From assembly GCF_008065095.1 (NCBI RefSeq), contig NZ_CP042911.1, positions 3,030,001 to 3,062,000 on the forward strand: a stretch of DNA of 32,000 bases, in the 5' to 3' direction. Positions 1 to 32,000 of this stretch are shown one piece after another. Source of the stretch: Gemmata obscuriglobus (lineage in GTDB: Bacteria > Planctomycetota > Planctomycetia > Gemmatales > Gemmataceae). The position numbers and the translations under genes are program-made. Positions within the stretch are counted from its first letter, which is position 1; each line of letters starts with the position of its first letter. The notes beneath the pieces were generated by a model. That model saw only the letters and a program-made list of their open reading frames with translations. It was not told the DNA's origin and searched no databases.

Positions 1-1
1 A

Positions 2-157
2 AAAGAGTACGAAGAAGTTGACCGCGCAAAGGTGATCGAGCAAACCGGTGCCGCGTTCGGTCGCAAGGTCGTCTGGTGTGCCCCGGCCTATGCCGACAAG
101 AAGATGTTCGTCCGCAACGATAAGGAAATCATCTGCGTGGACCTCGCGGCGAAATAG
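2..157 (+). CDS. 3' end of an upstream gene (last 51 codons; product unknown)
   Basis: Open frame from the window edge (...KEYEEVDRAKVIEQTGAAFGRKVVWCAPAYADKKMFVRNDKEIICVDLAAK), TAG at 155-157, followed by a hairpin + T-run terminator. Confidence 0.5.
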   Translation, partial: KEYEEVDRAKVIEQTGAAFGRKVVWCAPAYADKKMFVRNDKEIICVDLAAK

Positions 158-196
158 TTTCGGCCGCGCTCGTGGAGCTACTGAGAATGTCGAACG

Positions 197-226
197 GCGG
201 GCGGGCATCGAGCCCGCCCGTTTTTA
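197..226 (+). terminator. Rho-independent terminator
   Basis: Perfect 8-bp GC stem GGGCGGGC (199-206) / GCCCGCCC (212-219), 5-nt loop, then TTTTT (221-225). Confidence 0.65.
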
Positions 227-293
227 ATTGACCAGCGGACGCGCTGACCTTTTCGAAGCTCGGCACGGAATGAAGTCTCGCATGTTAAGCGAG

Positions 294-1002
<709 letters not shown>

Positions 1003-1090
1003 ATAAGTAGCGGTTATACAAAATGCAACACATTTCGCTACACGACCCCGGCCGATCCGCAGCGCTGAGGCCTCTAGGGCCACCACTTTT

Positions 1091-1123
1091 TAACCTCCGA
1101 TAATAGATGCTTATCGGAGGTTA
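1091..1123 (-). terminator. 13-bp perfect inverted repeat downstream of the S8 peptidase gene (putative terminator or protein-binding site)
   Basis: TAACCTCCGATAA (1091-1103) / TTATCGGAGGTTA (1111-1123) with a 7-nt loop. There is no U-tract on the minus strand, so terminator function is uncertain. Confidence 0.3.
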
Positions 1124-1214
1124 GGGGACTTCGAGCGACTCTTAAGCTCGAAAAAGCAGTGTCATTTAAAAGGGATGGTTACGCGAATCGAAACAAACGC
1201 CGTTCCATTTTTAG

Positions 1215-3908
1215 TCATGAAATCGTCGTTTCGGTCAACGTTTCTACTCGTACCGACGTGACATTTTTGATTGGCGTGTACAGATCTGCTTCCACATTTT
1301 CCGTCAGTAGGGTTACGACGAGACTGTATTGCGCCTTCTGAAGCAGCCGCCCGAGATGGGCCCGTTCGCGCCACCAGCCCGTCACTGGATAAATGGCTAT
1401 CGAGCCACACGCGGCGAGTTCGGCCGCTGAGCCTTCCCACCAATCACTGTGAACCGAACCGTGGGTTCGGCCCTTGTCGCCGACGACCCAGTTGCGCGTT
1501 TCCGACTGCGACTTCGGCCTCACCTTCTCGTCTTCCCACTGTGTCTTCGAAATGCGCTGTTTGAATTCCGCAACGCTCTCGAGTGGCCGAATGACGTCAA
1601 AGCGTAACCCGTGTGATGCGTACCGGTGATTGGCTCCCCACCCGACACTGCCCGGGCTCGGCTCCACAAAATAAGACAATGTCACGCGCATGGTAACGGG
1701 CACTTCCCCGAGCTTTTCCAGCTCTTCTCGCGGCCACGGCAGCGCGTGAAGGTGCATCTCGTTTGTCGCGGGCTTCTTCTTCTCCGAATCGAACTTAAAC
1801 GGCTGAAGTGCCCCTTCGTGTATCAGCGTGGCGCAATTTTTCAGACTGTACACCGCCCGGTCGAGGTCCGGAACGCCGTACCCGTAGCAGCGAAGACATC
1901 TTTGGACGTTGGCCTTGTTTTCGAGGCCGAAGCGCCCGGTCATCGCACGGGTCCATTGGGCCGAGTGAACCAACAGGGCGCGGACGGTTTCGGGGCGCAG
2001 CTTCGGGTAGTGGCTCCACAACTGGGCCGCCATCCGTGCGGCCAGTGCCGTCGCCGGGCTCGTGTCGCGCGTCGTGTCGAACAGCCGCCCGCTTGGGTGC
2101 AGCATGGTCGTCAGCAGCGACAGGTCCTCGACGCTCGAGCGCGACCCGCCGTGGGCCCCGTAATTCCCGCCCTCGCACACGATGTCCGGTTTGATCGGCC
2201 AGCCCGGGTGGTGATCCTCGGGCCAGGCAAGTGAGGTGCGGCTCGTCGGGCACAGGTCACCAGCTTCGGCTATGGGCTCGTAGCCGGCGTACGTCGGATC
2301 CTGGATCGTCACCTTGTTCGTGAACGCCCCGACGGTGATCGCGTTCCAGGACTGGGCCGGGTCCTCGATCCCCGCGCAAGTTGTGTTCCACCGGTGGTAC
2401 TCATATTCAGGCGAATAGAGTTCCGCACGCACGTTCCCGGCCGAAATGAACATGAGCTTGGGCGTCTCGTCGAGAACGCCCGCGCAGATTTCGTCAACGG
2501 CCCCGGACCACGAGGAGGGCAACCCCTGCGGCGTCGCGCTCGCCGTCACGGCCATACAGATCGCTCGGTTCCGATCGGGCCGCCTCATCATCGCCAGGGA
2601 CACGCCCTGTTGGGTCACCGCGCCGTACACCTCCGGAGCGTTTTCGCTCGGGGGCGGCGGAAGGATCTTCACCGACTCGAGCCGGTGGCGCAGCCGAATC
2701 ACCTCATTGGTGCCCAACACCTCGGTCAGGCACCCGAATAACGCGATGCCGGCCATACCGGTTCCGTGCTGCTCCTGATCGTGATCGTGCGCTCCCCAGC
2801 TCTCATCAACACTCTGGGCGTCCGATTCGGCCAGTGCTTGCTCAAGAAGCGGATGCCCGCGATGAACACCACGATCCAAGATGCAAACGCTGGGCGCCTC
2901 GTTCCCAGCGGCGACTACATTCTTGAGCATCGCGGCGGCAAACTGGGCTTGGTCGCGAGCCGGCAACTCGAGGTAGGGGCCGGCGAGTTCCCTCGCCTTT
3001 CTGAGCTCTGCCATGAGGCTCAGTAGCTCCAAGGACCGGGAGAACTGGGCCGCACTACCGTACGCCAAGAGCACGACCCGCTCGGGAAACCTCACGTAAC
3101 GCGTGGTGGTGCGGATCCCGAGGGCACTGGTCAAAGAACGAAACCGCGCGACAACGGATTCGGCTTGCGGGCGAAGCGCGTGCAACCACACCTCCCACCA
3201 CCGTTCCTCAGCCTCGTCGGGGAACTCTTCCTTCTCGGCCCAAAAATCGCGGACGAGGGCCAGCCGCACCCTGGCAATGCTCGCGACGAGCGGAGTGTTC
3301 TTTCGCACCTGCTTCGAGACCGTGGCCCGTTCACCGAGCGCGGTGATGATGCGGTCGCTTTCGCTGACCGGGCAAGTGATCGATGCGGGGAGTTTTCCGT
3401 CCGACGGTTCCTTGATGCTGACTGAAACCTTTCGCTTTTTGTCAACCAGCCCTTCTAGTGTCGCGCGCATGCTCTCGTCGGCGCTGATGGTGAGCACCGT
3501 TCGGGTCGCGTACGTCTCGACGAGCTTAAAGAAGTGCTCGAGTTTCCCATCGGCGACAAAGACTTGTGCCGTCTCGACGCCGTCGCGCGGGAGGACGCTT
3601 CGCAACTCGATCCCGTCTCTAACCTTTTCGAGCCCTTTGAGGTTCAGCTCCTCTCCTTTATCACTCTCGAACGTCAGCACCAGTCCGCCGGGCTCGTGTG
3701 TGAGCACATCGAGCCCCGACCCGCGCTCGCGGACGCGGATCTCTGCGGCCTGATCTCGAGCGGCGGCGAACCCGTTTTTCAGCTCGGGGGCGTGCGTTGT
3801 GGGGTTACGGGCCGGGGTTTTAAAAGAACCGCCCCCGCCCGTGTTGGTTGAGGTGTAAGAAATCGGTTCGGCATTCTGAACGAGACGTAGGTGGGGCAGC
3901 TTACTCAT
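1215..3908 (-). CDS. ietS: S8 (subtilisin-like) serine peptidase with a ~340-aa unassigned N-terminal region; IetS-like partner of the upstream AAA ATPase
   Basis: Subtilase triad contexts are present: CILDRGV (Asp), QHGTGMAGIA (His), DTSPATALAARMAAQ (Ser). The start overlaps the ATPase stop by 8 nt (3901-3908). Confidence 0.8.
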   Translation of the reverse strand: MSKLPHLRLVQNAEPISYTSTNTGGGGSFKTPARNPTTHAPELKNGFAAARDQAAEIRVRERGSGLDVLTHEPGGLVLTFESDKGEELNLKGLEKVRDGIELRSVLPRDGVETAQVFVADGKLEHFFKLVETYATRTVLTISADESMRATLEGLVDKKRKVSVSIKEPSDGKLPASITCPVSESDRIITALGERATVSKQVRKNTPLVASIARVRLALVRDFWAEKEEFPDEAEERWWEVWLHALRPQAESVVARFRSLTSALGIRTTTRYVRFPERVVLLAYGSAAQFSRSLELLSLMAELRKARELAGPYLELPARDQAQFAAAMLKNVVAAGNEAPSVCILDRGVHRGHPLLEQALAESDAQSVDESWGAHDHDQEQHGTGMAGIALFGCLTEVLGTNEVIRLRHRLESVKILPPPPSENAPEVYGAVTQQGVSLAMMRRPDRNRAICMAVTASATPQGLPSSWSGAVDEICAGVLDETPKLMFISAGNVRAELYSPEYEYHRWNTTCAGIEDPAQSWNAITVGAFTNKVTIQDPTYAGYEPIAEAGDLCPTSRTSLAWPEDHHPGWPIKPDIVCEGGNYGAHGGSRSSVEDLSLLTTMLHPSGRLFDTTRDTSPATALAARMAAQLWSHYPKLRPETVRALLVHSAQWTRAMTGRFGLENKANVQRCLRCYGYGVPDLDRAVYSLKNCATLIHEGALQPFKFDSEKKKPATNEMHLHALPWPREELEKLGEVPVTMRVTLSYFVEPSPGSVGWGANHRYASHGLRFDVIRPLESVAEFKQRISKTQWEDEKVRPKSQSETRNWVVGDKGRTHGSVHSDWWEGSAAELAACGSIAIYPVTGWWRERAHLGRLLQKAQYSLVVTLLTENVEADLYTPIKNVTSVRVETLTETTIS

Positions 3909-4914
3909 TCGGGCGACGCTTCCTTCCCCTCTTCTTCTTCTCGGCGCGCATCGAGCGACGCGCCGCCATTGCTTCGACCAGCAGCGGCCCGGCTACAGTG
4001 GTCACGTCAGCCAAGACCGCGGCCCGCGCGGCGTCCTCAGCGGCTCGCGCCACTTCAGCGTGGCAAAGGCCACGGGCGGCGGCAGTAATGGCCGGCCAGC
4101 GCACTTCGGACAGTGTAAACGAACTGAGTCGATTCTCAATGAGCATCCGCACCGCACCGGTGTCAGGGAGCTCGTACTCGATGACGTCGTCGAAGCGCCG
4201 AAACAGTGCGTCGTCGAGCATGCCGATGAAGTTCGTCGCCGCCACGACGATGCTGTCCGAGTCGTCGCGCTCCATGAACTGCAGAAACGAGTTGAGCACG
4301 CGACGGATCTCGCCGACGTCGTTGGACGCGTTGCGGGTGGCGCCGATCGCGTCGAACTCGTCGAACAGGTACACGCCACGGGTCTCGGCCATCGCATCGA
4401 ACACGATGTGCAGTTTGGCGGCCGTCTCGCCCATGAACTTCGTTATCAGGGCGTGGAGTTGCACGAACATTAGCGGCAGCTGGCACTCTCCAGCAAGCGC
4501 CGCTGCGGTCATCGTTTTGCCGCACCCCGGGGGGCCGACCAAGAGAAGTTTTCGCCTCGGGGCCAGGCCGTGCGAGCGCAACCGCTCCCGCTGGCGCTGT
4601 TGATGGACGATGTCTTGGAGCTGCTGCTGGATGCGGCCGGGCAGCACCATGTCACTGAGCCGCGTGTTCGGGTACGAAGCGCTTACCAGGCCTGCGAGCT
4701 CTCCCGAAGGGCGCGCGATCGGGACCGCCCGGGGCGTACCCGCAGCCGCTTGCCGCCGGCTCTCTTCGACGAGCCCCCGTAACTCTTCGGCTAGGCGTGG
4801 GTTACCGTGCTTCGCGTTGTGGGCTGCGATCTGAAGCGTAACGGCCCGGAACTGCTCATCGTTACGAGCAGAATGACTTCGAATCAGGGCTTTGAGCTGC
4901 TCAGCGGTCGCCAC
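3901..4914 (-). CDS. ietA: Classic-clade AAA ATPase (IetA-like)
   Basis: Walker A LLLVGPPGCGKT, Walker B VYLFDEFDAIG, and an AAA second-region-of-homology-like ATNFIGMLDDALFRRF. GTG start at 4914 with AAGGAA 8 nt upstream. Translationally coupled to the S8 peptidase gene. Confidence 0.85.
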   Translation of the reverse strand: MATAEQLKALIRSHSARNDEQFRAVTLQIAAHNAKHGNPRLAEELRGLVEESRRQAAAGTPRAVPIARPSGELAGLVSASYPNTRLSDMVLPGRIQQQLQDIVHQQRQRERLRSHGLAPRRKLLLVGPPGCGKTMTAAALAGECQLPLMFVQLHALITKFMGETAAKLHIVFDAMAETRGVYLFDEFDAIGATRNASNDVGEIRRVLNSFLQFMERDDSDSIVVAATNFIGMLDDALFRRFDDVIEYELPDTGAVRMLIENRLSSFTLSEVRWPAITAAARGLCHAEVARAAEDAARAAVLADVTTVAGPLLVEAMAARRSMRAEKKKRGRKRRPNE

Positions 4915-4927
4915 AACATGTTCCTTT

Positions 4928-4949
4928 TTCGAGACACAACCGTCTCGAA
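4928..4949. promoter_or_regulatory. 8-bp inverted repeat TTCGAGAC-N6-GTCTCGAA just upstream of the AAA ATPase start
   Basis: Read directly. It lies in the leader/promoter region of the AAA-S8 operon. Confidence 0.25.
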
Positions 4950-5646
4950 CACTCCTCTTCTAACCGAGTTTACACTACTGACGAAAGCCCATCTATGCTC
5001 GTAATCCGCCAGCCTCGGAGTGGTCCGCGATGCGAGATGGTGCGCCTTTCGGACTTGCTCTCGATTTCAGTCGTGAGGTGGCCCACCCCGGCCCGTCCCT
5101 CACCATGATGCGCCCCAAATGAGTTCGGCGCGACACCTTAATCGCAGCGGTCGAGGTGGCAGAGTGGGACCGCATGCGCTGGCCAGTTCCCCAGGTACTG
5201 GAAACTCTGGGAAACGAGTCCATCTCCCCGATTCATCGCATCAGCGTGGCGGCTTCGGCGATCCGTGCGTTGTGGCGGCGCGATCTCCCGCGCCACGCAC
5301 GCCAAGCGTTCCTGTTTGGCGTCCTGGGGTGGGGATCTTTGCCCGATCGACCGTGCCAGCAAATCACGATACCCGTCAAAGCTGACTGAAAGCTCAAACT
5401 CATCATGCACCTCGTCCGTCGCAGCGCGAATTTGGCGTTTCGGCTATTCAGGCGTGACGATGCAACGCAGAAATGTGATTTGATGGTCAGTAACGGGGCG
5501 AATCAATGCCACCCCGCTGAATTCTCGCAAAAACGTTACAACCGGGACTCGCAACCAGTTTGTCGACTTGCTTTCAGTCTCGAAGACGAAAATTTGCCCT
5601 CTGCTAGCTGTGGAATTCCGTATAGTCGAGTGGTGGTTTTACATTC

Positions 5647-8600
5647 TTGAATGGTCGAGCCCACGACGTGACAACCTTACTTTACTACCCCGCAATCGAG
5701 AGTCGTCGTGGCCAGTATTTAGGCAGCCCGATCGTGAGGTTGCAGCAGCCTGCGGGGGTGGCCGAGGGTTTGCTCGAACCGCTACTGAATCGCGGCGCCG
5801 ACTGGTCGACGTTTACTCCCGGCCCCGCCTCCCCTCTTCCCGACCCCGTGCTCATCGCGCCGCGGGCGACTGCAGCCAAAGGGCTGCCGGCGCAGATCCT
5901 CATCACGGCCGACGGAAAGTTGCCGCCGGCCTCCCGTGACGGGTGCCGGTGGTTTCGTCCAGCTCCACACGGGTTCTCTGCGGACCTAGCCGCGTGCGAG
6001 GCCGAGTGCGCGTCCATCCTGGACTCGTGGGTCGGCAGCTTTTCTTTCAAGGCGGAGCGGCGAACCGGCCAGACGGTCCTCGAGCGCGGGCTCCGTCCGC
6101 CGCAGATCGGTGCGCTCTACGCCGCGCTGGCTCACTGGACGGTGACCAATGATCCGGCCACCGTCGTGATGCCCACCGGCACCGGCAAAACCGAAACCAT
6201 GCTCGGGTTGCTCGTGGCCGACCGGCTCCGGCGCGTGCTCGTCATCGTCCCCACGGACGCGCTGCGCGATCAGTTGAGCACGAAATTCCTGTCGCTCGGA
6301 ATTTTAAAGAGTGCGGGCGTGGTCGCGTCAGGCGCCCTTTTGCCCGTTGTGGGGACGTTGCGCCGCAAGCCGACCACGGTGCAGGAGGTGGACGAGTTCT
6401 TTTCACGCTGCAACGTCGTGGTGACGACCGCGCAAATTGCCGGGGCGTGCGTGCCCGATGTGCTCGCGCGGATGGCCGCGGTCTGCAGTCACCTCTTCGT
6501 GGACGAGGCGCACCACGTGCGGGCTCCGACCTGGGAACGGATCCGGACGGCGTTCACCGGCAAAGGGGTTCTTCAGTTTACGGCCACGCCGTTTCGAGGC
6601 GACGGCCGACTCGTCGACGGGAAAGTCATTTACAACTACCCGTTGCGGAAAGCACAGCAGGACGGCTACTTTCGCCCGATCCGGTTCCGGCCCGTCGAGG
6701 ATTACGACGAGGACCAGAGCGACAAGTGCATCGCCGCCGAAGCCCTCGCACAGCTAGAAGACGACTTGCGGGCGGGGCGCGACCATTTGCTCATGGCGCG
6801 CTGCTCGAACATCACGCGCGCGGAAAAGGTCTTCGAGATTTACAAGAAGCTGGCAGCGGGCCACCAACCCGTCCTCGCCCACAGTGAGCTGTCGGCGAAC
6901 CAGAAGCGATCGGCCGTTGAGGCCTTGCGCAACCGGACGACGCGGGTCGTCGTGTGCGTCGACATGTTCGGGGAGGGCTTCGACCTGCCGCAGCTGAAGG
7001 TTGCCGCCCTCCACGACGTGCACAAGAGCCTGGCCGTGACGCTCCAGTTCACCGGGCGCTTCACGCGGACCGAGGACGGGGTCGGCGAAGCGACGATAGT
7101 CGCCAACATCGGTAACGTCGATGTGGGCGGCGCCCTCCAGGACCTTTATGCCGAGGACCCGGACTGGAACCTCCTGTTGCGCGAGCTGTCGGAGGCGGCC
7201 ACCGGCGGGCAGGTGCTGCGGTCGGAGTTCCTCCAAGGGTTTACGAACCTGCCCGACCGCATCCCGCTCCAAAACATCTTCCCCAAGATGAGCACGGTGG
7301 CGTTCGAAACCTCGTGCCCGCGGTGGATGCCCGAAGCGATCGAGCGGGTCGTCAGGAACCTGTACGACGAGCCCGCGGTGCACCCGCGCGAGAACGTCGC
7401 AATCTTCGTCACGCGCGAGCAGTTCCCGGTGGTGTGGGGCGACGTGCGCGGCATCAGCGACGTCGTCTACGAGCTGTACATCGTGCACTGGGACGACGCG
7501 CAGAACCTCCTCTACATCCACAGCTCGGACAACGGGACGGCCCACGAGGACATCGCCAAAGCCGTCTGCGGCCCTGATGCCGCTGCGGTGACTGGCGAGC
7601 GCGTGTTTCGAGCCCTTCACGGGGTCAACCGTCTGATCCTGACCAACCTCGGGCTCGGTCACTCACTGAGCCGCGCGGTCCGCTTCACGATGCACGTGGG
7701 GCCCGACATCCGCGAGGGCCTCACCGAGATGCACGCGAAGAACAAGTACAAGACGAACCTCTTCGGTCGCGGCTACGAGGGCGGAGAGAAGGTGAGCATC
7801 GGCTGCTCGAAGAAGGGGCGCATTTGGTCGTTCCACTCGGCCGAGGACGTGCACGACTGGCTCCGCTGGTGCCGGGCGATCGGGCCGAAACTCAAAGACA
7901 ACACCATCGACGTCGCTGGGCTCCTGAAGGGGGCGATGGTGACCAAGCCAGTCTCGGCTCGGCCGACCAAAGTCCCTATCACCATCGAGTGGTCCGAGGA
8001 CCTGCTGTGCCGCGACGAGGACGCCGTCCAGTTCGAGGTGGCCAACGTGCGCGCCCCCTTTTACGAGGTGGAACTGGAGCTCGTGGGCCATTCCGACACG
8101 GACCCGATCCGGTTTCGCATCTCTTCGGACGTCTGGCCCCTGCCCGTTGAGTTCGAGGTCCGCCTCTCCGCCGACCGCGTCGAGTACGTCCCCGCGACCG
8201 GCACCGACCCGAACGTGATCGTCGGCCGACGCACCCTGGCGCTTACGAAGTACTTGAAGCAAGAGCCACCGGTGATCCGCTTCCACGACGGCGCGTTTCT
8301 CATCGGCAACGACCTGTTCGAGGCGAACGTCACGTCTCGCGTCCCGTTCGACCCGTCTCGCATCGCGACGTGGGCCTGGACCGGGGTAAACCTTAAGGTC
8401 GAATCGCAGCGACAAACCAAGCGTACCGATTCGATCCAGCGCCATGTGATCGAGCACCTACTCTCGACAACAGCCCCGAACAAATTTGAGGTCATCTTCG
8501 ATGACGACGCGTCCGGAGAAGCGGCTGACATCGTGGCCCTGAGGACTGCGTCGGGCCGTCTGCTCGTGCAGCTCTACCACTGCAAGTACTCCAAAGACCT

Positions 8601-8946
8601 GAACCCAAGTAACCGGCTCGAGGACCTGTACGAGGTGTGCGGACAAGCGCAGCGGAGCGTCTATTGGAAGGGGCAGCCGGAGCGGTTGATCGAACACCTG
8701 ATCCTCCGCGAGACGAGGAGACTCAAGAAGGGCGGCGTCTCCCGCTTCGAGCTCGGGGACATGCGAGCGCTCAAGCGGCTCAAGGGCCTGCTGCAGCAGA
8801 TGACGTGCGAGTTCGAAATCTTCATCGTTCAGCCCGGCCTATCAGTAGCACAGGCCGAGGCGAGCCAGCTGGATCTGCTGGCGGCGACCGAGCTTTACTT
8901 GAGCGAAACGTACAACGCCAAGCTCCGCGTGATAGCCAGCGTCTGA
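5647..8946 (+). CDS. SF2 (ResIII/DEAH-type) helicase fused to a large C-terminal region ending in a nuclease-like (Mrr/PD-(D/E)xK-like) module; Hna-like helicase-nuclease architecture
   Basis: Helicase motif I VVMPTGTGKTE, II LFVDEAHHV, III LQFTATPFR, VI LQFTGRFTR. The C-terminus has VIFDDDASGEAADIVAL...LLVQLYHCKYS (acidic cluster then xCK). No in-frame ATG precedes the helicase core, so the start is TTG 5647 or GTG 5668/5734/5758 (uncertain). Confidence 0.8.
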   Translation: MNGRAHDVTTLLYYPAIESRRGQYLGSPIVRLQQPAGVAEGLLEPLLNRGADWSTFTPGPASPLPDPVLIAPRATAAKGLPAQILITADGKLPPASRDGCRWFRPAPHGFSADLAACEAECASILDSWVGSFSFKAERRTGQTVLERGLRPPQIGALYAALAHWTVTNDPATVVMPTGTGKTETMLGLLVADRLRRVLVIVPTDALRDQLSTKFLSLGILKSAGVVASGALLPVVGTLRRKPTTVQEVDEFFSRCNVVVTTAQIAGACVPDVLARMAAVCSHLFVDEAHHVRAPTWERIRTAFTGKGVLQFTATPFRGDGRLVDGKVIYNYPLRKAQQDGYFRPIRFRPVEDYDEDQSDKCIAAEALAQLEDDLRAGRDHLLMARCSNITRAEKVFEIYKKLAAGHQPVLAHSELSANQKRSAVEALRNRTTRVVVCVDMFGEGFDLPQLKVAALHDVHKSLAVTLQFTGRFTRTEDGVGEATIVANIGNVDVGGALQDLYAEDPDWNLLLRELSEAATGGQVLRSEFLQGFTNLPDRIPLQNIFPKMSTVAFETSCPRWMPEAIERVVRNLYDEPAVHPRENVAIFVTREQFPVVWGDVRGISDVVYELYIVHWDDAQNLLYIHSSDNGTAHEDIAKAVCGPDAAAVTGERVFRALHGVNRLILTNLGLGHSLSRAVRFTMHVGPDIREGLTEMHAKNKYKTNLFGRGYEGGEKVSIGCSKKGRIWSFHSAEDVHDWLRWCRAIGPKLKDNTIDVAGLLKGAMVTKPVSARPTKVPITIEWSEDLLCRDEDAVQFEVANVRAPFYEVELELVGHSDTDPIRFRISSDVWPLPVEFEVRLSADRVEYVPATGTDPNVIVGRRTLALTKYLKQEPPVIRFHDGAFLIGNDLFEANVTSRVPFDPSRIATWAWTGVNLKVESQRQTKRTDSIQRHVIEHLLSTTAPNKFEVIFDDDASGEAADIVALRTASGRLLVQLYHCKYSKDLNPSNRLEDLYEVCGQAQRSVYWKGQPERLIEHLILRETRRLKKGGVSRFELGDMRALKRLKGLLQQMTCEFEIFIVQPGLSVAQAEASQLDLLAATELYLSETYNAKLRVIASV

Positions 8947-9054
8947 ATCACTTTTTCGGCAAGCTCGTTAGCGGTCGGCCTCCTTGCCCGAAGCAAAAAC
9001 CACTTGCCCATGTGATCAGCAAAGAGGCATCAGTTCCCTCAGCGACGCTCAAGC

Positions 9055-9672
9055 TCAAGCGCCTCTGCCGAGCTTCTTTCGAAGCGCTTGCAGCAGAGCG
9101 TTTTTGATCTCTAGCGGGTACGCACGAGCCGTCGGAGTTCCCCACCTTCCCCGCTTCGGAAGCGAATGAGGGTCGAGCTCACCTCTCACCTCGTGCGCGA
9201 GCAGCAGCAGCGCATGAATCAATTCGTTGGCCTTCGTGTCGCGCTGCCCGCTCCCGCTCCGGATCAGATCGAGCAACTCCTCGGACATGCGGAGCGCCTC
9301 GGGCGACATGTTGATCTCGCGCCGGGGGCCGGTGTGCCGCGGGGGCCGAGACTCGACAAGGGGTGGCTGCTCTGCCGCCGCCTGAGAAACGACCGGTGGA
9401 GGTGGAAGCAGTTCCCCCACTTTGTGCGCGTCGGCATTCGCCGAAATCGTTGAAGGGGTGAATGCGGGTACCGAACCGATTGGCGGGGGCTCGCTGAAAA
9501 CCTTTGGCTTCAGGATCACAGGTGCGGCACGACTCGGGGCGGCCGGCTCCCCTACCCGCTTCGGCGCCACCGGACTCGGCCCCACTTCCGCCAAGTAGTC
9601 GCCGAGGTCGGTTATCGGGGCCACATCCAAGGTGAACGTGTCAGAGAGGCCGGGCCGGTACTTGTTAGCCAT
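9055..9672 (-). CDS. ParA partner: Pro/Ala-rich protein with a C-terminal ribbon-helix-helix-like segment (candidate centromere-binding protein)
   Basis: ATG at 9672 overlaps the ParA stop by 8 nt (ATGGCTAA). The C-terminus REINMSPEALRMSEELLDLIRSGSG..KANELIHALLLLAHE has a strand-helix-helix pattern like ParG/omega/CopG. Confidence 0.6.
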   Translation of the reverse strand: MANKYRPGLSDTFTLDVAPITDLGDYLAEVGPSPVAPKRVGEPAAPSRAAPVILKPKVFSEPPPIGSVPAFTPSTISANADAHKVGELLPPPPVVSQAAAEQPPLVESRPPRHTGPRREINMSPEALRMSEELLDLIRSGSGQRDTKANELIHALLLLAHEVRGELDPHSLPKRGRWGTPTARAYPLEIKNALLQALRKKLGRGA

Positions 9673-10621
9673 TGACTGTCTCCACATCCTCCAAGCCGGA
9701 GTCGATCACCTGCTCGACGAGTTCGGTACCCGGGAACGGGTTCAGCGTTGCGCCGAACGCGCCCTTGGCGCCACGGTTGATCATCTCCTTGACGAGCGCC
9801 GCACAGTTGGCCGCCTGCTCCTTCGCATCCGGGTGTTCGAAAATCGTGATGCCCCGCTCCGTCGATTCCCGGAAGCGCACCGAGCGACCGATGGTTGTTG
9901 CGAACACGAGCGCCGGAGTGAACCGCTTACATAGGGCCACATGAATCTCTTTATCAAGGATTGCCTTACGGTCGTAGTTTCCGAGCAGCACCCCGGCGAG
10001 ACTAAGGCCCGGGTTGTACGATTTTCGAATCTTCTCGACGGTCCTCGTGATCACCTGTAGCGCCTTCAGATCGTACCCGCTCGGGAACGTCGGGATCACG
10101 CACCAGTCGGCGGCGACGAGGGCCGAGGTCATCAGGAACCCGAGGTTCGGGGGCGTGTCGATGAGGACCACGTCGAACCGGCCCCGTAGCGAGTCGAGCG
10201 ACGCCCGCAGTCGGAACCGGTGCTCGTGGCGCAGCTCCTCCATGCTATCTTCGCTGATGCCGTTGTGAACCAGGAGCCCGAACACCTCTCGCTCCAAACG
10301 GATTTCGACGGACGAGAGCGCGCGGTGGCCCGGCACGACGGAGATGAGGCCGCCGAACCGGTCCTCCGGTGTGACCGCGATTTGGGCCGCCGGAACCTTC
10401 GACAGGTACGCGTCGGCAAGCGTGTACCGCCGCTGCCGGATCATCGCATCGGGATCGACGCCCAAATTGCCGGTGGAATCACACTGCGGGTCGGTGTCGA
10501 CCACGCACACAGAGTAACCAGACGCCGCAAACGCTGCGGCGGTAGAAACGAGAGAGCTCGTTTTCCCGCACCCCCCTTTCTGGTTCGCAAACACAATGAC
10601 CTGAGTCTCTCGAAATTTCAT
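9665..10621 (-). CDS. parA: ParA/Soj-family partition ATPase
   Basis: Deviant Walker A VFANQKGGCGKTS, then VCVVDTDPQ, and VLIDTPPNLG. Confidence 0.9.
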   Translation of the reverse strand: MKFRETQVIVFANQKGGCGKTSSLVSTAAAFAASGYSVCVVDTDPQCDSTGNLGVDPDAMIRQRRYTLADAYLSKVPAAQIAVTPEDRFGGLISVVPGHRALSSVEIRLEREVFGLLVHNGISEDSMEELRHEHRFRLRASLDSLRGRFDVVLIDTPPNLGFLMTSALVAADWCVIPTFPSGYDLKALQVITRTVEKIRKSYNPGLSLAGVLLGNYDRKAILDKEIHVALCKRFTPALVFATTIGRSVRFRESTERGITIFEHPDAKEQAANCAALVKEMINRGAKGAFGATLNPFPGTELVEQVIDSGLEDVETVNG

Positions 10622-10667
10622 ATCCTCGATACGCCCGCCCCGGAAAACCTAAACACGGGCCAAGTAT

Positions 10668-11474
10668 TCCGGTACTCCGGAGGACCGGACAAGAGGGAAA
10701 ATGCATCCGGCAACGAGTCCCCCACTACACCGGGGATACGAGTGCCGGCGCTCCAATCCCGCTCAGCTTTCCCCCGGTACACCGGGCCTCATTCAAGCGA
10801 ACTGTTTTCGCATCACTTTTGGTCCCCCGGAGTACCGGCAGACACAGCGCCTGCCCCCTCTTCTACCCCCCGGTGCACCGGAGGACGCGCAGCCGACGAA
10901 GGTCGCGAGGTCTCGTACCGGGATTTCGGGCATACCTAATTTGGCCCAGAACGATTTTGAGCTCGCCCCCTACCCTCGACGTCGGATCAGCCCTCGGAAT
11001 CCTCACTTCGCGCCTGTCAGGCGGTTTAACGACGCACCAAGCTGCGGATCTCGATCAGTTTTTCTTGCGCCCGGCAGCGATCTGCCCCACTCCCCCGGTA
11101 CACCGGCACACCGAGTTGCCCCGACCGGCCCGTTGGGACGGACTCCCCCGGGCTACCGGGGAACCGAAAGAGGCCCTGGCGTGACGCCGCGTGGGCAGTC
11201 GATCGGTCCCCCGGAGCACCGGGGCTCAACTGAGTGAGGTCTCCGGCCGAAATGCGACTCCCCCGGCACACCGGGGCACCGGCTCGCTGCCGTGTGGCCA
11301 GGAGAAAAATAGTTCCCACGCTGCTGCTGCTACCCCCGGTACTCCGGTCCACCGGGGGACAGGCCTGAAAGCCCAGAGCCGAAACCCAACGAACGCCCCT
11401 GAGAGCCCCGGGGCGCCGGGGGACACGAGCGCGCCCGCCTCAAACCGTGCACTCCGGTCCACCGGGGCACCGGG
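10668..11474. repeat. Array of ~12 dispersed copies of a short palindromic motif, consensus tCCCCCGG-N3-5-(C)ACCGGGG (candidate centromere/parS-like array)
   Basis: Copies begin near 10668, 10718, 10770, 10823, 10865, 11090, 11143, 11207, 11258, 11331, 11405 and 11449. Many are spaced ~42-74 bp apart. The region is non-coding and lies directly upstream of parA. Confidence 0.7.
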
Positions 11475-11619
11475 ACACTATTTCGAATGACAGGTACCGC
11501 TGCTGGTGGTAAATGGTTCAACACGGTTAAAGTACCGTCACGAGACTGGCGCCATTCGCTTGCGGGCCATGCGGCCGATTGCGTTGGCCCAGAGGCCGAA
11601 GCGGGGGAGTGGGGCTGCG

Positions 11620-11811
11620 GTACCAGGATTTCGGGCACATATGTACTGGGAAACGGGGCACGCTTCACGATCGCGAACGGTCGGAAGAGGGGAGTACTGG
11701 GATTTCGGGCAGGCGTACCGGGACTTCGGACACAACCCTACCGGGATTTGGGGCACAGGGTACCGGGATTTGGGACGCACGATTTAGCTCGAGTACCGGG
11801 AATCGGGGCAC
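11620..11811. repeat. Iteron array: 7 direct copies of a 19-bp repeat, consensus GTACCGGGATTTCGGGCAC, plus one isolated copy at 10915-10933
   Basis: Copies at 11620, 11643, 11694, 11715, 11738, 11760 and 11793. Most are phased at 21-23 bp. The array lies ~120 bp upstream of the RepA-type gene. Confidence 0.8.
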
Positions 11812-11860
11812 GAAGTACCCCCTTAACTACTTGGATTTGCTGAGGAAACGGACCGACAAC

Positions 11861-11916
11861 TCTGTTCTTTTAAACATGTATAAAAATACAATAACTCGTG
11901 GTGGTCTTTTTTTAAG
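11861..11916. promoter_or_regulatory. AT-rich stretch (candidate DNA-unwinding element / rep promoter)
   Basis: TCTGTTCTTTTAAACATGTATAAAAATACAATAACTC...TCTTTTTTTAAGG is by eye the most AT-rich segment of the window. It sits between the iterons and rep. Confidence 0.5.
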
Positions 11917-11934
11917 GTGAGATTCAGGAGGAAC

Positions 11935-13368
11935 ATGTCTAAGCGTCCGGTAGCTGCAAATCTTCCCACGAGTGCTCACCCAAACTCCGGGTTCCGGGAC
12001 GAGATGAACTTCGCCGAATTCCCATTGGCCTCACTCTCGGATCGGGTTGCGGACAATCAGAAGACACTCGAGTTCACCGACACCATTGAGGACTCCTCGA
12101 CCGGCAAAGACGTGGTCCGCACGCTGGTCATCACTGCGGCCGACAAGTTCGGTCTTCCCACGGCTCTCGACGACGAACTGCTGCTCGGGCTCATCAAGCT
12201 GTCGGTGGAGCAGGGATTCACCGACCCCAAGGTGTATTTCTCGCGGTACGAGCTCATCAAGAAGCTCGGGTGGCGGGACGAGTCGAAGTCGTACCGGCGC
12301 ATCGAGGACGGGCTCAACCGCTGGACCGGAGTCACGCTCCAGTACCGAAAATCGTGGTGGGTGAACGACGAGAAGAGCTGGGTGACCGAGACGTTCCACG
12401 TGCTCAACTCGGTGACCGTGTACGACCGCGAACGCATCGCCCGGCGGCGAATGATGGCCAAGGACGCGCCCGAGAAGGCGCTCTCGTCGTTCGTGTGGAG
12501 CGACCAGGTGTTTCAGAGCTTCAAGGCCGGGTACATCAAGCAGCTCGACTTCGATTTCTACAAGAGCCTGACGAGTGCCATCTCGAAGCGCATGTTCCGG
12601 TTCCTGGACAAGCGGTTTTACAACACCGGGCGCTGGGAGTTCGACCTCCAGGTGTTCGCGTGTGAGCACATCGGGCTGTCGAAAAACTACTCGAACTCGG
12701 AGCTCAAGCGGAAGCTCGCACCGGCAATATCGGAGCTCGAAACGAATGGATTTCTGGCCCCGCTTTCGGACGACGAACGGTTCGTACGTGAGCGGTGCGG
12801 CAAGTGGCGGGCGGTGTTTGTAAAGGCCACGAAAAAGCTCGCGGTGCTCCCGCGCACCGACGCCGAACACGACCCACTGTTTCGGGATTTAGTGGGCCGT
12901 GGCCTTAACCCCCGCAGCGCCCAAAAGCTGCTGCGCGAACACCCGCCCGAGAAGATTCGAGAGAAGGTTCAGCTCTTCGATCAGCTGAAAGAACGGGTAG
13001 GCGAGGGGACCATTCGCAACCGACCGGGATGGCTGTACGCAGCCATCGTCAAGGACTTTACCGTCGGGGCGGTTGCGTCGGCTCACCCGCCCCCGGTCGT
13101 AGCAGTCGTAACACCGCTCGCGACTGTCGAAGTGAGCGAGCGGGAGCGGGCCGAGAAATCGAAGGCTGAGGCTTTCGAGCGGTACTGGGAAGCGCTTACC
13201 GAAGAGCAGCAGCGCGAGTTCGAAGACCAAGCGGTTGCGGGCGCGTCAGGTTTTCTGCAAAAGCAGTACCACCGAGACAAGGAAGCACGAGGCCACCTGT
13301 GGCATGCGTCACGGCAGAGCATCCTCCTCGAACATTTCAGACGATTCGGGTCTGCTCGAACCGATTAA
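11935..13368 (+). CDS. repA: Plasmid replication initiator (Replication-initiator-protein-A / RepA-like)
   Basis: The N-terminus ...RDEMNFAEFPLASLSDR...VITAADKFGLPTALDDELLLGLIKL matches the RPA-family signature from memory. ATG 11935 is preceded by AGGAGG (11926-11931). The ORF-track GTG at 11917 is less likely. An iteron array lies upstream. Confidence 0.75.
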   Translation: MSKRPVAANLPTSAHPNSGFRDEMNFAEFPLASLSDRVADNQKTLEFTDTIEDSSTGKDVVRTLVITAADKFGLPTALDDELLLGLIKLSVEQGFTDPKVYFSRYELIKKLGWRDESKSYRRIEDGLNRWTGVTLQYRKSWWVNDEKSWVTETFHVLNSVTVYDRERIARRRMMAKDAPEKALSSFVWSDQVFQSFKAGYIKQLDFDFYKSLTSAISKRMFRFLDKRFYNTGRWEFDLQVFACEHIGLSKNYSNSELKRKLAPAISELETNGFLAPLSDDERFVRERCGKWRAVFVKATKKLAVLPRTDAEHDPLFRDLVGRGLNPRSAQKLLREHPPEKIREKVQLFDQLKERVGEGTIRNRPGWLYAAIVKDFTVGAVASAHPPPVVAVVTPLATVEVSERERAEKSKAEAFERYWEALTEEQQREFEDQAVAGASGFLQKQYHRDKEARGHLWHASRQSILLEHFRRFGSARTD

Positions 13369-13506
13369 ACATCGCTCCCGAACCTGTTGCAACCGGTCCG
13401 CCATGGTGTACGGGACAGACGCGGATCCACAATCGAGAGCGCTCAACGGAACGGCACCGGCGAGTGGGGAGGATCGACCTACCTAACTCCGCCGGCCTGA
13501 TAGTCT

Positions 13507-14190
13507 TTAAACGACAGCGCTGCGGGCTGGCTCGCTAGTTGGTTCGGAGTCCGTCAGGCAGCACGCGCCGGGTGTGCTGAGGAGGCCGCTCAGGGCCTGC
13601 CGCACACGATGAAACCGTTGGCGAGCAGCCTCAGAGGTGATTCCTAGCATCTCCGCGATCGCTTTGGGCCTCAAGCCTTTCAGGTGCAACTGCACCAGTT
13701 CCTGGTCGCGCGGCTGCAACCGCCGGAGCGCAAGGCGGAGCCTAGCAACACATCCCTGAGCCTCGCCTTCACCGTCGAAATCCTCACCATGTTTTTGATG
13801 GTCGTTGTCTGGCGAAGACGTCGCGAGAACATCTTTCAAGTCGGCTTCTCGCTGAAGGCGTTGTCGCTCGAGACGAACCCATTTAAGGGTTTGGTTACGG
13901 GCGACGGCGCGGAAATAAGACGCGCAACTGGTTGCCCCGTGTCGGTAGTTGCTACTGGCCTCGATGGCCTTGATGAAGATTGTCTGCAAGGCGTCTTCCG
14001 CATCCTGCGCGAACCCGGCACGAGCCATAACACTGAACACGGTCCCGGCAATCTCGCGGCCCAACCACCTGGCAGCGGCATCGGCATCAGCCTTGGCGTC
14101 GTTGGTACCGAGGCCGACCTTCTGAGCCAGGGACGCGAGGAGCGCGGTGAGGTCCATCGGTCCAGAAATCTGATCTGCACAGACCGTCAT
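13507..14190 (-). CDS. ECF-type sigma-70 family RNA polymerase sigma factor
   Basis: Region 2-like DAEDALQTIFIKA...YFRAVARNQTLKWVR. Region 4-like LQPRDQELVQLHLKGLRPKAIAEMLGITSEAARQRFHRVRQAL. ATG 14190 is preceded by GGAAGGAGA. The upstream extension to 14355 is unlikely. Confidence 0.8.
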   Translation of the reverse strand: MTVCADQISGPMDLTALLASLAQKVGLGTNDAKADADAAARWLGREIAGTVFSVMARAGFAQDAEDALQTIFIKAIEASSNYRHGATSCASYFRAVARNQTLKWVRLERQRLQREADLKDVLATSSPDNDHQKHGEDFDGEGEAQGCVARLRLALRRLQPRDQELVQLHLKGLRPKAIAEMLGITSEAARQRFHRVRQALSGLLSTPGACCLTDSEPTSEPARSAVV

Positions 14191-14491
14191 GATGTTCTCC
14201 TTCCGAGCTTCGAGAAATCGGGGCACGAAGGAAGTAAACTGAATGCCCGGCCGGACGGTGTTGCGCGCGTGCAGGTAGGCTCTCTGCGGGCGGCAAGGAG
14301 AGATTCTGGTTCGGATGATAAAGCCACGGACCGTCATGCGAGGTGATCGACACACGTGTTCTGTTGGAGCAGCAGTAAGTAGGCCGCGCTCATGAAACGT
14401 GGCTACTGGTTTACCGGGTTACCCATCGACAACCTCTTTCAGGCTCTTCTAGGCGCAGTTGACTGATCATCTGGCGGGTGCGGTCAATTTT

Positions 14492-14514
14492 CCAATCTCG
14501 ATAATCGAGATTGG
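14492..14514. promoter_or_regulatory. Perfect 23-bp palindrome CCAATCTCGAT-A-ATCGAGATTGG in the divergent sigma / vWA-operon control region
   Basis: 11+1+11 inverted repeat verified base by base. It is located between the divergent genes at 14190 (-) and 14730 (+). Confidence 0.45.
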
Positions 14515-14729
14515 TTTGGGCGCAGCATTGGCTGCATAACACCCGTTGTTCGGATTTTCCGACTCAATATTTCCTGCCCCGGTTGCCAACTCGTCGCCGC
14601 CGAGCAGCGCACATTTTTTCTGTCTCGCCCGTCACGAATTGAGCTCTTTCGGGAACTATTACATGTCGGCCGGCTGCTGATAATCGCGGCCAGCCGACGC
14701 GAGCATCTCACCAACTCAGGAGCGATTTC

Positions 14730-15590
14730 GTGGCTGAAGCAGAAGACACAATTTCGGACGAGATCCTGGCTCCCGCGCCGAAGGCCGAGGCCGAAATCGC
14801 CAAGCGCGGCCGAGGGCGGCCGCCCGGCAGCAAGAACAAAACGAAGGAGCTGCCGACCGAGCCCCCAAAATCGCCCGCACCGCAGACCATCGAGAATACT
14901 CCGGAGGACGCAGCCGTCTCACGGGCGATGCGCGATGCCTTAGAGAAGCTCGACTTCGAGTCCATGGGCAGCGCGGACCGGTGGCTGATCTTGCTGGTGC
15001 GGGACACGAGCCCGAGTGAGCAGCCGCACGAGAAGGAGTTCCATGAAGGGGCCAACGCAATCGGCCCAGTGCTCGCCGCAGACCGGCTCGCCGCAAACCT
15101 CGTTGATGTGGCGCTGTGCTACGGTGCTGAAGATTTCAAGGTCATCGACTGCCAGCACGCCAAGAATTTCGTGATGCCGCAGCACGTGGAGTATGGCCGT
15201 GGCACAGCGGGGGCGCCGTGGTTCCGTGGTATCACACGCGTGTGCAAGGACTACCGCGAGCACCTGGATGACCTGGGGGTTGCCGTCGGTGGCACCTTCG
15301 TTGTCGTGGCCTCGGACTTCTTGCTTGGAGACGATTTCGTCAGTGCCCTACGCGAGTTCCAGGAACTCCAGCACGCGGACCCGAAGCTGGTCGTGATCCC
15401 AGCCGGGTTCGGGAACTGGGTGCCACAGGTCGCCGAGCAGGTCTCGGTTCGCATTAAGCCAGTGGATCTGAACTCGTTCCGGATTTTTGACTTCCTGAAG
15501 ATCGTCGCCACTTCGATGCGCGAGCTCAGCTGCTCGCGGCCCGAAGACCGGCAGTCCGTCATTGATAAGCTCAACGACCTCAACGGGTGA
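14730..15590 (+). CDS. AT-hook + von Willebrand factor A (vWA)-like protein
   Basis: GTG start with AGGAG 7 nt upstream. AT-hook KRGRGRPPGSKNK. vWA-like order of elements: WLILLVRDTSPSE (DxSxS MIDAS), GRGTAG (MIDAS Thr), TFVVVASDFLLGDD (S/T-D strand), KLVVIPAGFG. Confidence 0.6.
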   Translation: MAEAEDTISDEILAPAPKAEAEIAKRGRGRPPGSKNKTKELPTEPPKSPAPQTIENTPEDAAVSRAMRDALEKLDFESMGSADRWLILLVRDTSPSEQPHEKEFHEGANAIGPVLAADRLAANLVDVALCYGAEDFKVIDCQHAKNFVMPQHVEYGRGTAGAPWFRGITRVCKDYREHLDDLGVAVGGTFVVVASDFLLGDDFVSALREFQELQHADPKLVVIPAGFGNWVPQVAEQVSVRIKPVDLNSFRIFDFLKIVATSMRELSCSRPEDRQSVIDKLNDLNG

Positions 15591-15597
15591 TTCCGCC

Positions 15598-16809
15598 ATG
15601 GCCGACCTCGTGGTCTGGTCTCCCATCAACCAGTGCACCGTCCGCCTCACTCCGGCCGGGGTGAGCGGCGGGCAGACCGAACTGTTCTGGTTCAAAGACG
15701 ACCCCGCTCGCTGCGCGGGGGTGCCCGTAGGCGGGAGTTGGGCCCCGTCATATTGGGCCAAGATCGAAGCACTCATTGCCCTGGCCGACCCGAGCGTTGA
15801 GGCAGCGTTCCCGGACGAGTTGCTGCTCGACCCACGGGACCGCAAGACTCCGCTCGGCTTCGGGATGAAGAAGGCCTCGGGCATCCCGCACACGCAGATC
15901 GTGATTCCGGCCGAGCGTGCCGCACAAGGGCTCAACTGGGGGCCACGCGAGGTACGCGATGTGGCCCTGCAGTTCGCGCGGCTGTTCGCCCGTTTCGAAC
16001 GACTGGGGATCACTCAGAACGACTCACACGGGGGCAATTACCTCGTCGACTGGCCCCGGTTTGCCAATCGCCCGACGGTCTTCCGGGTCGACGCGCTTGC
16101 GTTCGGGTTTCACTGGAGCGGCACCTATTTCGGGTGTGATGCAGCGGTGTTTGAGTTCCTGCCCCCAGAGCTTCACTCCAGCGATTTATCGACCGTTGAG
16201 TTTACGCGCGATGTCGACCGCTACAGCTTAGCGTGCCTGCTGTTCCCGTTACTCACGGGCGGGTCGTACCCGTGGAACTTCGGACGCGGCAAGGGTACGG
16301 CGGCCGAGCGGGTCGCGCGTAAAGAATTCGCGATGTTCACCAACCCGCGCGGCACCAAAGTGCCCCCGAGTGTTGAGACCGCGTTCAACACTCTGCCGGC
16401 CGAGGTGATCGTGTTGTTCGAGCGGGCGTTCCTCGGCGACCCAGCCGTAAGGCCTGCGCCGCGCGAGTGGTTGCATGCGCTGAAGCTAATCGACACGCGA
16501 TGGCGCCCCACGCTGCCTCGCCTCAAGACCGGTCGGTTGAAGGGTCTTGGAAGGGCCATCGCTCAGGCCATGTGGCCGGCCTGTGCGGCAGTTCGAGCGC
16601 ACCGCTGGATGCTGCTCGCGGTGACGTTTACGGTCCTTGCCGCCGCCGGCCCGCCCAAAGCTTTGTTTGCGCCAAGATCGCCGGGAGAACCGGCGCTCCC
16701 AGCGTCTCAAGCCGGTACGCAGGGGACAGACAGCGGCCAAGCAGCAGAAGAACCGACGGCGCCGACGCGCAGGCCCAAAAACACCGGCTCGTGGCAGAAC
16801 CTCAGGTAA
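15598..16809 (+). CDS. Divergent Ser/Thr protein-kinase-like protein with a C-terminal transmembrane helix and Pro/Ala-rich tail
   Basis: Gly-loop-like AGVSGGQTELFWF. Catalytic-loop-like ITQNDSHGGNYLV (D-x4-N spacing). VDALAFG at the DFG position and FLPPELH at the APE position. DRYSLACLLFPLLTGGSYPW, then RPAPREWLHAL. TM segment WMLLAVTFTVLAAAG. The ATG lies 8 nt after the vWA gene stop. Confidence 0.65.
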   Translation: MADLVVWSPINQCTVRLTPAGVSGGQTELFWFKDDPARCAGVPVGGSWAPSYWAKIEALIALADPSVEAAFPDELLLDPRDRKTPLGFGMKKASGIPHTQIVIPAERAAQGLNWGPREVRDVALQFARLFARFERLGITQNDSHGGNYLVDWPRFANRPTVFRVDALAFGFHWSGTYFGCDAAVFEFLPPELHSSDLSTVEFTRDVDRYSLACLLFPLLTGGSYPWNFGRGKGTAAERVARKEFAMFTNPRGTKVPPSVETAFNTLPAEVIVLFERAFLGDPAVRPAPREWLHALKLIDTRWRPTLPRLKTGRLKGLGRAIAQAMWPACAAVRAHRWMLLAVTFTVLAAAGPPKALFAPRSPGEPALPASQAGTQGTDSGQAAEEPTAPTRRPKNTGSWQNLR

Positions 16810-16823
16810 CAGCGGAGGCAGTC

Positions 16824-18566
16824 ATGGGTTTCGCCATGCACGGGCGCAACGGGCACCGGTCCGCTGGCGCTATGGATCTGTACGAGATCCCTGAGCAGAC
16901 GGCGCTCGGACTCGGCGACAAAGCGATGCTGTACCGCAACGGTCGGTTAGTGGGTTATGTCGACCACGCGGGCGTGCTCCGACTCGGCCGGGGGCAGAAC
17001 CTGGCGGGCGTGCAGCTTCGCCGTCCGCACCCGCGCTTGAAAGAGGGTGAGGGGATGTCTTTCACGGTCCCCTGGACCGTGACCGCCGCGATGAAGGAAC
17101 GCGGCCTTCTTAACGACCCGCACACAGCGTTCTCGTACTTGGAACGTAACGCGATCCGGGCGATGCGCGAACAGAACTGGTACGCCTACGGCCGCACGAC
17201 CGAGTTCCGCAAAGTCAACGTCAACGGCCAGCCCAAGGTGCAACGGGTCACCCGGAAGGTGAAGGTTGACCTGTACCACTTGGTCTATCGCGGCTTTCGC
17301 ACCCGTGCCGGCGAGGTGTCACCTCAGATTAGCGCGTACGCGCTCAACATGGGGCAGGCGGCCAACGGCAAGCACTACGCACTCGACTGGAAGGGGCTCT
17401 ACAACGCGCAGCAACAGGTCAAGGCCGTCTGGCACCTGGGGCTCGCCTACGACCTCGGGCAAAAGGCCGGCATCAAGTGCGTCCCAAAGGGGCACTCGAT
17501 GCGTGCCCTGGGTATCGACCAGAAGGTGAAGCCCAAGCGCACGCGCCAGGTGCGTAAGCGACTCAAGCAGATGAAGGCTCGGGGGCCTCGAGCGCGCGAC
17601 CGTGCGGCCCGCGAGACCCGGGCGCCCAAGCCGGACGTTTCGTGGGGTCAGGCCGTCAAGAACACGGTCTATCAACTCCGCAGCGCGGTCGAACGCAAAA
17701 TTACTCGGCTCTCCAAATCGCGCCAGCGGCGGTTCGCACGGCAGTGCGTGCGCGCGGCGGTCCGGTTCTGCAGTGACGGCAACCTGCGGTTCAGCACCCG
17801 CGACGTGAAGGCGGCAGCAGCCCACATGGCACTGCCCCACGTGCGGCCGGGCGTGTTCGTGCGTGCGTTCCGTCAGGAGATGGCCCGCATAGAGCACTTG
17901 GGCGTGACCAAGGTGCGCGACCTCGGCGGCGGGCAGGCGGAGTTTACTGGGGCCGTGCAGGCTCAGTCGGAGCGCCGGGCCGTCGAGACGCTCGCGGCCG
18001 GCACCTACCGAACGCACGGCAAGCTCTCCTCCAAACAGGTGGCCCGGGCACTGGCGGGCCGTGGGCACGACGCCCGTGAGTTGCGGCGGGTGCAGTCACT
18101 TGTAGGCTCGGGCGGGGTCACGATCGATTCCACCGGCCTGACCAAGAGTCACGAAACGCGGGCGGCAGTGATCGGGGCCTACGAAGGCAATGGACGCAAG
18201 GTCTACCGCATCGACCGCACCGGCAGCGACGGGTCTTTCACTCCCAAGGAATTCGTGGCGGCGGCCACGCGCACCCCGCACATGGTGGCGCTCTGGCGTG
18301 GGCTGCGCACGCGCGGGTCGCTCATGGAAAAGCTCGGCGTGGCCGAGCACATCCGCCGCGCGAGTCAAGGTGGGCCGAAGAAAGGATCGCTCGTAATTGC
18401 CGATGTTCGCGTGACCGACTCCGCAGAGATCGCCCGGATCACCAAGCTGGTGAGCAAGGCAAAGGGGCACTTGCTGCTGGTAGGCGAGGGGGCCAAGGAA
18501 CTGGCTCCTCTGGTGGAACAACAGCGCCAGCAGCTCAACCAACAGAGAAAGGGGCCACGGCGATGA
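16824..18566 (+). CDS. TrwC/MobF-relaxase-related protein with substituted catalytic motifs (function uncertain)
   Basis: ATG 16824 after GGAGG. The segment YHLVYRGFRTRAGEVSPQISAYALNMGQAANGKHYALDWKGLY...LGLAYDL parallels the TrwC motif-III region (H.TSR..DPQLHTH..v.N....GK...L) but has SAY in place of HTH. The C-terminus LVIADVRVTDSAEIARITKLVSKAKGHLLLVGEG resembles a degenerate helicase Walker-B/GD block. There is also a long basic Lys/Arg-rich linker. Confidence 0.4.
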   Translation: MGFAMHGRNGHRSAGAMDLYEIPEQTALGLGDKAMLYRNGRLVGYVDHAGVLRLGRGQNLAGVQLRRPHPRLKEGEGMSFTVPWTVTAAMKERGLLNDPHTAFSYLERNAIRAMREQNWYAYGRTTEFRKVNVNGQPKVQRVTRKVKVDLYHLVYRGFRTRAGEVSPQISAYALNMGQAANGKHYALDWKGLYNAQQQVKAVWHLGLAYDLGQKAGIKCVPKGHSMRALGIDQKVKPKRTRQVRKRLKQMKARGPRARDRAARETRAPKPDVSWGQAVKNTVYQLRSAVERKITRLSKSRQRRFARQCVRAAVRFCSDGNLRFSTRDVKAAAAHMALPHVRPGVFVRAFRQEMARIEHLGVTKVRDLGGGQAEFTGAVQAQSERRAVETLAAGTYRTHGKLSSKQVARALAGRGHDARELRRVQSLVGSGGVTIDSTGLTKSHETRAAVIGAYEGNGRKVYRIDRTGSDGSFTPKEFVAAATRTPHMVALWRGLRTRGSLMEKLGVAEHIRRASQGGPKKGSLVIADVRVTDSAEIARITKLVSKAKGHLLLVGEGAKELAPLVEQQRQQLNQQRKGPRR

Positions 18567-18943
18567 ATGCCTTCTTCAGCGGATACCTGCGCATCCTGGG
18601 TGCGTTCCACGCCGGGGTCGCTATGTACGTGGTGCCGCACGGAAACTCCCATGCGTTTCTGATCGCACTGATAACGGGTGCGGTGGTCTTCTGGCGCAAC
18701 TGCGACCTGGACGAGAACGAAAGCCTGCGCGTGCAGTTCGTGCTCGCGTATCTCGTGCCCCAGGGCCTTATTGCCCTCCTGTTTTTGTTCTTCGCCGCGC
18801 CGTCGTCGTGGGAAGCGGCCCTCTCGCTTGTACTCGGAATGCATGACGAAGCTTGGACCCGCACACCGGGCATGGTTTACCTGCTCGCCTCCGCGTACGG
18901 CTCCTACCGCGCGCACGTCGCACAACAGAGTCAATCATTTTAA
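18563..18943 (+). CDS. Small polytopic membrane protein
   Basis: ATGA overlap with the preceding gene. Several hydrophobic helices (e.g. AFLIALITGAVVFW, GLIALLFLFFAAP). Confidence 0.6.
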   Translation: MNAFFSGYLRILGAFHAGVAMYVVPHGNSHAFLIALITGAVVFWRNCDLDENESLRVQFVLAYLVPQGLIALLFLFFAAPSSWEAALSLVLGMHDEAWTRTPGMVYLLASAYGSYRAHVAQQSQSF

Positions 18944-18972
18944 GCCCCCGGACACGTTAACTGGAAACCACT

Positions 18973-19143
18973 GTGGACACCGAGAGACTTGTGGTGATCG
19001 CTTTGTTTTTGTGGCTGACCTTCTCGCGCTGCGAGCGGTTCATGCACTGGCGTGGCCCGACTGTGGCCTCGCGCGACGAGGCCCAGAACGAGCACCGTTG
19101 GCAGTTCCGCAGGCCAAAAAAACGGGGGGACGATGACGACTAG
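18973..19143 (+). CDS. Small single-TM protein (56 aa), not in the supplied ORF track
   Basis: Hand translation from GTG 18973: VDTERLVVIALFLWLTFSRCERFMHWRGPTVASRDEAQNEHRWQFRRPKKRGDDDD*. Codon third positions are strongly GC-rich. The stop overlaps the T4CP ATG region by 11 nt. Confidence 0.4.
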   Translation: MDTERLVVIALFLWLTFSRCERFMHWRGPTVASRDEAQNEHRWQFRRPKKRGDDDD

Positions 19144-20497
19144 CGACCAGGTCTGGTGCGGCATCTGGCTAGACATGGAGGTGCTGCGGCATGGAATCCG
19201 TTTCATCGGCTCGCCCGGCAGCGGCAAGAGCGTCATGCTTAAAGCTCTCCGCGCAACGCTTGCCACTATAATCAAAAATAGACCAGATTATGACATCCTT
19301 GCCGTTGACTTCGATGGGGGCAAGCGCGATCTGTATGAGATCTTTCGCTTATTTCCCCAGTGGGCCCCGGTCTTCGACTTGAACCCGTTTCTGTGGGGCG
19401 ACCGCTACGACTTCATGGGCGACCTTGAGGACCCGCGCGACATCGCCCAGATGGCGGCCAACATCATTGAGGTGCGGGAGAAGGACAGCCAGCCGTACTT
19501 CCCTCAGGCCGCACAGCATGTGTTCCGAGCCGCGATGCTGCGTCACTGGTTGGTGACGCCGGGCCGCGCAACAACTCGTGACGTGTTCCTGTCGGGGATG
19601 TCGGCGAACAACATCCGCCGGGTCATCGGGAGCCATCCGCAGAGCCGCCACGCTTTACCGCTGGTGAACCGAACCGAGTCAGGTCTTTCGGTGATCTCGA
19701 CGCTGATGAACGAGGTGGGCAAATACGAGTACGTGGCGTCTCTGTGGGACTCAAACGACCGAGGGCGAACCGTGACAATCCGCTCGTTCCTCAAGCAGCG
19801 GTTCGCGCTCCTGTCACTGCCCTACGATGACAAGTCGGTTGCCACACTCGCTGCGGTCGTCCGCTACCTGCTCGTAGTGCTCCAGCAACGGGCCCTGAGT
19901 ACCGTTGTGCGCAACCGGTATCTCCTGTTGCTCCTCGACGAATTGGCCCTCCTCCCAGGGGGGATCAACCTGGACCTCACGCTCGTGAAAGGCAGAGAGA
20001 CGGGTATTTGCCCGTTGTTCGCGTACCAGAGCCATTCCCACTGCCGGACCGTTCACGGCAAGGAAAAATTCGACGCGATGACTGGGTTGATGAAGACCAC
20101 GATCGTGCTCAACCAGCCGTCGCGGGAAGACGCCGAGTATTGCGCGAAGGTCTTCTCGGACCAACAGGGCTTCATGAAGTTCAACTCCGCCCAGGGGGGC
20201 AAGAACCCGAGCACGGGTTGGTCCGAGCAGCTCACTACGGTGGAGAACGTGACGGCGGCCATGATCCAGTCGCTCCCCGTGCCGACCCCGGCGACCCCGT
20301 TCATCGAAGGGTTCATGGTGACGCTCCCGTTTCGCCCGTTCCGGTTCCGGGTCCGCATCCCGGACCTGCTCAAGGCGCTGGTTCCTACAGTCGCGCCCCA
20401 GGCCCCGCCGGCCCCGCGCGACCCGAAAGACTTCTTGCTTCGGCCCTGGTCCGAGGACGACTACAAGCGCCTAGGCTTGCCGCGCCCCCGGAACTGA
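19133..20497 (+). CDS. Type IV secretion coupling protein (TraD/TraG/VirD4-like ATPase), soluble domain only
   Basis: Walker A IRFIGSPGSGKSV, Walker B YLLLLLDELALLPG, and the T4CP-like block LFAYQSHSHCRTVHGKEKFDAMTGLMKTTIVLNQPSREDAEYCAKVF. ATG 19133 is more likely than the upstream 19052 start. There is no N-terminal TM segment. Confidence 0.7.
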   Translation: MTTSDQVWCGIWLDMEVLRHGIRFIGSPGSGKSVMLKALRATLATIIKNRPDYDILAVDFDGGKRDLYEIFRLFPQWAPVFDLNPFLWGDRYDFMGDLEDPRDIAQMAANIIEVREKDSQPYFPQAAQHVFRAAMLRHWLVTPGRATTRDVFLSGMSANNIRRVIGSHPQSRHALPLVNRTESGLSVISTLMNEVGKYEYVASLWDSNDRGRTVTIRSFLKQRFALLSLPYDDKSVATLAAVVRYLLVVLQQRALSTVVRNRYLLLLLDELALLPGGINLDLTLVKGRETGICPLFAYQSHSHCRTVHGKEKFDAMTGLMKTTIVLNQPSREDAEYCAKVFSDQQGFMKFNSAQGGKNPSTGWSEQLTTVENVTAAMIQSLPVPTPATPFIEGFMVTLPFRPFRFRVRIPDLLKALVPTVAPQAPPAPRDPKDFLLRPWSEDDYKRLGLPRPRN

Positions 20498-20542
20498 TAG
20501 GCGGTGTCCCTTCGACTCGTTCCACAGAGGTGCCCAGTGAAG

Positions 20543-21358
20543 ATGAAGGCCATGTTGGTGATCGCCGCTGTTGGAGCTGGCGCGGTCGGTATTTTTGTCG
20601 CGCGGGGTTTCGTGCCTGAACGCACGGCGGCCGCAGCTGAGTCCGGAGCTAAGAAATCGCCCCCGCCGACCAAAGGCGAGGTGCTCAAGGACGACATCGA
20701 GTCGCTCGACGCGAAGGTCCAGAGCGGCCTCGAGGAACTGGCCCGGTCCACTGCCGAGTTCGCAGCCGAACGCCAGAAGTGGGACGCCATGGACCGCTCG
20801 GTCGCCAGCGCCAGAACGGTGAACGCAGCTCTCCTGGCCCGCAACAAAGAGGTCGTGGCTCTTTACGAGACCAAGTTGAGCGGCCACCTCGACACGTTCC
20901 GGCAGCGGTTGGGTGACGCCCCGGCCGTCTTCCGGGAGATGATTGAGGAACGGCGCCGGCTGTTGGCGGCAGCTACGCTTGATGTGGAGAAAAGTAACTA
21001 CACCGCCATGATCGAAACGTGCGAGGCGGCCGCCGCCCTGTGCGAGCGCCGCAGCCAGGAGCTGTTCGGCGAGGTCAAGGCGGGCGAAGGAAGCAGCGAG
21101 CGGTCGCAGCGCGCGAACGCTACTAACCTGCGGCGCACGATCGAGAACATGAAGAAGCTGCAGGCGATGCATCAAAAGTGGGACGAAACGTTCAACTCGT
21201 ACCCGTCCGCGCTCGACAGCCCGAGCCTTGCGAACTGGTTCACAACGCTGTCGCTCTACAGCGAAGATCTGGCCGCGTTTAGCAAGAGTGTCGACAAGCT
21301 GAAGGAGGTGATGAAGCAGAAGACGCTCCCAGCGCCTAAGGCGAACAAAGAAGACTGA
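20543..21358 (+). CDS. N-terminally membrane-anchored coiled-coil protein
   Basis: MKAMLVIAAVGAGAVGIFVARG is followed by long heptad-like helical sequence. Alternative starts are GTG 20504 and 20537. Confidence 0.6.
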   Translation: MKAMLVIAAVGAGAVGIFVARGFVPERTAAAAESGAKKSPPPTKGEVLKDDIESLDAKVQSGLEELARSTAEFAAERQKWDAMDRSVASARTVNAALLARNKEVVALYETKLSGHLDTFRQRLGDAPAVFREMIEERRRLLAAATLDVEKSNYTAMIETCEAAAALCERRSQELFGEVKAGEGSSERSQRANATNLRRTIENMKKLQAMHQKWDETFNSYPSALDSPSLANWFTTLSLYSEDLAAFSKSVDKLKEVMKQKTLPAPKANKED

Positions 21359-21456
21359 GGCGATACGCAGCTGTCATTTAACTTGCCAGCATATCGATTA
21401 TTTATCCAACTTAAGATCGAGCAATAGCGCGTCACTTGCGAAAATGATCCGAACAT

Positions 21457-21490
21457 GCGGGCGGGGCTTAAGACACCTCGCCCGCTTTTC
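21457..21490 (+). terminator. Rho-independent terminator
   Basis: GCGGGCGGGG (21457-21466) / CCTCGCCCGC (21476-21485) with one G-U pair, followed by TTTT. Confidence 0.55.
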
Positions 21491-21507
21491 GTTGAGGAGA
21501 AGCATCC

Positions 21508-21702
21508 GTGGGCGAAAAACGGCTGATCAACGATACGGCGCGCGAGACGGCCAAAAAAATCGTTCAGGTGTTCGCGCCCCTCTTGCGCGACGAGGAGTTA
21601 CGAGACGCGTTCGAGGAGGTCCTCATCCACACGACCGCAGGCCTCGAGCGGTTCACAGCTTTGAGTGAACGGGAGCGTCTACGGCTTCACGATGGCACCT
21701 GA
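21508..21702 (+). CDS. Small hypothetical protein (64 aa)
   Basis: GTG start with GAGGAG ~9 nt upstream. The sequence is helical and charged. No family recognised. Confidence 0.4.
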   Translation: MGEKRLINDTARETAKKIVQVFAPLLRDEELRDAFEEVLIHTTAGLERFTALSERERLRLHDGT

Positions 21703-21761
21703 TCGCGACTGGATCTTCACTCGCTTGACGCCACAAACCGGAACACCGAGGGCCCTCCCCA

Positions 21762-22364
21762 ATGCCTAATGCCTCGTCCGACGATTCGCTGCCAAGTGGC
21801 TTTGTCGTTGACCGACTCGACGTCCTGGTGAATCGTGGGTCGAAATTCGGCTGCATCTACGCCGACGTGCCATGGCGTTACGACCGCGCACCACGCGGTG
21901 CAACGCCCTATCGAACGATGAGCCTTGAGGAGATCGCTGCGCTGCCGGTGCCGGCACTGACGCTGCCGAACGCGCATTTACACTTCTGGGCGACGCACTC
22001 GTTCCTCTTTGAGGCCCGAGACATCCTGACCGCTTGGGGCTTTGAGTACCGAGGGGTTTTCGTATGGGCTAAGCCCCAGCTCGGAACCGGCTACTATTGG
22101 AGAAGCTCGGTTGAGTTTTTGGTACTTGGAGTGCGCGGCAAATGCACGTTCCGCGATCGTTCGATCCGAAACTGGCTAATCCATGACCGGGCTGACCACA
22201 GCCGCAAACCGGAAGCCGTTCGGCGCCTGATTCACAGGGTGAGTCCGGGACCGTACCTTGAGCTCTTCGGGAGGAGAGCTATTTCCGGATGGACGATTTT
22301 TGGGGATCAGGTCGATTGCGCCAATTTGTTCGACGATGACATCGTTATTCTTAAGGAGGAGTGA
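21762..22364 (+). CDS. MT-A70-family N6-adenine DNA methyltransferase (orphan)
   Basis: CIYADVPWRY (DPPW-type motif), YRTMSLEEIAALPV, LHFWATHSFL, AWGFEY...VWAK, HSRKPEAVRRLI, PYLELFGRR..SGWTIFGDQ. Confidence 0.85.
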   Translation: MPNASSDDSLPSGFVVDRLDVLVNRGSKFGCIYADVPWRYDRAPRGATPYRTMSLEEIAALPVPALTLPNAHLHFWATHSFLFEARDILTAWGFEYRGVFVWAKPQLGTGYYWRSSVEFLVLGVRGKCTFRDRSIRNWLIHDRADHSRKPEAVRRLIHRVSPGPYLELFGRRAISGWTIFGDQVDCANLFDDDIVILKEE

Positions 22365-22419
22365 CGCTCTTTGCCACGAATGCCTCGGGCGTTTTTTCAT
22401 TCCCAATCGGGTCACGTAC

Positions 22420-22644
22420 ATGCACTCTGTTAAAACTGCTGCAAAGGAACTGGGCGTGTCCCCGTCACTGATTTATCGATTGTGCAACGCGGGAAAGCTG
22501 AAGCACGAGCGATTCGGCCTCGGGCGCGGCACGATCCGCATCGCCCCTGAGGCGATAACGGAGTACCGGCAACGCTCGTCTGTTCCGCAAATTGATCGCA
22601 CGTGGGCGACTCGACGTTCGCAATCGAAGCACCTGAAACTCTAG
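22420..22644 (+). CDS. Excisionase/MerR-like helix-turn-helix DNA-binding protein
   Basis: MHSVKTAAKELGVSPSLIYRLCNAGKLKHERFGLGRGTIRIAPEAITEY matches the excisionase-family HTH pattern. The internal ATG at 22420 was chosen over the long ORF-track start, which overlaps the methylase gene. Confidence 0.7.
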   Translation: MHSVKTAAKELGVSPSLIYRLCNAGKLKHERFGLGRGTIRIAPEAITEYRQRSSVPQIDRTWATRRSQSKHLKL

Positions 22645-22894
22645 ATAGTCAGCTTAAATTAGCTGGTATCTACCGCAGCGAGGATGGTACTCATTAAGTT
22701 GATTCCGTACTCGCTGAGGTACGAGCGATCAGGAACCCGGAGAAATTGGCGGCGACGCATTTATGCTGGTGTCAAATTCTGCTGGGCTCGGGAACATGTG
22801 TGGCCTAAAGCTTCACGATTGGTCACAAGTAGCATAACTGCTCCGATGACTTATTTACCCCTAGATGAGGGGTAATAGATTCGGAGAACTGGAT

Positions 22895-23485
22895 ATGCTA
22901 GCAGACAAAGTCAACCAAAACCAAGGCGGGAGAGAGCCGCAAGATCGAAGTACAACCTCATCGCAAAGAGTTACTACTGAGCAAGGCGGATTAGGCGATC
23001 TTAGTAAACCATCACCGCTGAATGCGTTCATCGAACGCCTTCGGTCCCCTGAGGTGGCTGCCTTGTGCGCCCGGCTAGATGCCGAGGTCTCGGCTCCCGG
23101 CTACGTCCCGCCACCGTCTCCGGAATGGCTTCCGGACCCGTTCGGGAACGACCCGTTCGGAGGCGACTTTGTCTGGGCGGAGCCAAAAGGCCTAGACGCA
23201 ACGACCAACAGCAGTGAGCCTCAAGGCCGAGATGCAGGACCGGCGCAAGAAAGTACTACCGAGCAAGGTGGATTCGATGGTCTCAGTCAGCCATCACGGC
23301 TCGCTGCATTTGAGGAGCACCTTCGGTCGCCTGAGGTGGCTGCTCTGTGCGCCAGGTTAGATGCTGAGGCTTCGGCTCCCGGCTACGTCCCGCCCACGTC
23401 GCCGGAACGGCTGTCGGACCCGTCCGGCTCCCACTTTGACCGGGCGGAGTTAAAAGATCCAGACGCAACGACCAGCAAAAAGTAG
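22895..23485 (+). CDS. Soluble protein made of two tandem copies of a ~94-aa unit, each containing the shared LRSPEVAALCARLDAE.SAPGYVPP module
   Basis: The internal repeat has a 282-nt period (TTEQGG at aa 37 and aa 131 of the 22865 frame). ATG 22895 has GGAGA 7 nt upstream; the alternative ATG is at 22865. Confidence 0.6.
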   Translation: MLADKVNQNQGGREPQDRSTTSSQRVTTEQGGLGDLSKPSPLNAFIERLRSPEVAALCARLDAEVSAPGYVPPPSPEWLPDPFGNDPFGGDFVWAEPKGLDATTNSSEPQGRDAGPAQESTTEQGGFDGLSQPSRLAAFEEHLRSPEVAALCARLDAEASAPGYVPPTSPERLSDPSGSHFDRAELKDPDATTSKK

Positions 23486-23548
23486 AACAAGGTCGAACGA
23501 AGTTTCGGTCAGGCTTACTCGTCCGGCGACAGTAGCGGGAGTGTCAGA

Positions 23549-24259
23549 ATGGCTCGTTTTAGATCGGACATTGCGATCGATTGGATAAACGAAGGATATC
23601 GCCTTTTAGGCGATGCTAATATTAATGATTGTGAATATCAAAATGTAATTATTAGGCAACGAATTTTTAACTCAATAACCAATGCATATTGGCGGGCGGT
23701 GGTACGTTATGCTGGAACGGTCGAGCCGCCACTGCAAAGAGACAACGAGTTGCCCGAGCAGGCACTACTGCGCCTGCTCGGGCAAAACTCAGGAACGATC
23801 AGCCGATGGCTGAACGGAAGAACGCCGCCTCAAGCTGACAAGGTGCTCGGCAGCCTGGTCATCGTTCTCGTGAAAGAAATTGAAGACATTGACCTCCCGC
23901 CGATTCGTGAGATCGCCTGGCAAGCTGTCAGCCAGACAATGAATGTAATTCGTCAAGAGGATTTAGGTCGCGGTCCTCGAACGCTTTCAAGGCAGGAGTT
24001 CGCCTGCGTCCGATGGCTCGCGCGCCACGTGCAGTCGAGGGCATATGCGGAGGGACATTCACGGAATACTCAAAATCCCGAGTTAGAAGCGCAGGTTCTT
24101 ACCGACGTTTTCCATAAAGTCAGGCTTCGATTTCCAGAAGTCGCGGCCGGGCTCGTCCCGGTCGCTATCTCTGAATGGCTCCGACCCTACCTGTTATTTC
24201 GGGTCGGCCTACTTGGCGGCTGGAGAAGCCTCGAGGAGCACCCCGATGTCACGGCTTGA
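23549..24259 (+). CDS. XRE-like HTH protein with unassigned N- and C-terminal regions
   Basis: LPEQALLRLLGQNSGTISRWLNGRTPP resembles an XRE-type HTH. The 5' ~150 nt of the gene are conspicuously AT-rich. Confidence 0.55.
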   Translation: MARFRSDIAIDWINEGYRLLGDANINDCEYQNVIIRQRIFNSITNAYWRAVVRYAGTVEPPLQRDNELPEQALLRLLGQNSGTISRWLNGRTPPQADKVLGSLVIVLVKEIEDIDLPPIREIAWQAVSQTMNVIRQEDLGRGPRTLSRQEFACVRWLARHVQSRAYAEGHSRNTQNPELEAQVLTDVFHKVRLRFPEVAAGLVPVAISEWLRPYLLFRVGLLGGWRSLEEHPDVTA

Positions 24260-25007
24260 TGCGTTTGAGGAGCACCTTCGGTCGCCTGAGGTGGCCGCCC
24301 TGTGCGCCCGGCTGGATGCCGAGGTTTCGGCTCCCGGGTACGTCCCGCCCCCGTCTCCCGAATGGGAGGAAGACCCCTTCGGGCCAGACCCGTTCGGGCA
24401 AAACTGGGCCTGGGCGGAAGCGTCGGATCAGCAACCGCCTCCCCAAGCTGGAGATCCCGCACCGAGTATGCGCACGGAGTCTCGTCGGCCCGATCGAATT
24501 CGCTATCTGGCCTACGCAGGTGGCGCAGCGCTTGCGGCATCAATATTAATCGCCCTCGGCATTTTTGTCGGACAGCGTGGCCGAGACGACGGAGCACTCG
24601 AGGTTGCCCTCGCAGCGCGGGTAACGGCACAAGAAGACCCGACCCGTGGTCCCGGTACCGTAGCCGGCGTCGCCGTTACGAATCGGACTAGTCGGAAGAC
24701 ATATTTGACCATCGTGGGGCTGGCCGCTGACCGCCGCCCGGCCGTCCACTACCGCGAAGAGCAACAGTTCATCAGCGTTGCGCCAAGTGGCGACCGGGAA
24801 GTCAAAAACCTTCCTGCCGCCTTCGACGGGTGTCCGGTGGTGGTTGTCGTGTTGACGGGAACACCTGCCGGAGAAGTGGTGCGGGGGATGGCCACGGACC
24901 CGATTGCCCCGACCGACGCCGCGAAGTTCGGCGACGCATTGAAAACCAAACTCAGTGACGCGGGGTACACAGGAATCGCAGCCGAGATCGTGCGAATCAA
25001 GCCGTAG
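24246..25007 (+). CDS. Bitopic membrane protein: N-terminal shared module, one TM helix, C-terminal DUF4384-like beta-rich domain
   Basis: MSRLDAFEEHLRSPEVAALCARLDAEVSAPGYVPPPSPEW...DPFGPDPFG. TM helix YLAYAGGAALAASILIALGIFVG. The C-terminus ...KTYLTIVGLAADRRPAV...FISVAPSGDREVKNLP...VVVVVLTGTP resembles the DUF4384 pattern. The ATG overlaps the previous gene by 14 nt. Confidence 0.6.
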   Translation: MSRLDAFEEHLRSPEVAALCARLDAEVSAPGYVPPPSPEWEEDPFGPDPFGQNWAWAEASDQQPPPQAGDPAPSMRTESRRPDRIRYLAYAGGAALAASILIALGIFVGQRGRDDGALEVALAARVTAQEDPTRGPGTVAGVAVTNRTSRKTYLTIVGLAADRRPAVHYREEQQFISVAPSGDREVKNLPAAFDGCPVVVVVLTGTPAGEVVRGMATDPIAPTDAAKFGDALKTKLSDAGYTGIAAEIVRIKP

Positions 25008-25070
25008 TTCCTGTAAAATGCCCAAAGTATCGCATCAGCCAGCTGCGACCGATAGCTGAGGACCAGCCCC

Positions 25071-27725
25071 ATGAAATTGTCTCGGTCGAAGGTGCTGCTG
25101 ACCCTGATGGTTCTCGGCACGACAGGCTTTGGGGTCGGTGGAGTGTACTGGCTGCTGGCCAAACCTCGCCACGAGAAGGCTACCGAGCAAACGTTCCGCG
25201 ATACTGAACGTGACGGATCAGCTACACCTGTCACGCCCAATTCCGAGTCTCCTTCTGCCGGCACGCCGAAGGCGGCCAGTACCGAGAGAAGACTGTTCCC
25301 GTTCCGCCGGGTAGTGGCCATCGTCATCGGGATTAACAATTACCCGCACCTCACGGGCACAGCTAACTTGGCGTGTGCCGAATCCGACGCTCGATCGGTT
25401 GGTGACCTGCTCGACCGCCATTACGGCTACCAGATCGTCCCACTCCTCGGGGCACAGGCTACCAAAGCGGCCATTGAGACAGCCATCCAGAAAAATGGCC
25501 GAGAGCTGGGCGAACGCGATGCACTGGTCGTTTACTTCGCCGGACATGGTCAGGTGATTGAGTTGGCGGGACATGGTGAGGCGGGGTACCTCATCCCGGC
25601 AGACGCTCGCCTCGATCTGAAAGACGCTAGAGATGCGTCTCGCTGGGCGGAGCAGGCGATTGACATGCAGCAGTTGACCGCCCAAATGGAAGAGGCGACC
25701 GCCCAGCACACGGTCTTCATTGCTGACGCCTGTTGCAGCGGGTACATGACAGCACGCGGTTCTCTAGAGCGCTGGGACCTGAAGAACTTCTTGACTGGCA
25801 AATCACGCACGGTGATTACCGCGACCAACCGCCGTCAACTCGCGCGGGAGGACGCAACCGGTAAGCACGGGTATTTCACCGCCGCTCTACTCAACGAGTT
25901 AAGCAAGACCGACGCGGCCAGCGTGCTCGACATCTACTACCCGCTATCGCGGGTCGTCCCCGAGAAAGTTAACGGCAACATGCAGCCGCAGTTTGCGCAG
26001 TTCGGCGAGGGAACCGGCATGTTCGTTTTCATCCCGATGTCGATTCCGAAGGAAGAAATCGAAAGCGATCTGAACGCCGAGAACGCTACCTTACTCGCCA
26101 ACCGTAACGCGGGCGTCGCCGGGGTAATTAATCGCGCCGCCAACCAGGCCAAGCAGAAAACCACCTACGCGGAGTTCCTCGCCGCCCTCGCCGCAACCGA
26201 ATACCGTTTTGCCGTGAACGCGGAAGAGCAGCGCCAGGGCTGGGAACAAAAGTTCGCCCGCTACCATCGGAACGCACTGATGGGTGATGTGTGGGCGATG
26301 GCGGCATTGTGCTGCTGTTACGAGAAGGGTCTCGGAGTCGAGAAGGACTTGGCTCAAGTTGTCTATTGGGCACGGCAAGCAAATCGGGTGCGGCAGTCAC
26401 CGGGCGTGGGAAGCTATCTGATAGGGTACTGCTACAACAAAGGGTACATTACGCCGAATTCGGAAGCCCGTTCCAAAGAGCAAGCAAAGCGTCTTTTCGC
26501 AGAGAGTGCGATGAAAGGGTTCGGGCCGGCCCAGTTGGCGCACGCCGGAAATCTTTACGGCGACGGTACGCAGCTCTCCCGGGATCAGCGGCAAGCAGTA
26601 TACGATCTACTTGAAAAAGCGGTCGCCGAGGGTGTACTCCTTGCGAACGTTGAGCTTGGGCTTTGCTTGCTCGAGGACAACCTCCGGTCGGCGGACGCCA
26701 AACTGGAGGCCCGCGCCATCCAGCTGCTGGAGTCGGCTGCGAGCAAAGGGTTCTCCCGAGCTCACTTTTTTTTGTCTCAACTCTACAGTGGCCAGTCTGT
26801 GCGTGGCAAAGCTCTTCTCACTGCGAGAGATTTCAAGAAGGCGAGATCCCACCTCTTACAGGCATGTGAAGCGGGCCACGCGACGGCTCTCCTTGGACTT
26901 GGTACGCTTTATTTTACCGGTGATGCCAATTGGGGCATAGCCAAAGATCTCCCTCGCGCATTCGAATTTTTCGAGCAGGCGGGGGAGCTCGGCGAAGCGA
27001 CTGCTCTATGCCTATCTGCTCTAATGCTGGCCGATGGGTCGGGTGGCATTAAAGACCCAGAGAAAGCGAAAGCAAGACTCGAGCAAGCTGTCAAATACGG
27101 GGCTCCGGAATCGGATTTCATGCTGGGCAAATGGTACCAAACCGGCAAAGTGTACCAACGGAGTGATGAGCAAGCCCTCGCTGCCTTTCGCCGTGGGGCC
27201 GACAAAGGCCACGCTGGGAGCTGTTTTCACGCCGGCCTGATGTACCTCAAGGGTGAAGGGTTCAAGGCCAAATGGCAGAGTGAAGGAGGCTTCCATACTG
27301 AATGGCATATGGGCCTCCATTATTTTGTTGAGTCGTCGCGAAGCGGCCAACCAGATGCGGCCCGCCAAACAACCATAAATAAATGGATGCTAGATTTCAC
27401 CCGCTATCTCGAAGGCGGTGCATTTAGCAAAGAAATCGACCAAGCACTTAATACCAACCCATCGAGCGTGGACGCTTTCGGCCCTAAATCTCCCCCCGGT
27501 GGGAACAAGCAAGGCTCACGCGGTCAGCGTCAGGAAATAGTGATTCACAGCGGAATTTCATTTTCGTCACTTCGTGGCAATTTGATCGTCGAGGCCACAC
27601 AGGTTGCAAAGCAGTGGAGGACCGAGAATCCCGACAGCTTTAAGTACTTCTGCAGCAAGTGGGGAGTCGATCCGGACTCATTGGAAGTGAAGGAAAAAGC
27701 TGCCCCCAAACAAAAGACGCCATAG
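25071..27725 (+). CDS. N-terminally membrane-anchored caspase-like (peptidase C14, orthocaspase) protein with a long Sel1-like repeat region
   Basis: TM helix VLLTLMVLGTTGFGVGGVYWLL. Caspase fold markers: VAIVIGINNY, catalytic His in VVYFAGHGQ (H159), catalytic Cys in VFIADACCSGY (C221). Multiple Sel1-type units follow (e.g. AMAALCCCYEKGLGVEKDLAQVVYWARQA; LGTLYFTGDANWGIAKDLPRAFEFFEQA; MLGKWYQTGKVYQRSDEQALAAFRRGA). Confidence 0.85.
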   Translation: MKLSRSKVLLTLMVLGTTGFGVGGVYWLLAKPRHEKATEQTFRDTERDGSATPVTPNSESPSAGTPKAASTERRLFPFRRVVAIVIGINNYPHLTGTANLACAESDARSVGDLLDRHYGYQIVPLLGAQATKAAIETAIQKNGRELGERDALVVYFAGHGQVIELAGHGEAGYLIPADARLDLKDARDASRWAEQAIDMQQLTAQMEEATAQHTVFIADACCSGYMTARGSLERWDLKNFLTGKSRTVITATNRRQLAREDATGKHGYFTAALLNELSKTDAASVLDIYYPLSRVVPEKVNGNMQPQFAQFGEGTGMFVFIPMSIPKEEIESDLNAENATLLANRNAGVAGVINRAANQAKQKTTYAEFLAALAATEYRFAVNAEEQRQGWEQKFARYHRNALMGDVWAMAALCCCYEKGLGVEKDLAQVVYWARQANRVRQSPGVGSYLIGYCYNKGYITPNSEARSKEQAKRLFAESAMKGFGPAQLAHAGNLYGDGTQLSRDQRQAVYDLLEKAVAEGVLLANVELGLCLLEDNLRSADAKLEARAIQLLESAASKGFSRAHFFLSQLYSGQSVRGKALLTARDFKKARSHLLQACEAGHATALLGLGTLYFTGDANWGIAKDLPRAFEFFEQAGELGEATALCLSALMLADGSGGIKDPEKAKARLEQAVKYGAPESDFMLGKWYQTGKVYQRSDEQALAAFRRGADKGHAGSCFHAGLMYLKGEGFKAKWQSEGGFHTEWHMGLHYFVESSRSGQPDAARQTTINKWMLDFTRYLEGGAFSKEIDQALNTNPSSVDAFGPKSPPGGNKQGSRGQRQEIVIHSGISFSSLRGNLIVEATQVAKQWRTENPDSFKYFCSKWGVDPDSLEVKEKAAPKQKTP

Positions 27726-27734
27726 CCGCAGTGT

Positions 27735-27766
27735 GTGGCAGAGAAGTGGCAGAGTTCGTGGCAGAG
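27735..27766 (+). repeat. Three direct GTGGCAGAG repeats spaced 11-12 bp apart (candidate recombinase/RDF arm-type sites)
   Basis: Copies at 27735-27743, 27746-27754 and 27758-27766, i.e. one helical turn apart, ~125 bp upstream of the tRNA-derived core. Confidence 0.45.
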
Positions 27767-27889
27767 AACCCGTAGCAAACCCGGCAAAACGCGGTAAACT
27801 ATAGAGAAGTGCCGTCCGCCGGACTGGTACCTGTCACACTCGAAAGTGCCTAGTTTTCAAGCGTTTCAACCGAGCTGGCGAACCTGAGA

Positions 27890-27940
27890 CGTTGCGGCTG
27901 TTAACCGCTAGGTTCTTGGTTCGAATCCAAGTCGGGGAGC
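27890..27940 (+). other. 3' half of a tRNA-Asn(GUU) gene (anticodon arm to acceptor 3' strand); att-type core / junction between two islands
   Basis: GCGG-CTGTTAA-CCGC anticodon arm (GTT). T arm CTTGG-TTCGAAT-CCAAG. Acceptor 3' strand TCGGGGA + G. No complementary 5' acceptor strand (T-YYYY-G-R) or D-arm can be found upstream, so it is not an intact tRNA. Confidence 0.6.
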
Positions 27941-28049
27941 TGACAGAAGTCCTTTCGCCGAAGCTACTTAGCTTACCTCCCGGCGTTCGGGAGCGCGGTC
28001 TCTGGATGCCGAGTTTTGCGGGAACTCCCGCAATACAAGAGGTGTCAGA

Positions 28050-29381
28050 ATGCCGCGTCCGAAGAATCCCATCCCCACGCCCCGCTGCCACAAAAACCGG
28101 GCCGTCATCGATTTCTATGATGGCGGCAAACGTCGCACCGTCACCCTCGGCCCTTGGGGTTCGCCCGAGGCCGAACGGGAATTCGCGCGAATCCTCGCCG
28201 AAGTTGCGGCCACACCGGATCGGTCCGTCGGATCCAACCCGACGGTCAACGAGGTGCTCCTCGCGTTCCTCCGCTGGGCCGACGGGTACTACCGCACCCC
28301 GGACGGAAAGCCCACCCACGAGGTCGTCGAGTTGCGGCTCTCGGCACGCCCGGTGCGCGAGCTGTACGGGCACACCCCGGCCCGCGAGTTCGGCCCCAAG
28401 GCCCTGACCGCGGTCCGACAGCAGATGATCGACGCGGGGCTCAGCCGCACCCTCATCAACCGCCGCGCCGACCGCATCAAGCGCGTGTTCAAGTGGGCCT
28501 CGTCGGAAGAACTCGTGCCGGTGGCGGTGTACCAGGCGCTTCGCACCGTCACCGGGTTGCGGCGCGGGCGGACCGAGGCCCGCGAGAGCAAGCCCGTCGG
28601 ACCCGTGGACGGCGCCACCGTCGATGCCACATTGCCTCGACTCGACGCCCACCTGCGCGCCATGATCGAGCTCCAGCGGTTCACGGGCATGCGCCCCGGC
28701 GAGGCGTGCGGGTTCCGACTCGCACAGGTGGACCGCACCGGGGAGGTGTGGTTCTACCGGCCCGAGCGGCACAAGACCGCGCACCACGGGCGTGGGCGGG
28801 TGATCCCGATCGGCCCGAAGGCCCGCGCCGCTCTGCTCGCATTCCTGCTCCGCGACGGTCCGCCGCCCGCCGGGTTCGTACCGCCCGCCCCGGGCGACGA
28901 CACCGCGCGGCTGGTGCTCGTGGACGCGTACCAGGAAGCGGGCCGGGAGCGTGACGCGGCTCTGCTCCGCGATCTCGCGCGGCCCATCGTGTTCATCGCC
29001 GGGTGTGTCGTGGACCCGGGCGCTCCGCTGTTCAGCCCCGCCGTGGCCCGCGAGGAGCGGTTCAAGGCCGCGCGGAAGAACCGTAAGAGCAAGGTGCCCC
29101 CGTCACAGCAGAATCGACGCAAGGGCGCCCCCGAGCGCGTACCGGGAGCCGAGTTCACGGTGACCGCGTACGGGCACGCGATCCGCAAGGCGGCCGCCAA
29201 GGCCGGCGTGGCCCGCTGGCACCCGAACCAGCTGCGGCACACGTTCGGGACCGAGGTGCGGCGCGTGTACGGGTTGGAGGCGGCCCAGGTGCTGCTCGGG
29301 CACTCGCGGGCCGACGTGACCCAGGTGTACGCCGAACGCAACGAGTCCCTGGCCGCGGAAATTGCCGCGAAAATCGGTTGA
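28050..29381 (+). CDS. int: Tyrosine site-specific recombinase (integrase)
   Basis: Catalytic contexts FTGMRPGEA (Arg), RHKT (Lys), HPNQLRHTFGT (His-x-x-Arg region), LLGHSRADVTQVYAE (His, Tyr). It lies ~110 nt downstream of the tRNA-Asn fragment. Confidence 0.9.
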   Translation: MPRPKNPIPTPRCHKNRAVIDFYDGGKRRTVTLGPWGSPEAEREFARILAEVAATPDRSVGSNPTVNEVLLAFLRWADGYYRTPDGKPTHEVVELRLSARPVRELYGHTPAREFGPKALTAVRQQMIDAGLSRTLINRRADRIKRVFKWASSEELVPVAVYQALRTVTGLRRGRTEARESKPVGPVDGATVDATLPRLDAHLRAMIELQRFTGMRPGEACGFRLAQVDRTGEVWFYRPERHKTAHHGRGRVIPIGPKARAALLAFLLRDGPPPAGFVPPAPGDDTARLVLVDAYQEAGRERDAALLRDLARPIVFIAGCVVDPGAPLFSPAVAREERFKAARKNRKSKVPPSQQNRRKGAPERVPGAEFTVTAYGHAIRKAAAKAGVARWHPNQLRHTFGTEVRRVYGLEAAQVLLGHSRADVTQVYAERNESLAAEIAAKIG

Positions 29382-29398
29382 ACGGCGGCCCGACCGCG

Positions 29399-29430
29399 CC
29401 CCGCCGACGTCCGGCGGGGTGTTTTCGTTT
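29399..29430 (+). terminator. Rho-independent terminator after the integrase gene
   Basis: CCCCGCCG (29399-29406) / CGGCGGGG (29412-29419) with a 5-nt loop, then TGTTTTCGTTT. Confidence 0.55.
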
Positions 29431-29937
29431 CCGTCCGCCCGCGCGGCGGTTCGCATCACTTCGAAGCAACGGGGTCCAGCGCCCGAAGGCAAGCGGTCGG
29501 TGAACCGTCGCCGGGTTCGACAGAGATGGGGCGCACGCCACTCACGCACGTTTCTGCTTCCGGATTCTCGCGGATCAGCCCTTCTGCACCGAGCTTCCGC
29601 TTCGACGGCGAGGTGCTCCGGCATCTCCGGCATCTCCGGCCCCCCCGTTCCCCGCGCCCGAACCGTCTCACCCCGATCACCCTTCGACGCGAATACAGCT
29701 TACCGCTCGTATGTGCCGGTCCCGAAACAGCGGCACGTTAGGCAGACCTGACGGGTGTGCCGGACACCTCCCGCACACCGGTTGCGCGTCAAAACCGTCC
29801 CACTCGACGTCACCGGCAGCTTTTGGTGGGCAAGTTCTCGTTGCACGTATGCACACCGCTGGCGGCACGCACTTTGGTGCGATAAACAGTACGTACGCGG
29901 TTCAAGACGTGCCGCGGCTCAACTGGATGCGACCACC

Positions 29938-30630
29938 ATGACGGTGTCTCAGCAGTCCGATGGCATCACGTACCACATCGTGTCGGCCGGCCTCACGATC
30001 GAGCGGTCCGTCGCCGCGGTCGTCTCCGCCCTGGTCCGCGCGACCAGCCACCTGTCCCCCCTGTCCCTCGGGACCGCCCCCGCGGACCCGGGTGCGGACC
30101 AGCGGCGCCGCGAGTGGTCCGACGAACTCGAGACGCACTTCGCCGCGATGCGCCGCCGCGCCCGCCAGCTGTGCCCGCCGCCCATGCTGCCCCAGTTCGA
30201 GGACGACCTCACCGAGATCGAGGCCACGGTCCGCGGCGCGATCACCGGGCGGGTCGTGCTGTTCTGGGACCTGGACCAGCACGTCGAACAGGTGAAGGGG
30301 TTCGGGCGCCGCTGGGTGCCGTACATCGATCCGCCCCCGCCCCGCCTGCGGTGCGACGAGACCGACCGCTCGGTGCGGCTCGACGGGCGGGTGCTCGCCA
30401 CCGAGCTGAAGCGCGAGGAGTTCGCGTTCGTGCAGATGCTGGCCGCGCGGTACCCCGACCCGGTGCCGTGGCGGACCGTGACCAACGCGGCGCCCGGGTG
30501 CCGCGGCAAGAACCAGACCCGTGTGCTGAACGCGCTGCCGGCGGCGGTACGGAACCTCATCGAGAGCGACGCCACCGGGTACGCGCTGCGGCTCCCGCCG
30601 AAGTTGTCCACGGGTGTCCAGACGGCGTAG
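29938..30630 (+). CDS. Protein with a C-terminal OmpR/PhoB-type winged-helix DNA-binding-like domain
   Basis: RLRCDETDRSVRLDGRVLATELKREEFAFVQMLAARYPDPVPWRTV...RVLNALPAAVRNLIESDATGYALRL follows the trans_reg_C pattern. The ATG at 29938 is preferred to the 29755 start. Confidence 0.55.
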   Translation: MTVSQQSDGITYHIVSAGLTIERSVAAVVSALVRATSHLSPLSLGTAPADPGADQRRREWSDELETHFAAMRRRARQLCPPPMLPQFEDDLTEIEATVRGAITGRVVLFWDLDQHVEQVKGFGRRWVPYIDPPPPRLRCDETDRSVRLDGRVLATELKREEFAFVQMLAARYPDPVPWRTVTNAAPGCRGKNQTRVLNALPAAVRNLIESDATGYALRLPPKLSTGVQTA

Positions 30631-30695
30631 ACACCGCGTGACACGGAAATGGGCGAAGATCCTTGCGTCCGGCAACACCCGACGCGAGGACCGAC

Positions 30696-31028
30696 ATGCT
30701 CGGCGACGAAGTGCTCATCTCCCTGGCCCAGGCCGCCGCCAAGTTCCCCGGGCACCGCGGGGCCGCGCGGCTGCACCCGGCCACCCTGACCCGCTGGATC
30801 CTCAACGGGGTCCGCGCCCGCGACGGCCGCCGGGTGAAGCTCGAGGCGGTCCGCGCCGGGACCCGCTGGCTCACCTCCGAGCCCGCGCTCCGGCGGTTCT
30901 CGGACGCGCTCGGCGGGTCCGACGGTTCGCATGCGACCGCCCCCGCCCCGTGCGGCCCCCGCTCCCCGACCGCCCGGCAGAAGGCCAGCGCCCGCGCCGC
31001 CGACGAGCTGCGCGCGATCGGCGCGTGA
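30696..31028 (+). CDS. Small HTH DNA-binding protein (excisionase/DUF1580-like)
   Basis: MLGDEVLISLAQAAAKFPGHRGAARLHPATLTRWILNGVRARDGRRVKLEAVRAGTRWLTSEPALRRF. ATG at 30696. Confidence 0.5.
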   Translation: MLGDEVLISLAQAAAKFPGHRGAARLHPATLTRWILNGVRARDGRRVKLEAVRAGTRWLTSEPALRRFSDALGGSDGSHATAPAPCGPRSPTARQKASARAADELRAIGA

Positions 31029-31148
31029 ACCGCTCCCCCGCGCGGCGGGGCGGTCCCGCCGCACACCATTTCCCGGCACCACCAAAAAGCACACCGGGCC
31101 GCGGGGAGAGCTGGCGAGCGTCCCGCGACCCGGTGCGACAAACACTTC

Positions 31149-32000
31149 ATGAAAACGGTACCCGACAGCGCCCGTTCCCGCAATCCCGGTTTGCTGCCGC
31201 AGCACCGGGCCGACCTGCACGCGTCCGGGCTCACCGACGGGCAGATCGCGGCGTGCGGGTTCTACTCCGAGAGCGACCCGGAGGTCGTCGCCGGGCTGCT
31301 CCGCGGTCACTTCACGCCGGCGCGGGCGGCGAAGCTCGGCCCGTGCCTGGCATTCCCGTACCACGCCCCCGAGGGCACCCCGACCGGGTACGTGCGGCTC
31401 AAACCCGACCGCCCGCGGACCCGCACGGGGGGCGACAAGGTCGTCAAGTACGAGGCCCCGGCCGGGGCCCCGAACCGCGCGTACCTGCCGCCGGGCACCC
31501 GCTCCGCGCTGGCCGATCCGACCGTCCCGCTGGTGCTCACCGAGGGCGAGAAGAAGGCGGCCGCCGCGGACCAGCACGGGTTCCCGTGCGTCGGGCTGAG
31601 CGGGGTGTGGGCGTGGCAGGTGAAGCGCCCGAAGGACCCGCACGGCCGCGGCACCGGGCCGCGGCAGCTGATCCCGGACCTGGCCCGGGTCGTCTGGGCC
31701 GGCCGCCCGGTGGTGCTGGCGTTCGACTCCGACGTCGCCTCCAACCCCCAGGTGCGGTGGGCCGAGTGGCACCTGGCCGAGGCGCTCCGGACCGCCGGGG
31801 CCGTGGTCCGCGTGCTGCGGTTCCCGGGCGGCCCGGCGGGCGAGAAGGTGGCGCTGGACGACGTCCTGGTCGGCCGCGGCGCGGGCGCGCTCCGCGACCT
31901 GATCCGCGGGGCCGGCCCGCCGGAGCCGCCGGCCCCCGACGGCGGCGGGCCGGAGATCGTGCTCGGGACCGACGAGCACCGGGTGAACGACGAGGCGGTG
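31149..32000 (+). CDS. DUF3854/Toprim-like domain protein (N-terminal part of an element replication/primase-type protein), truncated by the window end
   Basis: Hand translation from ATG 31149 stays open to nt 32000: MKTVPDSARSRNPGLLPQHRADLHASGLTDGQIAACGFYS...VKYEAPAG...PLVLTEGEKKAAAADQHGFPCVGLSGVWAW...VVLAFDSDVASNPQV... (TEGEKKA and DSD are Toprim-like acidic motifs). It is not in the ORF track because no stop occurs in the window. Confidence 0.65.
   Translation, partial: MKTVPDSARSRNPGLLPQHRADLHASGLTDGQIAACGFYSESDPEVVAGLLRGHFTPARAAKLGPCLAFPYHAPEGTPTGYVRLKPDRPRTRTGGDKVVKYEAPAGAPNRAYLPPGTRSALADPTVPLVLTEGEKKAAAADQHGFPCVGLSGVWAWQVKRPKDPHGRGTGPRQLIPDLARVVWAGRPVVLAFDSDVASNPQVRWAEWHLAEALRTAGAVVRVLRFPGGPAGEKVALDDVLVGRGAGALRDLIRGAGPPEPPAPDGGGPEIVLGTDEHRVNDEAV

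What the first reader, a model, noticed from the sequence alone, without database searches (positions are those of the whole stretch)
14730..16809. AT-hook/vWA protein translationally coupled to a membrane-anchored divergent Ser/Thr-kinase-like protein, with no phosphatase, inside the transfer operon
Seen directly:
- The first protein has an AT-hook (RGRGRPPGSKNK). It also has the ordered vWA/MIDAS elements DTSPS, GRGT and VVVASD.
- The second gene starts 8 nt later and keeps the kinase-fold landmarks: a Gly-loop-like segment, D-x4-N in the catalytic loop, D at the DFG position, PPE at the APE position, and the DxxSLAxLLFxLLTG helix.
- Its catalytic-loop residues are unusual (NDSHGGN) and there is no obvious VAIK lysine.
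- It ends in a TM helix.

Established background: as I recall it, vWA + PP2C phosphatase + Ser/Thr kinase forms the TerY-P triad, which was reported as an anti-phage system.

Inference: here there is a two-gene version with no phosphatase, a DNA-binding hook on the vWA protein and a membrane tether on the kinase. It is placed at the head of the relaxase/T4CP operon and next to an ECF sigma gene. It could be a reduced or novel TerY-P-like sensor, or a regulator of element transfer.
Basis: partly seen in the sequence, partly recalled or inferred. Interest (0 to 1): 0.7.

Follow-up and report, generated by a model that had tools for sequence, protein, structure and literature searches.

The report
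Phosphatase-less TerY-P pair heading relaxase operon
Two adjacent genes in a Gemmata mobile element encode a DNA-hook-bearing metal-site adhesion (vWA) protein and a membrane-anchored, lysine-less kinase-like protein; both derive from the known vWA/phosphatase/kinase "TerY-P" (E. coli YegL-PphC-YegI) trio, but have lost the phosphatase and always sit as the first genes of the element's DNA-transfer (relaxase/coupling protein) operon.

Summary
Gene A (14730-15590) encodes an N-terminal AT-hook (KRGRGRPPGSKNK) plus a divergent vWA domain. Gene B (15598-16809) starts 7 nt later. It encodes a Hanks-type kinase-like domain, one modestly hydrophobic C-terminal segment and a Pro-rich tail. The relaxase follows 14 nt later, then the T4CP.

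Pfam misses A, but its family has only 19 representatives among 1.84 billion. The only invariant residues apart from the start Met are the four MIDAS residues D92, S96, T159 and D196, plus G228. Profile comparison links the family to E. coli YegL (E 9e-9). B's best plasmid hits are the kinases of VWA-PP2C-kinase triads (E 7e-19), and its family profile matches YegI (E 1e-15).

B keeps the catalytic Asp, the Asn and the DFG-equivalent Asp. It lacks the beta3 lysine that is essential in YegI. No PP2C gene occurs in the window or in seven related loci.

The order vWA, kinase-like gene, MOBF relaxase, T4CP recurs in every locus with enough sequence. This includes two distant loci where the AT-hook is on a separate small protein.

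Verdict: a new, rare variant of TerY-P tied to a DNA-transfer operon. A role in relaxosome or transfer control is inferred, not shown.

The parts
14356..14729 (.). Intergenic region between the divergent ECF sigma gene and gene A. It is the presumed promoter or operator region, and possibly oriT. It contains a perfect palindrome with 11-nt arms at 14492-14514.
   Evidence: The palindrome is not conserved in related loci. No sigma-70 consensus was found.
14730..15590 (+). Gene A (GobsT_25980), 286 aa: a low-confidence (probably disordered) N-terminus with an AT-hook, followed by a TerY/YegL-like vWA domain.
14802..14846 (+). AT-hook, residues K25-K39 (KRGRGRPPGSKNKTK), with core R-G-R-P.
   Evidence: Most of the aligned family members carry it. 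The family profile hits AT-hook segments in PDB chains. Pfam AT_hook gives E 0.024 in one member.
14970..15548 (+). vWA domain, residues about 81-273, with MIDAS residues D92, S94, S96 (15003-15017), T159 (15204-15206) and D196 (15315-15317).
   Evidence: Invariant columns in the family alignment. hhalign to YegL and to a Rhizobium triad vWA covers 188-202 columns. The secondary-structure order of the AF2 model fits a vWA fold, and vWA domains are the highest-probability Foldseek hits, though the model is low-confidence.
15598..16809 (+). Gene B (GobsT_25990), 403 aa: a YegI/TerY-P-type Hanks kinase-like domain, a hydrophobic anchor and a Pro-rich tail.
15643..16497 (+). Kinase-like domain, residues about 16-300. 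G-loop at G21-Q26. G41-P43 occupy the beta3 Lys position (15718-15726). Catalytic loop D142-N147 (16021-16038). D165 is the DFG-equivalent Asp (16090-16092). Also E191, D207 and R285.
   Evidence: hhalign to PknB (E 2.5e-10) and to YegI (E 1.2e-15). 12-sequence alignment. All 50 top Foldseek hits are protein kinases.
16606..16668 (+). Hydrophobic segment, residues about 337-357, a probable single membrane anchor preceded by basic residues (RAHR).
   Evidence: Kyte-Doolittle 19-mer score of 1.54 here, 1.68 in L010 and 2.17 in L012. Weaker in L001 and L002.
16762..16794 (+). Conserved C-terminal tail motif P-x-R-R/K-P-x-N-x-x-x-W (R391, P393, N395 and W399 are invariant among close homologues).
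16824..18566 (+). MOBF/TrwC-type relaxase, 580 aa, starting 14 nt after B.
   Evidence: NCBIfam MobF at E 7e-7, below the cut-off. Homologues carry PF08751 TrwC. Start codon.
18563..18943 (+). Small hydrophobic protein (126 aa) between the relaxase and the T4CP. It keeps the same position in related loci.
   Evidence: No Pfam hit.
19052..20497 (+). Type IV coupling protein (TrwB/TraG-D type).
   Evidence: PF10412 at E 4e-23 and PF12696 at E 2.7e-10.
13507..14355 (-). ECF-type sigma-70 family gene, divergent from gene A. A sigma gene lies just upstream of the pair in related loci as well.
   Evidence: Sigma70_r2 and r4_2. Related loci.

Best explanation
A and B are a two-gene, phosphatase-less descendant of the TerY-P triad (E. 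coli YegL vWA, PphC PP2C, YegI kinase). The pair has become a fixed part of the DNA-processing operon of a rare family of integrative, mobilisable elements in Gemmata-like planctomycetes. That operon also holds a MOBF relaxase and a T4CP.

Shown:
- A has an AT-hook plus a TerY-like vWA domain with an intact MIDAS site.
- B is a YegI-type Hanks kinase fold with the catalytic Asp, the Asn and the DFG-equivalent Asp invariant.
- B lacks the beta3 Lys, which is essential in YegI, and lacks the alphaC acidic partner.
- B carries a C-terminal hydrophobic anchor and a conserved short tail motif.
- The genes lie 7 nt and 14 nt apart, in the order A, B, relaxase.
- That order is kept across lineages that share only about 20-25% identity.

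Inferred mechanism:
- A binds AT-rich DNA of the element, most plausibly at or near oriT, through the AT-hook.
- A uses its MIDAS metal to capture an acidic or phosphorylated side chain of a partner. The partner could be B, the relaxase or the T4CP.
- B sits at the inner membrane, either as a weak non-canonical (Mn-dependent?) kinase or as a pseudokinase scaffold.
- Together they tether or gate the relaxosome at the membrane and T4CP. In operon position they stand where the oriT-binding accessory protein stands in MOBF systems, such as TrwA of R388 (from my own knowledge).
- Without a dedicated phosphatase, the switch is either reset by host PP2Cs or is structural rather than catalytic.
For: Homology of A:
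- The A-core profile found only 19 representatives among 1.84e9 proteins.
- Apart from the start Met, only D92, S96, T159, D196 and G228 are invariant in the family alignment.
- Distant members P0026 and P0027 pass the Pfam VWA threshold.
- A 16-sequence profile without those two members matches YegL at prob 95.7%, E 9e-9.

Homology of B:
- tblastn of B alone hits kinases of VWA-PP2C-kinase triads at E 7e-19 and 2e-18.
- hhalign to YegI gives E 1.2e-15, to a Rhizobium triad kinase E 3.8e-17, and to PknB E 2.5e-10.
- The top 50 Foldseek hits are all protein kinases.
- Residue status comes from the 12-sequence alignment. YegI K39D and D141N are inactive (10.1101/819920).

No PP2C.

Synteny: the order vWA, kinase-like gene, relaxase, T4CP is seen in the window, L001, L002, L004/L005, L008, L010, L012, L015 and L024. 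Short contigs L011 and L014 show a kinase-like N-terminus right after the vWA gene.

The AT-hook stays associated even when it is on a separate upstream ORF (L015 and L024).

Canonical triads sit in variable neighbourhoods, not next to relaxases.
Against: - There are no functional data of any kind.
- The AF2 models of both proteins are low-confidence (pLDDT 47 and 44). The Foldseek result for A is not significant (best E 0.047).
- A alone has no Pfam hit and no tblastn hit, so its assignment rests on profiles and transitive links.
- Fixed synteny with a relaxase does not prove a role in transfer, because cargo can be stably co-transcribed.
- The membrane segment is only modestly hydrophobic and is weak in two homologues.
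- No conserved AT-rich site or oriT was identified upstream of A.
- Loss of the beta3 Lys could mean that B has no catalytic role at all.
Confidence: 0.5

Rival explanations
1. The pair is a stand-alone defence or conflict module: a reduced TerY-P-like anti-phage or exclusion system. The element carries it as cargo, and it is merely co-transcribed with the relaxase. The AT-hook would replace the nucleic-acid-binding domain (Zn-ribbon, OB or HhH) that canonical TerY-P kinases carry at their C-terminus.
For: - Homology to TerY-P triads.
- TerY-P-like modules are reported as anti-phage systems, and canonical kinases carry DNA-binding C-terminal domains (PMC11090510; annotations).
- The window holds other conflict-type genes: PIN, an S8 peptidase with an AAA ATPase, and a caspase-Sel1 protein.
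Against: - Canonical triads lie in variable neighbourhoods. This pair keeps one fixed position before the relaxase across very deep divergence and two relaxase architectures, about 580 aa and about 960-990 aa with a helicase.
- The phosphatase and the catalytic Lys of the characterised system are missing.
- The PADLOC models gave only weak generic kinase hits. That library also fails to recognise YegL and YegI as TerY-P, so this result is uninformative.
Confidence: 0.25
2. The pair is a transcriptional or signalling regulator of the element that works with the adjacent ECF sigma factor. B would sense an envelope signal through its tail. A would act as a DNA-bound co-regulator of the transfer operon or of excision, without being part of the relaxosome.
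For: - An ECF sigma gene lies directly upstream of the pair in the window, L001, L002 and L010.
- B has a conserved tail motif, probably extracytoplasmic.
- A perfect palindrome lies in the shared promoter region.
Against: - The sigma gene's orientation varies: divergent in the window, co-directional in L001, L002 and L010.
- In L015 and L024 no sigma gene is adjacent to the pair. In L024 a sigma-like gene lies about 4 kb away on the other strand.
- The palindrome is not conserved.
Confidence: 0.15
3. The pair is a decaying remnant. B is an inactive pseudokinase and A a degenerate vWA protein, both drifting after loss of the phosphatase and with no current function.
For: - The beta3 Lys and the alphaC acidic residue are lost.
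- A is too divergent for Pfam.
- A is frameshifted in one copy, L008/P0007.
Against: - Both ORFs are intact in all other loci that hold a full-length copy, across 49-90% identity.
- The MIDAS residues, D142, D165, E191, D207, R285 and the C-terminal tail motif are strictly conserved. Conservation of this kind indicates purifying selection.
Confidence: 0.05

Closest known systems
E. coli YegL (vWA), PphC/YegK (PP2C) and YegI (Ser/Thr kinase) operon
   Same: - A's vWA domain aligns over the whole of YegL, including the C-terminal helix motif.
- B's kinase domain aligns with YegI residues 18-303.
- Both kinases are divergent Hanks kinases and are (YegI) or appear to be (B) membrane proteins. [quoted passage not shown]
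- Genes are tightly spaced or overlapping.
   Different: - There is no PP2C gene between or near the two genes.
- A carries an N-terminal AT-hook extension that YegL (219 aa) lacks.
- B lacks the Lys equivalent to YegI K39, which is essential, but keeps the motif VI Asn that YegI lacks.
- B is 403 aa with one hydrophobic segment. YegI is 646 aa with two passes.
- The pair is embedded in a relaxase/T4CP operon. yegLKI is chromosomal, lying next to the mdtABCD region.
TerY-P triads (Anantharaman et al. 2012; anti-phage TerY-P of Gao et al. 2020, as summarised in PMC11090510)
   Same: - A TerY-like vWA protein plus a dedicated Ser/Thr kinase of the same kinase subfamily.
- Association with DNA-binding modules and with mobile DNA.
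- B's best plasmid hits are such triad kinases.
   Different: - Two genes instead of three.
- The nucleic-acid-binding element is an AT-hook on, or next to, the vWA protein. In triads it is a Zn-ribbon, OB or HhH domain on the kinase C-terminus.
- The kinase has a membrane anchor in that position and has lost its catalytic Lys.
- The pair has a fixed position upstream of a MOBF relaxase.
Relaxosome accessory proteins of MOBF systems (for example TrwA in the trwA-trwB-trwC operon of R388; from my own knowledge)
   Same: - A small DNA-binding protein is encoded as the first gene of the relaxase/T4CP operon.
- The expected role is to bind oriT and bridge to the T4CP.
   Different: - No sequence or fold relationship: TrwA is a ribbon-helix-helix protein, while A is an AT-hook plus vWA protein.
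- No kinase-like partner is known in those systems.
- This is a positional analogy only.
Lysine-less kinases and pseudokinases (for example WNK; from my own knowledge)
   Same: The beta3 Lys is absent while the catalytic Asp and the metal-binding residues are retained.
   Different: No relocated, conserved Lys was found in the G-loop. The invariant K55 in the predicted alphaC helix is also present in YegI-type kinases that still have the beta3 Lys, so it is not an evident substitute.

Membership tests
TerY-P triad (YegL-PphC-YegI type) | TerY/YegL-like vWA protein with a MIDAS site | tested here: met
   hhalign of the A family to YegL gives E 9e-9 to 3e-16, and to a Rhizobium triad vWA E 1.9e-5 to 7e-16. 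The MIDAS residues are invariant.
TerY-P triad (YegL-PphC-YegI type) | PP2C-family phosphatase gene within the module | tested here: not met
   tblastn of six triad middle-gene products (five annotated PP2C phosphatases and the unannotated Calothrix one) against the window and seven related loci found nothing below E 0.01, only short noise. No PP2C Pfam hit on the large window ORFs scanned.
TerY-P triad (YegL-PphC-YegI type) | Ser/Thr kinase of the YegI subfamily | tested here: met
   tblastn gives E 7e-19 to triad kinases. hhalign gives E 1.2e-15 to YegI.
TerY-P triad (YegL-PphC-YegI type) | Nucleic-acid-binding domain (Zn-ribbon, OB or HhH) at the kinase C-terminus | tested here: not met
   B residues 300-403 consist of a hydrophobic segment and a Pro-rich tail, with no Pfam hit. 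The DNA-binding element is instead the AT-hook on A.
TerY-P triad (YegL-PphC-YegI type) | Anti-phage or tellurite-related phenotype | not testable with these tools
   Needs experiments.
Hanks-type (eukaryotic-like) Ser/Thr protein kinase, catalytically competent | Kinase fold with Gly-rich loop, catalytic-loop Asp and Asn, DFG Asp, APE Glu, subdomain IX Asp and subdomain XI Arg | tested here: met
   G24/G25, D142, N147, D165, E191, D207 and R285 align with PknB and YegI. All top Foldseek hits are kinases. Pfam Pkinase is only at E 0.12, below threshold.
Hanks-type (eukaryotic-like) Ser/Thr protein kinase, catalytically competent | Beta3 (VAIK) lysine and alphaC glutamate ion pair | tested here: not met
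   The position is occupied by G41/V42/P43. P43 is invariant in the planctomycete clade, and no conserved acidic residue is present in alphaC. The Lys is present in distant relatives L015 and L024. K39D abolishes YegI activity.
Hanks-type (eukaryotic-like) Ser/Thr protein kinase, catalytically competent | Phosphotransfer activity | not testable with these tools
   Needs an autophosphorylation assay.
von Willebrand factor A (vWA) domain with MIDAS | DxSxS, then T, then D, in that order, on a Rossmann-like beta-alpha fold | tested here: met
   D92-x-S94-x-S96, T159 and D196 are present. D92, S96, T159 and D196 are invariant across the family. The secondary-structure order b1-a1-b2-b3-a-a-b4-a-b5-a fits.
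von Willebrand factor A (vWA) domain with MIDAS | Significant match to a curated vWA model or to a solved vWA structure | tested here: inconclusive
   A itself has no Pfam hit. The Foldseek best E is 0.047, with vWA domains as the highest-probability hits (0.57-0.80), on a model with pLDDT 47. Distant family members pass PF00092.
AT-hook DNA-binding motif | R-G-R-P core flanked by basic residues | tested here: met
   KRGRGRPPGSKNK at residues 25-37, conserved in most family members. The family profile aligns to AT-hooks of GLYR1 and FLN1 in the PDB.
AT-hook DNA-binding motif | Binding to the minor groove of AT-rich DNA | not testable with these tools
   Needs EMSA or footprinting.

The most novel reading that the evidence does not exclude
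The AT-hook/vWA protein and the kinase-like membrane protein are integral parts of a new kind of relaxosome-to-membrane coupling device. A MIDAS- and phospho-dependent tether would replace the classical oriT accessory proteins. It might help explain how planctomycete elements that encode only a relaxase and a T4CP, with no mating-pair formation system, move DNA. It would also reveal the ancestral DNA-processing role long predicted for TerY-P modules.
Probability: 0.2. Interest if true: 0.8.

Novelty: new variant of a known kind. Interest (0 to 1): 0.55.

Why it matters
TerY-P/YegLKI modules are widespread, are reported as anti-phage systems, and remain mechanistically unexplained. This variant is stripped to two genes, has a DNA hook and is tied to a relaxase/T4CP operon. 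It therefore points to a concrete partner set (oriT DNA, relaxase, T4CP) in which the MIDAS-kinase interplay can be tested.

For conjugation biology, it would be the first vWA/kinase-type accessory pair in a MOBF DNA-processing operon. It lies in Planctomycetes, where conjugation between members of the phylum has not been reported and chromosomal relaxase+T4CP sets lack a complete mating-pair system (10.1101/2024.01.22.576637).

The clade-specific loss of the catalytic lysine, with the other catalytic residues retained, also makes B a natural case of kinase-to-pseudokinase or non-canonical kinase evolution.

Tried and rejected
- Pfam, NCBIfam and PADLOC on A gave nothing. On B they gave only sub-threshold kinase hits. 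PADLOC 2.0.0 does not recognise E. coli YegL or YegI as TerY-P either, so its silence is uninformative.
- PDB sequence searches with A, B and the relaxase found no relatives. The A-family profile hit only AT-hook segments.
- AF2 with 4-sequence alignments gave poor models (pLDDT 47 and 44). Foldseek was therefore only indicative for A, but consistent for B.
- The word-indexed homologue search found only 4-5 close relatives of each protein, even with a profile.
- Two metagenome scans found nothing. The genome scan found only Gemmata sp. IIL30.
- tblastn of A against plasmids found no match at E <= 1.
- I considered that K55 might be a relocated catalytic Lys, as in WNK. I rejected this as evidence, because K55 is also conserved in YegI-type kinases that retain the beta3 Lys.
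- I considered that hhalign's AFG = DFG register against PknB means the DFG Asp is lost. I rejected this in favour of D165, which aligns with YegI D159, is invariant in all 12 sequences including PknB in the MAFFT alignment, and follows the predicted beta8 strand.
- I looked for a conserved palindrome or AT-rich site upstream of A as an oriT or AT-hook target. None is shared between loci.
- The terminator and promoter scan was uninformative.
Full report
**Source and gene boundaries**

The window is Gemmata obscuriglobus chromosome. The two proteins are identical to GobsT_25980 and GobsT_25990 on a 9.03-Mb contig.

- Gene A runs from GTG 14730, preceded by AGGAG, to TGA 15590 (286 aa).
- Gene B runs from ATG 15598 to TAA 16809 (403 aa), so the spacer is 7 nt.
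- The next gene, a MOBF-type relaxase, starts at ATG 16824 behind GGAGG, 14 nt after B.
- The 699-aa ORF from GTG 16467 that overlaps B is an ORF-finder artefact. Homologous relaxases are 571-582 aa.

Downstream lie a small hydrophobic ORF, a TrwB/TraG-D coupling protein (PF10412, E 4e-23) and an MT-A70 methylase. Upstream lie a divergent ECF sigma gene, an RPA-type replication initiator and a ParA gene. Further out are a caspase-Sel1 protein and a tyrosine integrase.

**Protein A**

No curated library recognises A. An exhaustive HMMER search with a profile of the A core found only 19 representatives at E <= 1e-3 among 1.84 billion proteins, so this is a rare family.

In an 18-sequence alignment reaching 19% identity, the only invariant residues besides the start Met are D92, S96, T159, D196 and G228.

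Links to known vWA proteins:
- The two most distant members, P0026 and P0027, pass Pfam's own threshold for VWA PF00092 (32.1 and 28.9 bits against 23.8).
- A profile of the 16 members that do not hit Pfam matches E. coli YegL over 188 columns (hhalign prob 95.7%, E 9.3e-9).
- A profile of the Gemmata-type sequences alone matches a Rhizobium triad vWA (E 1.9e-5).

The AF2 model is poor (pLDDT 47). Its strand and helix order fits a vWA fold, and the highest-probability Foldseek hits, though not significant, are vWA domains such as ANTXR1 and CMG2.

The N-terminal KRRGRPPGSKNK AT-hook is present in most members. In two distant loci it sits at the C-terminus of a separate 130-aa protein encoded immediately upstream of the vWA gene. 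The association of AT-hook and vWA is therefore old, and the fusion is a feature of the planctomycete clade.

**Protein B**

Pfam Pkinase reaches only E 0.12, on the C-lobe. The other evidence is consistent:
- All 50 best Foldseek matches of a low-confidence model are protein kinases.
- tblastn of B alone against PLSDB plasmids returns the kinases of VWA-PP2C-kinase triads as best hits, for example Sphingomonas panacis at E 7e-19 and Sphingobium RAC03 at E 2e-18.
- The family profile matches E. coli YegI at E 1.2e-15 and a Rhizobium triad kinase at E 3.8e-17.

The neighbourhoods of those plasmid hits are canonical triads. They include E. coli yegL-pphC-yegI. These are the TerY-P modules described in PMC11090510.

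**Is B likely to be active?**

A 12-sequence alignment combined five planctomycete-type B proteins, L015, five triad kinases and PknB.
- Invariant residues: D142 (catalytic Asp; YegI D141), D165 (YegI D159 of the DSD motif, which replaces DFG), E191, D207 and R285.
- N147 is canonical in B. YegI has Ser at that position.
- The beta3 lysine is replaced in all five planctomycete-type proteins (AGVP, AALP or ALVP where the triad kinases have AKIY or VKIY). There is no conserved alphaC acidic residue either.
- The more distant L015 and L024 proteins keep V-K-V.

In YegI, K39D and D141N both abolish autophosphorylation, and the enzyme prefers Mn2+ (10.1101/819920). B is therefore either a non-canonical kinase or a pseudokinase. 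Sequence alone cannot decide between them.

B has one modestly hydrophobic segment at about 337-357, followed by a Pro-rich tail. The tail ends in a conserved PxRRPKNxxxW motif.

**No phosphatase**

tblastn with five PP2C proteins from triads, plus the unannotated middle gene of the Calothrix triad, found nothing in the window or in seven related loci.

**Synteny**

The order vWA, kinase-like gene, relaxase, one or two small ORFs, T4CP occurs in all of these:
- the window;
- two loci of Gemmata sp. IIL30 (L001/L009 and L008, where A is frameshifted);
- a MAG (L004/L005);
- an ENA metagenome contig (L002/L003);
- two Logan contigs (L010, L015);
- GCA_046350095.1 (L012);
- L024.

Short contigs L011 and L014 show a YegI-like N-terminus directly after the vWA gene.

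L015 and L024 differ in three ways. They have a different relaxase architecture (about 960-990 aa, TrwC plus helicase). They carry an extra small gene between the kinase and the relaxase. L015 also has an ArdC-like gene upstream. Even so, they keep the same module. By contrast, canonical triads sit in unrelated, variable neighbourhoods.

This fixed linkage across about 20-25% identity is the main argument that the pair works with the DNA-processing genes rather than as free cargo. It is an inference.

**Interpretation**

The homology part is well supported: the pair is a reduced, modified TerY-P/YegLKI module.

The functional part is a model. A would bind AT-rich element DNA through the AT-hook, and would bind an acidic or phosphorylated partner through its MIDAS site. 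B would provide a membrane location and possibly phosphorylation. Together they would gate or tether the relaxosome at the T4CP. By position this is analogous to TrwA-type accessory proteins.

The rivals are listed with their tests in the rival-explanation section: defence cargo, an ECF-sigma-linked regulator, and decay.

A preprint on the planctomycete plasmidome reports chromosomal MOBF relaxases with T4CPs and no complete mating-pair system. It does not mention a kinase or vWA partner. Two full-text searches found no description of such a pair in a transfer operon.

**Verdict**

This is a new and rare variant of a known kind, with a plausible but untested link to DNA transfer. Interest is moderate, at 0.55.

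Noticed in passing
window 14492-14514: A perfect palindrome with 11-nt arms, CCAATCTCGAT-A-ATCGAGATTGG, lies in the intergenic region between the ECF sigma gene and gene A. It could be an operator. It is not conserved upstream of A in related loci.
   Followed up: partly
window 11861-11920 and 23611-23670: Sharp AT-rich islands (GC 0.28 and 0.23) in a window that is about 60% GC. The first lies immediately upstream of the RPA replication-initiator gene and may be an origin-unwinding region. The second lies inside the unannotated ORF 23549-24259. Either could be an AT-hook target.
   Followed up: no
window 1215-4914 (minus strand) and 294-803: An S8 subtilase (896 aa) is directly followed by an AAA ATPase (336 aa), with a PIN-domain gene nearby. 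This looks like a conflict or defence-type gene pair on or next to the element.
   Followed up: no
window 25071-27725; L001 3516-5567; L002 2783-4783; L012 2131-4710: A caspase (Peptidase_C14)-Sel1 repeat protein is a conserved passenger of this element family. In relatives it sits in a block of small genes, at least one of which is a second sigma-like gene. In L004 a CHAT-TPR protein takes its place.
   Followed up: partly
window 28001-32000: GC rises from about 0.54-0.60 to 0.70-0.76 just at the tyrosine integrase gene (28050-29381). This suggests the right-hand element/chromosome junction. No tRNA gene is present in the window.
   Followed up: partly
L008 9131-9993 (Gemmata sp. IIL30 scaffold 5): The A homologue is split by a frameshift (P0007, 222 aa, plus a second ORF), while the adjacent B homologue (91% identical) is intact. 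This is either a pseudogene or an assembly error.
   Followed up: partly
L015 5374-5766 and L024 8574-8969: In the distant relatives the AT-hook (PRKRGRPRKN and KRKPGRPRKA) is at the C-terminus of a separate protein of about 130 aa, encoded just upstream of the vWA gene. This points to a gene fusion in the planctomycete clade, or a gene fission in the distant relatives.
   Followed up: partly
window 16467-16823: The longest relaxase ORF (GTG 16467) overlaps the last 343 nt of gene B in another frame. Homologue lengths and the GGAGG-ATG at 16814-16826 show that the real start is 16824.
   Followed up: yes
window 21762-22364: An MT-A70-family methyltransferase lies downstream of the T4CP in every related element (L001, L002, L010, L012). 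It is a conserved part of the transfer-operon region.
   Followed up: no
Genome-contig scan: The scan of one genome per species returned only Gemmata sp. IIL30 (two copies) and not G. obscuriglobus itself. The species representative may lack the element, which would fit mobility, or the pattern scan may have missed it.
   Followed up: no

Follow-up and report, generated by a model that had tools for sequence, protein, structure and literature searches.

Genes g1 to g4 of the window, the whole stretch of 32,000 nucleotides of the Gemmata obscuriglobus chromosome that was analysed, form a genuine four-gene operon that is kept in Gemmata and its relatives. With a probability of about 0.5, we consider that this cassette encodes a split, caspase-gated pathway of the anti-sigma/sigma type operating across the membrane, in which the first gene product would be a soluble mimic of the anti-factor. 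The genes and the module shared by g1 and g3 are located as follows:

22865-23485, + strand: g1, 206 aa, soluble
23009-23188, + strand: g1 module copy a, aa 49-108; core 23039-23128, then DPFGNDPFGGDFVW
23285-23452, + strand: g1 module copy b, aa 141-196; core 23321-23410, DPFG/W tail degenerated
23549-24259, + strand: g2, 236 aa, all-helical, Cro/C1 (XRE)-type HTH
24246-25007, + strand: g3, 253 aa, single-pass membrane protein
24246-24419, + strand: two-helix module of g3; core 24276-24365
25071-27725, + strand: g4, 884 aa, predicted exported caspase-Sel1 protein

The coordinates of the open reading frames agree with the initial annotation of four tightly packed, co-directional genes, with 63 nt between g1 and g2 as well as between g3 and g4, and a 14-nt overlap of g2 and g3. 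The same gene order recurs at L005, L010, L016, L013, L015 and L024 and, in a sigma-like variant, at L006 and L025, the identity of g4 among the recurring four-gene loci being only 37-57%. Module-bearing genes are thus found beside caspase homologues at no fewer than 8 loci besides the window, a count that is a lower bound. The suggestion that the cassette is a signalling or conflict-type module is upheld, given that other loci have kept both the neighbourhood and the module.

Profile searches recovered Peptidase_C14 and Sel1 in g4, and the architecture initially described for this protein is correct throughout. An N-terminal hydrophobic helix (signal anchor, residues 8-30, nt 25092-25160) is followed by the caspase domain (E = 9.9e-19, residues 81-309, nt 25311-25997), with the dyad residues H159 in FAGHGQ (codon 25545-25547) and C221 in DACCSG (codon 25731-25733) being invariant across 7 homologues of 43-57% identity. 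The Sel1 region comprises about 9-10 repeats (nt about 26268-27290); it is matched by Pfam (E = 1e-17), and a profile built from the seven homologues retrieved Sel1-repeat structures down to E = 6e-35 at about positions 385-775. This domain is presumed to bind a signal or a partner. The C-terminal tail, FxYFCxKWGVDP, is also conserved.

The g3 protein is bitopic, as previously proposed, with a single, strongly conserved Gly/Ala-rich TM helix (residues 87-109, nt 24504-24572) separated from the N-terminal module by a disordered Pro-rich linker. The C-terminal domain (residues 121-253), modelled confidently by AF2 (pLDDT >90), consists of a beta-sandwich and two helices (nt 24606-25004) and is predicted to be periplasmic. 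Its proposed resemblance to DUF4384 did not hold, with 0 of the 148 family members matching DUF4384 at E <= 0.01; searches of g3 against Pfam, NCBIfam and PADLOC models gave no match, and Foldseek returned only generic Ig-like beta-sandwiches. The family comprises 147 representative clusters, and the N-termini of some of its members are zf-HC2, HTH_3 or TIR_2 domains.

Topology prediction places the module end of g3 in the cytoplasm. Among 113 family members, the N-terminal flank of the helix carries 3.5 K+R versus 1.9 on the C-terminal flank, the former value being the larger in 82 members and the smaller in 16. The caspase is predicted to be exported because g4-type proteins start with a signal anchor, a signal peptide (ALG↓QD) or a lipobox (AVSG↓C); the flank charges of g4 in the window are balanced (3 versus 3 K+R). 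This assignment of the caspase-Sel1 protein to the periplasm and of the module to the cytoplasm is a prediction from the positive-inside rule and signal-peptide appearance in planctomycetes, whose cell plans are unusual. The earlier proposal of recognition or cleavage of the module by the Sel1 region or the caspase, with g1 as a decoy substrate, is disfavoured by this topology, since g1 and the module, predicted to be cytoplasmic, could not serve as decoy substrates of an exported protease on the opposite side of the membrane.

The assignment of an XRE-type HTH to the central part of g2 (aa 73-101, nt 23765-23851) is weakly confirmed: a profile of seven homologues matched the HTH of the P22 C2 repressor in the PDB (E = 2.8e-4), as well as HigA and lambda CII, and one homologue matched HTH_3 (E = 1.5e-3), whereas a Pfam search with the g2 protein of the window gave no match. 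The AF2 model is all-helical and of low confidence (pLDDT 54). Homologues of g2 are encoded immediately upstream of g3, and overlap it, in at least 8 loci, and g2 is probably a DNA-binding output protein. Comparison of the regions 5' of g1 across loci revealed no shared operator.

The g1 protein, which appears in the NCBI annotation as a 196-aa form starting at 22895, has neither a TM helix nor a signal peptide, and its N-terminus is of low complexity. As initially reported, the 30-aa module is present twice in tandem in g1 (residues 59-88 and 153-182) and once at the N-terminus of g3 (residues 11-40), the consensus of the three copies in the cassette being LRSPEVAALCARLDAE[VA]SAPGYVPP[PT]SPE[WR]; DPFG is doubled behind the first g1 copy and the g3 copy. 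The three copies share 71-79% DNA identity and 79-84% protein identity, with dN/dS of 0.19-0.31 (81% amino acid identity and 0.31 for copy a versus the g3 module; 84% and 0.19 for copy b). The copies have diverged and are under purifying selection, being neither a chance match nor a fresh duplication.

The same relationship holds beyond the window. A g1-type gene stands first in the cassette at 8 other loci, and each g1 at the recurring loci bears 1-4 copies of the N-terminal module of the g3 from its own locus. The g1 and g3 modules are 62-84% identical within a locus and about 36-69% between loci, and the corresponding dS values are 0.33-0.78 and mostly 1 to >2. At L024, the likeness of the modules is maintained by selection, since dS is 1.56, yet protein identity is 75% and dN is 0.14. 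Consistently, type-C g1 proteins match the HMM of the type-C g3 N-domain with 63 and 49 bits.

Across loci, the constant core consists of the g3-type TM and C-domain followed by a caspase-Sel1/TPR protein, whereas the part in the cytoplasm differs according to which gene lies upstream. Four classes of upstream regulators, namely XRE type A, XRE type B, sigma-like and true ECF sigma, are paired with module types. The partner of the type-C N-domain is a 192-aa sigma-like protein (Sigma70_r2/r4; Sigma70_ECF, E = 5e-4), and the g3 relatives P0111 and P0100, which carry a zf-HC2 HxxxCxxC anti-sigma domain and have a g4-type caspase encoded downstream, are directly preceded by an ECF sigma region 4 gene overlapping by 4-8 nt. 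In P0150, an HTH_3 is fused to the g3-type protein, which is followed by a caspase-Sel1-TPR protein, and P0082 carries TIR_2 and is followed by a caspase, suggesting that some relatives signal otherwise than by transcription-factor release. Comparison of L016 and L008, in which the TM and C-domain are 90% and g4 is 80% identical but the module only 46% and g2 only 30%, points to a natural swap, with g2 and the module exchanged together and the TM/C-domain and caspase retained. L008 lacks g1; the first 104 aa of its g2 recur at 74% identity in the g1 of L016, where they are fused to the module. Of the two candidate readers of the module initially put forward, the HTH protein is favoured because the module type changes with the upstream regulator, and the Sel1 region is not supported.

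We infer from these patterns that g3 is an anti-sigma-like tether, the cytoplasmic two-helix module of which would hold g2, while its periplasmic beta-sandwich would face the exported, membrane-anchored g4. Upon a periplasmic cue, g4 would cut g3 outside the membrane, likely after an Arg that is conserved within the juxtamembrane linker or in the invariant R134-G135 loop. A housekeeping intramembrane protease and cytoplasmic proteases would then remove the g3 stump, and the liberated g2 would act on DNA. In this pathway g1 would most likely compete with g3 for g2, serving as a cytoplasmic buffer or threshold-setter; it could equally be an adaptor or, in some loci, an inert relic.

Such a scheme resembles the canonical regulated intramembrane proteolysis of ECF sigma/single-pass anti-sigma pairs of the RseA-DegS-RseP type in that a regulator gene is followed by an overlapping gene for an N-in membrane anti-factor and release is triggered by a protease. 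The cassette differs in having a caspase in place of a serine protease as its candidate site-1 protease, an XRE-type regulator and an extra soluble paralogue of the anti-factor.

The initial annotation knew of no described system with comparable wiring, which was too strong a statement, given that in DdvA/DdvS of Myxococcus xanthus a caspase-like TPR-CHAT domain on the periplasmic side forms part of a transmembrane anti-sigma factor (PMC6061681, PMC11506125) and has been proposed to make the site-1 cut that precedes RseP (PMC11506125). DdvA/DdvS is the closest known system: both have a single-pass protein, the small cytoplasmic N-domain of which holds (in our case, would hold) a transcription factor encoded just upstream, and a periplasmic protease of caspase fold, equipped with TPR-type repeats, that is presumed to be the sensor and to make the site-1 cut. 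In both, release by intramembrane proteolysis is proposed and there are ties to defence islands and mobile DNA, and some g3 relatives have the same zinc HxxxCxxC anti-sigma domain and ECF sigma. Unlike in DdvA/DdvS, the protease of the cassette is a separate gene product, its catalytic domain is Peptidase_C14 rather than CHAT and precedes the repeats, which are Sel1, and its dyad is intact and invariant, whereas the active site of DdvA is incomplete. Furthermore, g3 has its own small periplasmic beta-sandwich, the partner in the window is an XRE-type HTH protein paired with a two-helix module instead of the pair of ECF sigma and zinc anti-sigma domain, and the cassette adds g1, a soluble copy of the cytoplasmic domain. 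More distantly, in craspase of CRISPR type III-E, the TPR-CHAT protein Csx29 cuts Csx30, a binding partner of the sigma factor RpoE (bioRxiv 10.1101/2022.08.17.504292). There too, cleavage of an anti-sigma-like protein by a protease that combines a caspase fold with TPR-type repeats alters transcription-factor activity, and the complex is modulated by an extra small protein, Csx31, in a role loosely comparable to that suggested for g1. However, craspase is cytoplasmic, RNA-guided and soluble, the homology is limited to the caspase fold, and the DUF4384 that forms some Csx30 C-terminal domains has no match in g3.

The two-gene EACC1-caspase conflict system (Kaur et al. 2020, PMC7159879; Evans et al. 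2025, bioRxiv 10.1101/2025.11.14.688446), in which pores are formed by EACC1 once its caspase has cleaved it (bioRxiv 10.1101/2025.11.14.688446), offers a different and rather unlikely reading: g3 would be a latent membrane-damaging effector cut by g4 to cause cell death (abortive infection), g2 a regulator of the operon only, and g1 a decoy substrate or antitoxin-like buffer. A small single-TM protein, the expected target of the caspase, is likewise encoded 5' of it, the conserved Gly/Ala-rich TM helix is as described for EACC1, and the best NCBIfam match of g4 is 'caspase, EACC1-associated type', although at 70 bits it falls under the cutoff of 140. One relative bears a TIR, and the cassette is carried on mobile elements, adjoining an Iet defence pair in the window. 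However, g3 matches neither EACC1 nor any other model, is about twice as long as implied by the EACC1 cleavage fragments (5.7 + 7.1 kDa), and combines a folded domain in the periplasm with a cytoplasmic one that can be swapped. The EACC1 caspase that was studied forms a fusion with phage-sensing Avs12 (bioRxiv 10.1101/2025.11.14.688446), whereas g4 is predicted to be exported, out of reach of g1 and the module as decoys, and the relatives with zinc anti-sigma domains and ECF sigma, the sigma-like partner and the fused HTH point to a transcriptional output rather than to pores.

The genomic context bears on a further reading. The relevant features are:

about 27884-27941, + strand: tRNA-Asn(GUU)-like 3' fragment, read directly, with anticodon arm, T arm GGTTCGAATCC and 3' acceptor strand
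28050-29381: integrase (Pfam match), within a segment of 70% GC that lies past the tRNA fragment

The fragment, at which ARAGORN and Rfam called no tRNA, is probably what remains of an att site at the right edge of a plasmid-like element of ~60% GC that carries the cassette, and the GC profile jumps between g4 and the integrase; the proposed location at the cargo end beside an att site is plausible. It is conceivable, if improbable, that g2 is the Cro/C1-type repressor of this element in an ImmR/ImmA-like switch, with g3 and g4 feeding an envelope or cell-contact signal into excision or transfer and g1 tuning free repressor. The profile matches of g2 to phage repressors would fit, as would the position of the cassette between an HTH_17 (excisionase-like) gene and the att-like fragment and integrase, the RepA, ParA, iterons and T4CP on the element, the fused-HTH version at L020, which is followed by HTH_17 and integrase genes, and the T4CP, TrwC or ParA genes adjoining other loci. 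Yet the integrase, lying in the 70% GC segment beyond the fragment, probably belongs to another element, L008 is situated among toxin-antitoxin genes without obvious transfer genes, and cargo often lies at element ends for unrelated reasons. Moreover, only the regulon would distinguish such a switch from the caspase-gated anti-sigma/sigma-type pathway, the mechanism being the same.

Where adjacent genes encode effector-associated domains, these have been noted to be most closely related to each other (Kaur et al., PMC7159879), a pattern also displayed by the g1 and g3 modules, and tandem arrays of 2-4 modules would fit multivalent scaffolding. There is, however, little reason to expect that the module mediates self-association of g1 and g3 rather than g2 binding, with g1 recruiting or capping g3 oligomers: the module is short (two helices and a GPDPFG..W.W motif) and looks like the ligand of a folded partner, its type goes with that of the upstream regulator (true anti-sigma domains paired with ECF sigma being one such case), L016 and L008 differ by an apparently joint exchange of g2 and the module, and the L016 g1, in which the g2 N-terminal domain is fused to the module, provides a link to g2 of the Rosetta-stone type. 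Finally, that g1 is left over, without a function, from partial duplication of g2-g3, only g2-g3-g4 being of importance, is very improbable despite the module-only ORF at L022 (derived from g3 truncation between two g2 copies), the chimeric L016 g1 (5' part of g2 plus module), the absence of g1 from L008 and its not being called in one genome annotation, because intact g1 ORFs with three unrelated module types stand first in the cassette at 8 or more loci, dN/dS is 0.18-0.8, synonymous sites are saturated at L024 while protein identity is 75%, and the module copies have expanded to 2-4.

The caspase-gated anti-sigma/sigma-type pathway would thus belong to a type already known, to which the soluble anti-factor mimic would add a previously undescribed component.

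Four closely spaced genes make up the cassette, and the description of them in the initial annotation was real and correct for the most part, with its coordinates, gaps and 14-nt overlap all reproduced (positions are window coordinates):

22865-23485, g1, soluble protein bearing a 30-aa module
23549-24259, g2, putative HTH protein
24246-25007, g3, single-pass membrane protein (tether)
25071-27725, g4, caspase-Sel1 protein

The two intergenic gaps, unalike in sequence, measure 63 nt each, and the g2-g3 overlap is 14 nt. Searches of Pfam, NCBIfam and PADLOC with g1-g3 returned zero matches, and promoter and terminator scans gave signal no higher than background. A 16-bp palindrome, CAGCTTAAATTAGCTG, located at 22650-22665, 215 nt 5' of g1, is a possible operator; it is local to the window, and no palindromic operator common to the g1 upstream regions was found across the nine loci searched.

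The g4 product matches Peptidase_C14 (PF00656; residues 81-309, E 9.9e-19, 68.4 bits versus a cutoff of 21.4) and Sel1 (PF08238, E 1e-17). The Sel1 array is long, with a 7-homologue profile matching Sel1 structures over ~390 positions (best E 6e-35). The putative catalytic residues, H159 (FAGHGQ) and C221 (DACCSG), were confirmed in position and are invariant in 7 homologues of 43-57% identity. The intact His/Cys dyad predicted by the initial annotation thus stands, as do the Sel1 region and the N-terminal hydrophobic helix. The DxC motif ahead of the catalytic Cys presumably recalls Arg/Lys-specific metacaspases. CHAT appeared solely as a weak secondary match, in g4 homologues. The window is chromosomal DNA of Gemmata obscuriglobus, and identical g4 copies are present in CP025958.1 and ABGO01000021.1.

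The C-terminal domain of g3 had been likened to DUF4384 (PF14326), a resemblance not recovered at the sequence level: g3 had no Pfam match at E ≤ 0.1, and 0 of 148 family members matched at E ≤ 0.01. The AF2 model of this domain is a beta-sandwich with two helices (pLDDT above 90), for which Foldseek against PDB and BFVD returned generic (Ig-like) beta-sandwich or noise matches only. Close relatives are few (9 by word-index search); a profile run against 1.84 billion representatives recovered 147 clusters at 50% identity, mostly of ~250 aa or ~340-350 aa. All members with names are from Gemmataceae. Scanning of viral contigs revealed no relative, and genome and metagenome scans added 5 further loci only. 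The constant part of the family extends from the transmembrane (TM) helix through the C-terminus, and the N-terminal part, predicted to be cytoplasmic, is variable. Among 113 family members, the 15 residues preceding the TM helix contain on average 3.5 K+R versus 1.9 in those following it; 82 members have more on the N-terminal flank and 16 have fewer. These positive-inside statistics predict a cytoplasmic N-terminal domain and a periplasmic location for the beta-sandwich. Thus, g3 is a predicted N-in, single-pass protein, and its gene lies directly downstream of, and overlaps by 14 nt, that of the putative regulator g2, as in anti-sigma-type layouts.

The g1 protein is devoid of a hydrophobic leader. 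The g4 protein and its homologues start with a short basic stretch followed by a hydrophobic helix; in distant homologues, the leader is either a signal peptide of the classical kind (…SPALG↓QD) or that of a lipoprotein (…FAVSG↓C), suggesting that the caspase-Sel1 part lies outside the cytoplasmic membrane. Characterised bacterial Sel1 proteins mostly work in that location. The initial annotation had proposed that the module may be recognised by the Sel1 region or the HTH protein, with g1 as decoy, substrate or adaptor. Predicted topology separates the module from the caspase and Sel1 region, with the module in the cytoplasm and caspase-Sel1 exported; this argues against recognition or cutting of the module by g4, and a role as ligand of either part was discarded on that basis. 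The earlier interpretation as a signalling or conflict module was right in kind but probably mistaken as to the protein that reads the module.

For g2, assignment to the XRE-HTH proteins is tentative. The window protein has no Pfam match; a 7-member profile matches the P22 C2 repressor HTH (E 2.8e-4), with further matches to HigA (0.055) and lambda CII (0.1). HTH_3 was detected in 2 of the 7 family members (E 1.5e-3), under the gathering score. Word-index searches with g2, alone or as a 4-sequence profile, retrieved itself and one homologue only; hence, the AF2 model rests on an alignment of two sequences and is not reliable (pLDDT 54).

The module was confirmed to occur in two copies in g1 and in a single copy at the N-terminus of g3. 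The three copies are 71-79% identical in DNA and 79-84% in protein (dN/dS 0.19-0.31), indicating that they are old and have been kept alike by selection. Type-A modules, one of the N-terminal sequence classes, finish with a strongly conserved GPDPFG..W.W, reminiscent of a short linear motif (also in L005, L010, L016 and L024, loci on other contigs). In the window, DPFG is doubled in g1 copy a and g3 (23135-23161 and 24372-24398) and lost in g1 copy b.

Where the contig is long enough around a g3 relative, the neighbourhood is conserved, with g1-g2-g3-g4 recurring in six loci.

Lengths (aa) of the cassette proteins in loci on other contigs
L005: g1 130, g2 331, g3 266, g4 879
L010: g1 94, g2 247, g3 248, g4 815
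L016: g1 201, g2 235, g3 252, g4 860
L013 (Fimbriiglobus MAG): g1 ~95, g2 259, g3 262, g4 ~860
L015 (same Fimbriiglobus MAG as L013): g1 94, g2 259, g3 262, g4 ~865
L024: g1 300, g2 244, g3 248, g4 948

In every g1-bearing locus examined, the g1-type protein ends in, or is made of, the N-terminal module of the g3 of its own locus, present once in L005, L010, L013, L015 and L016, twice in the window and four times in L024. The Fimbriiglobus module (LQAYLSGRADA..AAVEAALADP..) is of another sequence type than that of Gemmata, and the local g1 and g3 still match. Module identity is 62-84% within loci versus roughly 36-69% between them. In four loci, dS between the copies of one locus is 0.33-0.78, with between-locus values mostly above 1, indicating that module copies were duplicated or homogenised once the loci had diverged. 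L024 is saturated at synonymous sites (dS 1.56), and its protein identity of 75% (dN 0.14) requires selection for matching g1 and g3 sequences. Recent gene conversion as the sole cause of the likeness was dismissed in view of the within-locus dS of 0.3-0.8, saturated in L024. On a short contig (L022, 1-507), a g2 ends, an overlapping ORF of 73 aa encodes the module alone, and a second g2 then begins, suggesting an origin of g1 genes by truncation of g3 copies.

Module type follows regulator type, be it an XRE protein of type A or of type B (the two being 24-25% identical), a sigma-like protein or a true ECF sigma factor. A natural swap is seen between L016 (2482-7572) and L008 (9088-12453), in which the g3 TM helix and C-terminal domain are 90% identical and the caspase 80%, whereas the module is only 46% and g2 30% identical, both being unrelated in type. 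Thus, the "output" block (g2 and module) was exchanged while the "input" block remained constant. Furthermore, the chimeric L016 g1 joins a module to a segment 74% identical to the N-terminal ~104 aa of the long g2 of L008, providing a putative Rosetta-stone link between g2 and the module. From this covariation and the swap, we infer that the module may bind and inhibit g2. L008 itself lacks g1 and contains g2-g3, an inserted PIN/PhdYeFM toxin-antitoxin pair and then the caspase. AbiEi/AbiEii genes surround this cassette, with PIN/PhdYeFM inside it (L008 5601-7147 and 10802-11415).

The 2-helix N-terminal module of the window g3 matched no model and hence is not a recognisable anti-sigma domain of the zf-HC2/ZAS type. 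A zf-HC2 domain (HxxxCxxC) is found at the N-terminus of 2 of the 148 family members (loci L018 and L019); in both, a gene for ECF sigma region 4 lies directly upstream, overlapping the tether gene, and a g4-type caspase lies downstream. The large 340-aa class carries a type-C N-terminal domain of ~160 aa, preceded in L006 and L025 by a 192-aa sigma-like protein with sub-threshold matches to Sigma70_r2 (E 3e-3), r4 (3e-4) and Sigma70_ECF (5e-4); a two-sequence profile of these proteins produced only spurious matches to designed proteins in the PDB. In the same two loci, a soluble ~163-aa protein encoded 5' of the sigma-like gene matches the type-C domain HMM with 63 and 49 bits. The order soluble paralogue, regulator, tether, predicted exported caspase therefore holds for three unrelated N-terminal domain types. 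Two further variants are represented by one cluster each: TIR_2 at the N-terminus, with a caspase next (L021), and HTH_3 joined directly to the TM helix and C-terminal domain (L020). The latter lies on a 12.7-Mb metagenomic contig:

L020 8001-14604, HTH_3-TM-C-domain protein, lipoprotein caspase-Sel1-TPR of 1020 aa, HTH_17, integrase

Relative to the element-end genes, this cassette is positioned as in the window.

Taken together, these features are consistent with the cassette being a split version of a protease-gated, anti-sigma-like pathway, to which we assign a probability of about 0.5; all binding and cleavage steps are inferred. The cytoplasmic module of g3 would hold g2, the regulator encoded just upstream, and the periplasmic domain would report to the protease g4. 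Candidate sites for cleavage by g4 are the disordered juxtamembrane linker of g3 (residues 111-120, with a conserved Arg) and the invariant R134-G135 loop. Since g1 copies, in soluble form, the putative regulator-binding domain, its simplest role would be that of a competitor buffering free g2, and the growth of g1 to two to four modules would increase the buffering capacity.

The closest studied system is DdvA/DdvS, an anti-sigma/sigma pair of Myxococcus xanthus. The anti-sigma factor DdvA carries a caspase-like domain of its own, a periplasmic TPR-CHAT; in the proposed model, this domain clips the linker ahead of RseP, thereby freeing the sigma factor and activating a CBASS-CRISPR island (PMC6061681, PMC11506125). 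Both systems share the anti-sigma anatomy, a caspase-fold protease and repeats. Whereas DdvA unites an anti-sigma domain, a TM helix and a periplasmic TPR-CHAT within a single chain, the cassette encodes its protease in a separate gene, g4. This protease is of the C14-Sel1 type, its caspase domain precedes the repeats, and its dyad is intact. A small beta-sandwich belongs to the tether itself, and the window regulator is putatively XRE-type. What is new in the cassette is the predicted exported C14-Sel1 protease, the unnamed, predicted periplasmic tether domain, the putative XRE-type partner and the soluble anti-factor mimic.

An element-control switch resembling ImmR/ImmA could operate through the same mechanism; only the regulon would be different. 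The window from 1 to ~27.9 kb (~60% GC) is a plasmid-like integrated element, which carries the IetA/IetS defence pair together with the cassette, as well as a ResIII helicase, an MT-A70 methylase and HTH_17. Its landmarks are as follows:

1215-4914, minus strand, Iet pair (PADLOC): subtilase of 897 aa (IetS, E 8e-33) and AAA ATPase of 337 aa (IetA, E 5e-69)
9665-10621, minus strand, ParA, part of a plasmid-type maintenance block within the chromosome (9665-13368)
10915-11810, seven iteron-like repeats of 18 nt, GTACCGGGATTTCGGGCA
11917-13368, RepA/RPA initiator
13507-14355, minus strand, ECF sigma
19133-20497, T4CP
27884-27941, 3' fragment resembling tRNA-Asn(GUU), with anticodon arm, T arm and the 3' strand of the acceptor

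The tRNA-like fragment, not called by ARAGORN or Rfam, lies between the g4 stop codon and an integrase gene, exactly where GC content jumps from ~54% to 70%; from ~28.0 kb, GC content is 70-76%, and the integrase, DUF1580 and DUF3854 are encoded there. The fragment is probably an att remnant separating two tandem elements. A role in element control would fit the location of the cassette between the HTH_17 gene and this att-like fragment, the HTH_17 and integrase genes adjoining the L020 version, and the T4CP, TrwC or ParA genes beside other loci.

Several features suggest instead an effector pair similar to EACC1, a small membrane effector paired with a caspase, namely the arrangement of the genes, a g3 TM helix rich in Gly/Ala, the TIR-bearing relative of g3 and a sub-threshold match of g4 to the EACC1-associated caspase model (NCBIfam NF047832; 70.4 bits versus a curated cutoff of 140, which leaves g4 outside that subfamily). 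However, g3 differs from EACC1 in length and domain layout and is unmatched in Pfam, NCBIfam and PADLOC, some of which may lack an EACC1 model; moreover, the caspase is predicted to be exported, and the variants with sigma, anti-sigma and HTH domains indicate a transcriptional output. A homotypic adaptor akin to the EADs fits the likeness of adjacent copies, which are also the most alike among EADs (PMC7159879), but leaves the covariation of module and g2 unexplained. That g1 is a mere relic is unlikely given its conservation across loci.

The protease-gated pathway could be part of a broader scheme, which we put forward tentatively and consider somewhat improbable, whereby exported caspase-Sel1 proteins would be site-1 proteases of an unnamed tether class serving ECF sigma factors, XRE repressors and TIR effectors, with the g1 mimic (one to four tandem modules) setting a threshold by competing for the regulator. 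If true, this would establish anti-sigma mimicry as a regulatory principle, the mirror image of PhyR-type sigma mimicry. To our knowledge, anti-factor mimicry is undescribed for membrane-tethered regulators.

Bacterial caspase-fold proteases are increasingly seen as switches in defence and stress response. We know of only one periplasmic, anti-sigma-linked case that has been studied, DdvA, in which the protease step is still unproven. In the split cassette with its intact dyad, the protease, the substrate-tether and the regulator are separately expressible and mutable, making the idea of a caspase as site-1 protease directly testable. The periplasmic (predicted) domain of the g3 family constitutes a new family of 147 clusters for which Pfam has no model, and it recurs on planctomycete plasmid-like elements beside known defence genes. 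The cassette further suggests that XRE-type regulators, besides sigma factors, may be tethered at the membrane via a short peptide module, with the soluble tether copy g1 as a possible threshold device.
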